A stretch of DNA of 64,000 bases, from positions 257 to 64,256 of IMG/VR virus record IMGVR_UViG_3300037762_000038; one strand, written 5' to 3'. Positions 1 to 64,000 of this stretch are shown here, piece after piece. The position numbers were made by a program, and so were the translations under genes. The stretch comes from a virus. Each line of letters starts with the position of its first letter. The first letter of the stretch is position 1. The notes under the pieces are model-generated. The model did no database searches. It was not told the DNA's origin and saw only the letters and a list, made by a program, of their open reading frames with translations.

Positions 1-56
1 CGGCCGAATGTCCCGTGGTCCCCTGTCTCCAGCCGTTCGAGGACGACCGGCTTCAT
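1..56 (-). CDS. N-terminal end of a minus-strand gene that continues past the window start
   Basis: ATG at 54-56 (minus strand) overlaps the stop of the upstream ORF in an ATGA arrangement. Reads MKPVVLERLETGDHGTFG... with only 18 codons visible. Confidence 0.3.
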   Translation of the reverse strand, partial: MKPVVLERLETGDHGTFG

Positions 57-346
57 CGCGGGAACTCCTTCTGACGCTGCTCCATGATGCGTTTAAATGA
101 TTCTTTTGCCTTGCGCTCCTGCTCCGCCTTCACGCGGTCTAGTAGTTCCTGAGACGGCTGCGGACCTGCCACTGGAAGCGGCGCAGCGCCGACCGGTAGC
201 GGGGGTGTTGGGCTCGGGACCGAGCCTTCACCGTGCTCCGCGAGCGCCCGGGCGGTCTGACCGCTAATACCGGTCGAGCGTACACCGAACAAACTCTGGA
301 CGCGCTTTAGCGTGCTCAGGTCTTCAGCCACGAGGTAGCCTATCAA
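53..346 (-). CDS. hypothetical protein (97 aa), distal gene of the late operon
   Basis: ORF in the same orientation and tightly packed with neighbouring late genes. Pro-rich C-terminal half. No assignable motif. Confidence 0.45.
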   Translation of the reverse strand: MIGYLVAEDLSTLKRVQSLFGVRSTGISGQTARALAEHGEGSVPSPTPPLPVGAAPLPVAGPQPSQELLDRVKAEQERKAKESFKRIMEQRQKEFPR

Positions 347-611
347 TCAGTTCCACATGGGCCAGATGCATGTCTCTCCGGATAGCAGTGAAGCCCCCGT
401 TCATGTCCTCGCGAACCTTAGCGACTTCCTGAAATAACGCTACTACGTGCTCCCGTTGGCGAGTAAGTTCCACCTCGCTAGCCTTAGTCTTCACGTCATC
501 TTCGACCCGCTTGATGCGCGCATTGGTATCTCTGCGGACCCAACCAACCGCGGTGCCGAGGGCAGCGAGGGCGGTGCCGGCGATATACTTCATTGTTTCG
601 TTGTCGATCAT
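324..611 (-). CDS. small membrane protein with N-terminal TM helix followed by a charged coiled coil (type-II topology, i-spanin/Rz-like or holin-antiholin candidate)
   Basis: Hydrophobic segment KYIAGTALAALGTAVGWV near the N-terminus, then a charged helical region. Lies at the end of the virion operon where lysis genes often sit. Confidence 0.45.
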   Translation of the reverse strand: MIDNETMKYIAGTALAALGTAVGWVRRDTNARIKRVEDDVKTKASEVELTRQREHVVALFQEVAKVREDMNGGFTAIRRDMHLAHVELIDRLPRG

Positions 612-612
612 G

Positions 613-1524
613 TTATGCTTCCCTCCCGCGCCTGTCGATCCAGCCGCTTGTGTTGAGGCGAATCCGATCTGACGTGCCGCTAACGGAAACCCTCGAACGA
701 ATCTGTCCCGAGGTATTTGTCCTCACCACCGCAGTCCCGCCATGCTGCTGGTCAATTCCGCTGGCATTGAACAGGGTCGCCGTGTCGTTGATGACGTCCG
801 CCACCACGTCGTCAACGTCTAGTGGGGTCAGCAAGAAGTTAAATCCGGTGCTTGTTACAGCATCTATGATGAAAGAAAGTTTTGCGTCCACAACGATGCC
901 AATCGGCACAGTTAACGTGCGAGTCACCGCCGCCGTTCCCGGGTTGGTAGCGTCCACATCCTGTACCGAGCCGGCCTTCCAAGTGAAGTCGTCGCCCACC
1001 TGCACGAACGCCTTGATCGCGGCGCTCGCGCGAACGATAGAGCAGATGCGCCGCGCGTACAGGTAGTCCGCCCCGCCTGTTTCCGCCTGCAACGCGGTCA
1101 GCACCGTCGCGACCGTTGTGCTGGTGTGCGCGTAGAAGTCTTGTGTGCCGTCCGCCTTCGCTACGGCGTAGATGTGATACGTCGTGTCGGTGATCGCCGC
1201 CGCGGAATTGCGCATCCCTTGGTTCGTGCCAGCAGCCCATCCAGCATCCAACTGCTTTGTCATAGCTGCAGCTACGATGCTTATCGAATCCGTGCTGTCG
1301 CGACACTTGCCCGCCGCGATGTCGATGTCGTTCGTCGCGTCGGTGGTGTTGTTCGAAAGCGTCAAGCCAAAGAGGTAGCCGGGCGGGAGGGCCGGTACCG
1401 GAACAAGCTGGGTTTCCTCCCCCGCATCGTTCAGCACGTAGAACGTCCCATCGGTCTTTACATACAACGAAGCATACCCCGCGGCCGGGGTGCTGGGTGT
1501 TGCGCGCTCACCTAGTGTAATCAT
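613..1524 (-). CDS. tail fibre or receptor-binding-like structural protein (303 aa)
   Basis: Thr/Ser/Asn/Gly-rich beta-type composition typical of fibre tips. Located in the distal tail-fibre block. Confidence 0.5.
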   Translation of the reverse strand: MITLGERATPSTPAAGYASLYVKTDGTFYVLNDAGEETQLVPVPALPPGYLFGLTLSNNTTDATNDIDIAAGKCRDSTDSISIVAAAMTKQLDAGWAAGTNQGMRNSAAAITDTTYHIYAVAKADGTQDFYAHTSTTVATVLTALQAETGGADYLYARRICSIVRASAAIKAFVQVGDDFTWKAGSVQDVDATNPGTAAVTRTLTVPIGIVVDAKLSFIIDAVTSTGFNFLLTPLDVDDVVADVINDTATLFNASGIDQQHGGTAVVRTNTSGQIRSRVSVSGTSDRIRLNTSGWIDRRGREA

Positions 1525-1531
1525 GACTCGG

Positions 1532-1756
1532 TTACCCCACGATAGTCACCGACGAGGTAGCGGGAACCTTTAGCTCCCCGTCGTCGGTGATGGTTAGATA
1601 GCTGGAGTACACCCGGCTGGAGTTCGCCGTCAGTTCAGAGGTAACTCCGTCGATCAAGTTGCTCAGGTCCGCGCTCGATGCTCCCGGCAAAGTATCCCCA
1701 ACCGGTAGCTCCTGCAACCGACCGGTGATGACGACTAGAGGGCGACGCTCAGCCAC
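1532..1756 (-). CDS. hypothetical small structural protein (74 aa)
   Basis: Tightly packed ORF between fibre-like genes. Confidence 0.4.
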   Translation of the reverse strand: MAERRPLVVITGRLQELPVGDTLPGASSADLSNLIDGVTSELTANSSRVYSSYLTITDDGELKVPATSSVTIVG

Positions 1757-2275
1757 TTACGCGACCAAGATGCCGATGTTGCCCAAGTCCGACTCGATCT
1801 CGGTCGCCGAAATAGCCTTTCCGAGACGCTGCACTACGTTGCCGGAGGCCGACGGAGGCGTAGTTGCCACACCGACGCCGGGGGTCGTAGACAGGAAGTA
1901 TTGCGCTCCAAGAGTCAAGCTGGCGAGCGCGGTGTTGATCCCGCCGAAGAACACGGTCGCGTTAGCCGGCGCGGTCACGTTCGCGAGCACGAAGCCGTCG
2001 GCTTCCTTACCGGCTGCGGTCGCATCGGCCTTTCGGACCTTGAGCGTTCCGACATCGAGCCAGATGTTTATCCAGTCACCTGCGGCAAGGTTCTCACTCG
2101 ACGGGTGAATCTTCACATCCGGGCCGACACCGACCGGCAGCACCGTCACATCGAGCCTGCCCGTCGTGTCGAGCGCCACAACGTCACCATCGTTCGCGAC
2201 ACCGCTTGAGACCACCGTGGCTATGATCTCGGTGATTCGACCTGCTACGTTCCGTAGAAATTTCTTTGCAGCCAT
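1757..2275 (-). CDS. tail fibre-associated structural protein (172 aa)
   Basis: ORF in the fibre block with beta-rich, Gly/Val/Thr-rich composition. Confidence 0.5.
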   Translation of the reverse strand: MAAKKFLRNVAGRITEIIATVVSSGVANDGDVVALDTTGRLDVTVLPVGVGPDVKIHPSSENLAAGDWINIWLDVGTLKVRKADATAAGKEADGFVLANVTAPANATVFFGGINTALASLTLGAQYFLSTTPGVGVATTPPSASGNVVQRLGKAISATEIESDLGNIGILVA

Positions 2276-2285
2276 AGTGTCCTCC

Positions 2286-2864
2286 TCAGTTCAACATTGT
2301 GGGGGGTTCTTGCACGATCAGGATGCGAGTAGCCGTTTCAGCCACCGCTACTGGTTTTGAAAACACCGCCGGGCTGGCCGGGACAGCCTGAGTGAGTACC
2401 CCCTCAGCACCAACATAGATTGTACCATTGGGGGCCCATGACCACGAGGGCTCTGTGATCCGGCCAATCAACTGAACTTGCACGGGTTCCCCGAACAGCG
2501 CAGCGCCCAGTGTGATCTTGGTCGCCGCGTTGGCATGGGTCGGGTCAGTATTGTCGGCATGGATCGCCTGCCCGGAGGCGTTGGTCACGACCACCCGGTG
2601 ACCGTTCACCGTGGCTCCGGCAACGTAGGTCTCGACCGTGGTACCGCTTCCGCTGCCGGCGACCCCCGGGGGTCCCTGCGGCCCGACGGCGAGCACGTGC
2701 ACGCCGACGCGGGTCTCCTCGATCACCACGTGCTCGATTTTCTCCGTCTCCACAGAGGAGGTTTCGAGCAGACGTACAGCGACCTGCTCTGGACGCTCCA
2801 GTACGTGTACCTGCGGTACCGGGCTATCGACGCTGATCAGTTCAGTGGACAGCGGATTAGACAC
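2286..2864 (-). CDS. collagen-like repeat tail fibre protein (192 aa)
   Basis: Contains a Gly-X-Y collagen-like stretch GPQGPPGVAGSGSG, a common trimerisation element in phage fibres. Confidence 0.55.
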   Translation of the reverse strand: MSNPLSTELISVDSPVPQVHVLERPEQVAVRLLETSSVETEKIEHVVIEETRVGVHVLAVGPQGPPGVAGSGSGTTVETYVAGATVNGHRVVVTNASGQAIHADNTDPTHANAATKITLGAALFGEPVQVQLIGRITEPSWSWAPNGTIYVGAEGVLTQAVPASPAVFSKPVAVAETATRILIVQEPPTMLN

Positions 2865-3459
2865 GAGTCACCTCTTTCGAAAGCACAATCGCTCCGCCGA
2901 TCAACCGCGTCACTACTCCCGCGGCGCTGATCAGTTCGAGATCGTACACGGCGCTCCCGAAGTCGAATCCCTCAGTGGTAGCAGCCGGGATCAGGAGGTC
3001 AATCGTGCCTGCCACGCCTCCGAGCGCGATCCCACCATTCTCCGTCGTCAAGGTATGAATCGCCGTCGCCGAACTTAGAGTTCCGCGGATATCCATGCGT
3101 GCGGTGAACCCGGTCAGGTCTACTGGCGGGTGGTACAGCAACTCCCCACCCGAGATGTACACCGCGAACCGGGAGGAGTCCACGTTAAGCCGGATCGTGT
3201 TCGCGTCCACGAAGTAACCGAGATACGCCTTGCTGGGATTGCGCAGTTCGTCGGCACGATGGTTAATCTGATCCATCCCGAGAACGCCAACGATCCACAC
3301 TGGCCAGTCCACCGTGAGTCCATGGGCGGTAGCAGTAAGCACCGCCTGCCCGGACTTGGTGATCGCCGTGATCGCCTTAACGGAGAACTGCGGCTGCGAG
3401 AACTTTAGCTGCGGGTTAAACGTCGCGCCTTGTTGAATCGTGAAGTCATAGTTGCTCAT
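2857..3459 (-). CDS. structural protein (200 aa), fibre or baseplate-associated
   Basis: Tightly packed ORF immediately downstream of the giant virion protein gene. Confidence 0.5.
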   Translation of the reverse strand: MSNYDFTIQQGATFNPQLKFSQPQFSVKAITAITKSGQAVLTATAHGLTVDWPVWIVGVLGMDQINHRADELRNPSKAYLGYFVDANTIRLNVDSSRFAVYISGGELLYHPPVDLTGFTARMDIRGTLSSATAIHTLTTENGGIALGGVAGTIDLLIPAATTEGFDFGSAVYDLELISAAGVVTRLIGGAIVLSKEVTRV

Positions 3460-6400
3460 TGTACATCCTCCAGTCCAAGTGCCGTTTCGGATGACCCACG
3501 GAGGGCCTTCGGCAGGGTGAGTAGGGTCCGCTGGTTAAGCGGCAAACTTGCCAGTTGCACCTGACGCCGCACACTCGATGCGCTGACAGCCATCGGCATC
3601 TGCGGGTAGATTTGGTTCCATTCGGTGATCAACGCCACGATGTCCTGCATCCTTGCGGTGTCGCCCTCGCGCAGCGCCTTGGCGAGGTCGCTGGTCAGGT
3701 CCACCTTGACGCGGGAGTAGAACGCCGAGGTCTGTCTGTCGATCATGTCGGTCGTGTACGCCTTCGCGAGCGCGGCCGGCGAGAAGCCCAGCGACTGCCA
3801 GAATGCCTCGAACCCGCTGATGTCCACCAGACGACGACCGCCGATGTCCGTCGCGTAGCCCTTCTCCCACTGCTGCCAGCCCTTCACCATGTTCTGCGCA
3901 GAGAGCGGCAGCGCCTGACGTGCGGCCTCGGTGAAGTTCCCGCGGCTGAGCGAGTCCACACCGCCGGCCACGCCCTCGATCAGCGCTCCCACCGGTCCCA
4001 GCACGTCGCTGAGCACCCGCTTGTAGTCCGCATCGGCCGCGCCGAGGCGTGTGCCCGGGATCAGGTTGCCGAGCCCGACGCGGCTCGCGAAGCTCATACC
4101 GGTCAGTTCGTTCGCCATGCCGTGGAGCAGGACGCTCGATAGGTCCGCGCCCACGATGGCCTCGCTCGCGCTCTTGAGCACGTTGCGCATCGCGCGCTTG
4201 GTGTTGAACGGCGAGCCGAAGAACCGCTGGGCGATCACGTCGATAATGTCCTCGATGTCCTCGACGAACGGCAGCCCTTCGAGGCCCGACATCATCACAT
4301 ACGAGAGCATCATGTACACCGCGGCCGTCTTGTTGGTCTTCATCAGGTGCGCCATCAACTCGGTCGCGAAGATCGGGTAGGTCTTGAACACGAAGAATAG
4401 CGAGCCCACGTTGCTGCGCGCGAGCGCCGGACGGTTCGCCTCGTCGTAGCGGAAGTGCGTCGAGTACACCGCGTCCTGCGCGAGCTTGTACGCTTGATCG
4501 TTCGTCAGTCCCTTCTCCTTGCCGATCCGATAGGTGGCCGTGAAGGCTGTGACGCGGTTGAACTGCTCGGACAGCCGGAACGGCAGCATCCATGCACGCA
4601 CCGCGCCCTGCACCCGGCCCGAAAGCGAATACTCCTGCCCGCGCGAGAGGCCCATGATCTGGAAAATCTCAGTGTCCAGAATTGTTCCGTCCTGCGCGGC
4701 GATCTGGAGCGCGCGGCGCAACCCTTCCACGTTGTCGATGCCTTCCATCGGTACGCTGAGGTCGAGGAGCTTCGGCAGGTCTCGGATCACCCCGAGATGC
4801 TGCGTAGCCAGCTTTGCCGAGCCGATGACCTTCGCCAGCGCGTCGGTGTAGCTCGTGTGCTGGGTCAGCCACGGTACGGTGTTCATCGGCAGCGCGGTCA
4901 TGTTGACCATCATCGCCGCCGCGGACCCGCCGAGGAAGTGGGCCGACGCCGCCATGCGCAACCCGCGCGAGATCGGGTTCGCTTGGTTCGGCGTCAGGGT
5001 GAAGTCGAGGGTCTTGTCGGCGAGGTTGCGATAGAAGCCCGCACGCTCCCCGTCCAGTTCCCACATGTTGCGCTCGTAGGTATTGATCTCTACTTCACCG
5101 GTCGGAGTGAACTGAACTTGCACCTCCTTGCCGTTCAACGAGTCGTTCATGGCCTGCCCAAGCTCGGAGTAGGCGATCTTGTTCGCCATCGTCACACCAA
5201 ACTCCGCGAGTACGCGCATGCCGTCCGGACTGTAGCCGGCAACGTCCTTGCGGCGGAAGATGCGGTTGCGGCGGGTACTGTCGGCCGCGATCAACGCCTT
5301 CCCGATGCGTTCCTTCTCGGATTGCGTCAAGTTGATCCCGTGTCGGCGGGCGATGTCGAGGAACTGGCCGAATGAGATCGACCCGTCGTAGTCGGCACGA
5401 TAGCGGAATCCGTACTCGAAGGTCAGCCCCTCGTCCGGCAGAAGCTGTTTCAACTCGTTAAGCTCGGTACGCGCATCGGCCTCACGCTCGTGCTGGGTGT
5501 AATACACGGTAATCTTCTTGCCATCCGGGCCCACCACGTAGGCATGCACCACGTGGTCGCCGTAGCGGCGCTCGGGGAAGTAGCCCTCATTCTTCAGGCG
5601 CTGCACCTGTTCGAACCTTTCCGAGAACCACTGGGAGAACTGTTCGTCATTCGCGAACAGCGTACGGTAGGTGGCGGCATCGGCCTTCAATTCAGCGTCA
5701 AGCTCGAACGCGATCATGGTTGTGGCCTGATCGAACATCGCGCGCTGCTTATCGGTGAGCCCTTGACGCAAGCTCATGTACTCCGGCGAGGTCGTCGTCC
5801 ACGCGTTCTCGGTGCGCTTCAGGAGTGCCGCGGTCGCCACGGCCTTGTCGCCCTGCGTGCCCGCGCCCGGCCCAGTCCACTCAGACAGGCGGCGCTCCAC
5901 GGCGTCGGCGATCAGCCGGCTCTTACGCTGGGTATACGAGGTCATCGTGTTGAACACGTTCTTGTAGCCCGCGCTGTGGCGCGCAAGGTTCAGACCCGAG
6001 GACAGGTGCTCGGAGTAGAACCGCTTCAGGCTGCCGAGCGCGCCCTTAGCCTCGGCGGTCGTTGTGCCCATGATCGAATCGCGTAGGCCGGTCGGCGTCG
6101 AAGGATGATCCACTGCCTCGGCCCACATAGCGTTCAACTGGGTGCGCGGCAGTTCGCCCTCGCGCACGCGCTGAGCGACATCGGCCAGCGACGCGGCGCG
6201 CGAGTAGAAGGTAAGCTCGCCCTGCGTGACCTTGCCGAACGCGATGTCATCGAACAGCCCGGCCTGCACCTCAAAGTCGAAGTCCAGACGATTGAGCGGC
6301 AGCGTGCCATCGGACACGTCGCGGAATCCTTCGGCGTAGCTATAGTTCGCGGCGTCGAAGTTCGCTTTGCTGAACGGCACTGTGAGCGACAGGCGAATCC

Positions 6401-9400
6401 AGTTCACCATGTAGTCGAACTCGTGCTTCGGCTTCAGCTTGTAGACCGTCGGCCGACCGCCCCTGCCCATCAGGTCCGTACGGACAGTGGCCGGCGCGAG
6501 GGTACGTGTAAACCACCCGGCGTCGATACCTTGCTTGCGAGCGAGCGAACGGGTCATGTTGCCACGAGCCTTGATCGAGACCCATACCGCGGCCTGCACT
6601 TGATCGGGGGCGATACCCATTTCGTTCGCGAGGCGTTTGATCTCCGCGTCGGCCCACCAGTAATTGGCGTCGGTCAGCTTGCCTTCCTTCGATCCGAAGC
6701 CGAAGATGTGGGACATCCACATGTCGATGGTCGCGTCCTGCGACTCAGCCGGATAGGCTACTGGATCGATGCTAAGCATCAGGTTCTTGAAGAATGAGGT
6801 GATCTTCGGCGCGTTGTCCGGGTTCCCGGGCAGCGTGTACTTGTCGAGGTAATCGCGGTGGCCCGTGCCGTCGAGAATCTTGTTCCCGTACTCGGCCTGA
6901 TGGCGCGTGCCCCCCGCGTCGATCTTCTGGCCGGCTTCCCACTGCGCGTAGTGCTGGACCGCATGGCGCAGGTCTTGACCGACCGGTGTGCGCGGCGAGT
7001 ACATCGCCACGAGCGACGCGAGCTTTCCGGCTTTCGCCTTGTCGTTGCCAGCCCACGCGAGGATCGCCTGCGCCGAGCGACGGTACCAGTCCTTCGCCGC
7101 GTCACCCTCGGAGGTCAGCCCCTTCAGGAGCCGACGCATCTTCACGAGGTCCGCGGGCGTCTTGATCCATGCGGGACGACCCTTCGCCTTCGTCGCTGCA
7201 TCGCGGTTGCGGTGGAGCAGGGCTCCGGTCGGGATCGCGTCGGGCTCAATGGACTCGATGTAAGACGTGTCTACCGTACCAGAACGCATGCCTTGTAGCT
7301 CCCGGCGCGCGTAGTCGCCCTTCTCGATGGCGAAGAAGATGTCCTCGTACGACGTGAACCCAATCCCGGTGACGTAGTTGTTAATCCGCTCCAGCAGGCG
7401 GCGTAGAGCAGCGAAGACGCGCTGGACCACGCCAGTAACTTCAAGCTCGCCGCGTTTCCAGAACTCGAAGCCGTACGCGCGAGCCTCGGCTGGCACGGCG
7501 TTGATCTCGTCGGCGAGCGCGGTACCATTCTTGCGGTCGTATGCACGGGCCTTCTCCATCAGGAGCGCGTGCAGCGGTCCGCCGTTAGCGAATGCCTCGC
7601 GCACCATGCGGCGCTCAGGTCCGGTGAACACGCGCGCTTCGAGGTAGTGGTACCCTTCGTGCGCGGCCACGCTCAGGATGTCCTTGGCGTTCATTGAAAG
7701 CTCGATCACCGCGCGTGCCTTCGAGAGCCGCAACGCACCGACGCCGCCGGCTAGGTCCTCGACCAGTCGCACCTCCAGTTCCTTCGGCGTGCCGAGAATG
7801 GACTCCAAGTAACTGAACACACGCTCACCCTTGTCCTCCATCGTGCGGTTCATGCGATCCACCGCGGCGGCTCGCGACTGCGTGGGCTCCCTCAGCAACC
7901 GATCCCACAGCGAGCGCGGCAGCACGTCCACCTTCTGTGCCGCGAACGCACGCTGGGCCTGCGGCAGTCCTTCGTTCGCATCGCTGAAGTTGACCCATGC
8001 GTTCTGGCCGATGTTGTCCACGATCAGCGCCGGCAGGGCCTTCTCGCTGTACATCTGCGCGTGCATGCGGGTCGCGTTAAGCTCCCCGTTCGGCCCGAAC
8101 TCAAAGCCCGTGCGCGCGTGCGCGAACAGGTCGTGCACCGCGCGGCCCCGGAAAACCTGCTCGGGGTTACGGTACGGATGCGGGTCCCCGCCCTCGAACA
8201 CCCACAGGTGGTTATTGCCGAACACGTCCGCGCGCATCGCGGCACTGTCCTTGTAGGGCTGGCCCTCCTGTCTCCACGGCTCGATGGCGATATGCTTCGA
8301 GACCATGTTGAACATCTGCTCCTCCTCCAACGCCATCGCGTCGAACGCGTCCTTGATGGCGGGGTCGGGATTCAGGTCCTGAAGCTGGTCGTAGGCCCGA
8401 GCGATCTGCTTGCCCATCACCGGGTCCATCGGGATGTAGCTAAGCTCCTGAATCGGCGGCAGGCCATTCGCGGCGTTGTATTCCTGCGCCACATCGAACA
8501 GCGGGTGACCGAGGTTAATCGTCGTCAGCGTGCGCAGGTCGAGAATCGCGATCTGGTCCGCCTCGCGGCCGAGACGTAGAGCGGTGCGCAAGTCAGGCAC
8601 CGAGCGGGCCACATCGAGATAGGTCTGATTAGTGTCCGGGTCATACCACGTACCCATCAGGTAGGTATCGGTCGAGAGCAGGTCGTCGTTTGCGCGGATG
8701 TAGCTGGCGATGGACGCGGGATGTGGCTGCCCGAGCAGCACGACCTCACGTTGTTTAAACGTACTCACCGTGTAGCCGTTGGTCCCGGCCGCGTCGCGCC
8801 CACTGTTAAGGTACGTGGATGATCCACCAGTCGCGAGATGGCGTTGGTGAATCTCTTTCGCCCGGGCGTTGATCGTTTCGTCCGGCATCGACAGGAGCAC
8901 CCGGTCGAACAGGTTGTTCGATACATGCTTCACCGGCTGCGGCGTGAAGATGCGCAGTTGCCCGTCGCCGTACAGGATGGCATCGTAGCCGAGGTCCTTG
9001 ACCTTCTTGTCATACAGCGACCACGTGAGATGCTCGTTGCTGCCGTACTTAACAGCGATCTCGCGACGAGCCTCAGCGAGTAGCGGGTCGGCTCCGTTCG
9101 CCACGTACACCTTGTCGGCGGGAATCGCGCCCTCGTACTGCTTGCGTTCGGTCACTCCGGTCTCACGGAAGGCGGTGCCCTTGACCACGGCAGAGGTATA
9201 GGTCACACCGACGGTGCGCGCTGGCTGCCAGTCCTCGCCTCGACGCCCTCGACCCATCGCGTTCGGGTCCGTCACGCCACCGGGTACTTCACCCCAGTGG
9301 GTGAACTCGACCATCGGCACGGTGGGCTTCGCCGCGGCCTTACTGAACAGCGTCTCCTGACGCGGCAGGCCGGTCACGTCCTCACGCCCGCGCAGAGGTG

Positions 9401-11375
9401 CGGCGGTGGGCTCGGGAATCTCGGCCGGAAGACGGGACGCCACAAACGAGGTAAGCTCGTTGCGGAACGTCTCGATGTCCTGCTTGGGCAACTTGCCCTT
9501 CATCGCCTTCGCGAATGACTCGTTAAACGACGCCGCGGCGACGGTCGAGTCAGGCTTCGTCATCGCCACCTCGGCGGCACGCTTCAGAGCGGTCGCGAGA
9601 CTGGTAGCCTTCTCCGGTGTCAGCGCACCGCTGGTGCGGAGCCCGCTGACGATGATGTCCACTCCACCTGTGTACGCCTCGACGAATGCCTCGCGACGGT
9701 CGCGGGGAGCCAGCGCGCGCGCAGTCGTGCGCGCTCCGCCAGTAACCGGCACTACGACCGACGGCGCGGCCTTCTCGAATTCCCGCACCGCCTTGGCCTC
9801 CACCTCGCTAAGCAGCAGGCCGCGGCTGCGCTTGATCAGCCCTAGCTGCGCTTCGAGGCTGCCTTTGCTCCGCGCGCCGATCTGCGCTTCATCGAGTACG
9901 CGATTGCCACCGCTTGGTCCAGCGGCTTGCCCGCGGCCTTCTCTGTCCGTACGTTTTGAGAGAATGTAGCCTTTGAAGTTCCCCGTTTTAGCGGCATCGG
10001 TAGCCTCCTTCTCTGCTAGACGAAGAATCTCGTCTTCCTGCGTGGTGATAATTGGGCGCGGCTCGGACACAGGCTGGGCCCGCTCCCCGATCACGATAGG
10101 TGCTACGATGCTGCCCTTCGGCTGATACTCCGGCGTCTCGGCCAGCGTCTTCAAATTCGACTCGCGCTGAGTCAGGCGGTCAAGCTCGACCTGCGCTGCC
10201 TTGATTTCCTTGGCGATGCCTTGCTTCGGACGACCCTCCTTCTTCGGCCCGCGTACTTCCGTCACGAGCCCGGCGATCTTGCCACGCAGATCATCCATCT
10301 GCCCGCGCACCTTGTCGAGCGGTGTGACGATGGGCGCGTCCTCGCGGCCGGACATTGAAATCGAGTCCGCCGTATAGATCAGGCCGAGGTTCTCGGCGTC
10401 GAACGACTGGAATGGCGATGGTGTGGCTGTGGTGTCCGGAACCTGCTCTACCACAGGAGGCGCAGCAGGGGCCCCAGCAGGGGGTGCAGCGGGGACGGGC
10501 GCAGGAGCGGCAGCGCCCATGCCGGCACGGCGGGCAGCGCCCACAGGGCCCCCTACGATGCCGCCCATGAGCGCACCCAGCGCCGCGGCGTTCAGGAAGT
10601 CGCTACGAGCCTCCGGCCCAGTCAGTGGCTGGTCGGCAGCGACGCGCTCGATGCCAGTCTGCGCGACCTCGGTGCCTGCCTCGATGGCCGCGCCGCCAGC
10701 AACGCCGAGGGAAGCACCCTTCAGAATCTCCGTGAGCCCGCGCGCGGGGTTCGCTTGGCGCTTGCCGAACACGCCTAGCATGCGGGCAGCGAGCAACTGC
10801 GGCACCACGTCGAGCGAGCCGGCGAGCGTGCCACCCACGACAGCGCGCGCGGCGGCGTCAGGCAGGCCAGCCTCTACGGCATCAGGGAAGATCGCGCCGG
10901 CTTCTTGCGCGATGGAGGAGGTCGCGAGCCCTGCGGTCATGCCCGCATTGCGCGCGAGCAGCGCTTTCGCAGGATCGGCGATCCCGCGCGCTGCGGCGAC
11001 GCCACCCACACGACCTAGCAGGCCGGCAGCGACGGCGGTCGCCAACTGAGGCACGAGGTAACCCGCGCCGTACTTCGCGAAGTCGATGGCCCCGCTTACG
11101 TCCTCGATATCCTCGACACGCATCGAGGACTCGGCCGACTCCGCGAACGCCCGCTCAGCAGTCTCCAGTCCGAAACGCTTCAGCGGTTCGATGCCGGTCA
11201 GGTCGCCTGCGAGCGCGAGCGCACCGGCCGCGGTACCCTTGAGGGTTTTCGCGCCAGTCTTGAGACCCCTTTTGAACGCGCCCGGAGCGTTAGGGTCTGC
11301 AAATAAGCTGGTTCCGGCTACCGGCTGCGTTACGTCGAGACCTGCGCTCGGCGTGAACAGACTTTGTTCGGCCAT
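3456..11375 (-). CDS. giant internal virion / DNA-ejection-type protein (2639 aa)
   Basis: Single uninterrupted 7.9-kb ORF directly after internal-virion-protein-like genes, in the position of T7 gp16 / P22 ejection proteins. N-terminal Ala/Gly-rich hydrophobic region. Internal HEGYH (HExxH) motif. No tail tube or sheath genes are present, so it is not a tape measure. Confidence 0.8.
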   Translation of the reverse strand: MAEQSLFTPSAGLDVTQPVAGTSLFADPNAPGAFKRGLKTGAKTLKGTAAGALALAGDLTGIEPLKRFGLETAERAFAESAESSMRVEDIEDVSGAIDFAKYGAGYLVPQLATAVAAGLLGRVGGVAAARGIADPAKALLARNAGMTAGLATSSIAQEAGAIFPDAVEAGLPDAAARAVVGGTLAGSLDVVPQLLAARMLGVFGKRQANPARGLTEILKGASLGVAGGAAIEAGTEVAQTGIERVAADQPLTGPEARSDFLNAAALGALMGGIVGGPVGAARRAGMGAAAPAPVPAAPPAGAPAAPPVVEQVPDTTATPSPFQSFDAENLGLIYTADSISMSGREDAPIVTPLDKVRGQMDDLRGKIAGLVTEVRGPKKEGRPKQGIAKEIKAAQVELDRLTQRESNLKTLAETPEYQPKGSIVAPIVIGERAQPVSEPRPIITTQEDEILRLAEKEATDAAKTGNFKGYILSKRTDREGRGQAAGPSGGNRVLDEAQIGARSKGSLEAQLGLIKRSRGLLLSEVEAKAVREFEKAAPSVVVPVTGGARTTARALAPRDRREAFVEAYTGGVDIIVSGLRTSGALTPEKATSLATALKRAAEVAMTKPDSTVAAASFNESFAKAMKGKLPKQDIETFRNELTSFVASRLPAEIPEPTAAPLRGREDVTGLPRQETLFSKAAAKPTVPMVEFTHWGEVPGGVTDPNAMGRGRRGEDWQPARTVGVTYTSAVVKGTAFRETGVTERKQYEGAIPADKVYVANGADPLLAEARREIAVKYGSNEHLTWSLYDKKVKDLGYDAILYGDGQLRIFTPQPVKHVSNNLFDRVLLSMPDETINARAKEIHQRHLATGGSSTYLNSGRDAAGTNGYTVSTFKQREVVLLGQPHPASIASYIRANDDLLSTDTYLMGTWYDPDTNQTYLDVARSVPDLRTALRLGREADQIAILDLRTLTTINLGHPLFDVAQEYNAANGLPPIQELSYIPMDPVMGKQIARAYDQLQDLNPDPAIKDAFDAMALEEEQMFNMVSKHIAIEPWRQEGQPYKDSAAMRADVFGNNHLWVFEGGDPHPYRNPEQVFRGRAVHDLFAHARTGFEFGPNGELNATRMHAQMYSEKALPALIVDNIGQNAWVNFSDANEGLPQAQRAFAAQKVDVLPRSLWDRLLREPTQSRAAAVDRMNRTMEDKGERVFSYLESILGTPKELEVRLVEDLAGGVGALRLSKARAVIELSMNAKDILSVAAHEGYHYLEARVFTGPERRMVREAFANGGPLHALLMEKARAYDRKNGTALADEINAVPAEARAYGFEFWKRGELEVTGVVQRVFAALRRLLERINNYVTGIGFTSYEDIFFAIEKGDYARRELQGMRSGTVDTSYIESIEPDAIPTGALLHRNRDAATKAKGRPAWIKTPADLVKMRRLLKGLTSEGDAAKDWYRRSAQAILAWAGNDKAKAGKLASLVAMYSPRTPVGQDLRHAVQHYAQWEAGQKIDAGGTRHQAEYGNKILDGTGHRDYLDKYTLPGNPDNAPKITSFFKNLMLSIDPVAYPAESQDATIDMWMSHIFGFGSKEGKLTDANYWWADAEIKRLANEMGIAPDQVQAAVWVSIKARGNMTRSLARKQGIDAGWFTRTLAPATVRTDLMGRGGRPTVYKLKPKHEFDYMVNWIRLSLTVPFSKANFDAANYSYAEGFRDVSDGTLPLNRLDFDFEVQAGLFDDIAFGKVTQGELTFYSRAASLADVAQRVREGELPRTQLNAMWAEAVDHPSTPTGLRDSIMGTTTAEAKGALGSLKRFYSEHLSSGLNLARHSAGYKNVFNTMTSYTQRKSRLIADAVERRLSEWTGPGAGTQGDKAVATAALLKRTENAWTTTSPEYMSLRQGLTDKQRAMFDQATTMIAFELDAELKADAATYRTLFANDEQFSQWFSERFEQVQRLKNEGYFPERRYGDHVVHAYVVGPDGKKITVYYTQHEREADARTELNELKQLLPDEGLTFEYGFRYRADYDGSISFGQFLDIARRHGINLTQSEKERIGKALIAADSTRRNRIFRRKDVAGYSPDGMRVLAEFGVTMANKIAYSELGQAMNDSLNGKEVQVQFTPTGEVEINTYERNMWELDGERAGFYRNLADKTLDFTLTPNQANPISRGLRMAASAHFLGGSAAAMMVNMTALPMNTVPWLTQHTSYTDALAKVIGSAKLATQHLGVIRDLPKLLDLSVPMEGIDNVEGLRRALQIAAQDGTILDTEIFQIMGLSRGQEYSLSGRVQGAVRAWMLPFRLSEQFNRVTAFTATYRIGKEKGLTNDQAYKLAQDAVYSTHFRYDEANRPALARSNVGSLFFVFKTYPIFATELMAHLMKTNKTAAVYMMLSYVMMSGLEGLPFVEDIEDIIDVIAQRFFGSPFNTKRAMRNVLKSASEAIVGADLSSVLLHGMANELTGMSFASRVGLGNLIPGTRLGAADADYKRVLSDVLGPVGALIEGVAGGVDSLSRGNFTEAARQALPLSAQNMVKGWQQWEKGYATDIGGRRLVDISGFEAFWQSLGFSPAALAKAYTTDMIDRQTSAFYSRVKVDLTSDLAKALREGDTARMQDIVALITEWNQIYPQMPMAVSASSVRRQVQLASLPLNQRTLLTLPKALRGSSETALGLEDVQ

Positions 11376-12545
11376 TTAGTCGATTCTTCCTTCCTCTCGT
11401 AGACGTGCTAGGACCTGCGCACGAGTCATTTTCTCGATGCGCATGGTATCTTTGATCTGCTTGTCGGTGATCGGCTCTCGCACCGTCGGACGAAGCGCCG
11501 TACCGGCAGCTACATCCGTCACGATGGGGTTACCCATGATGTCAGCGGTAACTTTCTTTCCAGCGCCCAGCGCCGCCTGTACATCCGCAAGGGCTTTGAT
11601 ACGGTCGGACACCGAACCTGCTTCCGCCACCGCGGTCTCGCGCTCCTTGATCGCGCCAGCGGTCGTGGCTGCGCTAAGGCGGCGAGCCTGTGTCTGCGCA
11701 GCAGCAACCCCGCGTTGCTGCGCCACTTGCTGCAAGAAAGGCACCGCATTCGCGAAGATGCCGCCCTCTGTCCCGAGAACGGGAGTCACCGGGGCCGGGG
11801 CTACCACGGCAGCCGCCGCAGGAGCAGCCTCAACGACATTGCCTCGTGAATCGACAGTGACCGCCGGGCGGCTCCCTCTGCGGAACGCGCCTGTACCACG
11901 CTCGGGCACTGCGGTACCACGCATCAGGGCTTCCGCATCGACGGGAGTGCGTGCAGCGGGGGCCCCGGACGCAGCGGCGACGCCACCAGCAGGCTGCGGC
12001 AGGAACGTCTCATTGGTCCCAAACATGCGGTCGATCACCGTCTTCATCGCGACATCCCGACCGGCAGCGAGAAGGTTTCCAACGGTGCCCAGCACTGGAT
12101 TGATCGCCGTAGCGATACCCAGCGGCACGTTGGTGGCCGCGTCGCCGAACTGTCCTTCGGTGGCCTGCTTCACGCCGAGTCCAGCCTGTACTCCACCGAG
12201 TCCGCGGAACAAAAGCCCGGCACCGGTAGAAAGCGCGCGTCCTCCGCCCCGCAACGAACGCATGATGCGCTCGCCGATATTCGGGCGATTGGCCGCGTCA
12301 GCGGTCGCCACAGGTGCAGCGTTCGTCGCGGTCGGGGTCGAGACCGAAGGACCCGCCGGACCGGCCGTAGCTCGGGCAGCGGATTGTGCGGTCGTGTTAA
12401 CGACCGACGGCAACGGCGACGCTGCGGGTGCCGGACCAGCGAGACGGGCGGCACGGACACCTTGCTGGCGCTGCTGGAACTGACGCGCAGCGCGCAACTG
12501 TTCTTCGGTCATGCCCTCCAATGAGAATTCCAGACCATTAGCCAT
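11376..12545 (-). CDS. internal virion protein (389 aa), Ala/Gly/Thr-rich
   Basis: Low-complexity A/G-rich ORF, start-to-stop adjacent with the giant gene. Confidence 0.6.
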   Translation of the reverse strand: MANGLEFSLEGMTEEQLRAARQFQQRQQGVRAARLAGPAPAASPLPSVVNTTAQSAARATAGPAGPSVSTPTATNAAPVATADAANRPNIGERIMRSLRGGGRALSTGAGLLFRGLGGVQAGLGVKQATEGQFGDAATNVPLGIATAINPVLGTVGNLLAAGRDVAMKTVIDRMFGTNETFLPQPAGGVAAASGAPAARTPVDAEALMRGTAVPERGTGAFRRGSRPAVTVDSRGNVVEAAPAAAAVVAPAPVTPVLGTEGGIFANAVPFLQQVAQQRGVAAAQTQARRLSAATTAGAIKERETAVAEAGSVSDRIKALADVQAALGAGKKVTADIMGNPIVTDVAAGTALRPTVREPITDKQIKDTMRIEKMTRAQVLARLREEGRID

Positions 12546-12555
12546 AGTGATCTCC

Positions 12556-14358
12556 TTACTCCTCCGCGACCTGAGCCGCGAGCGTGGTAGTCGAGCCGAA
12601 CAGCGCGCCGAGCACTTGAGAATAAAACGCGGCTCCGAAGGTGGAAGCCTCCAGCCGGAGTTTCGCCTCGGCTGCCTGTGCCTCCACTCGCATTCTGAGT
12701 CCGGCCACCGTGATGTCCGCGGCCTTGATGCTGCCCTGAAGGTTGGCGTTAAGCTCCTCGACCTGCAACTGGTATGCCGATTTCAACGCGTCCACTCCGG
12801 CGGCGAACGCCGTGATGTCCGTCTTGTACACATCGGTGATCGCCCGCAGGTTCTCGGTCTGTGCCAGCAGGTCGCCCTTAAACCCTTCGATCTCACCTTG
12901 GTAGGCGATAAGGCGCGTGCGGGCTTGCTCCACCTCGGCGTTGAGGTTCGCCACCTGCACGTCGGCCTTCACCTTCGCGCCGGTCACCTGCGCGGTGTAG
13001 GCACGAACTTCCGATTCAAACGCGGTGATCTTAGCCGTTTCGCCATCGATCTGCGCTTTGTACATACCGAACTCAGCGACCTTGGCCTGCACCTGCGCGG
13101 TGTAGGCGTCGATCAGCCCGCGGAAGGCTTCGAGACGCGTACGCTCGATATTGGCCTGAATCCCTGCGGCCTCCATGCGGGTGCGATAGATGTTGACCAC
13201 CGCCTGAATCCCCGCGAGTTGAGCGTTGAACGCTTCGACCGCGAGTTTCTGAACGTCCACTTCGAGGCGGGCACCGTCCAACTGGGCCTTGTAAATCTCG
13301 ACCTGCGTCAGCGCGGAACGAATCTTCGTCTCGAATACCTGCGCTTCCACTTGGTACGCAGCCACTCGCGCGTTGTAGCGGGTGATCAACGAGTTGAAGA
13401 CGGCAATCGACATCTCCAGCGTGATCTTAGCGGCGTTCAGCGACCGCTCCATGATTGAGTTGTGGAACCCGATCAGGATGTTCTCCAGTTCCTTCGCCTG
13501 TCCGAGGGCAAACTGTCGTGCCTTCAGGAAGCGATCCGAACGGTCGAGGAAAATCTCCCGGCTAATGCCGGACATCTTGTTCGCAAGCGACTGTTGCGCA
13601 CGGTCGATGGCGACCGTCAGGTCACCCGGCGGGATCGAGAACCCGCGCGCCGCGTGGAATCGAGTCAGTTCATCGACGGCTTGCTGGGATACATCGAACT
13701 CGCGCGCGCGGGCGCGCTCGAACAACGCAAGCTCGTCGGCGACCTCGATACCGAAGCCACCGTTCGCAAGGTCCGAGAGCAGCTTAGCCTTCGTCTCGTC
13801 CAGCAGCGCAGACGAGTACGCCTGCTCGAAGAACTGGAACGTGTTCGTCGGAGCCACTAGATCATCGAATGGGGTCTGCGCATCGAACGTGGGAAGCGAG
13901 ACCGATGGCGGCGACGGCAGACTCGGAAGCAGCACTGTCGGCGCTTCGGGGATCGAGACCTCGGGAGCGTCAGGGATCACCGGGTCCGAAATGCCCGGCG
14001 CAACCGGGGCGATGGGCAGGACCGAGGAAGGCGGCGTCGGCAAGTCCAGCGCCGGAGCCAGCTTCACGAAGTCCAGAACCTCCACCGGGATGACGGGGGT
14101 GAAGTCGATCTCGGGCACCGTGGGCACCGTAGCCGAGATCGTCGGGAACGTGGGACGCACAGGGCGCTGGGCAGCGAGTTCCGACTTCGCGCCGTCGGTG
14201 ATATCCGAACGAAGAAACTGCCCGGAAAAGATAGGAGCTTCGAGGCTCAGGTTCGCCAGACTCGCGACCTGATTGATAAACCCGTCGGCCTGCGCGATGA
14301 AGCTGTTCGCGGTGCTCAACTGGGTGTCAATAATCTCAGGGACGGTAGCCATAGGCAA
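12556..14358 (-). CDS. internal virion / ejection protein with long coiled coil (600 aa)
   Basis: Pro-rich N-terminus followed by extended heptad-like Ala/Gln/Glu-rich helical repeats. Confidence 0.6.
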   Translation of the reverse strand: MPMATVPEIIDTQLSTANSFIAQADGFINQVASLANLSLEAPIFSGQFLRSDITDGAKSELAAQRPVRPTFPTISATVPTVPEIDFTPVIPVEVLDFVKLAPALDLPTPPSSVLPIAPVAPGISDPVIPDAPEVSIPEAPTVLLPSLPSPPSVSLPTFDAQTPFDDLVAPTNTFQFFEQAYSSALLDETKAKLLSDLANGGFGIEVADELALFERARAREFDVSQQAVDELTRFHAARGFSIPPGDLTVAIDRAQQSLANKMSGISREIFLDRSDRFLKARQFALGQAKELENILIGFHNSIMERSLNAAKITLEMSIAVFNSLITRYNARVAAYQVEAQVFETKIRSALTQVEIYKAQLDGARLEVDVQKLAVEAFNAQLAGIQAVVNIYRTRMEAAGIQANIERTRLEAFRGLIDAYTAQVQAKVAEFGMYKAQIDGETAKITAFESEVRAYTAQVTGAKVKADVQVANLNAEVEQARTRLIAYQGEIEGFKGDLLAQTENLRAITDVYKTDITAFAAGVDALKSAYQLQVEELNANLQGSIKAADITVAGLRMRVEAQAAEAKLRLEASTFGAAFYSQVLGALFGSTTTLAAQVAEE

Positions 14359-16218
14359 TTATACCACTCGACGGTACGATTTTTCGGGGTACGGCTGCAT
14401 CTTCTCGATCAGGAAGTCGGACCCATCCACGTTGAGCATCTCGAACTGCCAGTAGGGGGACTTGGGCCCGCGGCCGACCGGCACACGGCGCTCCTGAACC
14501 TCGTCAAGCCCGTTATAGGGGAGGGCGTACACCCGCGCGCCGCCCTGTGAGGTGATGGTCATAAACCGCATGTCGCCATTGGCTCGGAAGTTCGCGTAGA
14601 TGCGGGGCACGCGCTTGTTGAGGCTGGTCCCGAAGCTCTCCTTGCCGGTACGCACGCGCGCGGCGATGGGCGTTCCCGCATCGTCATCCTGCCCAGCATG
14701 CAGGAACAGCCCAGCATCCCCGGCAGACAAGAGCGCGTCACGGAAGATGCCGTAGCTGTTAAATTCGAAGTTGCTGTACTCCGTGAGCGCCTTGCGACGC
14801 AGGTTAAGTACCCATGTACGTGTAGCCGCGGCGATCTCCGAAGTGATGCCGATCTCCACTGTGGGGGTCGGATAGAAGACCGCCATCGTGCCCTCGTACG
14901 GAGGGTAGCCGGCGAGCGCAAACGTAAAGGGGAACTCCATCCCCATCGTTCCGTTCGCGCCAGAGAGTCCAGTCGTGACGAGACGAGGGCGGATGATGAT
15001 CGGCCGCATGTTGCCCAAGTTCTCCGACAAGGCGAACGCGGAGAACCGCATGGTAGCTCGGATTTTCATCGAGCCCAAGGTCTCTTGCTTGCCCGATGCC
15101 GCCATTTGCGGTAGCGGCGTCTTTACTTTAACCGAGCCCACGCCCCCGTTGATGCCCGACATCGACGCACTGATCGGTACTCGGATCGCCAACGTCGGCG
15201 CTGTACGGAGCGCGAGGATTGGCGCGGGCACCTTGAGGTTCATGCCGAAGGCAGTGCCGGCCTGCCCCGTCGCTTGGAAGCGCATAGCGGGCACTGCTAC
15301 AGCTAGCCGATGGAAGAACGCCTCACCGATCATCGCCAATGACACAGCGGGGGTTGTGATCCCAAGAGCCGCGGGAGTGCCCATCGTCATCGTCGCGGCT
15401 GGCGTAGTGATCGCGAGGTCAAGCTGCGCAGGGGAGAACATGACGAGCGCAGGCGTAGGCGTTGTAGCCACGAGTTCAGCGCCGCTATCCATCGCGAGCA
15501 CAGGTGCGGGAGCGTTAATCGCGAACCCGTCTTGACCCATCAAGACCGCGGGCATCGGCGTCGTGGCTGCGAGTTCGGCCCCACCGCCCATCGCGAGCGT
15601 CGGCATCGGCGTCGTGGCTGCGAGTTCGGCCCCACCGCCCATCGCCAATACTGGGGCTGGAACGGTAGCCGCTAGATCATTAACGGCTTCAGCTTCTTCC
15701 CAGCCGGTATAGCCCACGGGTGGCGTATGCGCAAATACGGAAGCGCCAAAATTCGCCGTGATCCGACCGGCAAAGAAGGCTGCAAAAATGGGAGCGAGAG
15801 AGCCGGATAGCCCTGAGAATGCTGTTCCTTGATCTACCCCATTTTTCCAGAAACTCAACGTGCCAGCATCAGCATCCCATAGCATACTAATGACATCGCT
15901 AATAGCCCATGTCGTGCCGTACGCCACGACCGAGCCACCAGTTCTTTTCTGTCCGCCCGGCTCGTAGGTCCAACTGTTCGCGTCTTCGCCGGCATCGGTA
16001 GTGATAACGTGTGTGGCATTAGCGAGGCCAAGACGGGGGGAATCGCTGCCCTCAACCGCGGCATCTTGAGTGAATTCGCAGTATAGCTTTCCGGAATCCT
16101 TAAATAGGGTACCGCGCACATTGTCAAATCCTGCTACGCCGTTACCTTCGGCCGTCAGGTTCCCGTTCGTCAGAACGCATCCGTCGTTATCCGAGGGGTT
16201 CCAAGTAGCGAATGCCAT
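14359..16218 (-). CDS. structural protein (619 aa) with beta-sandwich-like N-terminal domain and tandem 17-aa repeats
   Basis: Contains the repeated peptide TPMPTLAMGGGAELAAT, encoded by a perfect 51-bp tandem duplication at 15551-15652, plus degenerate copies. Confidence 0.6.
   Translation of the reverse strand: MAFATWNPSDNDGCVLTNGNLTAEGNGVAGFDNVRGTLFKDSGKLYCEFTQDAAVEGSDSPRLGLANATHVITTDAGEDANSWTYEPGGQKRTGGSVVAYGTTWAISDVISMLWDADAGTLSFWKNGVDQGTAFSGLSGSLAPIFAAFFAGRITANFGASVFAHTPPVGYTGWEEAEAVNDLAATVPAPVLAMGGGAELAATTPMPTLAMGGGAELAATTPMPAVLMGQDGFAINAPAPVLAMDSGAELVATTPTPALVMFSPAQLDLAITTPAATMTMGTPAALGITTPAVSLAMIGEAFFHRLAVAVPAMRFQATGQAGTAFGMNLKVPAPILALRTAPTLAIRVPISASMSGINGGVGSVKVKTPLPQMAASGKQETLGSMKIRATMRFSAFALSENLGNMRPIIIRPRLVTTGLSGANGTMGMEFPFTFALAGYPPYEGTMAVFYPTPTVEIGITSEIAAATRTWVLNLRRKALTEYSNFEFNSYGIFRDALLSAGDAGLFLHAGQDDDAGTPIAARVRTGKESFGTSLNKRVPRIYANFRANGDMRFMTITSQGGARVYALPYNGLDEVQERRVPVGRGPKSPYWQFEMLNVDGSDFLIEKMQPYPEKSYRRVV
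15551..15652 (-). repeat. perfect 51-bp tandem duplication (2 copies) inside the 619-aa structural gene, encoding TPMPTLAMGGGAELAAT twice
   Basis: Identical copies beginning GGCATCGGCGTCGTGGCTGCGAGTTCGGCCCCACCGCCCATCGC at 15551 and 15602. Degenerate copies lie on both sides. Confidence 0.8.
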
Positions 16219-16290
16219 TAGCGGCTCCTAAATGAAAAACGTGCGACGTGCTTTATACACGCCGCACGTCTTGTCAGAACACGTCCCTGA

Positions 16291-17076
16291 TTACACCGAG
16301 GCCGGAACGGTGACGGTCGCTGTGCTGATGGTCTGAGTCGCATCGACCGCGACGGTCGTGTTCGTCATGTTCAGGTCGGCACCCGAAGTCGCGACGCTGC
16401 CGTCGATGCGGTGGAACACCTCGGCGGAGTCGGCCGCGCCAGCGTCCGCTACCGAGCCAAGGAACCGGAAGTGACCGGCTGTGCCGGCGGCGACGCCGAG
16501 CCCGGACCAGACTTGGCTGGCGAGCTTCGACAAGACGCCCGTCAAGGAGTCGCCGAACAGCAGACCGTTCACAGAGTTCACGCCGCCCGCCATGTTGCTG
16601 TCGGTCTTCGTGATCGTCGTGACGGTCGAGGCAACCACCCAAGTGTTCGGGAAGGTACCGAGACCCGGCTTGGCAGTGATGGTGATAGTCGAGGTCGAAG
16701 TCAACGACGCCTTGAACAGCAGGTTCTTCGGGTTGTTGTTGATCTTGTCGATCACGTCTTGCGCGGTCTGCGCCAGCGACGTATTGAACGGCGTTGACGA
16801 GCCCATGATTTCAAGGGTGTTAACCGTCAGGGTGTCCACGGAACCGGACGCGCCGGTAACGAGTTCGACGCTACCGACCGAGGAAACTTCCAGCGTGTGC
16901 GCGCCGGAGCCGAGGGTGATCGTAGCGAGTAGCGTGCCGGCCGCGGCGTCGTTCGCGCTCGCGGGTTGCGCGCCGCTGCGAAGCTGCAAGCGGCCACCGG
17001 CAAACGCCTGCTTGATGGAACTGCCTTCGTTGATGAAGTTCCGAAGCCCGTCTGAGAAGCGAATGGTCATGGTCAA
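16291..17076 (-). CDS. virion structural protein (261 aa)
   Basis: Ser/Thr/Gly-rich beta-type ORF in the tail block. Confidence 0.55.
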   Translation of the reverse strand: MTMTIRFSDGLRNFINEGSSIKQAFAGGRLQLRSGAQPASANDAAAGTLLATITLGSGAHTLEVSSVGSVELVTGASGSVDTLTVNTLEIMGSSTPFNTSLAQTAQDVIDKINNNPKNLLFKASLTSTSTITITAKPGLGTFPNTWVVASTVTTITKTDSNMAGGVNSVNGLLFGDSLTGVLSKLASQVWSGLGVAAGTAGHFRFLGSVADAGAADSAEVFHRIDGSVATSGADLNMTNTTVAVDATQTISTATVTVPASV

Positions 17077-17103
17077 TCTCCTTTGTTAGATATGTGTAAC
17101 ACT

Positions 17104-18426
17104 TTAGAACGCGGTGTTAGCCGGACGCTCCGTGCCACGAAGCGTGACCAGATACTGCACCGTACCTCGGGAGTCGCGTACCACTGCGGCTCCTTCATCC
17201 ATGACCGGGTAGTTGAATCGGGCCGCGGTCAAATTGAGAACTGATCCGCCGGGAAGTCCGGCACAGATGCCTCTCGTCGTAGCGAACACGGCGGCAGGCC
17301 CTTGTCCTCGCTCCGAAATCTCCTCGGCGGAGGTGTAGGCCAGCGTGCCGGGGATGGCACCGTAGTCGAGGCGGGGTTGCTCTGTCCACTTGTCGGGCTC
17401 GCGCCCGGGTAGCCAGATCACTTCAGCCTCAGTACCCAAGTATACCCCATCATCCACGGGGGCCACAAGGGTGATCCGAGACGCGAAGGGCAGGCCCTTG
17501 CGGAGGTCGAATAGCTCCGGCGCGTAGGGCTCGCTCCGGTACAGGATGCTCCCGCGGGCGAGCAGCACATGCCCGGAGAAGCGCGCGAGATGCCGCCCGG
17601 GCAAGGCAGGGGACAGGAACTGGGTAGTGAGCGGAGTGGTCCCTGTGCGCTCCACGGTGTACGTGGCGTCGGTGGCGGCGTTCGGGAGCACCATGAGCAG
17701 CCACAGCGCATCGCCGTTCACCGGGCTCACGTAGAGGCGCTTGTGCGTCACGCTGGGATCGGAGGAGGCCGGGATATCGTAGAAGCGAATCCCGCCCGGG
17801 ACGGTGAGCGACACGAGCCCCGAGCGGCCTACGCCCGATTCCTGCCCGTCCGAGCGCACGTACGTCAAGGCATACTGGTACAGGCCGACCGGTAGCGAGC
17901 CGCCGATAGGGTCCGCCAGCGGCAGCTTGGTCGGCGACTGGACGCCCCACGAGCGCGACTCGCCCTTCGAGAAGACGCCGGTATCGACGCCGTTCGAGTA
18001 GAACACCCGGTCGCCGATGGACGCATAGTACATGCGCTCACCCACGGTCAGCCCAGTGCGAACTACTCGCGTGCTGTGGTCGGGCAGCACCTCGACGAGG
18101 TTACCGCCGCTGACCATCAGGGCCACCACGCCGTTGCTCCAGAAGGAATGGTGAGCGGTAGCGACGGCAGTGGCCGCGAAACCCTCGCGGCGTTGCGCGC
18201 GCAGCGCGTCGGTGATGTCCGCGTTTAGCGCGACCGAGAGATCGCCCAGTTCGAAGCTCTCCTCGCTGACAGTGTTGCGCAGGCCGAGGAATTTCTCGAA
18301 CGTGTAAACGTCTTCGTCTTGATTATTCGCTGCCACGGCCCCAAGCTCCGAAGCGGAATTGCGGGGCAGACTGCTGACGGCGCTCGCGGTCGCGCTTCGC
18401 CGCCTCGCAGCGCTCGTTGAACTCAC
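17104..18426 (-). CDS. tail protein (about 440 aa, true start uncertain)
   Basis: Long ORF. The first 104 nt overlap the upstream gene, so the real start may be internal or non-ATG. Confidence 0.5.
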   Translation of the reverse strand: MSSTSAARRRSATASAVSSLPRNSASELGAVAANNQDEDVYTFEKFLGLRNTVSEESFELGDLSVALNADITDALRAQRREGFAATAVATAHHSFWSNGVVALMVSGGNLVEVLPDHSTRVVRTGLTVGERMYYASIGDRVFYSNGVDTGVFSKGESRSWGVQSPTKLPLADPIGGSLPVGLYQYALTYVRSDGQESGVGRSGLVSLTVPGGIRFYDIPASSDPSVTHKRLYVSPVNGDALWLLMVLPNAATDATYTVERTGTTPLTTQFLSPALPGRHLARFSGHVLLARGSILYRSEPYAPELFDLRKGLPFASRITLVAPVDDGVYLGTEAEVIWLPGREPDKWTEQPRLDYGAIPGTLAYTSAEEISERGQGPAAVFATTRGICAGLPGGSVLNLTAARFNYPVMDEGAAVVRDSRGTVQYLVTLRGTERPANTAF

Positions 18427-19075
18427 GCACCCAGCGGGTCCCGAGCGAGCGCAACTCTGCGTCGATGTCCGCGGTGTTCGCGAGGCACATACCGGCAGCG
18501 TACTGAGCGAGTTCCAGATGGTGTTCCTCGGGAACCTCGGGCGTATTGTCCGGAAGGGACACGTCCAGAGCCACCAGAGGCATGCGTACGACGTTGAGCA
18601 GGACTTTCAGCAACGCCGCGGCGGCGTCCGGCTTACGGCGGATGCGCATCGTGCGCGTGCCCATGTCTACCGAGTAGCGCTGTGGTCGGCCGGGGTTCTC
18701 CTGCATGGAGACGTTGATGTCCCACACGTCGAAATCCATGTGGCCCCAGCCCGGAGTCAGCCGGTTATCGTCGTACCCCACGCGCACCAAGTCCACCTCG
18801 GTGTCGTCAAGACGCGCGGCTTTCACGTGCAGAATGGACTTGTGCAGAGGGTAGAGGGAGGTGTCCTCCACCAGTTGAATTTCAGTGACCGTGGGATTGT
18901 TCGGGCTGAAATCCTCCAGCACCCACGCGTCACGGCAGAGCTTCTTCTCCGCCTCGTTGAGATACCGGACCACGGTCGCGTCCGCGAATAGCTGATCGTT
19001 CGTGCCTGAGATCAGCACGGCCCGATCATCCAGCATCGGGCCCGTGATGTGAGCCAGTAGCTCAGAGAGCTTCAT
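18323..19075 (-). CDS. head-tail adaptor / tail protein (250 aa)
   Basis: ORF lies between head-module and tail-module genes. Start overlaps the stop of the upstream ORF. Confidence 0.5.
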   Translation of the reverse strand: MKLSELLAHITGPMLDDRAVLISGTNDQLFADATVVRYLNEAEKKLCRDAWVLEDFSPNNPTVTEIQLVEDTSLYPLHKSILHVKAARLDDTEVDLVRVGYDDNRLTPGWGHMDFDVWDINVSMQENPGRPQRYSVDMGTRTMRIRRKPDAAAALLKVLLNVVRMPLVALDVSLPDNTPEVPEEHHLELAQYAAGMCLANTADIDAELRSLGTRWVREFNERCEAAKRDRERRQQSAPQFRFGAWGRGSE

Positions 19076-19572
19076 TACGCCACCGCGTTAAGCGTTGGCA
19101 CTTGCACGTTCGTGCGCTTGCCCTCGGCGTTGACGGCCATCCCGAAGTTCTGGAACGGAAAGCGGCGAGCCTTCCGAACATCGAACCCGGCCGGATTGCC
19201 GGCGGAGTCCTTCTTCGGAATCGAGCGGTCTTCCACCGCGGTGCTCAGCACGCCCACGACCTCGCGCGGAACCTCGACGATCACGCCCCGCTGAAGTTGG
19301 TACAGTCGGCCGTTGACGCTGACCGGTACCGGGTCCACTTCGTTCGCTTCGCGGGCCTCGTCGATCATAATGGCGAATCGCTCTTTCGAGGACGCGCGGG
19401 ATGAATTCGCCGAGGTGGTATCGCCTGCGGGCTGCTTGGCGCTGCGAAGCTCCGCATTGGCTTTTTCGGCCGCGGCGAGTTGGGCTTTCAGTGCCACGAT
19501 CTGCGGATCGGTCTCGACTTCGAGGCCGGCGAGTGCTGCGGAATTGCTGTTACCGTTGGCTGCCATGATCAT
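19075..19572 (-). CDS. hypothetical head or connector protein (165 aa)
   Basis: Tightly packed ORF downstream of the capsid gene. Confidence 0.5.
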   Translation of the reverse strand: MIMAANGNSNSAALAGLEVETDPQIVALKAQLAAAEKANAELRSAKQPAGDTTSANSSRASSKERFAIMIDEAREANEVDPVPVSVNGRLYQLQRGVIVEVPREVVGVLSTAVEDRSIPKKDSAGNPAGFDVRKARRFPFQNFGMAVNAEGKRTNVQVPTLNAVA

Positions 19573-19588
19573 TCCCTCCCTGTGAAAG

Positions 19589-19858
19589 TTAGCCCTTCAT
19601 CGTCTTCGCCGCTTCGTCGAACGCTTCGGCGTAGGCAATCTCAGGCAGTTGGCTCAGCGCACCCTTCACCATCTTAATGACATCGGGCACGGTCTTCGCG
19701 GCGAAACTCTTGGTGCAGTCGCCGATGTACGTCGGGTAGTCGCCCCGTTTCTCTTTCTTGTCTCTCGCTTGCTTCTCCTTGATCTTGTCGGTGTCCGGAA
19801 CCTCGACCTTGAAGCCGTTCTCCAGAACCTCGATTCGGATCGTGAATTGGCTAATCAT
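19589..19858 (-). CDS. hypothetical small virion protein (89 aa)
   Basis: ORF with Lys/Glu-rich composition. Confidence 0.45.
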   Translation of the reverse strand: MISQFTIRIEVLENGFKVEVPDTDKIKEKQARDKKEKRGDYPTYIGDCTKSFAAKTVPDVIKMVKGALSQLPEIAYAEAFDEAAKTMKG

Positions 19859-19933
19859 AGCACACCTCCTAGAAAAAGTCCCCGAACCGGCTCGTGGCCG
19901 ACCGGGGACTTGGACACCTTCGCCAGTCGGCGA

Positions 19934-20395
19934 TTAGCCGAGGGCAATCCACGTGTACTGCTTGTTTTGCAGGATCACCGAAGCGGCGATGGTCACGCTG
20001 TGACCTGCCTTGGAACCCGGCAAGGCCGTACGCGTATCGTTCACGACGGTGCTCGGACCCGGGTAGGCAACGTTGTTACGAACGCCCGCGTTCGTTGCAT
20101 CGGGGGTGCCCGGCGTACCAGATTGGAGCCCGGAAGCAGCATCGAATACCACAATGCTGCCCGTGTCGAGGGAGCGAACGCCGGTCTCGATGGTCGCCAG
20201 AGTCTCCGTCGCAAGCATCCCTTCGAACTTCTCCCACTGGTCGCGGTCGGTCAGGTTGAGCCACAGGAAGTAGCGCGGCTTGAAGCCGAGTTCGATCACG
20301 GCCGCGGCCGGAGTCGCAGCGTCGTCGAGGTACCGACCGGTGGCGCGTTGAACGTCCGCGCCGTTGCTGTCGGAGTAGTTTTTCGTGATGGTCAT
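19934..20395 (-). CDS. hypothetical head protein (153 aa)
   Basis: ORF directly downstream of the major capsid gene. Confidence 0.5.
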   Translation of the reverse strand: MTITKNYSDSNGADVQRATGRYLDDAATPAAAVIELGFKPRYFLWLNLTDRDQWEKFEGMLATETLATIETGVRSLDTGSIVVFDAASGLQSGTPGTPDATNAGVRNNVAYPGPSTVVNDTRTALPGSKAGHSVTIAASVILQNKQYTWIALG

Positions 20396-20463
20396 GGGTG
20401 TCTCCTTGCTTGATGAATGGGGTGGCCGATCAGCCGGGGCGGTTAAGCCCCGGCGTCACCGGA

Positions 20464-21450
20464 TTAGTTCGTCGCTGCGACCTCGGCACGGACCATCCAT
20501 GCGTCGTTCAGGATGACGGAGGTCTGCATGGTCTTCCAGCCGGCGGTGCCGCGCTGGGCCAGCGGGTCGCCCGCGGCAGGCTTCGGGTTCACGACCATGA
20601 TCGCGAGGCTGTCCTTGCCCTTCAGCGGCACGATCCCGTACGCGTCTTTCGCGAGGTACAGCACGGGGTACACGTCCGCGTTGGTGCCGGTCGTCGAGAC
20701 CATCGTCGATGTTGCGCCACCCGCGTCGGGGAACGAGGTGAAGATCGTCGAGCGCAGGTAGCGCACGTCTTCGACCGCGCCGATCTCATTCGCCCACGGC
20801 GTCACGGTGCCGTATTGCTTGGTCGGAATGAAACCGGTGATGTTACGGATGTCGTTCTCCACGTCCGGGTGGACGAGGCCGATGAACGCCGCTTCCACGG
20901 GCTCGGTACGGAAGGCCGGAGTCGAGCCGACCACCGAAGTGATCTGCATCGCGTTCTGGCGCTTCAGGGCCCGGGTCACTTGGCGCTGAAGGTCCAGCGT
21001 CAGCGGGGTGTTCACGTCGCCACGAGCCGAGCCGTTGGCGAAGAACACGTTCGTGCCCGCCTTCAGCTTGTTGTAGCGCAGGGTCTCGACCGTTTGCGCG
21101 GCCTGCTCGCCCAGCACCTCGGTGAGTTGCTGGAGGAACGGGTCCTCGTGCGTGTCTTCGATCACGTCCGAGAACGGCACGAAGTCGCCATGCTGCTCCA
21201 GAGTGGCCGTCACGTCCGTCACGGTCACGCGGCTGCCGGCCGGCGTCACGCCTTCGACCAGCGGAGTCAGAGCGAGCGGCAGGGCGTTGTAACGACGGAA
21301 CTTGGCGACCTTGGTCGCGCGGTTCGGCATCACGTACACCTGACCGAACTTCTCGATCACGAGGTGGGGAACGCCACGCGTCAGCATCTTGGCGACGGCG
21401 TGGGCGGCGGTACGCGGCGAGATGTCGCCGTAGGTCATCGGTGCGGGCAT
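20464..21450 (-). CDS. major capsid protein (328 aa)
   Basis: Size and position: immediately after the scaffold and after portal and terminase. Composition typical of HK97-fold coat proteins. Confidence 0.7.
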   Translation of the reverse strand: MPAPMTYGDISPRTAAHAVAKMLTRGVPHLVIEKFGQVYVMPNRATKVAKFRRYNALPLALTPLVEGVTPAGSRVTVTDVTATLEQHGDFVPFSDVIEDTHEDPFLQQLTEVLGEQAAQTVETLRYNKLKAGTNVFFANGSARGDVNTPLTLDLQRQVTRALKRQNAMQITSVVGSTPAFRTEPVEAAFIGLVHPDVENDIRNITGFIPTKQYGTVTPWANEIGAVEDVRYLRSTIFTSFPDAGGATSTMVSTTGTNADVYPVLYLAKDAYGIVPLKGKDSLAIMVVNPKPAAGDPLAQRGTAGWKTMQTSVILNDAWMVRAEVAATN

Positions 21451-21481
21451 GGTTCAGTCTCCTTCTGGTGAAAAGCGGGGG

Positions 21482-21727
21482 TTATTTCTCCGAAGTCTGG
21501 AGAGTCGCGGCGGTCGTTGTGGCAGCAGCAGCCGGCGTAACCGCAGCTACGGCGGCAAGGCTGGTACCGGCCTCGGTGATGATCGCGTTGATCGTTGTCC
21601 GATGCGCAGCGAAGTCCACGACCACGGCATCGACTTTACCCTTCAATGCGGCGAGGTCAGCGGCGATGTCGGCCAGAAGTTTCTTCGTGTCCGGATCGAC
21701 CTTTGCGTGAGCGATGATGCTTGCCAT
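21482..21727 (-). CDS. small head protein (81 aa), Ala/Thr-rich
   Basis: ORF between the scaffold and capsid genes. Confidence 0.45.
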   Translation of the reverse strand: MASIIAHAKVDPDTKKLLADIAADLAALKGKVDAVVVDFAAHRTTINAIITEAGTSLAAVAAVTPAAAATTTAATLQTSEK

Positions 21728-21736
21728 GTGGCCTCC

Positions 21737-22846
21737 TTACTTGTATTGCGCCGCGGCTTCCTCGAAGGCCCCGTCGAAATCATTCGGATCGGAACCCGCC
21801 GGAGTCGGCGTAGAGCGCTTTGACTGCACGGGCGCGAGCGACCGGGCCTTCTCGGCCGCGGCGGCGCGCGCAGCGGCCGTCTGTTCATCGGTGGGGGTGT
21901 TCGAAGCCGGCGGTGTTCCGGACGCCTGTGGCCCGGTGCCGTTCGCCTTCTTGTAGTTCGACACGAGTTCAACGACTTCTTGAACTGAGCCCTCATTGTA
22001 CACCTTTTTGTAGGCGTCAATCAAGTACGCGGGCTGCTTCTGAATCCACGCGTCCAACTGCGGGGAAACAGTATCGAAATCCGGATGCTCTTTCAGAACC
22101 CCGGTGCGGAACGCGGTCTGTTCGACATTCTGCACCGTCTGGAATACCGGATTGATGTCAGAATACATCTTCTCCACCACGGCTGTCAAGGCCCGAGCAA
22201 AACGGGCCTCCATCACGGCGAGGGCATGGGCCTGATGCGTCTTCATCGCCCCCGCGATATCCGGCCACTCTTTCTCGAACGATTCCAGAACTTTCTTCTG
22301 GTCGTCCGTCAGGACGGGCTCGGGGATTTCGAGCGCGGCCTTGCGCTCCTCCTCAGCCTTCGCGGCGGCAGCGGTCGCGTCAGCCGCGGCTTTGTCATCC
22401 ACGATTTTCTTCGCAGCGGCAGCGGTCGCGTCGGCCGCGGCCTTGTCGGCAGCAGCTTTCGCAGCGGCCTCGGCGGCAACCTTGCCCTCCGGTGTCGCGG
22501 CGAACTTGTCGTCCTCGATCTTCTTCGCAGCGGCAGCGGCGTCGGTAGCCGCCTTGTCCTCCTCGGCCTTCTTCGTGGCCGCGGCAGCGTCGGTAGCCGC
22601 CTTGTCCTCCTCGGCCTTCTTCGTGGCCGCAGCGGTGTCGGCAGCCGCCTTCTCGTCCGCGGCTTTCTGCGCAGCCTCGTCAGCGGCCACCTCAGCTTCC
22701 GTGGTCGCGGCAGTGGCAGCAGCGGCTGCCTTTTCCTTCTCGGCGGGCTTGCCGCTCGCAGGCTCCCCGCTGCCTTCGGCGGCAATCGCCTCAGCGAACG
22801 CGGCGTCGAAGTCGTTGGCGTCTACTTCTTTGGTCTCGGTCGTCAT
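21737..22846 (-). CDS. capsid scaffolding protein (369 aa)
   Basis: Strongly Ala/Lys/Glu-rich helical low-complexity protein with a 16-aa tandem repeat (ATKKAEEDKAATDAAA). Lies between the portal and capsid genes. Confidence 0.7.
   Translation of the reverse strand: MTTETKEVDANDFDAAFAEAIAAEGSGEPASGKPAEKEKAAAAATAATTEAEVAADEAAQKAADEKAAADTAAATKKAEEDKAATDAAAATKKAEEDKAATDAAAAAKKIEDDKFAATPEGKVAAEAAAKAAADKAAADATAAAAKKIVDDKAAADATAAAAKAEEERKAALEIPEPVLTDDQKKVLESFEKEWPDIAGAMKTHQAHALAVMEARFARALTAVVEKMYSDINPVFQTVQNVEQTAFRTGVLKEHPDFDTVSPQLDAWIQKQPAYLIDAYKKVYNEGSVQEVVELVSNYKKANGTGPQASGTPPASNTPTDEQTAAARAAAAEKARSLAPVQSKRSTPTPAGSDPNDFDGAFEEAAAQYK
22541..22636 (-). repeat. 48-bp tandem repeat (2 copies) inside the scaffolding gene
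   Basis: GTCGGTAGCCGCCTTGTCCTCCTCGGCCTTCTTCGTGGCCGC is repeated, encoding ATKKAEEDKAATDAAA twice. Confidence 0.75.
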
Positions 22847-23029
22847 ATCCCCCTCCCCTAGTTAGCCTGCCCCGGGAGTTGGAACTCCCTTGGGGCCTTC
22901 TCGATCAACTCCACGATGGCTTGCATGGCGTTGTATTCTGTCTGGTATTTTACCAGATCAGTACCCGATGCCTGCCGCCAGCTTTCCAGCGCGCGGTCCC
23001 GGCGGATGTATGCGAGACGGACTAGGGAG

Positions 23030-25090
23030 CTAAGCCCCTGCTCCGCGCGCGCCTGATGCACTACCCTTCGAAGCTCCTGCTCCTCCCCTCTGATCTTCTC
23101 CATGTGCGATTCCCTCCACGAGTGCGGTGAATGTATCGACGTTAGCGCCGGTTTGCGCCTTAATCGCCAGTGCGAAATCCTTGAACGCGTTGGAGATATT
23201 TGCACGAATCTCCGAACGGATCAGGTCTGCTTGTTGTTGCGCGGACATCGCTGCCGAATCCGCCTGCTCTTTCAATCGGCGAGCCACTTCGTCCTCGTCC
23301 TCCAGAATGTCCATCGGGAGGTCACGCGAGCGCATGCGTTCCAGCAACAGCTTGCGCGTGCTCACGTGCATGCGCTCCTCTGGTGTAAGCCCTGCGGCGA
23401 ATTGGTCAAGGTGCACCGAACGGACCTCTTTCGCGATCAGCGAAGTCGAGCCGCGCGCGATTACCGCGAAGTCGCCCTTGATACTCTCGTCGTCGATGAA
23501 CTGCATGTTCCAGTGGTACAGCGACGACACGAAGCTGGTCGTGAAGTGGTCGAAATTGCGCACCGTGTCGCGGATCGGCAGCGCCGCAGCACCCATCAGC
23601 ATCGACAGGTTACCCTGCGTACGCAGAGCTTCCGAGCCGCCCTGCGTCACGTCACCCAGCGCCGAAGGCGGCAACGCCGTCTCGGTATCGGCGAACGACA
23701 TGAACAGGTCGATGATCGACCGCAGTTCGGGGATGTGCGCATCCACTGAGATGCTGCGCACGGCCGGCTGAGCGGACTCTTGCCCTTGCCCCTCGCGCAA
23801 CCAAATCTTGCGCGCATAGACATCGAGCGACTGCCCGGGGATCAGCAGGTCCTGATTCAGTTCGAGCATCGGCCCGGCGACCACGCTGGCGTTGTCCAGC
23901 ATCATGCGGGACGCCTCGCCGATGGCGAGCGCGCTATCGCGCATCACCTGCGGCACACCGATGCCGAGCAGGTTGATATCGTCCTCCTCGTACACGAACA
24001 CGTGATGCGGTCGAATCTTCGCGTCGTAGGGGTTCAGCTTGGCCTTGATGATCGTGTTGTCGATTCCCCATAGGTTGGCCTCAAGCTCCTTGCCGAGGTC
24101 CGAGTCAGGGATGTTCACGCCGACGGCGCGGAGTTCATGGCCTGAGACGAATCCCCACCATTCCCACACCTCGTACTTGCGACCGGTCAAATCGTTCAGA
24201 TTCTTGCGGTCGCCCTTGTTGCGAAGCTCGATCTCCCACTCAAGCTCCTTGTAGTTGCCCATGGTATTCTCGCGCAGATACCGCTTAACCACGTCGGCCA
24301 TGAAGTCCGGGCGCTTACCAAGTTCAGAGAACTGGTTGCGTGACATGATGTGGCGGAAGAACGACCCGTCCATCTGCTTGAACACCTTAGCGCTCAGGTC
24401 GGGGTACCAGTCCCACACGCTGACGAACTCGTACAGCGGCGCGAACTTCTCGACCACGGTGGCTTTCAGCTTGCCCATCGCGTCGCGAGTCCATTTGCGG
24501 GCCTTCTTCGAGACAACCTGCGGACCGCGGAGGATGCCGGCGGAATAGAGCACGGCGCTGAAGACCACGCGGCGCGCGAGCGTGATGTACTCGATCTCGT
24601 CGAGTTGATCCTCCATCTCATGGCTCATGCGCGCGGCCTTGACCTTGGCGAAGCTCTTGATCGCCTTTTCGATCTCGTCGTCGGGAATGTCGCTGTCGGG
24701 GGCCTGCCCCTCGGGGGCGGCAGCCGCGCGCTCGGCGGTGAGTTGGTCAAGCACGAGTTGCAGGTCGCTCTCGGATAGGTCCGGCAGCGGGCTTTCTTCG
24801 ATGCCCCAGTTTTTCTCGGTCTGCGGGAACAGCATCTCCATCAGGCGCGAGACGGTCCCGATCACCTTGGTGCGAGTGATCTTCGGGTACGCCTTCGACT
24901 GGTCCAACGGGATGCGCTTCTCGATCTCGGGATCGTAGATGCCGCGGAACTGACGCAGGTTGCGCAGCCATTGCTGCTCGATCTCGCGGCGATCCTTTTT
25001 GTACTGCTCGAATTGTTTCGCTTTCGCGATCCCTAGCGTGCGCATCTTCTCCGCGTCAATCTGAGGGACTGTCGTCTGTTCGTCGGCCAT
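23030..25090 (-). CDS. portal protein (686 aa)
   Basis: Large ORF whose start overlaps the stop of the large terminase gene (ATGA). Size and position are typical of a portal. Confidence 0.75.
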   Translation of the reverse strand: MADEQTTVPQIDAEKMRTLGIAKAKQFEQYKKDRREIEQQWLRNLRQFRGIYDPEIEKRIPLDQSKAYPKITRTKVIGTVSRLMEMLFPQTEKNWGIEESPLPDLSESDLQLVLDQLTAERAAAAPEGQAPDSDIPDDEIEKAIKSFAKVKAARMSHEMEDQLDEIEYITLARRVVFSAVLYSAGILRGPQVVSKKARKWTRDAMGKLKATVVEKFAPLYEFVSVWDWYPDLSAKVFKQMDGSFFRHIMSRNQFSELGKRPDFMADVVKRYLRENTMGNYKELEWEIELRNKGDRKNLNDLTGRKYEVWEWWGFVSGHELRAVGVNIPDSDLGKELEANLWGIDNTIIKAKLNPYDAKIRPHHVFVYEEDDINLLGIGVPQVMRDSALAIGEASRMMLDNASVVAGPMLELNQDLLIPGQSLDVYARKIWLREGQGQESAQPAVRSISVDAHIPELRSIIDLFMSFADTETALPPSALGDVTQGGSEALRTQGNLSMLMGAAALPIRDTVRNFDHFTTSFVSSLYHWNMQFIDDESIKGDFAVIARGSTSLIAKEVRSVHLDQFAAGLTPEERMHVSTRKLLLERMRSRDLPMDILEDEDEVARRLKEQADSAAMSAQQQADLIRSEIRANISNAFKDFALAIKAQTGANVDTFTALVEGIAHGEDQRGGAGASKGSASGARGAGA

Positions 25091-26583
25091 TATGATCTCC
25101 TCGTGTAGATACCCGCGCGGCTGTTAAGCTGTTGCAGCCACGCTTTGCGTTCGGACTCCCGCTCGGGCTCGTTCGTACCCTTGAAATAGTACATGTCCCC
25201 GTACTGCCCGGCCTCGCAAATGTGCGAGTAGATGTTCTTGTTGACCTCAGTGCTTGTAATCCCGGCCTTACTGATCTTATAATGATACCCCCCTTTCATG
25301 CCCCGGATCAAGTACGCGCACTGCGGGCTGATCAGGTAGCCGGCCCCCATCTCCGTGCGCCGGACTAGGAAGAAATCGGTCGCGTTGGTGCGGTGGACCG
25401 GGGTGTTGGAGTAGGCGAACTTCACGGTCCTGAACCCCTCCGACTTGAAGATGTCCACGCACGATCTCTCGTCAGTCTGAGCGCCGGTATTCCCCGCCGG
25501 GTCCCCTGTGACCCGGATGTTGTACCCGCCGTACTTGTTCCGCAGCAGCGGCTTCAGGCGCTCGCGAATCGCGCGCTGGAGCCCCATCCCCTCGGTCACC
25601 ACCTCGTCCAGCGTGAGCACGCGACCGTGCATGTCCTGCTGCTTCAGCGCGAACGCAGGCGTGTGCCCGAAGTCCGCCGCAATCGTCAGGAGCAGGTGCT
25701 TGTTCGGGATCAGCCGATCCTTAGCCACATGGAAGTCAGGATCGAATAGCGGGTGCACGGGCTTGCCGGCCTTGCTCTGGCCGTAAAGGCCCATGATGTA
25801 GACTTTAACATACTCGTCCGACTTGTCCTTCGCGAGGTTACCGTAGTAACCCGGGATCAGGTTCTTGATGTTGTCCGCGTCCTTATTGGTGCGCAGGACC
25901 CAGCCGTTCTTCATCACCACCTCGGCGATCTCGCCGGGCTGACAGCGCACCATGCCTCCGGGCTGCCTGAAAATCTCCCAACCGTTTTTCTTCTGGCGAG
26001 TCGGTTCATCCGGGTCGAGACCTTCCATCATCGCCCATAGATACGAGCCCTCCTCGGGCGGGTTGGTGTCGGCCCACATGCCAAACCACGTCGGCCCCCC
26101 GTCGTCCATCTTCGGGTACTGACCGATACGACCGTCCAGACCTTCCAGAATCTCCCGAGCGGTCTCGCGCGACTCGTTAATGTAGGCACCGGTCAAATCG
26201 AGCGACAGCAGGTTCTTCACGTCGGCCGCGTCGTCCAGCGCTCGGAACATCACCTCGGCGCGCACGTCGGCGAATTCGAGGAAGAACGTCTTGCCGGTCT
26301 CCTTGTACCAGCCGGCACCGCCGCCGTCGGGGAACCAGTCGAACCACGTCTTCATCGTGGTGTCCCTCAACTGTGGCATTGTGTTACGCACGATGGCCCA
26401 GCGCGTACGCCGGTAACCTGATTTGTCGCGCTTCTGTTGCATGGCTCGCTTAACCACGTCCGTCATACAGGTAACCGATTTTCCCGAGCGGAACGGGCCG
26501 TGTAGTAGACGGAATCGCGCGTCGCTCTGCATGAATGCAGAGCACACGGGCGAGCCAGAGAGATCGAGGCGGGTGATGGTCAT
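25090..26583 (-). CDS. terL: terminase large subunit
   Basis: Walker A motif LLHGPFRSGKS near the N-terminus. C-terminal RNaseH-like nuclease motif (TIAADFGHTP). 497 aa. Followed by the portal. Confidence 0.9.
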   Translation of the reverse strand: MTITRLDLSGSPVCSAFMQSDARFRLLHGPFRSGKSVTCMTDVVKRAMQQKRDKSGYRRTRWAIVRNTMPQLRDTTMKTWFDWFPDGGGAGWYKETGKTFFLEFADVRAEVMFRALDDAADVKNLLSLDLTGAYINESRETAREILEGLDGRIGQYPKMDDGGPTWFGMWADTNPPEEGSYLWAMMEGLDPDEPTRQKKNGWEIFRQPGGMVRCQPGEIAEVVMKNGWVLRTNKDADNIKNLIPGYYGNLAKDKSDEYVKVYIMGLYGQSKAGKPVHPLFDPDFHVAKDRLIPNKHLLLTIAADFGHTPAFALKQQDMHGRVLTLDEVVTEGMGLQRAIRERLKPLLRNKYGGYNIRVTGDPAGNTGAQTDERSCVDIFKSEGFRTVKFAYSNTPVHRTNATDFFLVRRTEMGAGYLISPQCAYLIRGMKGGYHYKISKAGITSTEVNKNIYSHICEAGQYGDMYYFKGTNEPERESERKAWLQQLNSRAGIYTRRS

Positions 26584-28973
26584 GCGAGTGGCTCCGGATC
26601 AGCGAGCGGGTCGAGGTCGGGGTGGAAGAAGACGTAGTTGTTGATCACCGGGATTTCTGATGACGCGAATGTTTGAGTCACGAAGTCGTCGCCATACAGC
26701 AAGTTAATGATTGAGTCGTCCCCCACGGTATTCTCTACCACAGTGTGATATTGCCCGTACAAGGCCCTCAACGCGTCCCGAATTGGATTCCACAGATTGG
26801 CGAAAGCCCCAGCGTCGTTCGCTCCCAGCGCCGCGATCAAGCCGGGGCGTGCGGCATCATACTGATCACTGATATCGGACAGTTGCGCGATAAGTTGCTC
26901 GCGCAACGACCGGCGAGGCTGCCAGTTGGTACCCGACAAGTTCACCAGTTGGGTGTACTTGACCTGCCACGCCGTCGTAAAGATGACTGGCTCGCCAACG
27001 AACAGACTTGAGGGCAACGCTGCGCCAGCCTGAAGCGCTGAGAACAGGTTGGAAGCGGGCGGGGCGTTCCTATTCCGCGGCCCATGAATGGACGCAGTGA
27101 GGTTGAAGCTAAGTGCGGATGCCGCGTGGATCAGAATGAAGCCCTCCTCACCTTCTATGGCCGTTAACAAGCTAACGACATACCATAGGGGGGCGTCCTC
27201 GAAGTTCGACGACGGTGGAAGGTCCGCAAACAGCAAGTCCGTGCCCCAAGGTGCTTGCGAACCAGTGATCTGAGCAAACACGGGAGAGGGCACCCGGAAC
27301 AATCGCTTGAATGCCTGACGGTGTACTTCCGTGATGGTGAACCCACCACCGGGGTCTCTACTATCCGAGCTAGGGCCGTGCAATTCCCACGTCGGCGTGT
27401 TATTCAAAAGGGTCCTCTGCCCCCCGTCTCCGACCGAGAAACTGGGAAAGGACGCATAACCACCCGAGAAGCTGCCCGTGAAAGGAGCACCCGTAATTTC
27501 CACACGATGTTTTTCAATGCCGTCCACGTACGCAACGTCCGTGAAGGCCCCCGAACTGCGGTCGAAGCGTAGCACTGTAATTCGTCCGCGCATTGTTTCG
27601 AATATCTTAACGGGATCACTGTCCGTAGGACCGCCGAAGCCGGTCTCCACCTGAGTCATCAGGGTACCGATCTGTGGGTGGTCTAGGGTCCTCGTTGTCT
27701 CGCCGGACTCGTCAGGAAACTGGAATACTACGGCAGCATCCTGCTTCGCAGTGATCGCCACTCGCCCCGTCAGGTTCAACCAGTCGGCGGACACCGCCCC
27801 GTATGTAAGAGAGCTAAAGTTGCTGGGGTTGAACGCCTGATTGAACTGATCGAACGTGCGGTCCTCATGTGTCTGGACGGGGAAGGTCTCGGCGATCCGT
27901 AGCGTGTTCTCGTCCTGCACCGTCAATCGAGCGCACCACGTCGCATCCTCGATGCCACTCCACGAAAAAGAGCCGAACGTCGGAATCACTGGAACAGCGG
28001 CCGTAGTAGTGACCTTCACTCCATACAGCACAGGGCCGTTTGGCAGCGCGTACACGCCGCACGCCTCCTCTTTAAAAATGGCGTTATTGGCATCAACAAA
28101 CTCTTGGCGCGAAACGCCGCCCATCCATTGTAGGATATTCCCCGAGCCATCGTTTATGGCGATTGCTCCTACCCCCAACTCCGCGAAGCCCGCATTGCCC
28201 ACTACGAATGGACGCATATCCATGAGCTTCCCGCGGACTGATCCATCGAGAAAGCCGGGGCTGAGACTTGGAACAAGCCTGCGCACACCCACTACGAATG
28301 GGGCGATTCCAGCGTGAAGCACTACATAACCGTCTTCGAATTGAGATTCGCCCCAAAATGGGTTGGCTCCAGACAACGAGATTGGAGGGCGAACCCACAG
28401 CGCATAAAGTTCGCCGTCATCTCCGATCACCACTGAGCTTGCCGCTGACATGCTCGGAACCGCGGTCAGGTCGGGAGGCGTGTTCGATACATAGCTTGCC
28501 AGAGACACCGGCACCTCGAACGACTCACTAAATCCCATGCTTAGTGTGTGCACCACGAGCAGAGCCTCCGTGTGATGTCCACGTTCCACAAGGAATCGCA
28601 CCAAGTTCAAACGCTCGGTCATATTCTCGGGGAACATAGAGTCGTCATCCGTGTGAGTGAACACCATGTCAGGAATCTCGCCGGACGGGGCCGCGCTAAT
28701 GCCTAGCACCCCATGAGGAACAGAGACATTCACCGGGCCTAGAAACGATTGTAGGACCGCGCGCCCCAGTCCAAGGATGCCAGTGACAGCGCTGGTGATC
28801 CTGATTCGGTCGCGAAACCCGCCCCACCAGATCGTGATCTCTCGACCGCGCGGTAGATGGAATCGGCGCACGCCGAACGGGAACAGCTTCCTGAACCGCT
28901 CAAGCTGACGCTTGGCGAACGGCAGCAGCCACGCGGCAGAAGCCCCATCGATGTCGATCTTAGGTAGTCTCAT
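26580..28973 (-). CDS. large hypothetical protein (about 797 aa) translationally coupled upstream of terL
   Basis: Long ORF. Start is taken at the internal Met that overlaps the stop of the upstream ORF. Its own stop overlaps the terL start. No recognisable motif. Confidence 0.55.
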   Translation of the reverse strand: MRLPKIDIDGASAAWLLPFAKRQLERFRKLFPFGVRRFHLPRGREITIWWGGFRDRIRITSAVTGILGLGRAVLQSFLGPVNVSVPHGVLGISAAPSGEIPDMVFTHTDDDSMFPENMTERLNLVRFLVERGHHTEALLVVHTLSMGFSESFEVPVSLASYVSNTPPDLTAVPSMSAASSVVIGDDGELYALWVRPPISLSGANPFWGESQFEDGYVVLHAGIAPFVVGVRRLVPSLSPGFLDGSVRGKLMDMRPFVVGNAGFAELGVGAIAINDGSGNILQWMGGVSRQEFVDANNAIFKEEACGVYALPNGPVLYGVKVTTTAAVPVIPTFGSFSWSGIEDATWCARLTVQDENTLRIAETFPVQTHEDRTFDQFNQAFNPSNFSSLTYGAVSADWLNLTGRVAITAKQDAAVVFQFPDESGETTRTLDHPQIGTLMTQVETGFGGPTDSDPVKIFETMRGRITVLRFDRSSGAFTDVAYVDGIEKHRVEITGAPFTGSFSGGYASFPSFSVGDGGQRTLLNNTPTWELHGPSSDSRDPGGGFTITEVHRQAFKRLFRVPSPVFAQITGSQAPWGTDLLFADLPPSSNFEDAPLWYVVSLLTAIEGEEGFILIHAASALSFNLTASIHGPRNRNAPPASNLFSALQAGAALPSSLFVGEPVIFTTAWQVKYTQLVNLSGTNWQPRRSLREQLIAQLSDISDQYDAARPGLIAALGANDAGAFANLWNPIRDALRALYGQYHTVVENTVGDDSIINLLYGDDFVTQTFASSEIPVINNYVFFHPDLDPLADPEPLA

Positions 28974-29419
28974 TGCTTGGTCTTCGTGCTCGGTGCGTTC
29001 GCGAGCTTGTCCATCGCCTCGGCAGGGTCCTCTCCTACGACTGTGTTCTCGGCCGTTAACTCCGGCTGCGGCTCGGGCTCCAGCTTTGCGCGGGCGGCTT
29101 CCGCGAGCGCATTCTGCTGCTCGATTAGCTCCGCGAGGATGTCCACCGGCTTCTCGAACACGCGCACTGAGGTAAGTTCTGCCTCGATCCACGCAGAGTA
29201 TCGAAAGTGCTGAAGCAACGCGGAGATCGCCGCGCCAGCGCGCTTCGCCACCTCGGCCCGGTGGTCTGAGGTCTCGCAGTTCACGAGGTGATTAAGGCAC
29301 GTCGCAGCGAGCCCGGTCATGCGAGTGATCTCGCCGGCCAGTAGCTCCTTCACCCCCAGCAGCGCGAGCACCTCCTCCTCGGTGTAGTTCGATCTCACAC
29401 GCACTCCACCGCGCGCCAC
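28970..29419 (-). CDS. hypothetical protein (149 aa)
   Basis: ORF in the packaging-module leader region. Confidence 0.45.
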   Translation of the reverse strand: MARGGVRVRSNYTEEEVLALLGVKELLAGEITRMTGLAATCLNHLVNCETSDHRAEVAKRAGAAISALLQHFRYSAWIEAELTSVRVFEKPVDILAELIEQQNALAEAARAKLEPEPQPELTAENTVVGEDPAEAMDKLANAPSTKTKQ

Positions 29420-29772
29420 GTGCGCCCGAGGGTCTGGACAGTGCGTTCGGTGTACTCGTTCAGCGCCTCGGCAAGCTGCTCGGCCACATCGCGCATCGAG
29501 AGCGGGATACGCCGGGCCTTAGCCACGTCGAACGTGACCTCGACCCCGCGCGGGCCCTTGACGATCCGGTTCGCGCGCCCGGCCCAGTACAGGCCGCAGC
29601 ATACGCCGTCCGCGTCGATTAGCTCCAGCAGGAGCGCGGAGGCCGGATGCGGGTCGAACGTGACGATCTCGCCGTCGATGGCGCGCAGCGCCGAGTGCCC
29701 CTCGCGTCGCGCGCTGCTCTCCTCCCGGTGCGGTCCGAACGCGATCCTCCCTACCGTCGCATCGCTGCTCAT
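29395..29772 (-). CDS. hypothetical protein (125 aa)
   Basis: ORF overlapping its neighbours at both ends. Confidence 0.45.
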   Translation of the reverse strand: MSSDATVGRIAFGPHREESSARREGHSALRAIDGEIVTFDPHPASALLLELIDADGVCCGLYWAGRANRIVKGPRGVEVTFDVAKARRIPLSMRDVAEQLAEALNEYTERTVQTLGRTWRAVECV

Positions 29773-30506
29773 GTCTGGTCCTCCACTCGTGGTGTAATGT
29801 CGATGGTGGCACCGGCTGGCTGGGCCGGGGTCCCTGCGAATATGATCGACAGGTTAAACCCCGACCCAGCGCCGCCCCCCACCCCCTTCTCTTTCTCGGA
29901 CGGCTCCAGCCCAGCCATCTTAGCCGTCCACTTGATGATGTCCGCCCGCACCGCGGCCGGCACCTCGTTGTCAGTCGCGAGCGCGTAGCTCTGCGTCAGC
30001 AGGTCCTCGGCTTGGATTTTCGCCTTCAACCGGAACGTGACTCCCTTCTCGGTCAACTCCTCCTTATAGCGCTTGATCGTGCTGATGAACGCCGGCAGCC
30101 CGATCAGCTTCTTCGCCTCCTCCAGCCCCACCCCGTACTTCCTGAACACGTCCGATGGCGTGGACAGCCCGAGCGCGAGCGCGTAGGCGATCCTCGGGTC
30201 GAACGTCATCGCCGCGGCGCTCTCGGGCTCGTACCCCGGCGGCAGCAACTCCCTCAGCCGGCGCGCCTCTCGGACGTTCGGCGGCTCGCCCCGGCGCTCG
30301 AAGCCCTCCGGTACTGTCTCTTTCTTGACAATGACCTCGGGCAGCGGCTCGGCGAGCCTCTCGAAGAAGCTGTCCGCGGCCGGCACCGGCTCGGCGCGCT
30401 TCTGCGGCAGCGCCGGCCTTGGTGCCTCCTCCCCGTCCCCCTGTGCACCCGTGGTCATTCCCGAACTATACCTGTCAAGTTGTGGGCTTGTCAACCCCGG
30501 GGTCAA
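29769..30506 (-). CDS. first gene of the late operon, putative DNA-binding / terminase small subunit candidate (245 aa)
   Basis: Position: first gene of the packaging operon, immediately downstream of the repeated GGGGATAA boxes. Central helix-rich region. Assignment is by position only. Confidence 0.4.
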   Translation of the reverse strand: MTPGLTSPQLDRYSSGMTTGAQGDGEEAPRPALPQKRAEPVPAADSFFERLAEPLPEVIVKKETVPEGFERRGEPPNVREARRLRELLPPGYEPESAAAMTFDPRIAYALALGLSTPSDVFRKYGVGLEEAKKLIGLPAFISTIKRYKEELTEKGVTFRLKAKIQAEDLLTQSYALATDNEVPAAVRADIIKWTAKMAGLEPSEKEKGVGGGAGSGFNLSIIFAGTPAQPAGATIDITPRVEDQT

Positions 30507-30545
30507 GATTTTTACGGGTGCGGAGAATAGGGGGCCTAATCTCCG

Positions 30546-30632
30546 CAGGGGATAGGCGCTCGTTATACCCTACGGGGGATAATGTCAATTATATTAGGCA
30601 CTAAAGGGGATAACGCCAATTATAATTGGCAC
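30546..30632. promoter_or_regulatory. three GGGGATA(A) boxes including the perfect 16-bp palindrome GCCAATTATAATTGGC; candidate late-operon promoter/operator or packaging-protein binding sites
   Basis: Boxes at 30547, 30575 and 30606. Palindrome at 30614-30629 contains TATAAT on both strands. Lies 40-125 nt upstream of the first minus-strand late gene. Confidence 0.45.
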
Positions 30633-31023
30633 GGACCTGTCGTTCAGCCGCTGCTGAAACAAGGCCCGGGGGTGGAAATGTCGCTGGGGAGCTACTTGCG
30701 AATCTCCTGCCGGGGCGTCGCGGGGGCGAAAATACGGATCGGGATGCGAATCCTAATTGTGTTACTGTTGAGTTGTTTACAGGGCCCAAAAATTGCCCGA
30801 ACGTACACGGGACAGGGGGACAGGCGGGGGCGGGCCGGCGCGCGTTACCCCCAAGGGGGTCCACAGCGCAACAATAAAGCATGCTTATTGCTCTGCCTGC
30901 GCGCCGGAAACCGCTGAACAATCAAACAGTTAAGCGGTGGCGTGCGGGGGATGCGTAACACAATTACGCAGGCTTAGCCCGTCGCGTTGACACTTCGCGC
31001 GGCCAAGTGGTTGATTTGTTGAT

Positions 31024-31343
31024 ACTATCCAACAGGTATCCAGAGGAAATCATTAACTGGATAGTTGCTGACGCCCGGGGACTATGCGCACTATCCATAC
31101 TATCCATCTAAAAAAAGAGAGCAGCAAGTCTTTTTGTCTTGTGAGTTTGTCACACGGTTAGGCGGTGCGCGCATTCCCTTCCGCGTTTTCGCGTGCGCGT
31201 TCAGTTACGCTCTGTATTCCGCTGGATAGTACGGATAGTTGCTCTGCGAGGTGGCAACAGTCCAACAAAACAACAGTCTAACCACTATCCACCTTAACCT
31301 GTCATACACAGATTCCCGCCGGATACCCTCTGGATAGTTGCCC
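31024..31343. repeat. iteron-like array: at least 9 copies of TGGATAGTTGC / ACTATCCA (both orientations) flanking an AT-rich tract; candidate replication origin or regulator operator field
   Basis: Forward copies at 31058, 31223, 31233, 31332. Reverse copies at 31024, 31036, 31090, 31099, 31285. AT-rich CTAAAAAAAGAGAGCAGCAAGTCTTTTTGTCTT at 31107-31140. Confidence 0.6.
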
Positions 31344-31367
31344 GGAAAACCGGCCATTCTGTACAAT
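31338..31367 (+). promoter_or_regulatory. candidate early promoter (TTGCCC-N18-TACAAT) for the first plus-strand gene, overlapping an iteron
   Basis: Sigma70-like -35/-10 pair about 35 nt upstream of the 31402 start. The -35 lies inside the TGGATAGTTGCCC repeat. Confidence 0.4.
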
Positions 31368-31401
31368 GTAGGGCTCTACAACTTCACAGGGAGACCGCCT
31401 C

Positions 31402-31650
31402 ATGTCCGCATTACCACGCCTGACCGCAGCGCGCACCGCCGCTATCAAGCGCTTGAAGCGTGCCGAAAACAGCGCGCGCCGGGCCATTGCTCGATTCAAG
31501 GTCGCCCAAGGCGAGATTGCCGCGCTCGATATCGACCTTGCAAATGCCATCCATGCCGAACGCACCGGGGCGACGCGCCAAAGGGGCATAGAGCCCGCGC
31601 CTGTGCCGACGCTGCCGGGGCGCACCGGCCCGGGCCCGGACAAGGTGTAA
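31402..31650 (+). CDS. first early gene, hypothetical (82 aa)
   Basis: GGGAGA RBS 8 nt upstream. Follows a TTGCCC-N18-TACAAT promoter. Confidence 0.5.
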   Translation: MSALPRLTAARTAAIKRLKRAENSARRAIARFKVAQGEIAALDIDLANAIHAERTGATRQRGIEPAPVPTLPGRTGPGPDKV

Positions 31651-31758
31651 CACAAATAGATTGACCGCTAACCGTGTTACGTGCTAGCGTGCGGGCGGCG
31701 CTTCGGAGTGCGGGGCGCACCGGCCCGGCGGCACCGGGTAGGACTAGGAGCTAGGACC

Positions 31759-32223
31759 ATGAGACGACAACAAGTAACCGAGATTAACGCCGAGCTTCGC
31801 GGGCCCGTGCGCGAGCAAATGCTGCGGGACATCATGTGCACGGCGTTTGAAGGCGGCTGCAACTACTGGGCCGAAGCGCGGCGCGTGCAGCGCGGGGGCG
31901 ACGGCGGGACTGAGTATCTCAGCTTCGACCTGCGCAGCGCGGAAGATCGCGTCGACAAGCGGCTAGGCGCATGGGTGCGCATCGACCCGGACGCCATCGA
32001 GCGCGGCATGCAGCGTATCGCGGACAGTCGCAAGCCGGACGCGCCGCGCTGCAAGGTTGCGCCGGGCCATCCTTCGGCCAGTCATGCGGCCTGCGGCGTA
32101 TGCGATACCATCTTCGCCGCCGTGCTAACCGCCATCGCGGACCCGGAGGGCGCGGACCTTGACGCGGGCGATGCTGACTGCATCGTACAGGCGGCAATGT
32201 GGGGCGAGATCATCTACGGGTGA
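31759..32223 (+). CDS. hypothetical early protein (154 aa)
   Basis: AGGAG RBS. ORF with several Cys residues. Confidence 0.5.
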   Translation: MRRQQVTEINAELRGPVREQMLRDIMCTAFEGGCNYWAEARRVQRGGDGGTEYLSFDLRSAEDRVDKRLGAWVRIDPDAIERGMQRIADSRKPDAPRCKVAPGHPSASHAACGVCDTIFAAVLTAIADPEGADLDAGDADCIVQAAMWGEIIYG

Positions 32224-32314
32224 TGGTCTAGCGGGTAGCGCCCGGACGTGTTAAGCTCCCGGCGCTACACGGTGGGCCATCTGGCACGCCACAACCTGAC
32301 AGAGGAACAGCACC

Positions 32315-32539
32315 ATGAACCTGCAATTTATCTTCTCGCATCTGGCCGACTTCACGCTGGCCGTTCACGCGCTCGACGAGTACGCGCTACGCCTGCGCGC
32401 CGCTGCGCGACAGCCGGAGGTGCCCGAGGAGGAGCGCGAGCTAATGATCCAGAACGCGGGCAACGCCTACCGCATCGCGCGCGAGATGGAAAGCCGGAGT
32501 TTCGCCGCTGCTGGCGAGCCGGGCCCGGAGAAGCATTAG
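32315..32539 (+). CDS. hypothetical early protein (74 aa)
   Basis: AGAGGA RBS. Preceded by a structured intergenic element. Confidence 0.5.
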   Translation: MNLQFIFSHLADFTLAVHALDEYALRLRAAARQPEVPEEERELMIQNAGNAYRIAREMESRSFAAAGEPGPEKH

Positions 32540-32613
32540 CGCTCAGCCTGTAGCGCCCGCCGTGGGCGCTATGGGGTGCGCACTACAGGCACCTAACCAG
32601 AGGAGTTAGCACC

Positions 32614-33144
32614 ATGAGCAGAGACTTCTACGAACCGAGAAACGAAGCGATGCCGCGCACCGCGCACGACATGCTGCCGGGCGACGGATTCAGCACCGCA
32701 CAGGCGCGCAAGGCGGCGCACGCGGACGCGGTAGGACACGGCAGCGTGCAGCCGTGGAGCGCGGGCCCGCTGTTCCCGTGCGTAATCGCCACGGTGGAGC
32801 GCTACGAGACTTATCAGCCGTTCGAAGCCTTCCGCCACTATCAGGACGCCTATGGCTGGAGCGACGAGGAGACCCGGCGCAACTACGAGGGCTGCCGGGA
32901 TACGTGGTACGCGCTGCGGTCGCTCGCGTCGCGGCTGCAATCCACCTCTTACCTGCTGTTCGCCTACGGGCGGCGCGAGGAGTACGCGACGCGCGAGGAT
33001 GCTGAGGCGGTGGCGCGCAGGCTGAACGCGGGCGGGGCGGACCTGCACCGCTGGCGGCAGATCGCCGCCATTGAGCGCGCCGCGCAAGGGCTCGCCGAAG
33101 CGGACGAGATTGACCAGCGCGCACGCGACGCGGGGGCCCTATGA
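32614..33144 (+). CDS. hypothetical early protein (176 aa)
   Basis: AGAGGAG RBS immediately after intergenic element copy 2. Confidence 0.55.
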   Translation: MSRDFYEPRNEAMPRTAHDMLPGDGFSTAQARKAAHADAVGHGSVQPWSAGPLFPCVIATVERYETYQPFEAFRHYQDAYGWSDEETRRNYEGCRDTWYALRSLASRLQSTSYLLFAYGRREEYATREDAEAVARRLNAGGADLHRWRQIAAIERAAQGLAEADEIDQRARDAGAL

Positions 33145-33494
33145 GCCACGGCTACGAGTCGAAGCGCTTCTCTATGACGCCAGCGCAAGGGCGCGTGCTG
33201 TATCACGCCGAGCGCATTTTTCGCTCTGCCGGCGGGCCCGGGTGCTTAGCGGCGCAGACATGGCGCGACGCGTGCGCCGAGGCCGCGCTGCCGGTAATGG
33301 TGGATACATGGACGCATGAGCAGTGCATGCGCGGCCTGCGCCTGATCGAGTGGGCGGCGCGCAAGCATCGCATGCATCTGTTCCGCGACTGCTCGACCGG
33401 CTGGCAGGACTTCGAGCGCCGCCGCGCGCTGCGGGTGCGTGAGCCGGTGCGGGGCCCGTTCATCTGGTGGGCGGCGGAAGCCGAGCTACTGTAA
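33141..33494 (+). CDS. hypothetical early protein (117 aa)
   Basis: ATGA-overlapped start with the upstream gene. Confidence 0.55.
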   Translation: MSHGYESKRFSMTPAQGRVLYHAERIFRSAGGPGCLAAQTWRDACAEAALPVMVDTWTHEQCMRGLRLIEWAARKHRMHLFRDCSTGWQDFERRRALRVREPVRGPFIWWAAEAELL

Positions 33495-33571
33495 CGCAGC
33501 CTCTAGCGCCTGCTATACTGCGGGCGCTACTGGGTGCGCAATGGTGCGGACCATAACGAGGAGCTAGAGAC

Positions 33572-33754
33572 ATGGACGAAAAGCACGAAGTGCTAAGCAT
33601 CGGCCTCAATGGCAAAGGCGACGCCGTGCTGCGCGTGCGCGTTGCACGCGGGGCGCAGATCGAGGTAAGCACGAACACGGTTAGCTTTGCGCGGCTCGCG
33701 GCTGCGGGCGTGCAGGTGGTGAATGAGTACCAGCGCCAAGGGCCGAAGGGCTAG
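33572..33754 (+). CDS. hypothetical small early protein (60 aa)
   Basis: GAGGAG RBS after intergenic element copy 3. Confidence 0.45.
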   Translation: MDEKHEVLSIGLNGKGDAVLRVRVARGAQIEVSTNTVSFARLAAAGVQVVNEYQRQGPKG

Positions 33755-33829
33755 CGCTCAGCCTGTAGCGCCTGCACTGCGGGCGCTATGGGGTGCGCGT
33801 CACAGGCACCTAACTAGAGGAGCTACACA

Positions 33830-34174
33830 ATGCAAACGCCACAGGTTAACATCGGCACGCATCGCAACGGATTGCGCGGCATTCTTGACTCGCTGGACGG
33901 TAACGGCTTCGCCACGTTCAACGCGCTGAGCGGCGCGCGCTTCACGGTGCACAATGCCGAGGTGCTGCTCGACAGCGCGACGAAGGAACAAGCGAAAGCA
34001 ACGCGCACCATGTGGGCGACGTGGCCGCAGCACGGCGGGCCGCTGTCTATCAGGGTCGAACGCAAGCGCGGGCGCTCGCCGTCCCTGATCGTGCAGCGCA
34101 TGCCGCAGTCGCTCGCGCAGCACGTCAAGGCGACGCGCAGCATCAAGGCGAGGGCGAAGGCCACCATGCTCTAG
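33830..34174 (+). CDS. hypothetical early protein (114 aa)
   Basis: AGAGGAG RBS after intergenic element copy 4. Confidence 0.5.
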   Translation: MQTPQVNIGTHRNGLRGILDSLDGNGFATFNALSGARFTVHNAEVLLDSATKEQAKATRTMWATWPQHGGPLSIRVERKRGRSPSLIVQRMPQSLAQHVKATRSIKARAKATML

Positions 34175-34248
34175 CGCTCAGCCTGTAGGGGCTCTACGGG
34201 GTCCCTATGGGGTGCGCACTGAGGCACCATTACAGAGGAGCATTTGCC

Positions 34249-34428
34249 ATGCAATCGAAACGAGCAGAGAAGCAGCGCACGCTCGCACGCCGGGCGCAGC
34301 GCGAGATAAAAGAGCAGTCCATCCTGTGGGCGGTGCGCCGCATCGGCGAGTCACAGGCGGACTACGAGGCGCGGCTACACGGGCCGCTGAGCAGCTACGC
34401 GCAGCGCCGCGCGTCGCGGGGAGGGTGA
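34249..34428 (+). CDS. hypothetical small basic protein (59 aa)
   Basis: AGAGGAG RBS after intergenic element copy 5. Start chosen at the RBS-proximal ATG. Confidence 0.4.
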   Translation: MQSKRAEKQRTLARRAQREIKEQSILWAVRRIGESQADYEARLHGPLSSYAQRRASRGG

Positions 34429-34431
34429 GCC

Positions 34432-34635
34432 ATGGGCTACGATTACGACGACATGGACGACCGCAGCGACTTTGCCGACCCGGGCGGGCGCTCGGCGTTG
34501 CGCGCATCGTCGCGGCGCAATCCGCGCAATCTACCGTGCCCGACCTGCGGCGAGCCTAACAAGCTCACGCCGAAGGACCGCGCGCTGGGTTACCAGTGCG
34601 ACGCGTGCGCGGACAGCGAGGGCTTCGGACCATGA
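34432..34635 (+). CDS. small zinc-ribbon protein (67 aa)
   Basis: CPTC...CDAC four-Cys arrangement. Confidence 0.5.
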   Translation: MGYDYDDMDDRSDFADPGGRSALRASSRRNPRNLPCPTCGEPNKLTPKDRALGYQCDACADSEGFGP

Positions 34636-35006
34636 ACAAGCGCGACATGTTGTTAGGTGGGCCCGGGCTCGACGGCTACGCTTACCGCGCGGACGTGTAC
34701 TGTATTCGGTGCGGACAAGCGACCATTGAGGCGCTGCCGCGTGAGGAGTACGGCGAGCTAGAGGCGCGCGACAGTGACACAGTGCCGCAGCCTATTTTCT
34801 TCGGCGAGGCTGACACCGCGCAGCACTGCGGCGAGTGCGGCGAGTACATGTACGGGCCCGAGGAGGAGCCGGACCCGTTCGCTTGCACGGACCCGGGCGG
34901 GCACGTGTTCCGCTGCACCGGCACGCAGTACGGCGGCGACGACTCGCGCTGGAATGGCGAGGGCCGCAGCCTCTGCGTCCATTGCGGGCACGACGGCGAC
35001 GGCTAG
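34632..35006 (+). CDS. Cys-rich zinc-finger protein (124 aa)
   Basis: ATGA overlap with the upstream gene. Two Cys4-like clusters (CIRCG..CGECG; C..C..CVHCG). Confidence 0.5.
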   Translation: MNKRDMLLGGPGLDGYAYRADVYCIRCGQATIEALPREEYGELEARDSDTVPQPIFFGEADTAQHCGECGEYMYGPEEEPDPFACTDPGGHVFRCTGTQYGGDDSRWNGEGRSLCVHCGHDGDG

Positions 35007-35074
35007 GAGGTTCTCCCTGCGCATGCTCACGCGTGCGCAGCGGGGGCGCTCTTGCCCATCACAGGAGGTTAGTT

Positions 35075-35332
35075 ATGGGATACGTTTGCATGATCGACAA
35101 GGCTATGAGCGGCTGGGGCCCGTGCCGGGGCAAGCTGAATATGTACGTGATCCAGTGCGAGACGGGCGCGCAAATGGCCCGTATCGAGCGCACGGCCAGC
35201 TTGCGACGGGAGATGGTGCAGGTGCACCGCCGCTATATGCTCCCGAAGGACACGGCGCACCGGCTCGTAACGCTGCGCCAGTTCCATCAGGTGCCCGGCT
35301 GGCATGTTGACCCGGTAGGGCGGGACGCATGA
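35075..35332 (+). CDS. hypothetical protein (85 aa)
   Basis: AGGAGG RBS 7 nt upstream. Confidence 0.45.
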   Translation: MGYVCMIDKAMSGWGPCRGKLNMYVIQCETGAQMARIERTASLRREMVQVHRRYMLPKDTAHRLVTLRQFHQVPGWHVDPVGRDA

Positions 35333-35530
35333 GCGCCTGTCCCGGCTCTTACTTCGGCGCTATCCGCGAGCACCCTGTTACGCGAGCGGGGGAGTGCCAG
35401 TCCTGCGGGCGGCGCTTCGACCGCGCGGACATGGCGGGCACGGACAAGCGCAACGTGCCGCTGCATTCGCCCCGATGGGTCAAGGAATGGACGGGCGCAT
35501 AGCGCGGACCTGAAAACCGGGCGAACCGTG

Positions 35531-35555
35531 GGGCTAGAGGTGCCACCTCTAGCCC
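35531..35555 (+). terminator. perfect hairpin GGGCTAGAGGTG-CC-CACCTCTAGCCC (terminator or RNA processing site)
   Basis: 12-bp perfect stem. No U-tract follows. Separates the early small-ORF block from the next promoter. Confidence 0.35.
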
Positions 35556-35563
35556 GTGCGGTG

Positions 35564-35593
35564 TTAAGACCCTGTTAACGACTATGGTATAAT
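35564..35593 (+). promoter_or_regulatory. sigma70-like promoter TTAAGA-N18-TATAAT
   Basis: Consensus -10 TATAAT 25 nt upstream of the 35618 start, preceded by a hairpin. Confidence 0.45.
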
Positions 35594-35617
35594 GGTCGTT
35601 TCGAGGAGGTCCAACGC

Positions 35618-35890
35618 ATGGCATTTAAACGACTGACGCGACCGCAACGCGAAGCGATGAAGGCACTCCGCGAGCTAGGCGGCGAAATGATGGTGACCCC
35701 GCAGGACGCCCGCTCCCTAGCTGTACTGAAGCGGCGCGGGCTCGTGCGATACCGGCGGGACGAGCACGGCGTGCGGCTCGTGGCGCTGCGGGAGACAACT
35801 GCACAGGCACGTGCACGCAGGCGCGAGGAGCGGCTGTACGGGAACCTCAGCCGCTGGCTGCGCCACGAGGTAGCGACTGGACGGCGTTAA
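35618..35890 (+). CDS. small basic protein, possible winged-helix DNA-binding (90 aa)
   Basis: GAGGAGG RBS. Preceded by a perfect hairpin and a TTAAGA-N18-TATAAT promoter. Confidence 0.5.
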   Translation: MAFKRLTRPQREAMKALRELGGEMMVTPQDARSLAVLKRRGLVRYRRDEHGVRLVALRETTAQARARRREERLYGNLSRWLRHEVATGRR

Positions 35891-35898
35891 CAAGGTGC

Positions 35899-35927
35899 TT
35901 GACAAGCGCCCCGAGCACGTTTAAAGT
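35899..35927 (+). promoter_or_regulatory. sigma70-like promoter GCTTGACA-N17-TAAAGT
   Basis: Member of a family of six GCTTGACA promoters. Sits upstream of the SprT-like gene. Confidence 0.45.
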
Positions 35928-35966
35928 GCCGGGGCGTTTCCATTTAAACCATAGGAGAAACTGAAT

Positions 35967-36569
35967 ATGAAAGCGAAGCACGAGACACGCGAAGAATGGC
36001 TCAACGAGGCGGTAGACCTGCTCCGGCCCATCTTCAAGGCCCGGGCCAAGGTGTCGCTGCCGAAGGATATCCGCATTAGCTGCGGCTGGACGAGCAGCGG
36101 CAAGCGCGGCCGGGCCATCGGCGAGTGCTGGTCGAAGAAATCCAGCGCCGACGGGCATATCGAGATGTTCATTTCGCCGAGGCTCGACGATCTGATCGAC
36201 GTGCTACAGGTGACCACGCACGAGTGCGTGCACGCGGGAGTCGGGCTCGAAGCGAAGCACGGGCCCATCTTCAAGGCGGCGGCGCACGCGATGGGGCTCG
36301 AAGGCAAGATGAAGGCGACGGTCGCGGGCGAGGCGTTTAAAGCAGAGGTCGCCAAGCCGGTCCTCGCTAAGCTGGGAGCGTACCCGCACGCCGCGCTGTC
36401 CGGAGGCATGTCGTCCGGTCCGAAGAAGCAGGCCACGCGGCTGATCAAGGTGTGGTGCCCGTCCTGCGAGTACACCGCCCGGATCACGCAGAAGTGGATC
36501 GATGTTGCGCTGCCGACCTGCCCGAACGAGGAGTGCGAGGCGCACGGCGACGACATGGAGGTGGGGTAG
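35967..36569 (+). CDS. SprT-like zinc metallopeptidase-domain protein with C-terminal zinc ribbon (200 aa)
   Basis: HECVH (HExxH) motif mid-protein. C-terminal CPSC...CPNEEC zinc ribbon. This architecture matches the SprT/Wss1-like zincin fold. Confidence 0.55.
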   Translation: MKAKHETREEWLNEAVDLLRPIFKARAKVSLPKDIRISCGWTSSGKRGRAIGECWSKKSSADGHIEMFISPRLDDLIDVLQVTTHECVHAGVGLEAKHGPIFKAAAHAMGLEGKMKATVAGEAFKAEVAKPVLAKLGAYPHAALSGGMSSGPKKQATRLIKVWCPSCEYTARITQKWIDVALPTCPNEECEAHGDDMEVG

Positions 36570-36598
36570 TTGACACGCGGCCCGGGTGCAGCTAGACT
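36570..36598 (+). promoter_or_regulatory. sigma70-like promoter TTGACA-N17-TAGACT
   Basis: Consensus -35 with 17-nt spacer. Upstream of the 36637 gene. Confidence 0.5.
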
Positions 36599-36636
36599 CG
36601 GGCCGCTTTCTTTCCCTTAACAGAGGAGACACGAGC

Positions 36637-37005
36637 ATGGAAACCGGATGGACCACTATCGAAAAGCACTCGCGCAGCGGCTGGCACGCGGGGACGTACT
36701 ACGACTTCGACGGCGACCGCAAGCTGAGCCTGCACACCAGAAAGGACGCGCGCGGCGGGATCAGCACGTTCGCCAGCGTGGCTCTGCACAAGGACGGCTT
36801 CACGACGCACGCCCTTTTTCAGGACTACGGCAAGACAGTCCTCCAGTCCGGCAACAAGGCAACCGAGAAGGCGGTGACCACGCTGCACGCCGAGGCGCAG
36901 GCCCTGCTCCCCAGCATCATCGCGGACGCGAAGGCGCACTACGCGGCGAAGGGCGGCTACTGGCCGCGCGAGGTCGCGACCGTGCGGCCGGAGGCGGCGG
37001 TATGA
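36637..37005 (+). CDS. hypothetical protein (122 aa)
   Basis: AGAGGAG RBS. Follows a TTGACA-N17-TAGACT promoter. Confidence 0.5.
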   Translation: METGWTTIEKHSRSGWHAGTYYDFDGDRKLSLHTRKDARGGISTFASVALHKDGFTTHALFQDYGKTVLQSGNKATEKAVTTLHAEAQALLPSIIADAKAHYAAKGGYWPREVATVRPEAAV

Positions 37006-37175
37006 AGCCGACCCTTGAGCAGTACCGCGCGGCGGCTCGTCGCCTGTATCACGAGGAGGGGAGCGTGGAGGTGGACGAGCGCGCCCGGGTGTCTGAGCGC
37101 GCGGCTGGAGGCGACGCAGGCCGATACGTGCAGGCGTGGGTGTGGGTGGCCGACGACGAGGCGGGTGACCTTTAA
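37002..37175 (+). CDS. hypothetical small protein (57 aa)
   Basis: ATGA-coupled to the upstream gene. Weak support only. Confidence 0.3.
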   Translation: MKPTLEQYRAAARRLYHEEGSVEVDERARVSERAAGGDAGRYVQAWVWVADDEAGDL

Positions 37176-37374
37176 ACGTCCTCGCCGTCAACGCAGGGCA
37201 GCGCGCCGCCGCGCTAAGGTGGACGCTGCCCTGCGTGCCAAGTCGCAGAAGCTCCGGGCCCGCCTGCCAGTGCGCGAACGGCACCTCGCCCGGATCAAGC
37301 ATGAGCGCCGCATGCGAGCCCACGCCACGAGCGGGCGCTCGTTCCCTTACAACTGGGCATGGAATTAGGAGGCT

Positions 37375-37402
37375 TGACAACCGCACAGTTAAGCCTTAGC
37401 AT
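37375..37402 (+). promoter_or_regulatory. sigma70-like promoter GCTTGACA-N16-TAGCAT
   Basis: Shares GCTTGACA..CTTAGCAT with the promoter at 39260. Drives the acidic early gene. Confidence 0.5.
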
Positions 37403-37522
37403 GCGCGGTCGGGTCGGAACTGAACTCGGTAAGGGGTCGCCAGCCAAGGGAACCTTTCAGTAGGGCGCTGGCCGAAGGAGCACGTAGCCGCCCACCCGTC
37501 TTTTAATTGAACAGGAGGACAC

Positions 37523-38110
37523 ATGGCACGCGCAACGCACGTTAAGGCGGCACGCCGCCGGTACTCGGAGGACGAAACCGGTATCGACGGCGGGATCAAG
37601 AAAGGCCAGTCGTACTACTGGTGGAAGTTCAAGCGAGGCGGCAAGCGCTTCAGCTTGACCCCGCCGAGGGCGTCGCAGCTTACACAGTCCGCCTTCTACG
37701 GCACGCTGGCCGACCTTCAGGACCGGATCAACGCGCTGGAGCCGAACGAGTCCCTCGTGGACGAGGTGCCGTCCCTCTCCGAGGCGTTGCAGGAGCTAGG
37801 CGAGGAGTGCCAGTCGAGTCTCGACAACATGCCCGAGGGCCTGCAACAAGGGCCGACCGGCGAGCTACTGCAAGAGCGCATCGACGCGTGCCAAGGGGCA
37901 GCAGATGAACTCGACGGCATCGACCTCGAAGCGCCCGAGCCGGAGGAATTCGAGACACCCGAGCGCGAGGACAGCGAGAGCGACGAGGAGTTTGACCTGC
38001 GCGTCGCCGACGAGCGCAAAGACCACGAGGAGGATCAGGCGCGCGTGATCGAGGAGCACTGGGAGTCGGTGCTCGACGAAGTGAGCGGCGTGGACCTGAG
38101 CATCGGCTAA
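37523..38110 (+). CDS. early protein with basic N-terminus and strongly acidic C-terminal half (195 aa); DNA-mimic / anti-restriction candidate
   Basis: Strong promoter (TTGACA-N16-TAGCAT) plus the conserved leader TTAATTGAACAGGAGGAC. C-terminal 110 aa are more than 35% Asp/Glu. Confidence 0.6.
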   Translation: MARATHVKAARRRYSEDETGIDGGIKKGQSYYWWKFKRGGKRFSLTPPRASQLTQSAFYGTLADLQDRINALEPNESLVDEVPSLSEALQELGEECQSSLDNMPEGLQQGPTGELLQERIDACQGAADELDGIDLEAPEPEEFETPEREDSESDEEFDLRVADERKDHEEDQARVIEEHWESVLDEVSGVDLSIG

Positions 38111-38276
38111 TGGCACGTAACGATCCAGCCCTCGCTAAGCGTTACCCGCACGTGTGGAGTCCGTTCCTCCTGTGCCGGTACTGCAAAACCACGCCGAAGG
38201 ATGCACAGCGCATTCAGCCTGAAAGCGGGGGCGTGGGTCCGTGTCCGCTGTATCCAACTCTTAAACCGGAGGACAG

Positions 38277-38516
38277 ATGAAACCTGATATCGTCACGCTT
38301 CTCGACTACTACGCCGCGCACGCACCGGCTACTCCGCTGTGGGACTTCCCCGTGCGCGGGTACGAGGAGCGGCCCAAGGTGTTGCACGAGGAGGGCGAGT
38401 GCATTAACTTAGCTGAAATCAACGCCTTCGATCAAGGGCGACGCGACGCGAAGGCCCGGCAGTGGCCGTTCGTGTGGGCCAACGCCATGCTCGACGAAAG
38501 TCTCAACCACATCTAG
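38277..38516 (+). CDS. hypothetical protein (79 aa)
   Basis: GGAGGA RBS. Confidence 0.5.
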   Translation: MKPDIVTLLDYYAAHAPATPLWDFPVRGYEERPKVLHEEGECINLAEINAFDQGRRDAKARQWPFVWANAMLDESLNHI

Positions 38517-38524
38517 GGAGGACC

Positions 38525-38758
38525 ATGCACATCGAGATTGCACGTGATTTAAACGCCCTCGGCACCATCCGCTATGACGTGAGCGCGGCTGGGCGCACGT
38601 CTCACGGCTTTCGCCGCACGGCCAACGAGGCACGGCAGGCGGCGCAGGAGGACGGCGGCTACATGTACCTCTTTGCCCGCGCCGAGCGCGAGGAGGAGCC
38701 GGTCGCCGAGCGCAAGCCGCTGCCGCGCCGACTGCGTGAGAAGCGGGGGTCCGAATGA
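38525..38758 (+). CDS. hypothetical protein (77 aa)
   Basis: GGGAGGA RBS. Confidence 0.45.
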   Translation: MHIEIARDLNALGTIRYDVSAAGRTSHGFRRTANEARQAAQEDGGYMYLFARAEREEEPVAERKPLPRRLREKRGSE

Positions 38759-38994
38759 GCTTCGAGATCGGGCTGAAGTTTCACCCGCACCACAAGAATC
38801 CCGCGCGCCTGTATGGGCATGGGGTGTATCGTGTGGTGTCCTGCCAGTACACGCCGCCCGTTGACCCGCTGATCCGCGTGCTCCGAGGCGGGGAGTTCCT
38901 CGGTGAAGAACTGCCGACGCTCCTGTTCCTGCGCACCGAGCGCCGATACAAAGTGCGCTCGCGCGTGGACCCGCGCAGGGTGCTGGGCGTATGA
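38755..38994 (+). CDS. hypothetical protein (79 aa)
   Basis: ATGA overlap with the upstream gene. Confidence 0.45.
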   Translation: MSFEIGLKFHPHHKNPARLYGHGVYRVVSCQYTPPVDPLIRVLRGGEFLGEELPTLLFLRTERRYKVRSRVDPRRVLGV

Positions 38995-39263
38995 GGTTCA
39001 CCACCTCCAGCATCACGACTCGCGGCACGCCGCGTAAGGTCTCGGGGCCGCTGTTCCAGATGCTCGTTGAGAACTTCAACCGCAATGGGTGCAGCGGCCC
39101 ACACTCCCCGCTGGGGGTGACGCTGGCCCCGCTGCTGAACTACCTCGTCAAGCACAGCATCCCCTTCCGCCTGATCTACGACCCGGAACTGCACTCTTAC
39201 GTGGTGTACAAAGGGACAGGGTATTTAAACGACACGAAGGGGGTCGCTACTCGGAGCGCTTGA
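38991..39263 (+). CDS. hypothetical protein (90 aa)
   Basis: ATGA overlap with the upstream gene. Confidence 0.45.
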   Translation: MRFTTSSITTRGTPRKVSGPLFQMLVENFNRNGCSGPHSPLGVTLAPLLNYLVKHSIPFRLIYDPELHSYVVYKGTGYLNDTKGVATRSA

Positions 39264-39289
39264 CAGCCCCACAGGCTTAGCATTACACT
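39260..39289 (+). promoter_or_regulatory. sigma70-like promoter GCTTGACA ... CTTAGCATTACACT
   Basis: Consensus -35. The -10 is either TAGCAT (short spacer) or TACACT (18-nt spacer). Upstream of the small basic protein gene. Confidence 0.45.
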
Positions 39290-39334
39290 CTCGGGGCTAG
39301 TACACTTAACCCTTAACTGAACAGGAGGACCACC

Positions 39335-39511
39335 ATGACCATCAAGAAAACGCTCAGGGCACAGATCAGCGGCATCCGCAAGGGCCGCAAGATCGTCGTG
39401 AAGGCGAACCGCAACGTCGCCGCCGTGACCGCGCACCGCGCGCTCGGCCGTGGCAAGTACGCGGTGTCGTCGCTCAGCAAGACGCAGACCGAAGTCCGCC
39501 GTCTCGGGTGA
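39335..39511 (+). CDS. small highly basic protein (58 aa), possible nucleic-acid binding
   Basis: Strong promoter (TTGACA at 39260) and the conserved leader TTAACTGAACAGGAGGAC. Lys/Arg-rich. Confidence 0.45.
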   Translation: MTIKKTLRAQISGIRKGRKIVVKANRNVAAVTAHRALGRGKYAVSSLSKTQTEVRRLG

Positions 39512-39629
39512 AGCACCCGACGCAGAGGATGCAGGAGCGGGCGTGGGCCCGCCATGTGAAGGCGCTCGATGCACTGGAGCGCCGCCGCCAGCGCCGCCGT
39601 CGCGCGGAGCACAACATGGGAGGGAAGCA

Positions 39630-40103
39630 ATGACCCGAGCCATCAAAGCCTTTCTCGCTGCTGCCCTGATCTTCGGCGCGTGGTCTTACGCGCGCCCAGC
39701 ACAGGCAGCGGGCTTGTGCCCTGACTGGTGGGGCACGATGCCACTCACCTCGTACCACTTCGACCGCAGGCGCAGCAACGGCGAGCGGTGGAACGAGGCG
39801 AACCTCGGCATCGGTATCGAATGCAAGGCAGCGAAGGGCTTGCGCTTGGGCGGCGGCTACTACCCGAACAGCAAGAAGGAGGACACGTTCTTTCTCGGCG
39901 TGATCGCCACACCGTGGGAGTGGAAGCGATGGGAGTGGGGCGGGTCCTTCATGCTGGGTACCGGCTACAGCGAGAAGGTGCTGTTCTCCGGCCTGCCGAC
40001 CGGCGCTGCCGTGCGGGAGTTCGACGGGGAATGGAAGGGCTGGGGTGTCACTGTCCTGATCGCCACGAGTGCAGTGGCTCTCAAGCTGAACCGAGATTTC
40101 TGA
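39630..40103 (+). CDS. secreted small beta-barrel outer-membrane-like protein (157 aa)
   Basis: N-terminal signal peptide (cleavage near AQA-AG). Alternating amphipathic beta-strand pattern. C-terminal aromatic residue (…KLNRDF), as in OMP beta-barrels (Lom/Ail/PagL-like class). Confidence 0.5.
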   Translation: MTRAIKAFLAAALIFGAWSYARPAQAAGLCPDWWGTMPLTSYHFDRRRSNGERWNEANLGIGIECKAAKGLRLGGGYYPNSKKEDTFFLGVIATPWEWKRWEWGGSFMLGTGYSEKVLFSGLPTGAAVREFDGEWKGWGVTVLIATSAVALKLNRDF

Positions 40104-40288
40104 TGGGCCGAGGTACGGGCCAGCACAAGGCGGTGCTTAACGTGCGGCTTCCCGTGGAGGAGCGCGATGCGTTGCTCGCTCTCGCTGCGGCCCGAGGGCA
40201 GTCGCCCTCCGAGTTCGTGAGGCAGGCTTTAAACGCAGTGCTGGGTGCGCTGCGCTCTCAATCAACCGACAAGAAGGAGGCACCATGA
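40103..40288 (+). CDS. ribbon-helix-helix (CopG/Arc-like) DNA-binding regulator (61 aa)
   Basis: VLNVRLPVEERDALLALAAARGQSPSEFVRQAL matches the RHH beta-strand plus two-helix signature. Confidence 0.6.
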   Translation: MGRGTGQHKAVLNVRLPVEERDALLALAAARGQSPSEFVRQALNAVLGALRSQSTDKKEAP

Positions 40289-40911
40289 CCTATCACCGCA
40301 AGCCCATCCGGGGACTCCCGAAGGGAAGATTCTTCGGGCCCCTCGTTGATGCGGCGAAGCTGAACGGCTTCGACCTGAACCTGCCCCTCGAAACCATCGA
40401 CGGGGACGAGGTAATCGTGCTCACCGTGGACGAGGGACATCCATACCCCATCGTGGGCGAGGTGCATGACTACAACGCGAACGTCGGCTGGCTCGCCCGC
40501 TGGCGCGAGACGGGGAGCTATCGCGGCACGCTCGCGGCAGCGATGAAGCACTCGCTGTATTACAACACTGAGGGGCCCATCGCGCGCGCTTACATCAAGG
40601 AGCGGGCCCCGCGTATGATCCAGTTCGGCGGTGCGCGCCCCGCCGGCAAATCGTGGCTCTCCACTGCCATTCGAGCGGCAGCGGAACGCGTGAAACTGAA
40701 GAACGACCTGAGCAAGGTGTACTCGGCGGCGCTCGCCGACCACTCAGCGCAACATGTGGCGGCGGTCGCCTTCCACATTAACCGGCTGCTCGACGAGGGG
40801 CGGGTGAGCTTTTCTCAAGGGCTCGTGGATTTCGAGACGCTCGCGTACGTGGTTCGGCTCGCAAACGATCCCACCGTTAAGATCGGCATCCGTGGGGACT
40901 TCATCAAGTGA
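40285..40911 (+). CDS. hypothetical protein (208 aa)
   Basis: ORF coupled to the upstream gene, with an AAGGAGG RBS. Confidence 0.55.
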   Translation: MTYHRKPIRGLPKGRFFGPLVDAAKLNGFDLNLPLETIDGDEVIVLTVDEGHPYPIVGEVHDYNANVGWLARWRETGSYRGTLAAAMKHSLYYNTEGPIARAYIKERAPRMIQFGGARPAGKSWLSTAIRAAAERVKLKNDLSKVYSAALADHSAQHVAAVAFHINRLLDEGRVSFSQGLVDFETLAYVVRLANDPTVKIGIRGDFIK

Positions 40912-41387
40912 ACGCCAAGCTCGCAAAGATGCTTCGCGGCCCCGCCCAGTACCGCAACCAGTCGGCCACACCCGGGGTCACGCCGTTCCCGGGGATCATG
41001 CGCATGTACCGCCACCCGGTGTACAGCACGCGCATCACGACGAAGACTTCGTTCATCCGCCTGCCGATGGAGGACAAGGTGACGAAGGTGTTTACACGTG
41101 TTCGTCACATGGTCGTGGATCGCTGGGGCAAGCCCATCGTGGAGATGGTGACACACTCCCCCGGCACCCTGCCGGTGGCCTTTGGCGACGACGGCAAGCC
41201 GACCGAGTTCAACAAGCACGTAGTGGTACAGCCGAAGGAGCAGGTGGTGCCGGTGACGAAGCCGGTGCGGCTCGACCCGACGTGCGCGAAGGCGAAGTAC
41301 CGGGCGCTCAAGCGCCTTGGCCGGAAGGGGCTGCTGATTCAGACCGGCGCAGCCATCATCGACTCACTCAAGGAGGTGCCAGCATGA
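40908..41387 (+). CDS. hypothetical protein (159 aa)
   Basis: ATGA-coupled ORF. Confidence 0.55.
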   Translation: MNAKLAKMLRGPAQYRNQSATPGVTPFPGIMRMYRHPVYSTRITTKTSFIRLPMEDKVTKVFTRVRHMVVDRWGKPIVEMVTHSPGTLPVAFGDDGKPTEFNKHVVVQPKEQVVPVTKPVRLDPTCAKAKYRALKRLGRKGLLIQTGAAIIDSLKEVPA

Positions 41388-42199
41388 AATCATTCCTCAA
41401 GGGTCTGCGCAATGTGATCATCTTCATCGTGCTCCTGATCGGCCTGATGTACGCGGTCGCGCAAAGCGGACGGTACGATTACACTGCGCCGCGCTCGACT
41501 GTGCACGCGATCTACGGTGATGCCGAGGTGAAGTCGAGCCAAGGCTCCGGTGTGATGATCGCCCCCCGTCTGATGCTCACGGTGACACACGGCATGCTCG
41601 ACCAGCCCGTCTTCGTGGGCGATCTGCGCGTGCCGGCCAAGGTGCTCAGGACCGACAAGGAGAAAGACCTCGCACTCCTTCTCGTGGCAATGGATTGCCC
41701 CTGCGCCCGTATCGCACTGGCTGCTCCCGAGATCGATGACCGCGTGCTCGCCATCGGCTACCCGATGAATTCGATCACGCGGATGCAAGTGCTCAGCGAA
41801 GGGCGATACCAAGGGGTCAGACCGGATTCCTTGGTCGCTGCCATTTCGGCTCCGCTCGCGTCTGGTAACTCAGGCGGCGGCGTATTCGCATGGGATGGGG
41901 TGAGGTGGGCCCTGATCGGGATTGCCAGCGGCGTGACGGTGGTTCGGCTTCCTCCCTATGGGGACATGAGCATGCTCCCTCACTTGGGCTCCGCCGTGAG
42001 CACCGCGGCCGTACGGACATTCCTGAACGTGGGCCCCTCTCTACTCGAACTGAACAATCTTACGCCGGAGAAGATCGTGAACACCACGCCTGCTGCGACG
42101 GTCGAGGATGGTGAATCCGCATCATGGGCCGGCCTCGCTCGGGACCTCGCCGAGATTCAGCGGCTGATCGAGGAACACGCCCAGCGTAAGGGGTACTGA
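41384..42199 (+). CDS. membrane-anchored trypsin-like (S1) serine protease (271 aa)
   Basis: N-terminal TM helix (IIFIVLLIGLMYAV). Catalytic triad candidates: TVTHGM (His), DLALLLV (Asp), GNSGGGVF (Ser, GDSGG-like). Confidence 0.7.
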   Translation: MKSFLKGLRNVIIFIVLLIGLMYAVAQSGRYDYTAPRSTVHAIYGDAEVKSSQGSGVMIAPRLMLTVTHGMLDQPVFVGDLRVPAKVLRTDKEKDLALLLVAMDCPCARIALAAPEIDDRVLAIGYPMNSITRMQVLSEGRYQGVRPDSLVAAISAPLASGNSGGGVFAWDGVRWALIGIASGVTVVRLPPYGDMSMLPHLGSAVSTAAVRTFLNVGPSLLELNNLTPEKIVNTTPAATVEDGESASWAGLARDLAEIQRLIEEHAQRKGY

Positions 42200-42585
42200 T
42201 GCTCGCTGAGGCCGCACTGTGCATGGCGCTGACGGTGTACCACGAGGCCGGGGGCGAGCCCTACGTGGGGCGGGAGGCCGTCGCGCATGTGCTTCACAAC
42301 CGCGCTAAGAAGTACGGCACGAGCATCTGCTGGGAGGCGTTCAGATACAAGCAATTCTCGTGGACGCTGTACCCGTCCAAGCTGGAGCGCCTTCCGAAGG
42401 GGCCCGCATGGGAGGACTCGAAGCGCGTCGCCCAGCGGGTGCTGTCCGACACCTCGGACTTCACGGGCGGGGCTGATCACTTCCATACCGTCGGCCTCAC
42501 GCCGAGGCCGTACTGGGTGACGCCGAAACTGGAAGTAGCGGGCCAGTGGGGGGACCACATCTTCTACCGCCCTCGGCGCAAGTGA
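42199..42585 (+). CDS. SleB/CwlJ-like cell wall hydrolase (Hydrolase_2 family), endolysin candidate (128 aa)
   Basis: Conserved YHEAGGEP...VAHVLHNR...YKQFSW motifs of the SleB-like catalytic domain. Confidence 0.65.
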   Translation: MLAEAALCMALTVYHEAGGEPYVGREAVAHVLHNRAKKYGTSICWEAFRYKQFSWTLYPSKLERLPKGPAWEDSKRVAQRVLSDTSDFTGGADHFHTVGLTPRPYWVTPKLEVAGQWGDHIFYRPRRK

Positions 42586-42821
42586 GGTATACTGCCGCCC
42601 TTGTTCTGCTTCTCGCCGGCTGCGCCACGCTCGATGCGGGGCCCCGGCGGACCGCAGAGAACACGTGTAACTTCCTGTTCCTCGCCGCCGTACCGGTAGC
42701 GGGGGCTGTACTCGCCGCCCTGTGCACGTTCGGCGTCGAGGAGATACCAGAGGAGAACGAAGATGTTTCAGGCAATCGTAGAAGCCCTAGCTCATTGGCG
42801 CGACCGACTCGCCCTCGCTGA
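42582..42821 (+). CDS. small membrane protein with two hydrophobic segments and a lipobox-like LLAGC (79 aa); holin-like, or the N-terminal anchor of the downstream SPFH protein
   Basis: GTG start. TM1 ALVLLLAGC and TM2 FLFLAAVPVAGAVLAALCTF. Overlaps the next gene by 59 nt in another frame. Confidence 0.4.
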   Translation: MRYTAALVLLLAGCATLDAGPRRTAENTCNFLFLAAVPVAGAVLAALCTFGVEEIPEENEDVSGNRRSPSSLARPTRPR

Positions 42822-43314
42822 GATCATCGACGCCTATGAGCACGGCGTCGTTCTCCGCTGGGGGAAATACCATCGCACGCTGGGGCCCGGGTACCACTGG
42901 AAATGGCCTGTAGCCGAACTCGTGGTGCAGGTGATCACGTGCGACCGCACCATGCATCTCCCGGCGCAGCCGCTGACCACCCTCGATGACAAGTCGGTGA
43001 GCGTGGGAGCGGCGGTTAAGTATTCCATCATCAATCCCGAGAAGTTCGTGACGCAGGTGTGGGATCAGCACGACGTGCTCGCTGACGTAACGATGGGAGC
43101 GGTGTGCAAGGTGATTAACAACACCACGTACTCCGCGCTTGTGCATGAGACCCCCGTGGGGGAGATCACGCCCGAGGACAAGGTGCTGGAGCGGGTGCGC
43201 AACAAGGTAACAGCCAAGTACGGCTTCAAGGTGCACGAGATCACCTTCATCGCCTTCGCTCGGTCGCACGCTATCCACCTCGTGCAGCCGCTTCCCAAGG
43301 ACATCGAGAACTAG
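42763..43314 (+). CDS. SPFH / band-7 (stomatin-prohibitin-flotillin-HflK/C) domain protein (183 aa)
   Basis: HGVVLRWGKYHRTLGPGYHWKWPV...VITCDRTMHLPAQPLTTLDDKSVSVGAAVKYSIINPEKFV matches the SPFH domain core pattern. No TM segment in this frame. Confidence 0.7.
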   Translation: MFQAIVEALAHWRDRLALAEIIDAYEHGVVLRWGKYHRTLGPGYHWKWPVAELVVQVITCDRTMHLPAQPLTTLDDKSVSVGAAVKYSIINPEKFVTQVWDQHDVLADVTMGAVCKVINNTTYSALVHETPVGEITPEDKVLERVRNKVTAKYGFKVHEITFIAFARSHAIHLVQPLPKDIEN

Positions 43315-43315
43315 C

Positions 43316-43489
43316 ATGAGCCGAGATTGGTTCAAAGGCATGTGCAAATTTATGGTTAGCGACAGCGCTAGTCATATCGTCGGTAAGCGCCCATGCTCGC
43401 GTAAGCCGGTGAAGGATGACCTGTGTGCTTTCCATCAGCCCGAGAAGGTCAAGGCGCGCTACGACAAACTTCTTGCGAGACATCGCTGA
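43316..43489 (+). CDS. hypothetical small protein (57 aa)
   Basis: ATGA-coupled to the DNA polymerase start. Weak support. Confidence 0.3.
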   Translation: MSRDWFKGMCKFMVSDSASHIVGKRPCSRKPVKDDLCAFHQPEKVKARYDKLLARHR

Positions 43490-45501
43490 TGCAACTGATG
43501 ATCCTCGACTACGAGACGTACTACGGCGACGACTACACGTTGAGCAATCTGTCCACGTCGGCCTACGTCATGGACCCGAGGTTCGAGGTGATCGGAGTTG
43601 GCATCCGCTACGGCGACCGCCGTGCATGGCTGGAGGAGTACCAGTGGCGCGCATTCGCGCGGAGCGTGGACTGGTCGCAGATCACGATGCTATGCCACCA
43701 TGCCCACTTCGACGGGCTGATCGGCTCCTACCACTACGGAGTGCGCCCCGGGTACTGGCTCGACACGCTGAGCATGGCGCGAGCGCTGCATGGCGTCACC
43801 GTGGGCGGGAGCCTCGGCAAGGTGTCGGCGCACTACGAGGTGGGCGTGAAGGGGACCGAGGTAGTGCAGGCGAAGGGCAAGCGCCGCGCCGACTTCACGC
43901 AGGAGGAGTGGCTACGCTACGGGGGATACTGTTTAAATGACTGCGACCTGACACTCGGCATCCTCCAGAAGATGCTGCCGACGTTCCCGCGCCCCGAGCT
44001 AGACCTGATTGACACGACCGTGCGGATGTTCACCGAGCCGGTCCTCGTGCTGGATCAGGAGAAGATGGCCCAGTATTACGCCGACGAGATCAAGCGCAAG
44101 GAGACGCTGCTGCTGGAGTGCGGCGCGGACAAGAAGGTGCTGGGCTCCGGCGACAAGTTCGCCGACCTGCTCCGCCAGTTCAACGTCGAGCCGCCGACCA
44201 AGCTGAGCCCGAAGCAAAAGAATGAGGACGGCTCGCCCAAGCGGGTGTATGCCTTCGCTAAGACGGACCCCGGGATGCAGGAGCTACTGGAGTACGAAGA
44301 CGATGACGTGCGCCTGCTCGCCGAGGCCCGGATCAGCATCAAGTCCACGTTGAACGAGAGCCGCAGCGCCCGCATCCTGAACCTCGGGGCGAACGGCCGG
44401 CCGATGCCGGTGTACCTGAATTACTCCGGGGCCTTCCAGACCAAGCGATGGAGCGGGGGCGACAAGGTTAACTGGCAGAACTTCGAGAAGACGAACAAAA
44501 GGAATCCGAAGAAAGGGATGATCCGCAAGTCCATCCGCGCGCCCAAGGGATACAAGGTGGTGAAGGCCGACGCCTCGCAGGTCGAAGCTCGCTTCAACGC
44601 GTGGGAGAGTGGGCAGGATGACCTCGTGGCGTTGTTCGCCAGCGGGGTAGACGTGTACTCCAGCTTCGCCACCGATGCCTACGGCCGCAAGATCGACCGG
44701 AAGAACGTGGCCGAAGACGAGTTGCCCGGACAGGTCGCTAAGATTTGCATCCTCGGTCTCGGCTACCGCATGGGTTACCTCAAGCTGGCCGGCGAATTGC
44801 TGATGGGCCGAGGCGGTGCGCCGAAGGTGCAGTTTAAACGCGAGGACATGGAGCGCCTGAGCATTGACCCGGCCCCCTTCCTTTCGAACCCGCGCATCGT
44901 GCGTGAGATCAAGGAGATGCCCAGCCGCCTGCCCGAGGCCGACCGTATGATCCACTGCACCGTGACGAACTACTTCGTGCAGACCTATCGCCGGAAGATG
45001 GATAAGATCGCCGGCAACTGGAAATACTGGGACGAGGTGATCAAGTGGATGGCCTCGGGCCAGTACGTGGGGGCCAAGGTGGGCAATCGGGGGCTGCTGA
45101 CCATCGTTGAAGACGGGCTCCTCATGCCGCACGGGCTGGTGCTCCGCTACCCGCACCTCGAACACAGCAAGGAGAACGGCTTCAGCTTCCTCGCCGATAA
45201 GGGCCAGCGCAAGAAGATTCACGGCGGCTTCATGGTAGAGAACTATACACAGGCCCTGACCCGTGTTATAGTGGCGGACGCTATGCGCGCTCTGACATGG
45301 GGACGCCAGCGTGCAGGGCTTGAACCTTACAAGATCGCACAGATGGAACACGACGCGCTGACGTGCGTTGTCGAGGAAGCAAGGGCAGGCGAGTGCCTGA
45401 CCGATCTGATGCGAGCGATTAGCACGCCCCCCGCATGGGCACAGGGACTACCACTAGCAGCCGAGGGCGGGATCGGCGACACGATGGGGGACGCGAAATG
45501 A
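43489..45501 (+). CDS. family A DNA polymerase with 3'-5' exonuclease domain (670 aa)
   Basis: Exo I motif MILDYETYY. Pol motif A KADASQVEARFNAW (compare T7 ADASGLELR). Motif B ICILGLGYRMGY. Motif C EHDAL. Confidence 0.85.
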   Translation: MQLMILDYETYYGDDYTLSNLSTSAYVMDPRFEVIGVGIRYGDRRAWLEEYQWRAFARSVDWSQITMLCHHAHFDGLIGSYHYGVRPGYWLDTLSMARALHGVTVGGSLGKVSAHYEVGVKGTEVVQAKGKRRADFTQEEWLRYGGYCLNDCDLTLGILQKMLPTFPRPELDLIDTTVRMFTEPVLVLDQEKMAQYYADEIKRKETLLLECGADKKVLGSGDKFADLLRQFNVEPPTKLSPKQKNEDGSPKRVYAFAKTDPGMQELLEYEDDDVRLLAEARISIKSTLNESRSARILNLGANGRPMPVYLNYSGAFQTKRWSGGDKVNWQNFEKTNKRNPKKGMIRKSIRAPKGYKVVKADASQVEARFNAWESGQDDLVALFASGVDVYSSFATDAYGRKIDRKNVAEDELPGQVAKICILGLGYRMGYLKLAGELLMGRGGAPKVQFKREDMERLSIDPAPFLSNPRIVREIKEMPSRLPEADRMIHCTVTNYFVQTYRRKMDKIAGNWKYWDEVIKWMASGQYVGAKVGNRGLLTIVEDGLLMPHGLVLRYPHLEHSKENGFSFLADKGQRKKIHGGFMVENYTQALTRVIVADAMRALTWGRQRAGLEPYKIAQMEHDALTCVVEEARAGECLTDLMRAISTPPAWAQGLPLAAEGGIGDTMGDAK

Positions 45502-45674
45502 CAGTGGAACAGGTCAAGAAATTGCGAGAGGCCGCGAGGGAGTTCTTCAACGCCACAGTCGCACGCCCCGGGGTGGTGTTCGTGCGTAGCACTACGCGCG
45601 CGGCCCGCGACCGTGTTAACCGGGCATCGGATCGTCTCGAAAAAATTCTTCAGCAAACGGCGGAGGGCAAATGA
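45498..45674 (+). CDS. hypothetical small protein (58 aa)
   Basis: ATGA overlap with the polymerase stop. Confidence 0.35.
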   Translation: MTVEQVKKLREAAREFFNATVARPGVVFVRSTTRAARDRVNRASDRLEKILQQTAEGK

Positions 45675-45997
45675 CCGACCAGAAAGCACCGGAGCAGGAC
45701 AACCAACCGAAGGTGAACCGCGAGGAGCAGAACCGGGTAATCATACCGATGATGCACCGACTGCTGCCACCCATCGTGCAGGCGGCGGCGCTGTACCATC
45801 AACTCTACCCGCTCGACAAGACCGCGCCGGAAGTAGTGGATGCGGTCACGGTGGCAGTGCCCTTGCGGCACTTCATGTTGATGACCAGCCTCGTGACGAA
45901 CCTCTGCGTCATGGAGATGGAGCGCCGGCAAGCGGCGAACGACGCCAAGGTCAGCGACACGTTCCCGCAAGACCACATTCCCGAGGGGGCAGCATGA
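45671..45997 (+). CDS. hypothetical protein (108 aa) ending in …DHIPEGAA
   Basis: ORF. Its C-terminus and the downstream junction are repeated at 50262-50295. Confidence 0.5.
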   Translation: MTDQKAPEQDNQPKVNREEQNRVIIPMMHRLLPPIVQAAALYHQLYPLDKTAPEVVDAVTVAVPLRHFMLMTSLVTNLCVMEMERRQAANDAKVSDTFPQDHIPEGAA

Positions 45998-46449
45998 AGA
46001 CCGTCTACCTAGCAGGGCCCATCACGGGGCTGGACTACGAGGGAGCCACGGACTGGCGCTACGCCGCTACGCGTCTGCTCGCGCCGGAGATCAAGGCTCT
46101 CTCGCCGATGCGCGGCAAGGAATACCTGTCGCACGTCAAAGAGTTCACGATGGACGGCGACAGGTACAGTCCGTTCAGTGTGATGTCCTCGAACCGGGGC
46201 ATTATGACCCGCGACCGCTGGGACGCTACTCGCTGCGACGTGCTCCTCGTTAACCTTCTCGGCGCGAAGCGCGTCTCCATCGGCACCGTCATGGAGATCG
46301 CGTGGGCCGACGCAGTGCGTACGCCCATCGTGTGCATCATGGAGCCCGAGGGCAACCCGCACGAGCACGGCATGATACTGGAAGCCATCGGCTTTCGTGT
46401 ACCCGGCCTCGAAGAAGCTCTGCACATCATCAAGGCGATGCTGCTATGA
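45994..46449 (+). CDS. nucleoside 2-deoxyribosyltransferase / dNMP N-hydrolase (Rcl/DNPH1)-like protein, paralog 1 (151 aa)
   Basis: N-terminal MKTVYLAGPITG matches the YLAGPF signature of the NDT fold. A conserved Glu follows later. Confidence 0.65.
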   Translation: MKTVYLAGPITGLDYEGATDWRYAATRLLAPEIKALSPMRGKEYLSHVKEFTMDGDRYSPFSVMSSNRGIMTRDRWDATRCDVLLVNLLGAKRVSIGTVMEIAWADAVRTPIVCIMEPEGNPHEHGMILEAIGFRVPGLEEALHIIKAMLL

Positions 46450-46901
46450 GGACCGTCTACCTTGCCGGCCCCATCACCGGCCGCACCATCGGGGAAGCCA
46501 ACGACTGGCGAACGCCAGTGATCGCCGAGCTTGCGAACTTCCGGATCAGGGGCATCTCGCCCCTGCGCTGCGAGCCGCCGCGTGGCGACCGGTACACCAT
46601 CGCCAACGCTGACCCGCAGTTCGGCACCGCGCGCGCCATCGGCAGCAAGAACATGATGGACGTGCGCATGTGCGACCTGACCCTCGCTTATCTGCCCAAG
46701 GCCATGAGCGCACCGTGGCCCAGCCTCGGCACCATCTCCGAGCTTGCTTGGGCGAAGGCGTTCAACAAGCCCACAATCCTCGTGTCTGACGACGCTCGTA
46801 TTTGCGAACATCCCGTGATCGACTCGAACTCTGGATGGATTCTGGATACACTGGATCAGGCAATCGAAGTAATCGTCGGCATCTTCAAGGACTACCCGTA
46901 A
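46446..46901 (+). CDS. nucleoside 2-deoxyribosyltransferase / dNMP N-hydrolase-like protein, paralog 2 (151 aa)
   Basis: N-terminal MRTVYLAGPITG. Tandem paralog of the preceding gene, with an ATGA-overlapped start. Confidence 0.65.
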   Translation: MRTVYLAGPITGRTIGEANDWRTPVIAELANFRIRGISPLRCEPPRGDRYTIANADPQFGTARAIGSKNMMDVRMCDLTLAYLPKAMSAPWPSLGTISELAWAKAFNKPTILVSDDARICEHPVIDSNSGWILDTLDQAIEVIVGIFKDYP

Positions 46902-46911
46902 AGGAGGACCC

Positions 46912-47172
46912 ATGCCCTACATCAAACAGATCGACAGAGACGCGCTGGGGTGCGGCACACGCCATCCCAGCACCGCCGGGGAGTTGAATTACACCTTCAC
47001 CCTGTTCGCGCTGGAGTACATTCAGCGCAAGGGGTTGAGCTACCAGCACATCAACGACGTGCTCGGCGCGCTCGATGGTGCGAAGCTGGAGTTCTATCGC
47101 CGGCTCGCTGCGCCCTACGAGGACAAGAAGATCGCCGAGAACGGCGACGTGTACGATCAGGAGGTCGCATGA
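46912..47172 (+). CDS. hypothetical protein (86 aa)
   Basis: GGAGGA RBS. Confidence 0.5.
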   Translation: MPYIKQIDRDALGCGTRHPSTAGELNYTFTLFALEYIQRKGLSYQHINDVLGALDGAKLEFYRRLAAPYEDKKIAENGDVYDQEVA

Positions 47173-48164
47173 AGCTGATCGGATTGGCGGGCCCCGCCGG
47201 AGTGGGCAAGGACACCATCGCGGACTACCTCGTCGCGACGCATAACTTCACGAAGTTCTCGTTCAGCGACGCGCTGTACGACGAGGTGGCAGCGGCGTTC
47301 GGCATCGACAAAGCCGTGCTCTATGTGCGCGAGACGAAAGAGCACCCGATGGAAGCGTTGCAATACTGGTACTGCAACGACCTCGCTTTTCAAGACATCA
47401 TGTTCGAACAACTGGCGCGCGTCCACAAGTACCCGCTGGACGTGTGGTGTTCGCCGCGTCAGGTGCTCCAGTGGTGGGGCACCGAGTACCGCCGCAAGCA
47501 GAACCCGGGGTATTGGATTTTTAAGGCTGGGCTCGTCGTGCGCGCCTACCTCGCGCTCGCGAAGGATGACCCCGAGACCCAGCGCGGCGGGCTGGTCAAC
47601 TGCTCCGTACGCTTCCCGAACGAGCGCGTCTTCGTCGAGATGCACAACGGCGAGGTGTGGCATGTGCAGCGCCCGAACTGGGGTGACGCTCTGCCGGCGT
47701 CGCAACGGGCCCATGTCGCCGAGCAGGGACTACCGGTGTTGCCGCGCGACAAGGTGGTGCTCAACAACGGCACCATCGAACAGCTTGGCACCGCTGCCAA
47801 CCTGCTCCTCAGCAGCCAGCCGGGTAGCATGATCAAGTGCGCCCCAGTCGGTCCCGAGCAGGTAACCTGTACGGGGTGCGGCTGGGTCCACATGGCCTAC
47901 ACGCGCGCCGAAGCGCAGCGCGAGGTGGACGACTTCAACGCATGGTTCGTCCAACAGACCGACGAGACGAAGGCCAGCTATGGCGGCAAGCAGTCACGCG
48001 TCGAGGATTACGAGGGCTGCGACCGCTGTGGCCGCAAGGTGTTCCGCCCGAGCAAGCCTGATGACGCGCCAATCGGTTGCACCATCGGGCCGGTGATCTA
48101 CGACCCAGCGGCCGAGGAGGCCGACCGCCGCTTCGGGCAACCGCATTACGGGCACGACGCATGA
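47169..48164 (+). CDS. deoxynucleoside monophosphate kinase (T4 gp1-like) with C-terminal Cys-rich zinc region (331 aa)
   Basis: N-terminus MKLIGLAGPAGVGKDTIADYL closely matches the T4 dNMP kinase P-loop (MKLIFLSGVKRSGKDTTADFI). C-terminus has CTGCG...CDRCG. Confidence 0.8.
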   Translation: MKLIGLAGPAGVGKDTIADYLVATHNFTKFSFSDALYDEVAAAFGIDKAVLYVRETKEHPMEALQYWYCNDLAFQDIMFEQLARVHKYPLDVWCSPRQVLQWWGTEYRRKQNPGYWIFKAGLVVRAYLALAKDDPETQRGGLVNCSVRFPNERVFVEMHNGEVWHVQRPNWGDALPASQRAHVAEQGLPVLPRDKVVLNNGTIEQLGTAANLLLSSQPGSMIKCAPVGPEQVTCTGCGWVHMAYTRAEAQREVDDFNAWFVQQTDETKASYGGKQSRVEDYEGCDRCGRKVFRPSKPDDAPIGCTIGPVIYDPAAEEADRRFGQPHYGHDA

Positions 48165-48379
48165 AAGTCCTTGTCAACGACTTCGTGAGGGCGTTTCGCA
48201 GCCTGCCCTCCCCCGAGCGCCAACACCGGGCTGTGCTGAGGGTAATAGGCCCCCCGCTGCCCTTCTATATCACGCCGATCTCTGAGGAAACCACCGGGGA
48301 AACCATCGCTGCCAAGGACATCATGCTGATCAGCGAGCCACAGCCGGACGGTGGCCGAGCGTGGGTGATGGACCTGTGA
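48161..48379 (+). CDS. hypothetical protein (72 aa)
   Basis: ATGA-coupled ORF. Confidence 0.45.
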   Translation: MKVLVNDFVRAFRSLPSPERQHRAVLRVIGPPLPFYITPISEETTGETIAAKDIMLISEPQPDGGRAWVMDL

Positions 48380-48870
48380 TCCCTGCCTCTGCCATCCTGT
48401 CGCCGTGCCGCAAGTGGCGCTACTACCTTCAGCGTACGTGGGTGGAAAACGCGCCACGGCTTGGCCTGATCATGCTCAATCCGAGCACGGCCGACGAGAC
48501 GGCGGACGATCCGACCATCGTGCGCTGCCGGGCCCGGGCGATGCAGATGGGGATGGGTGGGCTCGACGTGGTGAACCTCTTTGCGCTGCGCGCGACGGAC
48601 CCGATGGAGTTGTATGACTTCTTCGCGGAGCCGATCAGCGACCCGAAGCAGCCGGGCACGAACGACGCCGCCATCGAGGGTGTCGCTCGCACCGCCGCTA
48701 TGGTGATTTGCGCATGGGGCAAGCACGGCGCGCATCTCAGCCGTGGTAGAATCGTACTTGAAAAGCTGAGAAGTTGGCGCGTGGTCCCCCACGCGCTTCG
48801 TATTAACAAGGACGGCTCGCCGGGGCATCCGCTGTATATCGCGTTGAAGCACCGGCCCTTCCCCATCTAA
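48361..48870 (+). CDS. DUF1643-like phage protein (169 aa)
   Basis: GTG start. RKWRYYLQRTW and MLNPSTADETADDPTIVRC resemble the DUF1643 signature. Recalled from memory, so tentative. Confidence 0.45.
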   Translation: MGDGPVIPASAILSPCRKWRYYLQRTWVENAPRLGLIMLNPSTADETADDPTIVRCRARAMQMGMGGLDVVNLFALRATDPMELYDFFAEPISDPKQPGTNDAAIEGVARTAAMVICAWGKHGAHLSRGRIVLEKLRSWRVVPHALRINKDGSPGHPLYIALKHRPFPI

Positions 48871-48880
48871 GGAGACCTGA

Positions 48881-50098
48881 ATGCCTTTGCCAAAAATTAC
48901 CCGAGAGACCGCGCAGGCCGCGGTCGATGCGTTCGCTCAGCATGGAACCAAGATCGCAGCCGCACAGTCCCTCGGTTGGCCGATCTCCACATTCAAGAAA
49001 CGCCTGACCGACGCCGCAGGGATGGGGGTTAAGCCCGGCATGGACCCCGGCGGGGACCCGAAGCTCCTGCGAGCAGAACTCAAACGACTGGAGTCGAGCT
49101 TGAGGGATGCCGAAGCTAAGCTCGCTGATTCACAGGTAACCGAGACCAAAGTGCGTGAGGCGCTAACGAGCCTACGCGCTGCACCCATCTCCATCCCCAA
49201 CTGGGTGATCAAGGAACCGAAGCACTCCTCGCCCGGCGTGCCGACCCTGTTCGGGTCCGACTGGCACTGGGACGAAGTGGTGAAGCCCGCGCAAATCGGC
49301 GGGGTGAACGAGTTCAACCGCGAGATCGCGCACAAGCGTTTACACGCGATGGTCGAGACTGCGATCTACCTGCTGCGCATTCTGTCGCCGAAGATGGACT
49401 ACCCCGGCATCGTGTTCCCGTGGGGCGGCGACATGATCTCTGGCAACATCCACGACGAACTCGTGGCGACGAACCAGTTCAACACCATGCCGACGATCCT
49501 CGACATCCTCGGCGCGCTGGAGTGGGCGGTGAACGCGCTGCTCGAAGAATTCCCGCGCGTGTTCATCCCGTGCGTCACCGGCAACCACGGCCGCAACACC
49601 CACAAAATCTGGACGAAGGATCGCCATGCGACCTCGTTCGACTGGCTGATCTACAACCTCATGGCGCAGCGGTTCAAGGATAACCCGCGCGTCACGTTCC
49701 TGATCCCCGATGGGTCGGACGCGTACTACCGCGTGTACGGTCACCGGTTCCTGCTGACGCACGGCGATCAGTTCCGCGGCGGCGACGGGATGATTGGCGC
49801 GCTGGGCCCCATCATCCGGGGCGACCACAAGAAGCGCAGCCGCAATGCGCAGATCGACATGGAATACGACACGATGCTGCTGGGGCACTGGCACCAGTAC
49901 ATTCACCTTACGCGCCTGATCGTGAACGGATCGCTGAAGGGCTACGACGAGTACGCGTTCTCGAACAACTTCGGATTCGAGGAGCCGCAGCAGGCGCTGT
50001 GGATCAACCACCCGAAGTACGGCATCACGTTCCGCATGCCGGTTAAAGTGGACCGGGACAAGAAAGAGCAGAGTGGCGCATGGGTCTCAATCAAGTAG
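48881..50098 (+). CDS. calcineurin-like metallophosphoesterase (SbcD/Mre11-type nuclease candidate) with N-terminal HTH-like region (405 aa)
   Basis: Phosphoesterase motifs GSDWHWD, GGD, GNHG and a GHWH-type motif. Confidence 0.75.
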   Translation: MPLPKITRETAQAAVDAFAQHGTKIAAAQSLGWPISTFKKRLTDAAGMGVKPGMDPGGDPKLLRAELKRLESSLRDAEAKLADSQVTETKVREALTSLRAAPISIPNWVIKEPKHSSPGVPTLFGSDWHWDEVVKPAQIGGVNEFNREIAHKRLHAMVETAIYLLRILSPKMDYPGIVFPWGGDMISGNIHDELVATNQFNTMPTILDILGALEWAVNALLEEFPRVFIPCVTGNHGRNTHKIWTKDRHATSFDWLIYNLMAQRFKDNPRVTFLIPDGSDAYYRVYGHRFLLTHGDQFRGGDGMIGALGPIIRGDHKKRSRNAQIDMEYDTMLLGHWHQYIHLTRLIVNGSLKGYDEYAFSNNFGFEEPQQALWINHPKYGITFRMPVKVDRDKKEQSGAWVSIK

Positions 50099-50292
50099 TC
50101 AGCCCCGCGCTTCTCGCCATCGACGCCGAACGTATGCGCGTGCGTCGCTACGTGCGCAACAACTGGGGCAAGGTGTGGGTCACACACGAAGCGGTGTTCG
50201 AGGACGGGGCTCCTCTTGTCAAGGAGTTAAACGACTTCAGAGTCGTGCCCCGCATGTTCCCGATGGACCACCTCCCCGAGGGGGCAGCATGA
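50080..50292 (+). CDS. hypothetical protein (70 aa) ending in …DHLPEGAA
   Basis: ORF. Its C-terminal motif and stop/start junction duplicate those at 45970-45999. Confidence 0.4.
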   Translation: MGLNQVVSPALLAIDAERMRVRRYVRNNWGKVWVTHEAVFEDGAPLVKELNDFRVVPRMFPMDHLPEGAA

Positions 50293-50468
50293 AAATCTTC
50301 GGCGGCATCCTGCCGTTCCTCGGTCTTCGCACGTTCCCCGTGACACGCAATGGGGACATCACCGACATCCCGTACGCTCCCTACGAGGCCGACTGCCTCG
50401 TGGCTGAGTGGCTGGGCGAAGGCATTCAGCTTGCCACCTATGACATCCGCCGGAGGCAACGTGGCTAG
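50289..50468 (+). CDS. hypothetical small protein (59 aa)
   Basis: ATGA-coupled ORF. Confidence 0.4.
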   Translation: MKIFGGILPFLGLRTFPVTRNGDITDIPYAPYEADCLVAEWLGEGIQLATYDIRRRQRG

Positions 50469-51162
50469 GAAACCCTACGTCGCTGGGCAGGTGATCACGT
50501 GGAGCCCGTCGCGTGTAAACACCTTCAAGAAGTGCGCGCGCATGTTCCACGAGGAGGCGAACCTGCGCACCGTGCCGTTCGTCCAGAGCGTGCAACAGTT
50601 GGAGGGGGACAAGGTGCACAAGATGCTCGACAAGCGCATCAAGCGTGAAGCCGCCCTCCCGACTGAGTACATCCACCTCGAAGACGTAGTGGTCCCCATC
50701 GAGCGAGCGCCGGGCCGGACGATGGCTGAGCAGAAGATGACGATCAATGCGCACTTCAAGCCGACCGGCTGGTTCTCGGACGACGCATGGTGTCGCATCA
50801 TCGTGGACGTGATGAAGATCAATGACACGAAGGGGTTCATGGGGGACTGGAAGACCGGCAAGCCGAACTTCGACCAGTACCAGTTGAAGCTGAATGCCGC
50901 CATCGGGTTCATCTTCTTCCCCTCGCTGGAGCAGATTGTCACGGCCTACATCTGGCTGAAGACGAAGACGCTGGACCCCGAGACGTATCACCGAGCCGAC
51001 CTGCCGCGCATGTGGCAGGAGCTTCTTCAAGAGCCCACGCGCATGCAGGAATACAGCAATCGCGACTACTGGCCCGAGCGCCCCGGCCGGCATTGCGGAT
51101 GGTGCGGCGTGAACAAGCAGGGGCGGTGCACCTCAGCATCGGAGGCATACCGTGGAGCTTAG
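50461..51162 (+). CDS. PD-(D/E)xK family nuclease with C-terminal Cys cluster (RecB/Cas4-like exonuclease)
   Basis: GTG start. IIVDVMKINDTKGFMGDWKTGK contains D...D/ExK-type motifs. C-terminal CGWCGVNKQGRC resembles the Cas4/AddB iron-sulfur Cys cluster. Confidence 0.55.
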   Translation: MARKPYVAGQVITWSPSRVNTFKKCARMFHEEANLRTVPFVQSVQQLEGDKVHKMLDKRIKREAALPTEYIHLEDVVVPIERAPGRTMAEQKMTINAHFKPTGWFSDDAWCRIIVDVMKINDTKGFMGDWKTGKPNFDQYQLKLNAAIGFIFFPSLEQIVTAYIWLKTKTLDPETYHRADLPRMWQELLQEPTRMQEYSNRDYWPERPGRHCGWCGVNKQGRCTSASEAYRGA

Positions 51163-51493
51163 CGCAGCCGACATGGAAGACATCGCAGTAGCAAACGCCG
51201 AGCTATCCGCGGAGCTTGCCCGCAAGGAAAACGGGGAGCCGGTCGTGCTCCTCGTCTCGGGCCACGAGTACATGGAGGTGATCTCGAAGACCGAGCTTAC
51301 CATCACGGGTGCCTTCTACAATCGCTACAGCGAGACGCTGATCAGCGACTTGGAACAGCGGGGCTTCAAGCCGGTGCGCGCGCTGCGTGTGCTCAAGGCG
51401 AACGGGACCCGGGTATTTCTCGTGCAGACCCCCGATGGCCCGGACGTTTACACAGGGGGCAGGTACCACCCCGCCGTGAGGAGGAAGAAATGA
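51152..51493 (+). CDS. hypothetical protein (113 aa)
   Basis: GTG start overlapping the upstream stop. Confidence 0.45.
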   Translation: MELSAADMEDIAVANAELSAELARKENGEPVVLLVSGHEYMEVISKTELTITGAFYNRYSETLISDLEQRGFKPVRALRVLKANGTRVFLVQTPDGPDVYTGGRYHPAVRRKK

Positions 51494-51906
51494 CCCGCCT
51501 CAAGTTCGAGCAGAGCGAGAACGACGTGAAGAAGCTCGTGAAGAAGTGGTACGATGCGCATGGCGCATGGAGCTACGCCCCCATCCAGACGGGCATGGGC
51601 GAGCATGGCATCCCCGACCGAGTGGGCTGCGTACCGGTGAAGATCACGCCCGAGATGGTGGGCATGACCGTGGGCGTGTTCGTCGCGGTCGAAGCGAAGA
51701 AGCCCGGCCGGCGAGGAGAGGAGCGAGCGGGCATGACCCCGGCGCAACGGAACCAAGCAACCGAGATCAACCAAGCGCACGGCATCGGCCAGCTTGCGGA
51801 TGGGATAGCAGACCTCCACAATTTGGACACGATCATGCTAGAATACGGCCGCGGCAATAACATAGCCGGCGAAGTTTTCAAAGGGAGGATCGGGGAGCAT
51901 GGCTGA
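51490..51906 (+). CDS. VRR-NUC domain nuclease (138 aa)
   Basis: GIPDRVGCV...FVAVEAKKPG...TPAQ pattern typical of VRR-NUC (PD-(D/E)xK-related). Confidence 0.6.
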   Translation: MTRLKFEQSENDVKKLVKKWYDAHGAWSYAPIQTGMGEHGIPDRVGCVPVKITPEMVGMTVGVFVAVEAKKPGRRGEERAGMTPAQRNQATEINQAHGIGQLADGIADLHNLDTIMLEYGRGNNIAGEVFKGRIGEHG

Positions 51907-52147
51907 CATCATTGACGACGCGCAAGCGTACAACGAGTTACATCAAGAGGTGTCGCTCCGCAACCAGCAGGCGAAGATGCTACCCGAGACGCATCCCGGT
52001 TTCGATGGCTGGCACTGCGTGGACTGCGAGGAGGAGATTCCTGCTAAGCGCCTCGGCTGGGGCCGCATCCGCTGCGTCGGGTGTCAGGAGTTCAAGGAGC
52101 GCGCCGACCGCGCGATGCAACGCAACGGACGACCGGAGGAGCTATGA
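51899..52147 (+). CDS. TraR/DksA-family C4 zinc-finger protein (82 aa)
   Basis: CVDCEEEIPAKRL...RCVGCQE matches the DksA/TraR C4 zinc finger with its conserved spacing. Confidence 0.6.
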   Translation: MADIIDDAQAYNELHQEVSLRNQQAKMLPETHPGFDGWHCVDCEEEIPAKRLGWGRIRCVGCQEFKERADRAMQRNGRPEEL

Positions 52148-52314
52148 TCCCTTTCGTTCTGTATCTGGCTGGCAGCGTGATTCTGCTGTTCGCCTCAATC
52201 TATGGACTTATTGGCGCTAAGGTCCGAGAGGAGCCCACGCTGACGCACTGGTGCTTTACCGCCGCGAGTGTCGTGTTCTGCCTCGGCGGGATCGCTGGAT
52301 TGGCGGGACTGTGA
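52144..52314 (+). CDS. small two-TM membrane protein (56 aa)
   Basis: ATGA-coupled. Two hydrophobic helices. Confidence 0.4.
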   Translation: MIPFVLYLAGSVILLFASIYGLIGAKVREEPTLTHWCFTAASVVFCLGGIAGLAGL

Positions 52315-52429
52315 AGCCACGCATTCGCTGGTCACCGTGGTGGAGGAGATGGGTTTGCTACGTGCCGGGCCCGCGTGTAGGCCACTGGCCCGTCGGCGCA
52401 GGAGCTACCCCGCAACTTGCCCATAACGA

Positions 52430-54097
52430 TTGGACCCGCCAGAAAAGATCGCTCGATTGAACTACCTGATCCACCCACAGCAGCGCGCGGTCATCGTGCC
52501 GGGGGACGAGAGTCTCCCGGTTCGCATTCCGTCCGCGCGTCCGCTCGACTACAAGGGCAAGCGCCTGTGGGCTGTGCCCTACAATACGTGGGAGACGCAG
52601 GTCTTGCGCACGATGGGCTACCTCGTGCCCTCGCCCATCGGCACGTACTACGACTGGCCGCGCGAGATCACGCAAGTGCCCCAGCCGTTCCACAACCAGA
52701 TCGAGACCGCGGGCTTCCTCACACTCAACCACCGGGCGTACTGTTTAAATGAGATCGGGACCGGCAAGACGCTCGCCGCGCTGTGGGCCGCGGACTGGCT
52801 CATGCGCGAGCGCCTGATCCGCAAGGCGCTGATCCTCTCGCCGCTCTCGACGCTGGAGCGCGTGTGGTCGGACGGCGTGTTCCTCCACCTGCGCGAGCGC
52901 AGTATCGGGGTACTCTACGGCACCGCCGCTAAGCGGCGCAAGCTGTTCGCGAACAATGCGTTCGACTTCTACGTGATCAATCACGACGCGGTGGACATCA
53001 TCGCCGAGGTGAAGTGGAAGCAGAAGAAGGCCGGCAACGACAAGACCACAGGCCAGCCGGTCTACCAGCAGGTGCTCGACACGGTGAAGCTCCTGCGCGA
53101 CGACATCGACCTCGTGATCATCGACGAGCTTGGAGCCTATCGCAACGGGACCACGAACCGCTGGCGCGTGCTCGACCTCGCGCTCGATCCGCGCATGTGG
53201 GTGTGGGGCATGACCGGCACGCCGATCCCGAACGCGCCGTCCGATGCCTACTCCGAGATGAAGCTAATCACGCCGGCTCGGCTGCCCCGTTACTTCACCG
53301 AGTTCCGCCAGATGGTGATGCAGCAGATGACGGACTACATCTGGATCGCGAAGAAAGAAGCGCCGATCACGGTGTACGAGTACATGCAGCCGGCCATCCG
53401 CTTCACAAGGGACGAGTGCTTCGATCTGCCGCCGGTCACCTACTCGACTCGCGAGGTGGAGCTTACCGCCGAGCAGAAGCGCCACTATAAGGAGCTTGCC
53501 AAGCAGCTTTACACCGAGATTGGCGAAGGCAAGGTGACCGCCGTGAACGAGGGCGTGAAGATGGGCAAGCTGATCCAGTGTGCATGCGGCGTGGTATATG
53601 ATAATGAGGGTACGCCGCGCGAGATCGGCGCGAAGCCCCGCATCGACGAAGTGCGCGAGATCATCAATCAGACCGAGCACAAGGTCATCATCTTCGTCCC
53701 CTTCACCGCGCCGCTCCTCATGCTGGAGCGCGAGCTATCGAAGGAGTTTAAATGCGCTGTGGTCTACGGCGACGTGAGTAAGGGCAAGCGCGATACGATC
53801 TTCGCCGACTTCCAGACCCTGAGCGAGCCGCGTGTGCTGATCGCCGACGCCGGCACCATGTCCCACGGGCTCACGCTCACCGAGGCCGCGACTATCGTCT
53901 GGTATGGTCCAAAGCCGTCCAACGACATCTACGAGCAGGCGAACGGGCGGATCACGCGGCCCGGGCAGAAGAACAATCAGCACATCATCCACCTCGCCAG
54001 CACTGCGGTTGAGCATCAGGTCTATGCCCGGCTGCGGGAGCGTGGTAGAATTCAGGGTATACTACTTGACATGGTGCGAAAGGGGATTGCGCTATGA
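52430..54097 (+). CDS. superfamily 2 (DEAD/SNF2-like) DNA helicase (555 aa)
   Basis: TTG start. Walker A NEIGTGKT. DExx-type VIIDE. Motif III GMTGTP. C-terminal helicase domain motifs are also present. Confidence 0.8.
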   Translation: MDPPEKIARLNYLIHPQQRAVIVPGDESLPVRIPSARPLDYKGKRLWAVPYNTWETQVLRTMGYLVPSPIGTYYDWPREITQVPQPFHNQIETAGFLTLNHRAYCLNEIGTGKTLAALWAADWLMRERLIRKALILSPLSTLERVWSDGVFLHLRERSIGVLYGTAAKRRKLFANNAFDFYVINHDAVDIIAEVKWKQKKAGNDKTTGQPVYQQVLDTVKLLRDDIDLVIIDELGAYRNGTTNRWRVLDLALDPRMWVWGMTGTPIPNAPSDAYSEMKLITPARLPRYFTEFRQMVMQQMTDYIWIAKKEAPITVYEYMQPAIRFTRDECFDLPPVTYSTREVELTAEQKRHYKELAKQLYTEIGEGKVTAVNEGVKMGKLIQCACGVVYDNEGTPREIGAKPRIDEVREIINQTEHKVIIFVPFTAPLLMLERELSKEFKCAVVYGDVSKGKRDTIFADFQTLSEPRVLIADAGTMSHGLTLTEAATIVWYGPKPSNDIYEQANGRITRPGQKNNQHIIHLASTAVEHQVYARLRERGRIQGILLDMVRKGIAL

Positions 54098-54279
54098 GAC
54101 GCCGTACAGTGGGGGCTCCGACCCCGACCAAGCCGACCGAGATCGACAGGCCATTCCTGCGGCAGCTTCTCCAGCTATGCCACCCCGACCGGCACGACTC
54201 GTCACATCTATCGGTGATGGTGTTTCAGCGGCTGCAAGAAGTCGGTAAAGAACTTGACAAGGACATAATCGCGCGGTAA
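54094..54279 (+). CDS. hypothetical protein (61 aa)
   Basis: ATGA-coupled to the helicase. Confidence 0.4.
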   Translation: MRRRTVGAPTPTKPTEIDRPFLRQLLQLCHPDRHDSSHLSVMVFQRLQEVGKELDKDIIAR

Positions 54280-54282
54280 GAT
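54254..54282 (+). promoter_or_regulatory. sigma70-like promoter TTGACA-N17-TAAGAT
   Basis: Consensus spacing. Upstream of the 54298 membrane protein gene. Confidence 0.5.
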
Positions 54283-54297
54283 GCGCGGATCATTAAC

Positions 54298-54489
54298 GTG
54301 AATGGGGGAACCATGATCAAGCTATTCGCACTGCTGGGCGTCTTCATTCTGGTGTTCGGGGTTCACGCCATAACCATGATCCACGGCTGGGGTGTGACCC
54401 CGGAAAGCTGGACGGTCATCGGGTTCGGCTGGTTCGCGTCCGTCGTCCTCACCATGCTCACGACCGTCATCTCGCAGGACAAATCGTGA
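54298..54489 (+). CDS. small two-TM membrane protein (63 aa)
   Basis: Own promoter TTGACA-N17-TAAGAT at 54254-54282. Two hydrophobic helices. Confidence 0.45.
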   Translation: MNGGTMIKLFALLGVFILVFGVHAITMIHGWGVTPESWTVIGFGWFASVVLTMLTTVISQDKS

Positions 54490-54884
54490 GCGACGCACCC
54501 AACATCGAAGCCGTCATCGGCAAGTACATCGACCTGCGCGATGCCGTCTCGCGCGAGACCGAGGAACTGAAGAACCGCCTCGCGCCGATGCAAGCCGCCA
54601 TGAAGACCATCGAGACGTACCTGATGGACGTGGCGATCAAGACCGGGCAGACCAAGTTCGGCACCCAATTCGGCACTGCCTTCATCGCGACCAAAACCGG
54701 CTGCAACATCGCCGACAAGGACGCGTACTGGAACTACCTCATGGAGAATCCCGCCGAGCGCCGGCACCTGCTGACGCTCTCGGCGAACAAGACCGCCGTG
54801 GGGGAGCACATCGAGAAGGCCGGCACGCCGCCGCCCGGAATTAACTGGGTGGCGATGAAAGAAATCCAGATCAGGAGGAAGTAA
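54486..54884 (+). CDS. hypothetical protein (132 aa)
   Basis: GTG start overlapping the upstream stop. Confidence 0.5.
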   Translation: MSDAPNIEAVIGKYIDLRDAVSRETEELKNRLAPMQAAMKTIETYLMDVAIKTGQTKFGTQFGTAFIATKTGCNIADKDAYWNYLMENPAERRHLLTLSANKTAVGEHIEKAGTPPPGINWVAMKEIQIRRK

Positions 54885-55063
54885 TGGACCCGATTATCAA
54901 GGTCAGTCTTCACCTGAAGGACGGCAACATCGTACATCTCACGTCACGCGATGACTATGGGTATCTGAGCACGGTGCTGGCCGCAAGCGAAATCAAGAGC
55001 GTCGAGGTGGTTTCCACCAAGACCAAGATCGAGAAGCTCGTTCATCAACATTTTTCCGTCTAG
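54884..55063 (+). CDS. hypothetical small protein (59 aa)
   Basis: TAATG overlap with the upstream gene. AGGAGGAAG RBS. Confidence 0.4.
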   Translation: MDPIIKVSLHLKDGNIVHLTSRDDYGYLSTVLAASEIKSVEVVSTKTKIEKLVHQHFSV

Positions 55064-55073
55064 GGAGGGAACC

Positions 55074-56492
55074 ATGTCCAGCAATACCCAACTCGCAATC
55101 CCCGTCGATATCCCCGCGCACATCCGCGAACTGGCTGCCAAGGCCGGCGAGCAGAACAAAGGCGCGCTCGGCGGCATCAAAGCCGGCAGCTTCCCCCGCA
55201 TCAGCATCGGGGGCTCGAAGTTTTCCGTGGTGGAGGGCGGCGAGAAAATCCTGCTGACCGACGCCGACCGGCCCGACCTGCCGGCGATGGAACTCCAGCT
55301 TGCCATCGTGGGATTCAACCCCGCGGTCTCGAAGCAGTATTACGAGGGCGAGTTCGAAGAGGGCAGCGACAAGGAGCCGACCTGCTCGTCCGACAACGGC
55401 ATCGTGCCGGACCCGCACATCCCGAACCCGCCGTCGCGCGCTTGCGCATCGTGCCCGAAGAACGTATGGGGCTCGAAGGTGACGAAGCAGGGCAAGCAGG
55501 TGAAGGCGTGTTCCGACAACAAGCGCATCGCCGTCATCCCCGTGCATGACCTCGCCAACGAGCAGGCGCTCGACTTCACCATCAAGCCTGCCTCGCTCAA
55601 GCCGTGGGCCGAGTACGTGCGCGCGCTCGATGCCAAGGGCATCCCCGTGGACGCGGCCGTGACCAAGGTGCAATTCGATCCGTCGGCCAACTTCCCGAAG
55701 CTCGTATTCAAGTTCGGCGGGTTCCTGACGCCCGAGCAACTCACCGAGTTGGCGCTCCGTGCCAAGGGCGATGACGTGCGGCTGATCACCAGCCCCCGCC
55801 AGAGCACCGCTACGGGTCCTGTGACGCCGCCTGCCGCACCGGCTGCGACGCCTGCCCCGGCACCCGCACCGGCTGCGCCTGCCGCTCCTGCGGCTCCTGC
55901 GCCCGCCCCGGCACCTGTCCAGCCGACTGTCCAAGCACCGGCCCCGACGCCCGCGGCGGCACCTGTCCAGCCGCCTGTCCAGTTCGACCCCTACGCCGGC
56001 CTCCCGGCGCACGTGAAGGCCGCGGTCGAGGGCGCTGGCGGGCTCACCAGCGACGCCGGCAAGGCGGTCTACAAGGCGCTGGCGGGCAAGGACGTACCGA
56101 CCGCTCCCGTCGCCGCACCGAAGCCGGTGGACCCCTTCGAGGGCCTGCCGCCGCACGTGAAGATGGCGGTCGATGGCGCAGGTGGGCTCGCGAGCCCGGC
56201 CGGCCAACAGGTCTACAAGGGCCTGACCGGCAAGGACGCGCCCGGCGCTGCGCCGCAACCCAACGTGCAGCCCGACGCCAAGCCGGCCCGCAAGACGCGC
56301 TCCGCCGGGAAGAAGGCCGACGCAACACCGCCGGCCCCGACGCCGCCCGCTGCCGCTCCTGCCGCATCGGCTCCCGCCCCGGCCGCGCCCGCAGGCCCGA
56401 GCTTTGCAACGCCGCCCGCCGCTGCATCCGGTGGTTTGGGTGCGGACCTCGACGCGCTGCTCGGCAAGGCGATGGCGGTACCGACGAAGTAG
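55074..56492 (+). CDS. replication-module protein with N-terminal Cys-containing domain and C-terminal Pro/Ala-rich low-complexity region carrying an internal 38-aa duplication (472 aa); ssDNA-binding or recombination candidate
   Basis: GGGAGGGA RBS. C...C...C cluster in the N-terminal domain. Duplicated DP(Y/F)xGLPxHVKxAVxGAGGL...GKDxP module. Function is not assignable from sequence. Confidence 0.55.
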   Translation: MSSNTQLAIPVDIPAHIRELAAKAGEQNKGALGGIKAGSFPRISIGGSKFSVVEGGEKILLTDADRPDLPAMELQLAIVGFNPAVSKQYYEGEFEEGSDKEPTCSSDNGIVPDPHIPNPPSRACASCPKNVWGSKVTKQGKQVKACSDNKRIAVIPVHDLANEQALDFTIKPASLKPWAEYVRALDAKGIPVDAAVTKVQFDPSANFPKLVFKFGGFLTPEQLTELALRAKGDDVRLITSPRQSTATGPVTPPAAPAATPAPAPAPAAPAAPAAPAPAPAPVQPTVQAPAPTPAAAPVQPPVQFDPYAGLPAHVKAAVEGAGGLTSDAGKAVYKALAGKDVPTAPVAAPKPVDPFEGLPPHVKMAVDGAGGLASPAGQQVYKGLTGKDAPGAAPQPNVQPDAKPARKTRSAGKKADATPPAPTPPAAAPAASAPAPAAPAGPSFATPPAAASGGLGADLDALLGKAMAVPTK

Positions 56493-56726
56493 CACCTGAT
56501 TCGTAGTCGGCGAATCAAACGCGCCGCCGGTCGTTTGAGCTAATAGGAGGTAGAACCCTATGGACGCGAACGTAAAGGCACTGCTGGATAAGGCAGCGGC
56601 TGCGAGCGAGCCACACCACGCGATGAACTTCGCGCAGGCTGCGCTTAACGCTGCCCATGCACTACAAGTGGTGAAGCAGACCGAAGCGAAGTAAGCCGCT
56701 CGACCGATGTAGTCGAGCGTGGCACC

Positions 56727-56790
56727 CCGACGGGTGTTGTGTCACCCTTCACCTCGGTTGACGACCGAGGGCATCCGTCGGTCTTTTAGG
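56727..56790 (+). terminator. rho-independent terminator-like nested hairpin followed by TCTTTTA
   Basis: Outer stem CCGACGG...CCGTCGG enclosing an inner hairpin CCTCGGT-TGACG-ACCGAGG, then a T-run. Lies after the 55074-56492 gene. Confidence 0.5.
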
Positions 56791-56798
56791 GAGGGATC

Positions 56799-57086
56799 AT
56801 GGCGTTCGACTGCAAGAAATTCAAACGAGTGATGGACAGCAGCGGGCTCACGAAGGCCGAGCTTGCTAAGCTGTTCGGTGTCAGCCGGCAGGCGCTGTAC
56901 CTCTGGTGCGACCGCGCACCGGGACAGAAGACCCTCGCCGAGCGCGCCGAGAAATACACCGACGGGATCATTGCCGCTATGAGCAGGGGACTGCTCCCGT
57001 TCGCCGCCTCGGTATCCCCGGAGCGCCGGACTGAGTTCCTGCTCACGATGGCGAAGCGACTCCACACACTCACGGCCCCCAAGTAG
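56799..57086 (+). CDS. XRE-type helix-turn-helix transcriptional regulator (95 aa)
   Basis: LTKAELAKLFGVSRQALYLW is a classical HTH. Sits directly upstream of the primase-helicase gene. Confidence 0.6.
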   Translation: MAFDCKKFKRVMDSSGLTKAELAKLFGVSRQALYLWCDRAPGQKTLAERAEKYTDGIIAAMSRGLLPFAASVSPERRTEFLLTMAKRLHTLTAPK

Positions 57087-57094
57087 AGGGCCCG

Positions 57095-60007
57095 TTGCAA
57101 ACCTTCGAGTTCCTCAAGGCCATACTGCCGGAGGACGACTGCTACTACTTCGTAGCTGTTCCGTCGCCTTCGGGTAAAGGCTTTAGCCACACCGCCTGCT
57201 CCTCCATCGAGGAGCTTGCGCATCGTATCGTCCATCTCGAAACGAACACGGTGCAGAATATCTACTTCGCTACCTCCGGGTTCCGCGCGGAGTTCGTGGA
57301 CCGGCCCGTGCGTGATCAAGAAGCCGGCGGCACGAAGGTCAAGCGCCAGTACCGCGTCAAGGAGAACGTCAAGCTGGTTAAGGCGTTCTGGCTGGACCTC
57401 GACGTGGGCCCCGCCGAGGCTGGCAAGGCCGCGAAGTATCCGGACCAGCGCTCGGCCATCATCGCTTTAAACGACTTCCTCGTGAAGACCGGCCTGCCCC
57501 GTCCGATGATCATCTCGTCCGGCTACGGCGTGCACGTGTACTGGCCGCTTACGGCGAGCGTGCTCCCGGGCCAGTGGCGTGCGACAGCCCTACAGTTGAA
57601 AGAGCTTACAGTCGGGCTCGGCCTGCTCGCCGACGCCACGCGTACCGCGGACGAGGCCAGCGTGCTCCGTCCGGTCGGCACGTCGAACCGCAAGGTGAAG
57701 GACGGCGTGGCCGGCTCGATGCCGGTGCGCTGCCTGCTGCCGCTCGAAGGTCAGCCCATCGAGTATGTCGAGCACGGCGTATTCCACACGGCGATCCTCG
57801 CGGCGATGAAGGTCAACAAGATCGAGGTAGTGGACACCGACAAGAGTAAGGGGCTGAAGGTTAACCCCGAAGACATGATCGTCCCGGTCGGCGGATTCCA
57901 AAAGGTCTCAGCCATCAAGGTCGCCGAGCGGTGCAACCAGATCAAGCTGTTCCGCGAGACGGGCGGCGTGAGCGAGCCGCATTGGTACCGCTCGATCCAG
58001 ATCATGCCGCACACGGTCGAGGGCGAGAAGCTCGCGCACGAGTGGAGCGCGGTGCACAAGGAGTACACCGAGCCAGCGACCGAGGCCAAGCTCGCGCAAA
58101 TTCGCGGCATGGGCCCGACGCTGTGCTCGACGTTTAGCACGGCGAACCCGGAGGGTTGCAAGAACTGCCCGTTCGCTGGTAAGATCAGCACCCCGCTCCA
58201 GCTTGGCATGATCGTGGAGGAGGCCCCGGCTCCGAAGGTCAAGGAGATCGTGGATGGGGAGGAGCGAGAGACCGAGCTACCGAATCCGCCGTGGCCGTTC
58301 AAGCGGGGATCGGACGATCAGCCGGGGCTCTACGTCGAGATCGACCAAGGGGTCCCGGTCCGCTTCTACCCCTATGACTTGTATCCCATCGTCATCGTTA
58401 ACGACGAGGGGAAGCGGGAAGGGAGCGTCGGACTGCGGCACTGGCTGCCGCGCGAAGGCTGGCGCGATTTCAACGTGCGGCTGGAGTTGATTGAATCGCC
58501 GCGAGAGTTCCTCGGGAAGATGCGGAATCACTTCGTTAACCCCGAGAACGGAAAATACATGGTGGCCTATATGGATGCGTACCTACGGGAGCTTCAGGAC
58601 AAGACGAAGATCAAGCAACTTCATACCAAAATGGGATGGCTGCCCGATCACTCGTTCCTGCTCGGCTCGAAGATGTTCACCAACAAGGGCACCTACCCGG
58701 CGGGGCTGTCGTCCACGGTCAGCACGAAGATCGTGAACAGCTACCACCTGCGCGGGACGCACGAGGCTTGGGCCGACGCAATCAAGCTATTCGACCGCGA
58801 GGGGCTGGAGGCCCACCTGTTCAGCATCCTGATCGGATTCGGTGCGCCGCTCCTCAAGCTCACCGGGCTCGGCGGCGCAGTCGCCGCGATGCTGGGCGAT
58901 ACCAATGCCGGCAAGACCCTGAGCGCGAGAGCGATGACATCGATCTACGGCAACTTCGACCCGTTCAAGGCCGGCAAGACCGACACCTTCAACGCCCGCA
59001 TCGAGCGCCTCGGCATGCTGTCGAACCTGCCGGTGTACCTCGACGAGACGACGAACATCAAGGCCGATGACGTGAGCGAACTCATGTACCAGATCAGTCA
59101 GGGCGTCGGCCGCACGCGCCTGCGTAGCGACTCGACCGTGCGCGAAGCCGCGGAGTGGAGCACCATCGTGCTCACCTCGGGCAACCGCTCGATGGCGGGC
59201 CGGCTGCTCGAAGCGAAGGTGGACCCCGAGGCCGAGCTTGTGCGGCTGTTCGAGTACACCGTGCCGAAGCATCGCTGGTTCGAGGCCGACATGCCGGGCA
59301 TCTACGACGTGCTCGATCAGAATTACGGGCACGCGGGGGAGAAGTACATCAAGTATCTCGTGCAACTGGAGGAGTCCGATACCAAGGCCCGCCTGCGCGA
59401 GATGACCGAGCACTTCAGCAAAGCGGTCGGCTTCGAGGGGAAGGAGCGCTTCTGGTACGCGCTCGTCGCCTGCGTGCTCTACAGCCTATGGCTGGCCGAC
59501 GGCTCGGGCGCGATCAAGTTCGCCAACGTGAACGCGACCTATCAGCGCCTGTGGAAATGGTGCATCGAGCAGGTGACGCATCAGCGCACAGCCGTGGCGG
59601 ACAACAAGTTCTCGGCGGTCGAAGCCCTATCGATGTTCCTCAATGCACACCTCGCTGACCGACTGGTCGTGACGGTGATGGGGAAGGGTATGGTCGCCGT
59701 GATCAAGCCGCCGGCCGCGCACGGCAAGTTGCTGGTCGAGTACAACCAATCGACGGGTGTGATCAGCATCGATCAGAACGCGATCCGCAACTGGCTCAGC
59801 AAGGCGCAGCTTAGCACCCACCAGATCAGGGCCGACCTTACGAAGGGCGGCATCCTGATTGACCACGGTGCACGCGATTTCAAGGTCACGATGGGCCGAG
59901 GCACGCAGTTCAAAGGTGGACAGACCCGCGTGTGGCAGGTGAACGCCAAGCACACGGCGCTCGACGGCATCGACAAGCTTCTCGAACGAGACCCGGAGGT
60001 GACATGA
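57095..60007 (+). CDS. bifunctional primase-polymerase (AEP) / D5-like SF3 helicase (970 aa)
   Basis: TTG start. AEP motifs FWLDLDVGP and SGYGVHVYW. Walker A GDTNAGKT in the C-terminal helicase half. Confidence 0.85.
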   Translation: MQTFEFLKAILPEDDCYYFVAVPSPSGKGFSHTACSSIEELAHRIVHLETNTVQNIYFATSGFRAEFVDRPVRDQEAGGTKVKRQYRVKENVKLVKAFWLDLDVGPAEAGKAAKYPDQRSAIIALNDFLVKTGLPRPMIISSGYGVHVYWPLTASVLPGQWRATALQLKELTVGLGLLADATRTADEASVLRPVGTSNRKVKDGVAGSMPVRCLLPLEGQPIEYVEHGVFHTAILAAMKVNKIEVVDTDKSKGLKVNPEDMIVPVGGFQKVSAIKVAERCNQIKLFRETGGVSEPHWYRSIQIMPHTVEGEKLAHEWSAVHKEYTEPATEAKLAQIRGMGPTLCSTFSTANPEGCKNCPFAGKISTPLQLGMIVEEAPAPKVKEIVDGEERETELPNPPWPFKRGSDDQPGLYVEIDQGVPVRFYPYDLYPIVIVNDEGKREGSVGLRHWLPREGWRDFNVRLELIESPREFLGKMRNHFVNPENGKYMVAYMDAYLRELQDKTKIKQLHTKMGWLPDHSFLLGSKMFTNKGTYPAGLSSTVSTKIVNSYHLRGTHEAWADAIKLFDREGLEAHLFSILIGFGAPLLKLTGLGGAVAAMLGDTNAGKTLSARAMTSIYGNFDPFKAGKTDTFNARIERLGMLSNLPVYLDETTNIKADDVSELMYQISQGVGRTRLRSDSTVREAAEWSTIVLTSGNRSMAGRLLEAKVDPEAELVRLFEYTVPKHRWFEADMPGIYDVLDQNYGHAGEKYIKYLVQLEESDTKARLREMTEHFSKAVGFEGKERFWYALVACVLYSLWLADGSGAIKFANVNATYQRLWKWCIEQVTHQRTAVADNKFSAVEALSMFLNAHLADRLVVTVMGKGMVAVIKPPAAHGKLLVEYNQSTGVISIDQNAIRNWLSKAQLSTHQIRADLTKGGILIDHGARDFKVTMGRGTQFKGGQTRVWQVNAKHTALDGIDKLLERDPEVT

Positions 60008-60219
60008 GCTACATGGAGGATACCGAGGAGCTTTATCTGCACGTTCGGCGCATCCAAGAGTACGTTGCGTACGTGGAGAGGGAGATTAAAGGAGCCCTTC
60101 TCCGAGCATGGTACGACAACGAGGACGCGGGGGTTGTGCAGGTTAAGCCGGCACCGTGGCAAGATTATATGCACGCCGTGATCTACGACCTCGGCGAACA
60201 GCAACGCATCTATCTATAG
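60004..60219 (+). CDS. hypothetical protein (71 aa)
   Basis: ATGA-coupled to the primase stop. Confidence 0.45.
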   Translation: MSYMEDTEELYLHVRRIQEYVAYVEREIKGALLRAWYDNEDAGVVQVKPAPWQDYMHAVIYDLGEQQRIYL

Positions 60220-60370
60220 GAGGTGACATGACCATAGACGAAGTGAGCAAGGCCCTTAACGAGTTCTTTAGCGACACGAGCCGAAGCTCGGCTAAGACTC
60301 GCGAGGGTCTCGGAGAATTGCAAGAGGAATTGCAGACCATGCTCGACGCGCTGGACGAGGACCTCCGCGG

Positions 60371-60823
60371 ATGACCCAACTCTACGTGGCGACTCTGGCA
60401 TTTAAACGCAATCAGTCCGAGGTTGCGCTGGTCCGCAAGGCCAAAGGGCCGGCGATCCTGCACGGGAAGTGGAACGGGATCGGCGGCAAGATCGAGGTTG
60501 GGGAGTCGCCCGTCGGCGCAGCGATCCGTGAACTATGCGAGGAAGCCGGCATCGCGGTCGAGAAGGACGACATGGTGGGGATCGAGCATCAGCGGTTCTA
60601 CATTCTCACGCCGGAGGAATGCCACGTCTACTGGTACGCCGTCAACGTCCCCAACGAGACGGACATGCCGGAAGCCAATGATGTCGGGGAGCTATTGAAG
60701 TGGACCCCGACGAACTGGCTCTCGCACATCGCCTGCCCCATCGCCCTGTGCCCGAACGTCAACTACCTCGTACCCAAGGCGGTCGTCTTCCTGCGAACGG
60801 AGCGACTTGCCCGGCCGGCCTGA
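60371..60823 (+). CDS. NUDIX hydrolase (150 aa)
   Basis: Nudix box GGKIEVGESPVGAAIRELCEEAGI matches Gx5Ex7REUxEExGU. Confidence 0.8.
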   Translation: MTQLYVATLAFKRNQSEVALVRKAKGPAILHGKWNGIGGKIEVGESPVGAAIRELCEEAGIAVEKDDMVGIEHQRFYILTPEECHVYWYAVNVPNETDMPEANDVGELLKWTPTNWLSHIACPIALCPNVNYLVPKAVVFLRTERLARPA

Positions 60824-60869
60824 TCTGTGAGACAATTAGAACTGTCGCGCGCATCCTCTGCGTCCGCGG

Positions 60870-60918
60870 CCCGGCAGCGCCGCTCCCCTCCCCCTGCGCC
60901 CCTGCCGGTTCTTTTTAT
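60870..60918 (+). terminator. rho-independent terminator after the NUDIX gene
   Basis: GC-rich stem CCCGGCAG...CTGCCGG followed by TTCTTTTTAT. Confidence 0.6.
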
Positions 60919-61076
60919 CTGCGGGGTGCTGGAGGCGAACATGGACGGATGGACTGACGGGCTGAAGAAGTTCATTGACGGGGTAGGAGACGCGATCAGC
61001 GGCGATGGCATTTTCATCGAAGGCTGGGACGATTGATGCGCCCGACCGTACCGCCGCTGGACGGAGCGGGCGATGC

Positions 61077-61105
61077 TTGACAGCGATGGATGGGACGAGT
61101 AGTAT
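61077..61105 (+). promoter_or_regulatory. sigma70-like promoter GCTTGACA-N17-TAGTAT driving the tRNA cluster
   Basis: Consensus -35/-10 about 25 nt upstream of the first tRNA. Follows the NUDIX terminator. Confidence 0.55.
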
Positions 61106-61116
61106 CCGAAATTCGT

Positions 61117-61219
61117 GCTGTGCTTTGGTGTGACGGTCAGCAAGTGGACCAAGCCTGCGGGATGTGACCCCGCCATTCGTGGGTTCGAATCCCACCCGTC
61201 ACCCCAAAGCACAGCGGCT
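61117..61219 (+). other. 20-bp extended helix (one mismatch) formed by the leader and trailer around tRNA-His
   Basis: 5' GCTGTGCTTTGGTGTGACGG pairs with 3' CCGTCACCCCAAAGCACAGC. The tRNA acceptor stem is the inner 7 bp. Confidence 0.5.
61130..61206 (+). tRNA. tRNA-His (anticodon GTG), tentative
   Basis: Acceptor GTGACGG/CCGTCAC with discriminator C. T-loop GTGGGTTCGAATCCCAC. Anticodon loop ATGTGAC. CCA encoded. Flanked by a further 12-bp extension of the acceptor helix. Confidence 0.55.
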
Positions 61220-61241
61220 TAACAGAACAGGAGACCGAGAC

Positions 61242-61298
61242 ATGAGCAAAGCAGGAAAACGACCGCGACCCAAGCCATACACCCGCATCAGGGGGTAG
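61242..61298 (+). CDS. candidate micro-ORF encoding an 18-aa Pro/Arg-rich peptide (MSKAGKRPRPKPYTRIRG)
   Basis: Preceded by the conserved leader TTAACAGAACAGGAGACC, which is shared with two highly expressed early genes. Overlaps the tRNA-Pro 5' end by 10 nt, which lowers confidence. Confidence 0.25.
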   Translation: MSKAGKRPRPKPYTRIRG

Positions 61299-61366
61299 GC
61301 TAGTCTGGTCAAGTCACCCGGCTTGGAACCGGGAGATCGCTGGTTCGAATCCAGCCCTCCTGACCA
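61289..61366 (+). tRNA. tRNA-Pro (anticodon TGG)
   Basis: Acceptor CAGGGGG/CCTCCTG. Anticodon stem CCCGG/CCGGG with loop CTTGGAA. T-arm GCTGGTTCGAATCCAGC. CCA encoded. Confidence 0.65.
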
Positions 61367-61491
61367 TTTCGTAGGCGCACCAGTCACACCGTGAGCAGCG
61401 GGCCGGCCCTACGGGCCACTCGTTGGTGATCTGGTTCTCCGACCGCGCAGGTGTACCTTATATGGGCCCTGCGGTGGTGCGCCTTCGAAAT

Positions 61492-61567
61492 GGGGTTGTA
61501 GCTCAGATGGGAGAGCGCCGCACTTGCAATGCGGATGTCGCGGGTTCGATCCCCGCCTTCTCCACCA
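61492..61567 (+). tRNA. tRNA-Ala (anticodon TGC)
   Basis: D-arm GCTCAGATGGGAGAGC. Anticodon stem CCGCA/TGCGG with loop CTTGCAA. G3:U70 in the acceptor. T-arm GCGGGTTCGATCCCCGC. Two U-U mismatches in the acceptor stem. Confidence 0.6.
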
Positions 61568-61574
61568 GAACATT

Positions 61575-61650
61575 GCGCCCGTAACTCAGCGGACAGAGTG
61601 CGTGGCTACGAACCACGGAGCCGGAGGTTCGATTCCTTCCGGGCGCGCCA
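61575..61650 (+). tRNA. tRNA-Arg (anticodon ACG)
   Basis: Acceptor GCGCCCG/CGGGCGC. Anticodon stem CGTGG/CCACG with loop CTACGAA. T-loop GGTTCGATTCC. Confidence 0.7.
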
Positions 61651-61656
61651 GACAGA

Positions 61657-61721
61657 AGCGGGGTAGTTCAGCGGCCGAACACCGGTCTCATAAGCCGGCG
61701 CACGTGGGTTCGATTCCCACT
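61657..61721 (+). tRNA. tRNA-Met (anticodon CAT)
   Basis: D-arm GTTCAGCGGCCGAAC. Anticodon stem CCGGT/GCCGG with loop CTCATAA. T-arm GTGGGTTCGATTCCCAC. 1:72 is an A-A mismatch. Confidence 0.6.
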
Positions 61722-61739
61722 CCCGCAACCAAGGACACT

Positions 61740-62081
61740 ATGCCATATAAAAAACGAACCAACTGGGAGTTGTGGAACAAAAAGCGGCATGAAGAAAACA
61801 AGATTGCGATGCAGGTGATCAAAGACAAACCTTGCGTTGACTGCGGTGGTAAATTCCCGCATTATGTAATGGAGTTCGATCATGTACCAGAGAAGGGTGA
61901 TAAGATCGCATCGGTGGCAAACCTGACTGGAAGTAGAAAGGTTACTGCTAAGACCGTGCGGGACGAAATAAGGAAATGCGATCTGGTCTGTGCGAACTGT
62001 CACAAGATCAGGACATTTTTCCGAGTACAGAACAGAGCGGGCAGACAAGGACAAGGGGCGTCCAGCAGCCTTCCAAGCTGA
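61740..62081 (+). CDS. HNH homing endonuclease (113 aa) embedded in the tRNA cluster
   Basis: CVDCGG...HYVMEFDHV...CANCH HNH signature. Local GC content is much lower than the flanking DNA. Confidence 0.7.
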   Translation: MPYKKRTNWELWNKKRHEENKIAMQVIKDKPCVDCGGKFPHYVMEFDHVPEKGDKIASVANLTGSRKVTAKTVRDEIRKCDLVCANCHKIRTFFRVQNRAGRQGQGASSSLPS

Positions 62082-62203
62082 TGATCGCGGAGTTCGACTC
62101 TCCCTACCCGCTCCAATACGCATGGGCCTCTCTCCCGCTGACACGGGCGGGGATGTCAGTCTCGCCGACGGCCACCAGTGCCCCGGTTGAGGCCCAGCCG
62201 TAT

Positions 62204-62279
62204 TGATGTGTAGCTCAGGTGGTAGAGCAAGCGACCGATAATCGCTAGGTCGGTGGTTCGAACCCACCCGCATCAACCA
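62204..62279 (+). tRNA. tRNA-Ile (anticodon GAT)
   Basis: Acceptor TGATGTG/CGCATCA. D-arm GCTCAGGTGGTAGAGC. Anticodon stem AGCGA/TCGCT with loop CCGATAA. T-arm GGTGGTTCGAACCCACC. Confidence 0.65.
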
Positions 62280-62284
62280 GACTT

Positions 62285-62370
62285 GCCCTGCTGGATGGAA
62301 TTGGCAGACACGCTGCGCTTAGAACGCAGTGCCGCAAGGCGTGGGGGTTCGAGTCCCTCGCAGGGCACCA
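62285..62370 (+). tRNA. tRNA-Leu (anticodon TAG), type II
   Basis: Acceptor GCCCTGC/GCAGGGC. Anticodon stem ACGCTGCG/CGCAGTG region with loop CTTAGAA. Long variable arm. T-arm GGGGGTTCGAGTCCCTC. Confidence 0.7.
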
Positions 62371-62560
62371 GATTTGCCGCGACGACTAGGTAGACAGGGT
62401 TGTACAGCCGCAAGGCGACCTGCTAAGAGTTACCGAATCGTCTGGCCCCGAGAGGCCAAGCGGCACCAGAACGATGCCGGCTCCGTGTACTGACGGGCTA
62501 TGGTGGGTGAGAATTGTGTCCCGCGGTCCTGCCCCCACTCCTCGGGGCCGCAAGATTTTT

Positions 62561-62636
62561 GCTCCTATAGCTCAGTGGCAGAGCTACCGCCTTGTAAGCG
62601 GAGGGTCGCGGGTTCGATTCCATGCTGGGAGCACCA
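62561..62636 (+). tRNA. tRNA-Thr (anticodon TGT), tentative (irregular T-stem)
   Basis: Acceptor GCTCCTA/TGGGAGC. D-arm GCTCAGTGGCAGAGC. Anticodon loop CTTGTAA. T-loop GGGTTCGATTCC, but the T-stem pairing is imperfect. Confidence 0.5.
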
Positions 62637-62640
62637 GATT

Positions 62641-62714
62641 CACGACGTGGCCGAGAGGCGAGGCAGGCGGTTGCAACCCGCCTCACACAGGTTCGAGTCC
62701 TGTCGGCGTGTCCA
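62641..62714 (+). tRNA. tRNA-Cys (anticodon GCA)
   Basis: Anticodon stem GGCGG/CCGCC with loop TTGCAAC. T-arm ACAGGTTCGAGTCCTGT. Acceptor CACGACG/CGGCGTG with one mismatch. Confidence 0.6.
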
Positions 62715-62722
62715 GATTCATG

Positions 62723-62807
62723 TGGGTTGGTAGACCGTTAAGGAGGCGGGGCAGTCTGTAAAACTGTCGCTTCGGCCCGGTTGGCTCGATACCAACACAG
62801 CCCACCA
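62723..62807 (+). tRNA. tRNA-Tyr (anticodon GTA), type II, tentative
   Basis: Anticodon stem GCAGT/ACTGT with loop CTGTAAA. Long variable arm. Atypical T-loop (GTTGGCTCGATACCAAC). Acceptor GGGTTGG/ACAGCCC with wobble pairs. Confidence 0.5.
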
Positions 62808-62874
62808 AAGAATGTGCAGTCGGGTTGATAACCTAACGGGGCGATTCATCACCGCTCCGGGCTGCCCGTATTAT

Positions 62875-62950
62875 TGCGCGGTGACCGAGTGGTAAGGTGC
62901 CCGGCTGTTAACCGGTGACATCGCTGGTTCGATCCCAGCCTGCGCAGCCA
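62875..62950 (+). tRNA. tRNA-Asn (anticodon GTT)
   Basis: Acceptor TGCGCGG/CTGCGCA. Anticodon loop CTGTTAA. T-arm GCTGGTTCGATCCCAGC. Confidence 0.6.
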
Positions 62951-62958
62951 GTTTAAAC

Positions 62959-63032
62959 GGCCTGTTAGTTCAGTGGCAGAACGGCGGTCTCCAAAGCCGC
63001 GTACGGGGGTTCGATTCCCTCGCGGGTCGCCA
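62959..63032 (+). tRNA. tRNA-Trp (anticodon CCA)
   Basis: D-arm GTTCAGTGGCAGAAC. Anticodon stem GCGGT/GCCGC with loop CTCCAAA. T-loop GGGGGTTCGATTCCCTC. Acceptor has three G-U pairs. Confidence 0.55.
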
Positions 63033-63043
63033 AGTCGTGTAAT

Positions 63044-63109
63044 ACAAAGAGTCGAGTGCTCGGACCTTCACTCCGATCCTAGTGGGTTCGAGTCCCACAC
63101 ACGACACCA
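63044..63109 (+). tRNA. tRNA-Glu (anticodon TTC), tentative (unusual D-arm)
   Basis: Perfect acceptor GTCGTGT/ACACGAC. Anticodon stem TCGGA/TCCGA with loop CCTTCAC. T-arm GTGGGTTCGAGTCCCAC. Confidence 0.5.
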
Positions 63110-63124
63110 GAATTGTAGTACAGT

Positions 63125-63200
63125 GGCGAGGTAGCTCAGTTGGTAGAGCACCGGTCTGAAAAGCCGGGTGTCGCAGGTTCGATTCCTGCCCGAGCCACCA
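63125..63200 (+). tRNA. tRNA-Phe (anticodon GAA)
   Basis: D-arm GCTCAGTTGGTAGAGC. Anticodon stem CCGGT/GCCGG with loop CTGAAAA. T-arm GCAGGTTCGATTCCTGC. Tandem G-A / A-G mismatches in the acceptor. Confidence 0.65.
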
Positions 63201-63201
63201 T

Positions 63202-63278
63202 GGTGCGTTAGCTCAGCTTGGTAGAGCACCCGCCTGTCACGCGGAAGGCCGCGGGATCGAAGCCCGCACGCGCCGCCA
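63202..63278 (+). tRNA. tRNA-Asp (anticodon GTC)
   Basis: Acceptor GGTGCGT/ACGCGCC. D-arm GCTCAGCTTGGTAGAGC. Anticodon loop CTGTCAC (identical to the E. coli tRNA-Asp loop). T-arm GCGGGATCGAAGCCCGC. Confidence 0.7.
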
Positions 63279-63303
63279 GATTTGCAGTATGCATATAGCA
63301 TAT

Positions 63304-63382
63304 AGCCCCTTAACTCAGATGGGCGCAGAGTGCCGAGCTTACACCTCGGAAGCCGTAGGTTCGATGCCTACAGGGGCTACCA
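63304..63382 (+). tRNA. tRNA-Val (anticodon TAC)
   Basis: Perfect acceptor AGCCCCT/AGGGGCT. D-arm ACTCAGATGGGCGCAGAGT. Anticodon stem CCGAG/CTCGG with loop CTTACAC. T-arm GTAGGTTCGATGCCTAC. Confidence 0.7.
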
Positions 63383-63388
63383 GAATTG

Positions 63389-63478
63389 GAGCGTTGGGTG
63401 AGTGGACTAAACCACCGGTCTTGAAAACCGGCAGCCCCGCAAGGGGTACGCGAGTTCGAATCTATGCACGCTCCGCCA
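63389..63478 (+). tRNA. tRNA-Ser (anticodon TGA), type II
   Basis: Perfect acceptor GGAGCGT/ACGCTCC. Anticodon stem CCGGT/ACCGG with loop CTTGAAA. Long variable arm CCCCGCAAGGGG. T-loop TTCGAAT with imperfect T-stem. Confidence 0.6.
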
Positions 63479-63706
63479 GTTGTAAGTCGTACGCAGATTG
63501 AGTACAATCGTACCCATTTTGGGTACACAGCTACCCAAGGAGGGTATGTGAGCTTCAAACGCACAGCCGATAAGCAACGCCCCGACTGGCCGTGGACTGC
63601 GCGACAGCGTAGGTCCAAGGCCGGGGGCCGCAAGGCGCGCAAGTTCGCACGCCATGAGGTCAGTCGCCCGGCGCGCAAGCAGGTGCGCCGTAAGCGATAA
63701 CGCAGT

Positions 63707-63784
63707 TGGGGTGACGCACGACGGGAATGTGCACCCGCCTTTGAAGCGGGTTCTTTGTGAGTTCGAATCTCTCCACCCCTGCCA
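63707..63784 (+). tRNA. tRNA-Gln (anticodon TTG)
   Basis: Acceptor TGGGGTG/CACCCCT, E. coli tRNA-Gln-like but with a U1-U72 mismatch. D-arm GCACGACGGGAATGTGC. Anticodon stem CCCGC/GCGGG with loop CTTTGAA. T-loop GAGTTCGAATCTC. Confidence 0.65.
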
Positions 63785-63785
63785 T

Positions 63786-63871
63786 GCGCTCGTGGTTGGA
63801 ACAGGCAGACACGGCGGGCTCAAACCCCGCTGCCGCGAGGCGTACAGGTTCGAGTCCTGTCGAGCGCACCA
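63786..63871 (+). tRNA. tRNA-Leu (anticodon CAA), type II
   Basis: Perfect acceptor GCGCTCG/CGAGCGC. Anticodon stem GCGGG/CCCGC with loop CTCAAAC. Long variable arm. T-arm ACAGGTTCGAGTCCTGT. Confidence 0.7.
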
Positions 63872-63878
63872 TTTAAAC

Positions 63879-63953
63879 GGGATCGTGGCAGAAGGGTAGA
63901 TGCATCCGGCTTTTAACCGGACGGCGGTGGTTCGAGTCCACCCGATCCCACCA
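63879..63953 (+). tRNA. tRNA-Lys (anticodon TTT)
   Basis: Perfect acceptor GGGATCG/CGATCCC. Anticodon stem TCCGG/CCGGA with loop CTTTTAA. T-arm GGTGGTTCGAGTCCACC. Confidence 0.7.
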
Positions 63954-63954
63954 T

Positions 63955-64000
63955 CCGCCCGTAGCTCAGCGGACAGAGCGACGAGTTTCTACCTCGGGGG
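63955..64000 (+). tRNA. 5' part of a further tRNA, probably tRNA-Arg (anticodon TCT), truncated by the window end
   Basis: D-arm GCTCAGCGGACAGAGC. Anticodon stem ACGAG/CTCGG with loop TTTCTAC. The 3' half lies beyond the window. Confidence 0.4.

Follow-up and report, generated by a model that had tools for sequence, protein, structure and literature searches.

Which function is served by a dense field of short repeats at the point where the two gene blocks of an uncultured phage diverge? The field lies in a stretch of 64,000 nt (referred to below as the window, that is, the whole stretch of DNA that was analysed) taken from the 64,256 nt of a metagenomic contig from a phage of 62% GC. A preliminary description had interpreted it as an origin built from iterons plus an unwinding element or, alternatively, as a multi-operator field for an early regulator. 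All genes from 613 to 30458, including those encoding TerL, the portal and a 2639-aa protein, are located on the minus strand, and all genes from 31402 to ~61000, including those encoding a family A DNA polymerase, an SNF2 helicase, an exonuclease and a 970-aa DUF927 protein (Rep hereafter), are located on the plus strand, followed by a run of at least 18 tRNA genes. Because the left block is entirely minus and the right block entirely plus, the ~940-bp intergenic region that holds the array is the only one in the genome flanked by divergent genes. Judged from the predicted genes (PolA, SNF2, Rep, exonuclease and the tRNA run), the gene content looks lytic-type.

Two general features of the window turned out to be uninformative for this question. 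The GC skew, put forward in the preliminary description as a check for an origin, does turn at 28-32 kb, but the coding strand switches at the same place and the two are therefore fully confounded. Likewise, no terminal repeats were detected between the two ends of the window, an absence that carries no information since 256 bp of the contig lie outside it. An Rfam search of the region 30300-31800 returned nothing at E <= 1.

Layout of the repeat array

Nine copies of the heptamer GGATAGT are present in the 64-kb window versus 3.1 expected, a count that none of 100 shuffles reached, and eight of these nine copies fall within 31024-31338. Two GGATACC variants raise the array total to 10 sites, so the repeat array that had been described is real. 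The conserved core of the sites is the 8-mer TGGATAGT and not a motif of 11-13 bp as first thought, with a TTGC extension on three copies only. The whole array (31024..31338) is mirror-symmetric, with five sites on each side of a central spacer, a symmetry of the entire field that had been missed earlier.

The outermost tier on the left is a pair of sites on the minus strand (31024..31042), composed of TGGATAGT at 31024-31031 and TGGATACC at 31035-31042, 11 bp apart, and the same outer left pair is present in the relative L011. It is mirrored by an outer right pair on the plus strand (31320..31338) in which CGGATACC at 31320-31327 and TGGATAGT at 31331-31338 are likewise 11 bp apart. Inward of the left pair, a single plus-strand site, TGGATAGT(TGC) at 31058..31065, is oriented opposite to its neighbours and has its mirror partner in a single minus-strand site at 31284..31291, which reads ACTATCCA on the plus strand. 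The innermost tier comprises the two adjacent doublets already noted in the preliminary description: a left doublet at 31090..31106 (ACTATCCATACTATCCA, written also as ACTATCCAtACTATCCA) with two minus-strand sites at a 9-bp period, and a right doublet at 31223..31239 (TGGATAGTACGGATAGT, written also as TGGATAGTaCGGATAGT) with two plus-strand sites at the same period, inverted relative to the left one. A scan for 7-mer repeat fields ranked the array locus first in the window, and a search for tandem doublets inverted across a spacer returned the array as its sole match in 64 kb and gave no match in two cultured phage genomes. With both methods no other iteron field was found in the window, in agreement with the original claim that this is the sole repeat field of its kind.

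Between the two doublets lies the central spacer (31107..31222; 118 bp when counted between the 7-bp GGATAGT cores), which is the proposed zone of melting and helicase loading. Its base composition is asymmetric: the left ~45 bp are A/T-rich (~33% GC) and adjoin the left doublet, so that the A/T tract is off-centre, whereas the right part is GC-rich and contains a conserved CATTCCCT..GCGCG element. Overall the spacer has 50% GC versus 62% for the genome, and the lowest-GC 80-bp stretch of the whole window (31081-31160, 39% GC) is situated at its edge, which bears out the earlier observation of an AT-rich segment flanked by sites and counts in favour of an origin. By contrast, the imperfect hairpin reported previously does not stand, as CGCGTTTTCGCG forms a trivial 4-bp stem and the whole spacer, folded as a single strand, does only moderately better than shuffled sequences (z = -2.8).

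Conservation of the layout and change of the word among relatives

A megablast search of INPHARED returned no near-identical phage, and the best TerL match (39%) was to Pseudomonas phage Rollin, the nearest cultured relative. Using homologues of the first late protein as anchors, we fetched the equivalent region from ~30 related contigs (given L numbers here). Ten metagenomic relatives exhibit the same layout at the same place, with 2-3 tandem copies of a word at an 8-9 bp period, inverted across a spacer of 93-127 bp; outer paired sites are usual, the number of sites ranges from 7 to 12 and an A/T tract of 15-35 bp is found beside the left array. The word itself, however, is not constant. GGATAGT is used by the window, L003/L017, L009/L010, L011, L012, L021 and L023, whereas TAGGCGC is used by L005 and L026 and TAGACGA(G) by L001, which is the same as L022, and these three words are unrelated to one another. 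Within the GGATAGT group, the inner left doublet is kept as 2-3 tandem copies in L003/L017, L009, L011, L012, L021 and L023. L042 represents a weaker case of the layout with the word CTACTA, and in more distant relatives (L007, L013-L015, L024-L049) repeats are present but the strict inverted-doublet layout was not found. A scan of IMG/VR with a strict GGATAGT-array pattern returned two contigs only, both already known.

That the layout is kept while the word changes points to a fast-evolving, phage-encoded binder rather than a host protein such as DnaA, which is conserved and would call for one constant word across phage lineages, and it is what would be expected of a lineage-specific pair of initiator and iteron. 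Further comparisons bear on an origin from both sides. Over ~264 bp of non-coding DNA that take in the array's left half, the window and L003 are ~99% identical, whereas the genes flanking the array show 84-90% DNA identity between the two, which argues for an origin. So does the divergence region of Rollin, where three copies of TTGCATACT at a 9-bp period lie beside a 30-bp A/T tract in a layout that is related, though not identical, to that of the window. Conversely, the more distant Rhizobium phage RHph_TM3_14A encodes a Rep homologue but has no such array, which argues against it.

The candidate initiator and the preferred reading

The proposed cognate initiator is Rep, the 970-aa primase-helicase encoded on the plus strand at 57095..60007 (Pfam DUF927; PHROG primase/helicase), which is the one universal protein of a family known for iteron recognition. 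Its residues 480-970 correspond to an MCM-type AAA+ helicase resembling Cch and the Rep of SaPIbov1, with a C-terminal winged-helix-like region. In phmmer searches against PDB sequences the SaPIbov1 Rep (8tch, E 1.7e-12) and the SCCmec Cch protein (5dgk, E 3e-6) were recovered, and an AF2 model of residues 480-970 (pLDDT 91.8) matched 5dgk over its full length in Foldseek (E 2.5e-17, 501 aligned columns, TM 0.60), followed by 8tch (E 1.2e-12) and then by MCM proteins. The model places a helix-helix-wing unit at ~aa 885-950. The N-terminal half gave a weak PHROG primase match and no match to PDB sequences.

Among homologues, Rep varies most in its C-terminal region. Between the window and a TAGGCGC genome (P0131) this region is 17-32% identical compared to ~50-55% for the helicase core, and the C-terminal domain is of a different type in the window clade and in P0131, a difference that concerns only two paired clades and is confounded with phylogeny. 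We infer that Rep binds the array and that replication would start there. A conserved HTH protein, predicted beside rep at 56799-57086, is an alternative candidate for the binder.

Other candidate binders were considered and rejected. The first late protein, whose gene (29769-30458, minus strand) directly precedes TerL in Rollin and in L005/L015, is probably a small terminase subunit (TerS-like). This assignment is weak: neither Pfam nor PDB sequences, the latter with a profile search included, yielded a match, and an all-helical AF2 model of mediocre quality (pLDDT 65) gave a weak Foldseek match to the TerS-like 2ao9 (E 1.9). As a binder it is contradicted by its own tree, in which L022 (TAGACGA) nests inside the GGATAGT clade: the L022 protein is 62-71% identical to those of GGATAGT members versus 58-75% among these members, its N-terminus resembles theirs, and the putative HTH region varies equally within and between word groups. 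Among the genes neighbouring the array, none is present in every array-bearing lineage: the 82-aa basic protein is specific to its lineage, L003 has a replacement for the 180-aa phrog_2355 protein, L021 lacks the 125-aa protein, and no member of the 149-aa family occurs in L005/L026.

The published features of the origins of staphylococcal pathogenicity islands (SaPIs) provide a template for comparison. SaPI Reps bind short iterons via a C-terminal winged helix, and their origins comprise 6-12 iterons, divided equally between the two flanks of an AT-rich centre, with two or more per flank in opposed orientation; two Rep hexamers are thought to self-load, one per side, and the origin sits immediately downstream of rep (PMC9371898). 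The window resembles these systems in its Rep, which belongs to the same helicase family as SaPI Rep and Cch (MCM-like AAA+ with a C-terminal winged helix), and in its array, which is likewise split into two opposed sets (10 sites, 5+5). Moreover, the iteron word differs among related SaPI and SCCmec elements as it does in this phage family. A primase-Rep fusion like that of the window also exists in PriRep5 of SaPI5, although its helicase class differs.

On the other hand, the SaPI origin adjoins rep on its downstream side, whereas the array is located 26 kb upstream of rep, a distance that is equal in the L005 genome. No iteron-like sequence was detected downstream of rep (60007-60372), where tightly packed small genes without repeats are found, nor did we detect iteron words near rep of L005. 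The iteron core of SaPIs spans 5-6 bp compared to 7-8 bp here, and SaPIs are satellites of Gram-positive bacteria, whereas the window derives from an apparently lytic phage of ~64 kb with a high-GC host. Unlike SaPI origins, the array possesses an extra outer tier of paired sites in a 315-bp mirror layout, and unlike the SaPI centre its spacer is rich in A/T over part of its length only and contains one copy of a second site family (see below). The array cannot therefore be classed as an ordinary SaPI origin, because it does not adjoin rep and its centre is AT-rich in part only.

Two phage systems also invite comparison, the ori of P4 as a looser functional parallel. In satellite phage P4, the alpha protein is a primase-helicase with a C-terminal winged-helix origin-binding domain that acts on ori and crr and recognises 8-bp iterons (TGTTCACC) in direct and inverted orientation. 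P4 thus unites primase, helicase and origin recognition in one polypeptide, as proposed for the window protein, and its ori, like the array, is not next to the 3' end of the initiator gene; by contrast, the P4 helicase belongs to SF3 and that of the window is MCM-like, P4 needs crr as a second site, and the repeat layouts differ. The origin of Lactococcus phage c2 has reportedly been placed by Waterfield et al. in 1996 in non-coding DNA from which the early and late genes diverge. It resembles the array in position only, being A/T-rich, transcribed and not known to contain a comparable mirrored iteron array, and c2 is not known to encode a Rep of the family found in the window.

On the basis of this evidence the reading that we prefer, with a confidence that we would put at about even, is that the array is a phage replication origin of the iteron type used by the self-loading Rep helicases of SaPI and SCCmec (Cch). 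The ten short sites in two sets of five with opposed inner doublets match published SaPI origins, a Rep of the right family is encoded as judged by sequence and structure matches, the TerS-like protein and the neighbouring genes fail as binders, and the array is the sole iteron field in 64 kb, with none downstream of rep. Against it speak the 26 kb that separate the array from rep, the 7-8 bp core and the incomplete A/T-richness of the spacer. The iteron-plus-unwinding-element origin of the preliminary description thus finds partial support, indirect yet specific, in the encoded Cch/SaPI-Rep-type helicase, the match to the published layout and the lack of a second field, but its allusion to DnaA does not.

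Under an origin of this type, the winged-helix C-terminal domain of the primase-Rep fusion (57095-60007) would read the 8-bp word TGGATAGT, such that one Rep hexamer could assemble on each of the two oppositely directed sets of sites, left (31024-31106) and right (31223-31338). Both complexes would then open the intervening spacer, first in the A/T-rich part on its left (31106-31150), and the helicases would separate, each co-oriented with late (leftward) or early (rightward) transcription, while the fused primase in the N-terminal half would start synthesis. Divergent promoters on both flanks might add negative supercoiling and thereby aid melting, and binding at the outermost right sites might in addition weaken the promoter at 31338-31367.

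A broader proposal, which we consider possible but rather doubtful, is that apparently lytic phages of ~60-65 kb from high-GC hosts replicate from a self-loading SaPI/SCCmec-type origin that has moved to the early/late divergence and grown into a two-tiered, mirrored array, and in which the word (GGATAGT, TAGGCGC or TAGACGA) and the winged helix of Rep switch as a matched pair from one close relative to another. If true, Rep-ori modules, so far known from satellites and SCCmec only, would have a reservoir in such phages and may even have come from them, and rapid word switching would amount to replicon-level isolation between co-infecting relatives or satellites. To our knowledge, replication origins are unknown for most uncultured phages, and we are aware of studies on self-loading helicases of the Cch/SaPI-Rep type only in staphylococcal satellites and SCCmec. 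A cognate origin at the array would therefore supply an origin-finding rule that applies throughout the phage family (tandem iterons at a 9-bp period, inverted across a spacer of ~100-125 bp), a natural specificity-switch series for how a winged helix reads iterons, and a link between phage and satellite replicons.

Alternative readings of the array

The array could instead be a multi-operator field, in which a small DNA-binding protein would coat the sites and time the early/late switch by repressing or activating the divergent promoters, via occlusion at the edges or via looping or wrapping of the 315 bp, and the region would then be a fairly ordinary regulatory one. Its location in the genome's only divergent intergenic region is compatible with such a role, as is the conserved HTH regulator encoded at 56799-57086, and an analogous arrangement is found in phage phi29, whose p4/p6 control region sits between the early and late operons. 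As in phi29 p4/p6 and in the packaging sites considered below, short repeats lie on two sides of a ~100-bp segment at the early/late boundary or terminase genes; unlike those of phi29, however, the sites of the window do not overlap conserved promoters, and neither a p4-like nor a PacA-like protein was identified in the window.

The promoters bear on this alternative in both directions. As indicated in the preliminary description for the distal copy, the outermost right site abuts the -35 element (TTGCCC) of a sigma-70-like promoter (TTGCCC-18-TACAAT, 31338..31367, plus strand) that serves the gene for the 82-aa protein (31402-31650), and the TACAAT along with the ribosome-binding site and start of this gene are conserved in L003. 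Yet this promoter, the only one that the array contacts, serves a gene missing from most relatives, as it occurs in the window lineage and L003 only and is absent in L009, L011 and L012. The early promoter that is conserved across the family (TTGACC-N18-TAGCGT, 31661-31690) is ~320 bp away from the array, and the late promoter at 30465-30494, a near-consensus sigma-70 promoter just ahead of the first late gene, is ~530 bp away. In favour of regulation, L012 has two extra sites that precede the conserved early promoter by ~45 bp, but no promoter-like site was found in the spacer, and the sites, asymmetric words of 8 bp repeated in tandem every 9 bp, are not dyad operators.

As an operator candidate, a second site family, GTMACACRRWTAS, is preferable because it flanks the conserved early promoter and is conserved across lineages: all five copies are confined to 30753-31680, two of them flank the -35 of the promoter at 31661-31690, and another (GTCACACGGTTAG, 31149..31161, plus strand) is positioned mid-spacer in the array. 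In addition, the word of the array differs between close relatives, yet no regulator gene travels with the array. Of the multi-operator alternative, then, the abutted promoter stands, whereas the distance of 320-530 bp to the conserved promoters and the GTMACACRRWTAS family speak against it, and we consider it unlikely. An iteron origin can nevertheless act as an operator in autoregulation too, which makes the two readings compatible.

Less probable still, and in our view very unlikely, is a packaging site (pac or cosB-like) at which the small terminase subunit would bind both repeat clusters and bend the DNA, with the large subunit cutting in the spacer. The array does lie upstream of the probable small-terminase gene (29769-30458, minus strand) that precedes TerL in Rollin and L005/L015 and whose product is modelled as all-helical with the weak match to 2ao9, and many metagenomic contigs break in the general region. 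In phage P1 (pac) and SPP1 (pacL/pacR), TerS binds repeat clusters on two sides, and the two clusters around a ~100-bp spacer recall P1 pac in particular. Unlike in these phages, however, the word of the window does not track the TerS-like protein, given the position of L022 inside the GGATAGT clade, and the tenuous TerS assignment itself, with no Pfam or PDB sequence match, further weakens the case. Moreover, the array is 565-880 bp away from the TerS-like gene, and a family-wide conserved non-coding block at ~30760-30905, between the array and the first late gene, is a better pac candidate. The contig ends are scattered, some inside the TerS-like gene and others 100-980 bp upstream, with no single position, and four contigs of ~60-65 kb with differing permutations read through the array.

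Another nucleoprotein site, such as an attP with integrase arm sites, a partition centromere or a telomere-resolution site, we regard as highly improbable. The period of 9-11 bp and the opposed sites around a core of ~120 bp recall the arms of lambda attP, parC/parS and the tos site of N15, but a Pfam scan of ~50 window proteins revealed no integrase, ParA/ParM, ParB/ParR or protelomerase domain. In the array itself we found neither a long central palindrome, with only TGCGCGCA being palindromic, nor a tRNA-like core, and the gene content is lytic-looking.

A host-DnaA-dependent origin with the array as a cluster of DnaA boxes has a probability that we deem close to negligible, since the resemblance to a DnaA box noted in the preliminary description is limited to CTATCCA, which is similar to the first seven bases of TTATCCACA, and although four of the ten sites are within two mismatches of the box, none is within one, the box-defining CACA end is not conserved, matches with up to two mismatches are not enriched in the window (88 versus 74 expected), and the words TAGGCGC and TAGACGA that relatives use in the same layout are unrelated to DnaA boxes.

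A second family of sites in the control region

Besides the GGATAGT-type array, the control region holds a second site family, GTMACACRRWTAS, which occurs five times in the 64-kb window (0.67 copies expected), every copy lying in the control region and none elsewhere (30753-30765, 30955-30967, 31149-31161, 31647-31659 and 31668-31680). Two of the five sit on either side of the -35 element of the conserved early promoter, and another occupies the middle of the array spacer. Since the GTMACAC core of the family is retained in relatives that use a different iteron word, the protein that binds these sites would itself be conserved, and a candidate for this binder is the HTH protein encoded at 56799-57086, just upstream of the primase-helicase (rep) gene. 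Within a 472-aa ORF that precedes these two genes, TGGACAGGTGC occurs twice on the minus strand, the copies being 48 bp apart (55911-55969), and four copies of CTGTCCA are found in 55901-56250.

The conserved block, the late promoter and ORFs beside the array

A non-coding block at 30760-30905 is kept in 11 lineages, among them some whose iteron word differs or which lack a clear array. It comprises TTTACA, a GTCGYGYACGCGA-type near-palindrome, GGGGGAC followed by approximately 22 variable GC-rich nucleotides and TTACCCCCAAG, and the palindrome AAAGCATGCTT. The block had no match in Rfam, and the sole structure predicted by RNAalifold was a weak G5/C5 stem; the block may be a pac site or a structured RNA. 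On the minus strand, relatives also keep a near-consensus sigma-70 promoter (TTGACA-18-TATAGT, 30465-30494), which looks constitutive and is strangely strong for structural genes. The end of its -10 element lies 7 nt upstream of the first late gene's start codon (ATG), a spacing which implies that the late mRNA would be leaderless or carry a very short leader. Further along, at 30563-30624, a 31-nt repeat occurs twice in tandem (TTATACCCTACGGGGGATAATGTCAATTATA and TTAGGCACTAAAGGGGATAACGCCAATTATA), covering the GC-poorest 50-mer of the window (30579-30628, 30% GC); the related contig L003 has a single copy.

Some lineages have small, basic, helical ORFs directly beside the array; others lack them. 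The window encodes one of 82 aa (31402-31650), the related locus L022 (identical with L001) one of ~125 aa between array and early promoter, and L003 a longer version. These ORFs are highly divergent (40% identity between window and L003).

Cultured relatives and other gene content

Pseudomonas phage Rollin (L016, OR577172.1) has a 1.45-kb non-coding region at its divergence point (1-1450). In this region, which includes a run of N in the record, TTGCATACT occurs three times with a 9-bp period beside a 30-bp A/T tract, with inverted copies on both sides, and a palindromic hairpin of 23-25 nt (AAAAGGTAGCAAGTTACTACCTTTT) occurs four times. In Rhizobium phage RHph_TM3_14A (L056, MN988472.1), the primase-Rep homologue (42239-45322) is labelled 'putative integrase protein' in GenBank, probably a misannotation.

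Elsewhere in the window, the structural block includes a 2639-aa protein (3456-11375, minus strand) whose last ~700 residues hit PHROG families of giant phage proteins, one of them described as DarB-like antirestriction. Two adjacent nucleoside 2-deoxyribosyltransferase-like genes with a dNMP-kinase-like gene after them (45613-48164), and next a DUF1643 gene (48361-48870), together suggest nucleotide salvage or the modification of DNA bases as possible functions. Finally, 61130-64000 carries an array of 18 tRNA genes, plus one more tRNA-like sequence interrupted by the window end.

Follow-up and report, generated by a model that had tools for sequence, protein, structure and literature searches.

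Recurrent structured RNA elements between the early genes of a high-GC phage and their possible role in RNase III-type processing

The DNA under study, here called the window, is a stretch of 64,000 nucleotides from IMG/VR virus record IMGVR_UViG_3300037762_000038 (positions 257 to 64,256). It carries on its plus strand a run of small early ORFs that is split by a family of structured intergenic elements (Table 1). The best sigma-70-like promoter candidate for this operon lies 35 nt 5′ of the first plus-strand ORF and matches the consensus at 9 of 12 positions, as judged by a consensus scan only. A plus-strand scan yielded neither a sigma-70-like promoter nor a terminator-like site in the spaces separating the ORFs of the run (31402 to 35006). 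Within the early run, PHROGs returned a family for the ORF at 31681-32223 alone, and this family is one of unknown function.

Table 1. Early ORFs, promoter candidate and intergenic elements (c1 to c6) in the window, in order of position
Feature	Span	Strand	Stop codon	Hairpin	P2 hairpin	Next ATG	Remark
Promoter candidate	31338..31367	+					TTGCCC-18-TACAAT; best sigma-70-like, early operon
Run of small early ORFs	31402..35006	+					split by elements; from ORF list
Early ORF	31402-31650	+
Early ORF	31759-32223	+
c1	32221-32317	+	UGA 32221-32223	long, 32224-32279		32315
Early ORF	32315-32539	+
c2	32537-32616	+	UAG 32537-32539	long, 32537-32585	32575-32593	32614
Early ORF	32614-33144	+
Early ORF	33141-33494	+
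c3	33492-33574	+	UAA 33492-33494	long, 33495-33538		33572
Early ORF	33572-33754	+
c4	33752-33832	+	UAG 33752-33754	long, 33754-33800	33792-33810	33830
Early ORF	33830-34174	+
c5	34172-34251	+	UAG 34172-34174	long, 34172-34221	34211-34228	34249
Early ORF	34249-34428	+
Early ORF	34432-34635	+
Early ORF	34632-35006	+
c6	35001-35077	+	UAG 35004-35006	35001-35056		35075	SD AGGAGG

An earlier note on this DNA had described five nearly identical elements, one at each junction between the first six small ORFs, ending in the ribosome-binding site and start codon of the next gene. Five related elements were indeed present, and a covariance model (R2) that had been built without c3 and c1 and without any Drulisvirus sequence recovered both of the excluded copies. 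The elements end at the SD and ATG of the next gene, as described, and each starts with the stop codon that closes the preceding ORF. Near-identity was seen only for c2, c4 and c5 (R2 scores of 69.7, 67.4 and 61.8 bits), while c3 shares about 64% identity with c2, and c1 has diverged further. Nor does every junction carry a copy: the overlapping genes 32614-33144 and 33141-33494 are not separated by an element, and the junction 31651-31758 holds no family member. A 17-mer, TAGCGCTCAGCCTGTAG, occurred three times against 0.18 expected occurrences.

The nested hairpins proposed earlier proved to be the wrong geometry, each element being predicted to form one irregular helix of about 21-27 bp. 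At the base of this helix is a lower stem of 8-10 bp, into which the stop codon is built. Above it come a purine-purine mismatch, in most cases G.G, then a middle stem that is conserved and, at the tip, an apical stem that varies and covaries. The upper helix comprises 11-14 bp, and irregularities of the 1x1 or 2x2 kind are found at a fixed place. The partner of the conserved CCUGUAG is the adjacent CUAUGGG, and the middle stem formed by the two holds a tandem U.G/G.U. Of c1 to c5, c2 alone has the complete outer stem of the earlier description (CCTGTAG...CTACAGG); c4 has part of it (CCTGT/ACAGG), and c5, c3 and c1 lack it. The relatives inspected by eye lack it too, their P2 loops being too short to accommodate it. 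Neither the sequence nor the length of the apical loop (3-8 nt) is conserved.

The single-helix fold was strongly supported by covariation. In 13 elements, 90.4% of the cells were paired and 8 pairs varied on both sides, a score that none of 500 shuffles reached. With 43 distinct rows, 89.6% were paired, 15 of 20 pairs varied on both sides and the covariation score was 0.440 compared with 0.165 in shuffles, again with none of 500 shuffles reaching it; slid registers of the same rows were all paired to at most 48%. G.U/U.G pairs numbered 133 and A.C/C.A pairs 18, an excess that assigns the fold to the sense strand. Because most of the copies were collected with a pattern that fixed 20 bases, the conservation of these bases is partly an artefact, for which a protein-anchored sample corrects in part. 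The claim of the earlier note that selection acts on RNA structure rather than on DNA sequence is strongly supported by the covariation across 40 distinct sense-strand copies from many phages and by the G.U excess. The elements are taken to be copies of a structured RNA module that acts in cis and is carried on the sense strand of the polycistronic early transcript.

Individual copies in the window differed in detail. In c2 the stop codon pairs with CUA, 7 nt lie between the stop codon and C15 as read off the sequence, and a short downstream hairpin, P2, is formed by GGUGC..GCACC. The copy c3 shows a 2x2 mismatch (CU/CU) in place of the tandem G.U and a different downstream hairpin at 33533-33552; it was matched by R2 with 32 bits (E 9e-8), though left out of model building. 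The fold of c4 had a z of -4.0. In c5 the apical stem has been wholly swapped by compensatory changes (GGGGCUC/GGGGUCCC), and the paired change pointed out earlier in this copy (GUAGGGGCUC / GGGGUCCCUAU) is real. The most diverged copy, c1, has a fold of -35.2 kcal/mol (z -3.4), an R2 score of 17.2 bits (E 0.003, filters off) and 8 nt from the stop codon to the base of the middle stem (CGGGUAG/CUACACG); its variant type is that of the element L013:9888-9956. Beyond the range of the earlier note, c6 is probably a sixth, degenerate copy of the family, with a hairpin of CCUGCGCAUGC-UCAC-GCGUGCGCAGCGGGGG (-37.6 kcal/mol, z -4.7) and an R2 score of 15.2 bits (E 0.013, filters off).

In 25 of 41 copies, 7-8 nt separated the end of the stop codon from the base of the upper hairpin, and in 36 the distance was 4-12 nt; four of the remaining five look like mis-called stops, e.g. 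GUAG inside c2. The short alternative hairpin P2, which often reuses the 3′ strand of the long helix, was found in 29 of 33 distinct copies and in at least nine complementary sequence types (GGUGC/GCACC, GUUUGCA/UGCAAAC, GUUUGUA/UACAAGC, GGUGAA/UUCACC, GUAGG/CCUAC, GAUGC/GCAUC and others); it is missing in KP34-type copies and in three of the four copies of locus L007. Taken singly, P2 is weak (median shuffle fraction 0.12). It starts at the spot where a cut beside the mismatch would make a 5′ end. Between the long helix and the state with two hairpins the mean difference was -2.0 kcal/mol, and the long helix was preferred in 27 of 40 copies.

This register, the pairing of the stop codon within the lower stem and the presence of two alternative, covarying partners for one strand, in states close in energy, would all suit a ribosome-driven switch, i.e. 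translational coupling or re-initiation that would tie expression of the downstream cassette to translation of its upstream neighbour. A terminating ribosome would cover the 5′ strand of the lower stem (A) and meet the upper hairpin at its mRNA entrance, and the freed 3′ strand (B) would pair with a further strand (C) to give P2; the two hairpins might then bring the stop codon near to the next SD, or alter the fate of the mRNA. However, the predicted accessibility of the SD did not change when strand A was masked (0.53 vs 0.53), on which ground coupling by classic unmasking of a sequestered SD was rejected, and KP34-type copies and most of the L007 copies form no P2 at all. The register might also have no other cause than compaction of the genome up to the 5′ edge of a functional helix; the T7 sites R0.5 and R1 abut a stop codon in the same way. 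A switch of this kind is considered unlikely.

The hairpins are predicted to be very stable (-20 to -41 kcal/mol) and stand serially in one operon, as might be expected of attenuators or of terminators that lack a U-tract and grade early gene dosage; in copies of the L001 type there is even an additional small hairpin with a U-run behind it. However, the window, KP34-type copies and low-GC relatives all lack a U-tract after the helix or P2, and with five or six efficient terminators in a row the distal genes would be silenced. The overlap with the stop codon further implies that ribosomes unwind the base of the helix, which speaks against attenuation, and this explanation has little probability. 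That the elements are not classical terminators, as the earlier note had it, agrees with the lack of a U-tract at any copy and of a plus-strand terminator-like site in 32200-34300.

Scans revealed the motif in dozens of viral contigs with GC contents of 42-63%, and outside the copies used for the model R2 recovered c3, three further copies in L007 and others in L011, L013 and L023. A match in L033 from the metagenome scan has no stem and was rejected as a chance match. An exact-pattern scan of 185,579 genomes gave one contig, from a MAG (62,955 bp), which is phage-like in size and local gene content. At the gathering threshold, Rfam 15 reported only tRNAs and no family for the element, and at E<=10 it gave two chance-level matches only in the region 32100-34400. 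A megablast search of 31000-36000 against 50,697 phage records gave no match. Among the isolates nearest by capsid protein, the R2 scan found no element in Rollin (full), StenR_269 (1-50000) or DES1 (1-36000).

In Drulisvirus phages, members of the T7 supergroup that infect Klebsiella, the motif was found in 235 records, with two copies each at early intercistronic positions. It has been published for KP34-like phages as a ‘putative phage promoter’ with the consensus AGCCTATAGCGTCCTACGGGGCGCTATGTGAA, single-strand nick sites being offered as an alternative reading (Eriksson et al. 2015, PMC4411677), and it is annotated in NC_028870 as ‘promoter, discovered using MEME’. By sequence comparison, the window elements are of the same family as this early-region motif. 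The copy c4 reads AGCCTGTAGCGCC..GGGCGCTATGGGG, in agreement with the published consensus; alignment A4 showed 16 invariant columns over window, metagenomic and Drulisvirus copies, with the common core A(G/C)CCU(G/A)UAG-apex-CUAUG(G/U)G; and R2 matched both JKT5 copies (E 0.0013 and 0.0095). Like the window elements, the KP34-like motif lies in the early region, begins at the upstream stop codon and stops short of the next SD, and both are intergenic, on the sense strand and multicopy (5-6 copies in the window, 2 in Drulisvirus). The two Drulisvirus copies likewise covary (GCAUCC/GGGUGC vs GCGUCC/GGGCGC), and metagenomic copies of the L041 type bridge the KP34-type and window-type sequences. 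KP34-type copies differ in having a 2x2 purine internal loop (AG/AA) where the window family has G.G plus A-U, another lower-stem sequence, no P2 and only two copies per genome. A literature search with a window-type 13-mer gave no match, whereas a KP34-type string did.

A rival reading would take the element for a promoter that is used by an RNA polymerase encoded by the phage or carried in the virion, either as annotated in KP34-like genomes or in the form of an N4-style hairpin, or else for a single-strand nick site; the giant virion proteins of relatives have indeed been called putative virion RNA polymerases, a label given from size and composition alone (PMC10747016). Purified KP34 RNA polymerase, however, produced no transcript from the motif region, its true promoter being T(A/G)ATGTTACAGGAGTA (PMC6834552). 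A search of 11 large window ORFs revealed no single-subunit RNA polymerase domain, and the giant protein of 2639 aa, considered as a virion RNA polymerase, was rejected as it had no PDB sequence match and only DUF7178 in Pfam. Hairpin promoters of N4 lie on the template strand, with a stem of 5-7 bp and a loop of 3 nt; an N4-type promoter was rejected, as the G.U excess points to the sense strand and the stems here are of 11-14 bp with loops of 3-8 nt. The promoter and nick-site readings are regarded as extremely improbable. Three further candidates were rejected. A sigma-54 promoter (GG-N10-GC) fits only L001-type copies, and its fixed spacing is ruled out by the variable length of the P2 loop. 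In the Frpo/ssi single-stranded DNA promoter the hairpin reconstitutes -35, -10 and UP elements (PMC11541004), and the stem here contains no TTGACA- or TATAAT-like boxes. A tRNA-like origin was suggested by D-arm-like GCGC-UCAGCCUGUA-GCGC in window copies, which is absent from relatives and gave no match to the tRNA model.

The elements sit exactly at mosaic junctions between gene cassettes. Identical elements join one upstream gene to unrelated downstream genes and vice versa; a block common to the window and L013 (97.8%) begins at c1, and Drulisvirus BLAST matches begin at the stop codon. No protein was common to the window and the other element-bearing loci, and the element was more conserved than any neighbouring protein. 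Such a coincidence could arise if the element were only a DNA-level linker or selfish repeat without RNA function, whose copies persist through recombination that shuffles early cassettes. Recombination needs sequence identity, however, not a hairpin, and has no need of a constant orientation or of a gene register; the compensatory pairs and the excess of G.U over A.C indicate selection for sense-strand pairing and make a mere DNA linker very unlikely. Integron attC sites (RYYYAAC ... GTTRRRY at the hairpin foot) were considered and rejected: by eye, AAC..GTT was seen only in L001-type copies, whereas those of the window, of the L004 type and of the KP34 type lack it. In passing, no integrase gene was noticed beside the elements.

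The stretch CCUG...UGGGGU is conserved over the whole GC range of 42-63%, beyond the needs of a nuclease that reads shape alone, and primary-sequence conservation of this strength hints at a sequence-specific partner. The element might be bound sequence-specifically by a protein, or else by RNA polymerase, in a manner comparable to nut/N or to HK022 put, and so modify elongation or translation of the early operon. Conserved CCUG/UGGGGU beside purine-purine mismatches and a tandem G.U is typical of protein-recognised helices, and arginine-rich proteins are encoded by two of the small early ORFs (31402-31650 and 34249-34428). In its P1+P2 state the element would span about 60 nt as two stem-loops side by side; put RNA, which acts in cis in an early phage transcript, likewise has two neighbouring irregular stem-loops, of about 60-70 nt (PMC9378689). 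Against this, put has two sites per phage, just downstream of early promoters, and operons carry one or two nut or put sites as opposed to the 5-6 copies found here; no terminators are predicted that would have to be read through. As no protein is common to the window and the other element loci, any partner would need to be a host factor, and there was neither sequence similarity to put nor an Rfam match. A site of this type is regarded as distinctly unlikely.

The reading preferred here is that the elements serve as an RNase III-type processing and stability module and also as a recombination linker between cassettes, to which a probability of roughly 45% is given. For RNase III the helix criterion is irregular double-stranded RNA of about two turns (at least 20 bp), and the predicted helix has 21-27 bp with support from covariation. 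The early T7 sites R0.3, R0.5, R1, R1.1 and R1.3 (Dunn and Studier 1983) were compared with the window family. They too are several hairpins of about 55-60 nt that lie without a U-tract between early genes in a host RNA polymerase transcript, and when folded they followed the same plan: above a lower stem and an internal loop stands an upper stem of roughly 10 bp, which has a conserved base and a G.U pair and ends in a variable apex. In R0.5 and R1 the lower stem starts at the stop codon of the preceding gene, and in R0.5 there are 7 nt from the stop codon to the upper stem, as in the window family. The T7 sites differ in having an asymmetric 4/5 internal loop instead of 1x1 or 2x2 mismatches, and the window family spans unrelated phage lineages; cleavage is proven for T7, whereas the window family is known here from sequence and predicted fold. 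R2, run with filters off on T7 400-7000, found no R site, the best match (11.8 bits) lying within gene 0.4 and starting just inside the end of gene 0.3. The likeness to T7 that the earlier note had drawn thus goes further than that note could show in plan and position, the motif itself being present in T7-supergroup Klebsiella phages, but it fails for sequence and is one of analogy, not homology. As published work yields no usable consensus for RNase III, and published E. coli sites do not fit the consensus of proximal, middle and distal boxes (PMC5371410), cleavage is not to be inferred from sequence. The tight stop-codon register counts against a simple nuclease model, by which it is not needed.

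Under the RNase III-type reading, the helix would be a substrate of the host's double-strand-specific endonuclease RNase III, as are T7 R0.3-R1.3. A cut in the 3′ strand near the mismatch would leave the upstream mRNA capped by a hairpin, with its 3′ end protected. The freed 3′ strand (GGUGC...) would then find a new partner in a short complementary stretch downstream (GCACC), and the resulting P2 would base-pair the new 5′-monophosphate end and so shield the downstream mRNA. Each early cassette could in this way become an autonomous, insulated message and, as a by-product, the repeated copies would act as homologous recombination sites for cassette swapping.

Two further systems offer partial parallels. 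The PeSL (promoter-early stem-loop) cassettes of T4-type phages (Arbiol et al. 2010) are likewise repeated intergenic stem-loop units that flank small, poorly conserved early ORFs at points of modular exchange. A PeSL carries an early promoter, whereas the window elements have no promoter-like site and show RNA-type covariation. In E. coli, REP elements reportedly can lie within 15 nt of a stop codon (Liang, Rudd and Deutscher 2015); they resemble the window family as stable extragenic hairpins that abut the stop codon, are met by the terminating ribosome and have GTAG at the 5′ foot. By analogy with REP as a stabiliser of mRNA 3′ ends, a similar role is putative for the window family. REPs are found in either orientation in host chromosomes, where RAYT transposases process them; the window motif, in contrast, has a single orientation and its GUAG is base-paired inside the stem.

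In its furthest form, which is considered unlikely, the element would be a portable, ribosome-toggled two-state ‘cassette joint’ and also an integron-like exchange system without an integrase. A ribosome on the built-in stop codon would toggle between the long helix and the two-hairpin form and thereby decide whether a junction is cut, stabilised or re-initiated. A joint of 60 nt common to T7-like podoviruses of Klebsiella, uncultivated freshwater phages and the high-GC phage of the window would work in an integron-like manner, in that early and anti-defence genes (ArdC-like, ArdA-like, GP88) could be swapped between lineages by homologous recombination together with ready expression signals.

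The elements constitute a structured RNA family that is new to Rfam 15, with strong covariation and a wide GC spread. They offer a testable function for a motif of more than 200 sequenced Klebsiella phages, phage-therapy candidates among them, which is still annotated as a promoter, contrary to experiment. A compact intercistronic insulator would be a useful part for synthetic biology. As the element marks cassette boundaries and some of the cassettes encode anti-restriction-like proteins, it may help to locate early anti-defence genes in phages known from metagenomes.

Five related intergenic elements (c1 to c5) are present in the window, as the earlier note had proposed. Each extends from the stop codon of a small ORF to the SD and start codon (ATG) of the ORF that follows. 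The near-identity ascribed to them was confirmed for c2, c4 and c5, which are close copies; c3 shares about 64% identity with c2, and c1 has diverged further. Three occurrences of the 17-mer TAGCGCTCAGCCTGTAG were counted in the window versus 0.18 expected, and a sixth, degenerate copy (c6) sits after the ORF ending at 35006. An element at every early junction, as also claimed, was not found; it is absent at the overlap of ORFs 32614-33144 and 33141-33494 and between the first two ORFs. The elements are located where the plus-strand operon begins, with a non-coding region of ~900 nt upstream.

Main features of the window and of related loci
Feature	Position	Strand	Remark
Late genes	1-30500	-	
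Virion protein, 2639 aa	3456-11375	-	Pfam: DUF7178 only
Major capsid protein	20464-21450	-	
Portal	23030-25090	-	
Large terminase	25090-26583	-	
Sigma-70-like promoter candidate	31338-31367	+	in upstream non-coding region
Early and replication genes	from about 31400	+	
Elements c1 to c5	starts 32221, 32537, 33492, 33752, 34172	+	
Element c6	35001-35077	+	degenerate copy
17 tRNA genes	61289-63950	+	dense cluster at window end
GCCCUUCGGGGUCUUUUU hairpin and U-run	20-40 nt 3' of element		loci L001, L002, L003, L005, L009, L016, L024, L031 and similar

The window is a novel tailed phage of high GC content (about 62%), and no close record was found when phage records were searched at the DNA level with its sequence. 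The isolates nearest in capsid protein were Pseudomonas phage Rollin (47%), Pseudoalteromonas phage Y3 (46%), Stenotrophomonas StenR_269 (40%) and Xanthomonas DES1 (37%). The C-terminal ~700 aa of the 2639-aa virion protein, for which a PDB sequence search gave no match, are similar to giant proteins of phages, among them a PHROG labelled DarB-like. The gene at the homologous position in StenR_269 carries the annotation 'putative virion-associated RNA polymerase', given solely for its size and composition (PMC10747016). As the phage genome may extend past the window, an RNA polymerase gene could lie outside it. The heptamer GGATAGT occurs nine times in the window versus 3.1 expected by chance, a count reached in none of 100 shuffles. 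Eight of the nine are clustered at 31024-31338 in both orientations, three of these being the longer GGATAGTTGC, and the last adjoins the predicted early promoter. The cluster is probably an operator array or a set of iterons for a phage regulator or origin. Two small early proteins (31402-31650 and 34249-34428) have arginine-rich N-termini, e.g. MQSKRAEKQRTLARRAQREIKEQ, which recalls the arginine-rich motif RRAEKQAQ of lambda N; neither protein gave a family match, and both are possible RNA-binding candidates. The genes 45613-46449 and 46950-48164, which adjoin the family-A DNA polymerase gene, gave a nucleoside 2-deoxyribosyltransferase-like match below threshold and a deoxynucleotide monophosphate kinase match above it, and may hint at modified or salvaged nucleotides.

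Instead of the nested hairpins originally described, single-sequence folding gave one long irregular hairpin (z-scores -2.4 to -4.0). In this predicted fold CCUGUAG pairs with the adjacent CUAUGGG via tandem U.G/G.U, with the inner stem on top, and the 5' flank including the stop codon pairs with GUGCGC... to form the lower stem. The previously proposed outer-stem partner, CTACAGG, is perfect in c2 only. The lower stem's 3' strand (B, GGUGC...) has a second complement, segment C (GCACC), 4-9 nt further on. The resulting hairpin P2 was predicted in 29 of 33 distinct copies, with complementarity kept through at least nine sequence types; it was weakly significant per instance (median shuffle fraction 0.12), and a hand-combined estimate across types gave p ~0.004. 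P2 is absent from the KP34-type copies and from three of the four copies in locus L007. The long helix and the combination of the upper hairpin (P1) with P2 are mutually exclusive and close in energy (mean difference -2.0 kcal/mol), the long helix being preferred in 27 of 40 copies. Copies of the L001 type also carry, between P2 and the SD, a small hairpin whose loop is UUCG-like and after which a U-run comes; this could be a weak terminator or attenuator. The window copies are devoid of it.

Further copies were collected with an exact-pattern scan (CCTGTAG-N12-26-CTATGGGGTGCGC). In IMG/VR it yielded 18 loci with a GC content of 42% to 63%, in each of which the inner stem differs in sequence yet is perfectly complementary. 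Among 185,579 genomes its only yield was a contig of 62,955 bp, which belongs to a Burkholderiaceae MAG bin and is phage-like in size and local gene content, and in metagenomes it gave 11 further real copies and one chance match. Because the pattern by which many copies were ascertained fixes 20 bases, an unbiased sample was drawn from loci encoding a GP88-like protein, whose gene had been seen to follow one element, and searched with R2, a covariance model built from element copies. Natural variation in the 'fixed' parts was present in this sample (CCUAUAG/CUAUGUGG, CCUAUUG/CAAUGGGG and CCUGAUG/CAUUGGGG), as was the 3'-side variant UUAUAGGGUUUGC. Pairing was likewise kept in all extra copies from loci of the earlier scans, e.g. 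CCUGGUG/CACUGGGG and CCUGCACAG/CUGUGUGGGG. R2, whose E-values are rough owing to a shortened calibration, also recovered copies outside its training set, namely c3 (E 9e-8), c1 with filters off, three more in L007 (making four there within 3.8 kb) and second copies in L011, L013 and L023.

A BLAST search with an L001-type element gave a chance-level match in Klebsiella phage JKT5 (Drulisvirus, Autographiviridae), which proved real: two early intergenic hairpins match R2 (rough E-values 0.0013 and 0.0095), and both start at stop codons and have core sequence in common with the family. The JKT5 element is kept in 235 Drulisvirus-like phage records, where the matches run from the stop codon to just past the next ATG. 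In NC_028870.1 the motif is annotated at 1459-1490 and 2235-2266 as 'promoter, discovered using MEME'. Its consensus, AGCCTATAGCGTCCTACGGGGCGCTATGTGAA, was published as a putative phage promoter by Eriksson et al. (2015), who noted that it could not be the sole promoter and suggested nick sites as an alternative (PMC4411677). Purified KP34 RNA polymerase gave no transcript from the motif region, its true promoter being T(A/G)ATGTTACAGGAGTA (Lu et al. 2019, PMC6834552). Since this polymerase does not use the motif in vitro, the promoter annotations in NC_028870.1 and the 235 records are probably wrong. The literature searched gave no description of the motif's RNA structure or wider distribution.

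Selection on RNA structure, as suggested earlier from one pair of compensatory changes, was borne out by the enlarged set. In an alignment of 13 sequences, 90.4% of cells were paired and eight pairs had changed on both sides; the observed score was reached by no shuffle, and slid registers were at most 51% paired. In a second alignment (43 distinct rows), which was fitted to the model and contains related sequences, so that its figures lean towards structure, 89.6% of cells were paired, 15 of 20 pairs had changed on both sides, the covariation score was 0.440 versus 0.165 when shuffled (reached in 0 of 500) and slid registers were at most 48% paired. Even so, double changes can be read directly from the raw sequences in the apical, middle and lower stems. 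In 40 sense rows, G.U/U.G pairs filled 133 cells versus 18 for A.C/C.A (64 versus 18 without the two tandem-G.U columns), indicating that the hairpin is selected on the sense strand. This argues for RNA and against a DNA hairpin on the template strand.

Downstream of the elements lie genes of diverse kinds: an ArdC-like gene (with the ArdC N-terminal domain above the Pfam cut-off), genes that gave an ArdA-like match (weak and sub-threshold), a match to GP88 or a sub-threshold one to DUF7249, and one with a helix-turn-helix-like sequence, read by eye. Homologues of window proteins were found in no other element-bearing locus except L013 (IMGVR_UViG_3300037722_000442), a close relative, indicating that the RNA motif is more conserved than its neighbours. 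L001 and L006 have identical elements, the same upstream gene (0.95) and unrelated downstream genes (0.04); L006 and L014, also with identical elements, have unrelated upstream genes (0.04) and the same downstream gene (1.0). Compared with window positions 31630-33820, L013 is 97.8% identical from 32228, the exact start of c1, to 33029 and 86-87% identical in the flanks, and has unrelated DNA at the place of window ORF 31759-32223. This amounts to a recent cassette exchange with an element at its boundary. The gene swaps and the block edge thus put the element at mosaic junctions. Recombination among the copies is an established evolutionary pattern; on its own it cannot explain a covarying, strand-specific hairpin.

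The distance from the end of the upstream stop codon to the base of the upper hairpin was 7-8 nt in 25 of 41 copies and 4-12 nt in 36; four of the remaining five look like mis-called stops (e.g. GUAG inside c2). The six window copies gave 8, 7, 5, 7, 7 and 9 nt. As the stop codon is itself paired within the lower stem, a ribosome that terminates there would open exactly the 5' strand of this stem (A), with the upper hairpin left at its mRNA entrance. A simple coupling by SD unmasking gained no support, the predicted SD accessibility being the same with A masked (0.53 versus 0.53).

The early RNase III regions of T7, folded at coordinates that we take to be those of Dunn and Studier (1983), likewise form a set of related hairpins between cistrons, ~55-60 nt in length. 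A lower stem and an internal loop are followed in each by an upper stem of ~10 bp, in which the base (AAGGUC/GGCCUU) is conserved, a G.U pair is present and the apex varies. The predicted lower stems of R0.5 (1431-1498) and R1 (3098-3173) start at the UGA stops of genes 0.4 and 0.7, as in the new family, and R0.5 has 7 nt from stop to upper stem. We know of no earlier remark on this abutment. The T7 sites were not detected by R2, so the resemblance is architectural, not homologous.

The element is best explained as a putative RNase III-type processing and stability module, with a probability of about 0.45. Such a module explains why the helix is as long as it is and has fixed irregularities but an unconserved loop, where the element lies, why there are multiple copies, why T7 offers a parallel and why P2 exists, but leaves the strong primary-sequence conservation and the stop-codon register unexplained. 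These two features keep alive a ribosome-driven switch, which we consider unlikely, and a specific protein or RNA polymerase partner, which seems less likely still. In an RNase III-type module, the long helix would be cut on its 3' strand, beside the purine-purine mismatch between the lower and middle stems, and P1 would remain with the upstream mRNA and stabilise its 3' end. Once freed, B would pair with C, so that P2 would base-pair the new 5'-monophosphate end; stem-loops at the 5' terminus are protective against RNase E.

Follow-up and report, generated by a model that had tools for sequence, protein, structure and literature searches.

Recurrent linkage of a mini-SPFH protein, a small lipoprotein and an exported protease with phage lysis genes suggests an accessory lysis module

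Introduction

In E. coli, the SPFH (band-7) proteins HflK and HflC, which have a transmembrane helix, a coiled-coil wall and a cap and are about 420 residues long, are linked to FtsH, an AAA+ metalloprotease. In the stomatin–NfeD (STOPP) systems, including Pyrococcus PH1511/PH1510 and E. coli QmcA–YbbJ, the gene for an SPFH protein shares a two-gene operon with one for a membrane-anchored serine protease or for a small membrane partner. Proteases of the NfeD type are ClpP/S49-like and carry an OB-fold domain. Phage SPFH proteins have been noted repeatedly, in T4-like, Vi01-like, N4-like, Kayvirus, Lessievirus and Rhizobium phages, and none with a tested function was found in the searchable literature. 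One of them is encoded in a lysis region: the gene for MbpS of Kayvirus (the Staphylococcus phage K group) lies between lysK, an endolysin gene, and tgl, which encodes a lytic enzyme (PMC7150955), beside a holin-like gene.

The locus described here lies in a window of 64,000 nucleotides, the whole stretch analysed, from the virus record IMGVR_UViG_3300037762_000038. Four closely packed genes on the plus strand, at 41384–43314, encode an S1 protease, a SleB-type hydrolase, a lipoprotein and an SPFH protein. A sequence-only reading had described them as contiguous and translationally coupled, which proved correct, and had recognized no standard lysis cassette of this make-up. That claim also holds, and no equivalent cassette was found in the searchable literature. 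Like the lambda SRRzRz1 cassette, the block has a signal-less endolysin-type gene and, downstream of it, genes for small envelope proteins that include a lipoprotein, with translational coupling throughout. Unlike in lambda, the lipoprotein is not an o-spanin and no holin or i-spanin gene adjoins in the window; lambda in turn has no counterpart of the SPFH and protease genes.

Results

The junctions in and around the block are, in order, ATGA, TGATG, GTGA, a 59-nt overlap and TAGCATG. No promoter-like or terminator-like site was found inside the four-gene block and its GC content equals that of the window (0.626), so it does not resemble a recently acquired moron. As the sequence-only reading had placed it, the block sits within an early/replication operon on the plus strand, with a family-A DNA polymerase gene directly downstream; the structural genes occupy the minus strand from 600 to 30500. 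An endolysin gene in a replication-type operon is not odd as such, T7 gene 3.5 being a precedent. The gene immediately upstream (40908..41387, plus strand) encodes a 159-aa protein of unknown function, has no family match and is joined to the protease gene by the ATGA overlap. Its position is conserved in the loci L001, L010 and L011; as this synteny is confined to the window's own clade, the protein may or may not be a member of the module. Membership is likewise uncertain for the preceding 208-aa protein (40285..40911, plus strand), which has no family match either and is syntenic only within the same clade, in L001 and L010.

The first gene (41384..42199, plus strand) encodes a 271-aa exported S1 serine protease that is DegS/HtrA-like and PDZ-less. 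It matches Pfam Trypsin_2 at 47.4 bits (4e-12; cutoff 27.6) and phrog_9683 ‘protease’. The catalytic triad consists of His69 in TVTHGM, Asp95 in DLALLL and Ser163 in GNSGGG; the three residues are invariant among ten homologues and are kept in more distant phage S1 proteases. In an AlphaFold model (pLDDT 81.5), residues 2–28 at the N-terminus form a helix, a membrane helix or signal, that leads into a chymotrypsin fold, and residues 248–268 form a C-terminal helix. The assignment as an S1 protease with an N-terminal membrane anchor, made originally from the motifs, is borne out by the Trypsin_2 score, the triad and this helix. The closest solved structures in a Foldseek search are DegS-deltaPDZ, MucD and HtrA, the best being DegS-deltaPDZ 3LGI (E 6e-12). 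Of the features that define the HtrA/DegP/DegS (S1C) proteases, the chymotrypsin fold with a His-Asp-Ser triad is present and the PDZ domain is not: Pfam gave no PDZ match, and the model continues after the protease domain as a disordered linker and one helix. NCBIfam scores for DegP and DegS fall far below the cutoffs (18 versus 423 for DegS). Like DegS, the protein has a membrane anchor at its N-terminus and a GNSGG serine motif; it differs from DegS in the missing PDZ domain, the C-terminal helix and an extra invariant motif, C105-P-C107. Its DegS-like chymotrypsin fold also sets it apart from the NfeD proteases, and none of the four cassette proteins matched an NfeD or ClpP family in Pfam or NCBIfam. 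The protease domain is predicted to be periplasmic.

The second gene (42199..42585, plus strand) encodes a signal-less SleB-type (Hydrolase_2) peptidoglycan hydrolase of 128 aa. It matches Pfam Hydrolase_2 at 53.1 bits (5e-14; cutoff 27) and the endolysin family phrog_938. In an alignment with the SleB catalytic domain (4F55, 4FET), the glutamate of the YxE motif is retained, YHE16 corresponding to YGE. The protein has no signal peptide because its N-terminus belongs to the fold, in agreement with the earlier description of a SleB/CwlJ-type hydrolase lacking a signal. It comprises the catalytic domain only; the N-terminal peptidoglycan-binding domain and the signal peptide of spore SleB are absent, and the NCBIfam spore_SleB score is 25.8, below the cutoff of 236.5. 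No second recognizable peptidoglycan hydrolase was found within the window, and the slot of this gene is held by GH24 or M15 endolysins in L026, L027, L043, L055 and L057. From these two observations the protein is proposed to be the endolysin. It could instead be an auxiliary hydrolase, since small Hydrolase_2 proteins are present in 961 phage records, the T5-like phages among their carriers use a different endolysin, and the Hydrolase_2 gene of L012 lies outside the holin–spanin cassette.

The third gene (42582..42821, plus strand; 79 aa) most likely starts at GTG 42582, where it overlaps the stop codon of the second gene (GTGA); an alternative GTG is at 42546. The product contains a lipobox LLAGC (Cys14), the sequence PRRTAEN, a hydrophobic segment of ∼18 residues between two cysteines, the sequence CTFG and an acidic tail. 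Its last 19 codons overlap the fourth gene and are not conserved. In the homologues, the lipobox cysteine and a C-x-F motif are invariant, and their genes adjoin an SPFH gene in other phage backbones, either upstream or downstream of it. The second hydrophobic segment is missing in about half of the homologues, and 7 of the 11 that were aligned are only 33–41 aa long with a single hydrophobic signal segment. Thus, the length and the lipobox given by the sequence-only reading stand, and the protein, labelled there as a two-transmembrane protein, is best described, from its sequence and that of its homologues, as a small lipoprotein. It is the only convincing lipoprotein ORF within the window.

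Three known lysis roles were considered for this lipoprotein. A class II holin was rejected because two transmembrane domains are not conserved. The lipobox would suit an o-spanin (Rz1-like), yet no i-spanin adjoins in the window; L012 and L050 carry a separate overlapped Rz1 besides a lipoprotein of this type or an SPFH gene, which also counts against an o-spanin. A u-spanin resembling T1 gp11 was rejected as well: the lipidated cysteine and the hydrophobic segment are just 15 residues apart, where a u-spanin has a periplasm-spanning domain, and the lack of a second segment in the short forms speaks against it too.

The fourth gene (42763..43314, plus strand) encodes a mini-SPFH, HflK-like Band 7 protein of 183 aa. 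Residues 21–160 match Pfam Band_7 (PF01145) at 65 bits (1e-17; cutoff 23.6), and the AlphaFold model (pLDDT 78.6) contains SPFH1 and SPFH2 subdomains in the alpha/beta arrangement typical of the SPFH fold. The SPFH/band-7 assignment is therefore secure, and all three domain searches suggested with the sequence-only reading (Trypsin_2, Hydrolase_2 and Band_7) gave scores above the Pfam cutoffs. NCBIfam HflK (TIGR01933) is matched at 63.5 bits (1.9e-17), below its cutoff of 159.4. Foldseek matches include HflK, stomatin, QmcA, prohibitin and flotillin (E 7e-9 to 1e-4), among them P. horikoshii stomatin and QmcA–YbbJ. Although gene 4 shares SPFH1 and SPFH2 with HflK/HflC and a protease gene is linked to it, it has neither the transmembrane helix nor the coiled-coil wall and cap. 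The protein ends ∼20 residues past SPFH2 with no long helix in the model, and among 152 family members the median best 18-residue Kyte-Doolittle value is 1.3, with 2.6 charged residues, which does not indicate a transmembrane anchor. The N-terminal helix (residues 2–16) is amphipathic, and no export signal was found.

The mini-SPFH family has 266 cluster representatives at E≤1e-30, nearly all of 165–190 aa (about 175 aa). A tblastn search of 50,697 GenBank phage records with three family members as queries found no member. Gene 4 thus belongs, by sequence, to a large family that appears to be metagenome-only, and its membership is newly recognized here. MbpS is not a member, as the tblastn search returned no such phage match. 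It is membrane-anchored and stomatin-like, with the SPFH domain at residues 57–244, belongs to a Gram-positive system and has no lipoprotein or protease partner; what it shares with the mini-SPFH genes is a location beside phage lysis genes.

A search for the same four-gene order, as had been suggested, recovered protease, Hydrolase_2, lipoprotein and SPFH genes in L001, L010 and L011 at 49–67% protein identity. Elsewhere, mini-SPFH genes lie within about 2.5 kb of holin, spanin and endolysin genes, in differing neighbourhoods that involve five endolysin families. At least ten differing gene arrangements place SPFH beside lysis genes; many contexts share related backbones, and these associations are not all phylogenetically independent. 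In L004, L017 and L025 the order is GTA_holin_3TM holin, acidic protein, (lipoprotein), SPFH, and DUF5675 or GH108; DUF5675 has been reported as a C82-like lysin (bioRxiv 10.64898/2026.04.11.717860). In these three and in L020, all T7-like lytic backbones, SPFH lies between holin and endolysin, and start and stop codons overlap. DUF5675 is followed in L012 by a phrog_1356 holin, Rz/Rz1, a membrane protein, the lipoprotein and SPFH, and L050 has holin, GH24, Rz/Rz1, DUF2829 and SPFH. The order is GH24, holin and SPFH in L028, and M15_3, holin-like and SPFH in L042.

Protease genes recur in these neighbourhoods. The S1 protease precedes GH24, SPFH and lipoprotein genes in L026, and holin, GH24, SPFH and lipoprotein genes in L027; in L043 the order is SPFH, S1 protease and M15_3. 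S1 proteases with the CPC motif adjoin SPFH in the window's clade and in L026, L027, L029 and L043. Proteases of the gene 1 type also lie directly upstream of endolysins in L055 and L057, short contigs in which no SPFH gene is visible. Two other catalytic classes occur as single observations: a signal-bearing aspartic protease in L052, separated from SPFH by one 48-aa gene, and in L051 a papain-type protease that overlaps the SPFH start and has no obvious signal peptide. An endolysin or holin gene is found within 2.5 kb in ∼12 of the 18 context types, against a roughly estimated ∼10% for a random gene in a 50-kb genome. No lysis genes were found near the mini-SPFH genes of L030/L045 and L031 (beside terminase genes), L007/8 (a Mu-like head module) or L049 (bacterial-looking neighbours).

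No holin gene adjoins the cassette in the window, the only candidates lying 11 kb and 42 kb away. One is a 63-aa protein with two transmembrane segments (54298..54489, plus strand), found by a hydrophobicity scan; it is the only small membrane ORF resembling a class II holin on a coding strand of the window and has no Pfam or PHROG match. The other, a candidate i-spanin or holin of 95 aa (324..611, minus strand), is encoded where the late operon ends; it has an N-terminal transmembrane helix, a coiled coil and no PHROG match.

Discussion

What is observed directly is the domain make-up of the four proteins, the coupling of their genes and the repeated linkage to lysis genes in different phage backbones, which persists when the endolysin is replaced. 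The functional reading is drawn from gene neighbourhood. On that basis it is rather likely that the protease, the lipoprotein and the SPFH protein form an accessory lysis module. The block would be the extended lysis cassette of a phage infecting a diderm (Gram-negative-type) host. Gene 2 would supply a SleB-type muramidase or transglycosylase that is cytoplasmic, has no signal and must await a holin, and genes 1, 3 and 4, carried elsewhere beside holin, endolysin and spanin genes, would be accessory lysis factors, probably controlling the timing or the membrane step of lysis. We infer that these accessories serve the membrane step, and not the attack on peptidoglycan or the outer membrane. 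Among the functions that the sequence-only reading had offered, a lysis-linked device is favoured by the holins, spanins and interchangeable endolysins of the relatives, and an exclusion or defence role gained no support.

As for mechanism, the protease would be exported by Sec to act in the periplasm, the lipoprotein would be lipid-anchored on the periplasmic side, and the mini-SPFH protein would bind the cytoplasmic face of the inner membrane through its amphipathic N-terminal helix and SPFH1 surface. SPFH inside and lipoprotein outside could then form a two-sided clamp that keeps the holin, or the membrane around it, non-lethal until the periplasmic protease eliminates the partner on the outside, which would fix the time of lysis. 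A clamp released by a dedicated protease is the mechanism we prefer, though only tentatively; SPFH and lipoprotein are predicted on opposite membrane sides in the short-form loci, which leaves direct contact between them unexplained. A pairing of SPFH protein and protease in the manner of HflK/C–FtsH, invoked by the sequence-only reading, is not supported as direct enclosure, since the protease is periplasmic and the SPFH protein lacks an export signal, its N-terminal helix being only amphipathic. In contrast to the cellular system, SPFH protein and protease are predicted to be separated by the membrane, and the protease is an ATP-independent S1 enzyme. The stomatin–NfeD systems differ in their small partner, which is a lipoprotein in the cassette.

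T4 lysis inhibition offers an analogy. There, accessories on both inner-membrane faces, the periplasmic RI and the cytoplasmic RIII, set the lysis time of the holin T, and the periplasmic partner is degraded by a periplasmic S1C protease, the host DegP (Tran et al., 2007, as cited in PMC8385771). The two systems have no sequence relation, the T4 protease is host-encoded and its timing role is doubtful; the precedent is weak, and degP deletion left lysis inhibition unchanged (PMC8385771).

An envelope-remodelling or superinfection-exclusion set expressed from mid-infection is an unlikely alternative to the lysis module. The protease, hydrolase, lipoprotein and SPFH protein, together with a PagP-like outer-membrane barrel, would alter receptors, wall and membranes so that other phages or the phage's own progeny cannot inject, and the proximity to lysis genes elsewhere would reflect the usual parking place for morons. 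The PagP-like gene belongs to the same operon, 1.3 kb upstream of the cassette, and is conserved in L001; an integrase gene is close to SPFH in L012, L027 and L048. Exclusion is a classical role of small phage lipoproteins such as T5 Llp and Cor, and in lambda the bor gene follows directly after Rz/Rz1. Burkholderia phage CSP3 carries PagP and a full-length SPFH protein, annotated as morons (PMC10269572). Against this, SPFH is embedded between the holin and endolysin genes of T7-like lytic backbones, the cassette has the genome's GC content and no promoter-like or terminator-like site of its own, and exclusion does not explain the swapping of the hydrolase slot among endolysin families. PADLOC returned only generic protease-domain matches for gene 1 (RT-Protease, LmuA) and nothing for the hydrolase, the lipoprotein or the SPFH protein.

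Improbable, too, is a host-takeover or anti-defence membrane guard, with the protease and lipoprotein as independent periplasmic effectors. The mini-SPFH protein would either stabilize the inner membrane against depolarizing abortive-infection effectors or act as a decoy that disturbs host HflK/C–FtsH and QmcA and alters FtsH proteolysis of phage or host proteins. HflK gives the best sequence and fold matches of gene 4, an SPFH domain without its coiled coil could conceivably poison an oligomeric cage, and some contexts are temperate, with an integrase nearby. HflK/C–FtsH is credited, in work cited by PMC10269572 and PMC4936722, with controlling the stability of lambda CII. However, the SPFH domain of HflK/C is periplasmic, and the mini-SPFH protein, lacking an export signal, could not become part of it; lytic-type backbones make up most of the contexts, and a guard does not explain the close linkage to the lipoprotein, endolysins and holins.

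That the four genes form no functional unit, being unrelated small genes at an operon junction that collects miscellaneous genes, with recurrent neighbours reflecting the shared ancestry of a few phage backbones, would fit the PrimPol, split PolA, DUF4406 and acidic protein genes common to many loci and the quite different neighbours of some mini-SPFH genes, but is equally improbable given that the lipoprotein–SPFH adjacency outlasts inversion of gene order and transfer between backbones, that the accessories stay the same through five changes of endolysin family, that proteases of three catalytic classes lie beside SPFH genes, and that endolysin or holin genes are near far more often than roughly expected.

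The accessory lysis module is a specific, testable proposal for phage SPFH proteins: a role in lysis, with a compact set of partners comprising one holin-dependent endolysin, one protease, a lipoprotein of 23–66 mature residues and a 175-aa SPFH domain. The same extras stand beside lysis genes in many unrelated phages, a pattern that suggests an undescribed accessory layer in phage lysis. Tailed phages of diderm bacteria may, though this is a doubtful step further, possess an unrecognized class of lysis regulator, in which a domain-only SPFH scaffold on the cytoplasmic membrane face, a disulfide-capable mini-lipoprotein on the periplasmic face and a dedicated exported protease control holin triggering in the manner of a proteolytic lysis clock or perform a fourth, membrane step of lysis. 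If true, the three-step model of Gram-negative lysis would gain a regulatory or executive component, a phage SPFH protein would for the first time have an assigned function, and viruses would have reinvented the pairing of SPFH with proteases, using different protease classes. It would also be the smallest known SPFH system for mechanistic work, a minimal and genetically tractable model of SPFH–protease coupling. For annotation, the endolysin can be a small Hydrolase_2 gene in the ‘early’ region, and tiny lipoprotein ORFs of 33–41 aa are missed by gene callers.

The four genes form a translationally coupled cassette

The cassette consists of four + strand genes (41384-43314), encoding an S1 protease (gene 1, 41384-42199), a SleB-type Hydrolase_2 enzyme (gene 2, 42199-42585), a small lipoprotein (gene 3, 42582-42821) and a mini-SPFH protein (gene 4, 42763-43314). 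The gene layout and translational coupling proposed in the sequence-only reading were borne out, the junctions being ATGA, TGATG and GTGA plus a 59-nt overlap. In the Pfam check suggested there, genes 1, 2 and 4 scored above the gathering cutoffs of Trypsin_2, Hydrolase_2 and Band_7, respectively. The synteny check showed that the order S1 protease, Hydrolase_2, lipoprotein, SPFH is kept in the three loci of the window's own clade (L001, L010 and L011), followed as in the window by a polymerase gene. The block contains no promoter-like or terminator-like site, and the closest promoter-like one is at 39260-39289. A recent foreign insertion was rejected because the GC content is the same as that of the window, and a defence system because PADLOC was negative.

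A PagP-like ORF of ∼157 aa (39630-40103, + strand) lies 1.3 kb ahead of the cassette and shares its operon. It has a signal peptide and the look of a small outer-membrane β-barrel, matches phrog_3600 (PagP, lipid A acylation) weakly and is conserved in L001 (2936-3445). In Burkholderia phage CSP3, PagP is found near a full-length SPFH gene (PMC10269572). A second contig, L002, carries an SPFH gene 100% identical to that of the window and a near-identical protease gene. The small Cys-rich gene directly 3' of SPFH differs between the two (57 aa in the window, 43316-43489; 51 aa in L002, 1810-1965), which indicates population-level gene swapping at this position.

The SPFH gene recurs beside lysis genes

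About 45 SPFH loci from four collections were inspected, with annotation by local phmmer seeds, Pfam and PHROGs; L032-L047 come from samples such as soil and groundwater. Hydrolase_2, lipoprotein and SPFH genes follow one another in L035 and L037. L012-15 contain DUF5675, a holin (phrog_1356), the i-spanin Rz (phrog_1026) with an overlapped Rz1, a membrane protein, the lipoprotein, SPFH, an integrase and Hydrolase_2. DUF5675 was reckoned as a lysin on the basis of a 2026 preprint (bioRxiv 10.64898/2026.04.11.717860). GH24 lysozymes accompany SPFH in L026 (S1 protease, GH24, SPFH, lipoprotein), L027 (S1 protease, GTA-type holin, GH24, SPFH, lipoprotein, integrase), L028 (GH24, holin, SPFH) and L050 (holin of phrog_785, GH24, Rz/Rz1, DUF2829, SPFH). 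M15_3 peptidases occur in L042 (M15_3, holin-like gene, SPFH) and in the arrangement SPFH, S1 protease, (M15_3), holin of L029 and L043. An acidic protein gene precedes SPFH and DUF5675 in L004-6, where GTA_holin_3TM comes first, and in L020/21 and L053. L017-19, L025 and L038 have GTA_holin_3TM, the acidic protein, the lipoprotein, SPFH, two small genes and a GH108 gene on the opposite strand. SPFH is preceded by small membrane proteins, a secreted aspartic protease (PF13650) and a 48-aa membrane protein in L052, and is overlapped by a papain-type protease gene (PF00112) in L051, with Rz/Rz1 1.1 kb off.

No lysis genes were visible in L030/L045 and L031, where SPFH adjoins terminase genes, in L048, where it lies with small membrane proteins, in L049, where the neighbours look bacterial, or in L007/8. 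The last two loci encode an SPFH relative (25–29% identical) within a Mu-like head module, between the portal gene and a protease/scaffold gene (L007 2649-3191; L008 2499-3041), a placing that does not fit a lysis role. From the listed arrangements with and without lysis genes, an endolysin or holin gene therefore lies within 2.5 kb of SPFH in ∼12 of 18 context types, and the endolysins alternate among five unrelated families. Domain identities, coupling and recurrent co-location with lysis genes are established. The cassette is a genuine, conserved variant of the phage lysis cassette, hitherto undescribed; its assignment to lysis is probable, with moderate support.

Gene 2 is the putative endolysin

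Gene 2 matches the SleB catalytic domain over its full length, retains the glutamate and lacks a signal peptide. Two observations favour an endolysin: it occupies the slot of the GH24 or M15 enzymes in sister cassettes, and Pfam or PHROG scans covering essentially every plausible ORF of the window revealed no further peptidoglycan hydrolase. Two others call for caution: the Hydrolase_2 gene of L012 is outside the core cassette, and small Hydrolase_2 genes are present in 961 phage records, including T5-like phages, which are known to have another endolysin. Candidates for the missing holin and i-spanin of the window are a 63-aa protein carrying two transmembrane segments (54298-54489, +) and a 95-aa one that combines a transmembrane helix with a coiled coil (324-611, -); neither has a family match and both are encoded far from the cassette.

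SPFH is most tightly partnered with the lipoprotein

Gene 3 reads MRYTAALVLLLAGC..., a lipobox; farther on, two cysteines flank a second hydrophobic stretch, and CTFG and an acidic tail come next. No other partner is as tightly associated with SPFH as this lipoprotein. ORFs of 33–89 aa with a lipobox directly precede SPFH in the window, L001, L010, L011, L012-15, L017-19, L025, L032, L033, L035 and L037; in L026 and L027 the ORF is directly 3' of SPFH and overlaps its stop codon. Most of these ORFs were missed by gene callers. In the alignment, the lipidated Cys and a C-x-F motif are invariant, and, relative to the short forms, the long ones carry a ∼18-residue hydrophobic insertion and the acidic tail. 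The short forms (L001 5873-5986, L012 6325-6438, L026 2161-2280 and others) have C-x-F at the free carboxyl terminus, loosely resembling the Y-x-F tails with which outer-membrane proteins activate DegS via its PDZ domain. The likeness may be empty, since C-x-F is internal in the long forms.

Several other roles for gene 3 were considered. A holin was rejected because the second segment is missing from the short forms, an o-spanin because L012 and L050 have their own overlapped Rz1, and a u-spanin because the linker is too short. A programmed frameshift joining the gene 3 transmembrane segment to SPFH was also rejected: the SPFH start of L001 has a separate GGAGG site ahead of it, the two L017 genes only abut, and in L026/L027 the order is inverted.

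The protease has a link of its own to lysis genes

The catalytic triad of gene 1 (H69/D95/S163) is invariant, as is C105-P-C107 (41696-41704), ten residues past the catalytic Asp. This CPC motif, which may form a periplasmic disulfide or a metal site, is common to all lysis-linked phage S1 proteases examined. The predicted model contains a 27-residue N-terminal helix, a chymotrypsin fold and a terminal helix, lacks a PDZ domain and is closest to DegS-ΔPDZ, MucD and HtrA; a PDB sequence search gave no match. Relatives of gene 1 start with ordinary Sec signal peptides, or with a lipobox in L055, and the enzyme is therefore likely to act in the periplasm.

For the protease, no tblastn match was obtained at E ≤ 1e-3. 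The sole match at E ≤ 5 was a trypsin-like peptidase (29% identical) of Rhizobium phage RHph_TM3_3_14B, which lacks the CPC motif; its gene lies ∼2.5 kb from the phage's lysozyme gene and is followed by one for a 4-TM protein. Remoter homologues with the same CPC motif (33–39% identity) are encoded directly upstream of lysis genes in two short contigs with no visible SPFH gene, namely before a SAR-type GH24 endolysin, a two-TM protein and an i-spanin-like protein in L055, and before an M15_4-like peptidase in L057. The protease thus has its own tie to lysis genes.

Gene 4 belongs to a family of domain-only SPFH proteins

The predicted model of gene 4 (183 aa) matches HflK, stomatin, QmcA, prohibitin and flotillin. 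The protein ends directly past SPFH2, without a transmembrane helix, coiled coil or cap, and scores under the cutoff of the HflK equivalog model. A word-indexed search found 13 relatives of 176–183 aa, and a full profile search across 1.84 billion representatives gave 266 clusters at E ≤ 1e-30, nearly all of 165–190 aa and matching end to end. Mini-SPFH proteins are a large, hitherto unrecognised family. Their N-termini are amphipathic and not membrane-spanning.

Three family queries (tblastn) detected no mini-SPFH in 50,697 GenBank phage records; the matches were only host HflK/HflC and full-length prohibitins. The SPFH proteins of phages RHEph10 and CSP3 are ∼285 aa long and lie in other gene contexts. 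Among 185,579 species genomes a single mini-SPFH was found, on a phage-like contig of a metagenome-assembled genome; this contig is identical to L050. PHROGs covers the family weakly, via phrog_200.

A two-sided restraint of the holin is the favoured model

The putative endolysin and SPFH are predicted to be cytoplasmic, SPFH being held to the membrane by its amphipathic helix, and the protease and lipoprotein periplasmic. SPFH is found alongside complete spanin pairs and every kind of endolysin, and therefore probably acts at the holin/inner-membrane step. The complete pairs beside SPFH in L012, L050 and L051 also led us to reject SPFH and the lipoprotein as a spanin substitute. The pairing of SPFH proteins with proteases is classical in cells (HflK/C-FtsH, stomatin-NfeD), but the cassette has a protease of another class, lacks the cage elements and differs in predicted topology. 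An NfeD-type partnership was rejected, as no NfeD domain was found.

In the favoured model, the holin or its membrane patch would be restrained from both sides, and the dedicated protease would strip the periplasmic partner to release the restraint. Alternatively, within the same frame, SPFH might exit with the endolysin via the holin lesion and meet the lipoprotein in the periplasm. For the favoured two-sided restraint, the closest functional analogy is T4 RIII, RI and DegP, although the part of DegP in the RI/RIII system is itself questioned (PMC8385771). For SPFH genes in phage lysis regions, the only published hint found is Kayvirus MbpS, which is full-length, stomatin-like and without assigned function (PMC7150955); other papers record phage SPFH genes as unexplained (e.g., PMC10269572, PMC4936722).

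Genome context of the cassette

The window is nearly all of a 64,256-bp metagenomic viral contig (JGI sample 3300037705). Structural and packaging genes occupy ∼600-30500 on the - strand (terminase, portal-like adaptor, major head protein, SU10-type adaptor and a 2639-aa virion protein), and early and replication genes ∼31700-61000 on the + strand (family-A polymerase, primase-helicase, SNF2 helicase and nucleotide enzymes). The closest cultured phages show only ∼31% polymerase identity, and the cassette region (41000-44000) has no nucleotide match in the 50,697 phage records.

The C-terminal third of the 2639-aa virion protein (3456-11375, -) resembles giant phage proteins, including the DarB-like antirestriction phrog_10089 and phrog_11358; the protein also bears a DUF7178 segment, and no muralytic domain was detected in it. 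A long ORF of up to 870 aa without a family match (26580-29192, -) is flanked by the terminase gene and small upstream genes, and GC dips to 0.59 there. Eighteen tRNA genes for 17 amino acids, two of them tRNA-Leu, form an array 3' of the early genes (61130-63953, +); an HNH-endonuclease-like ORF (∼61740-62081) interrupts it between tRNA-Met and tRNA-Ile.

Two overlapping nucleoside 2-deoxyribosyltransferase-like genes lie in tandem (45994-46449 and 46446-46901, +). Next come DUF6899, a dNMP-kinase-like gene (47169-48164) and DUF1643, and the block from 45994 on may serve nucleotide salvage or DNA modification. DUF4406 or Nuc_deoxyrib_tr genes are also found 5' of the holin-SPFH cluster in L004, L017 and L020. 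The PrimPol-type replicase of L029 (7478-10483, -) has 1001 aa, compared with 611–639 aa in L012 and L027, and the extra length appears to be an intein or homing-endonuclease insertion.
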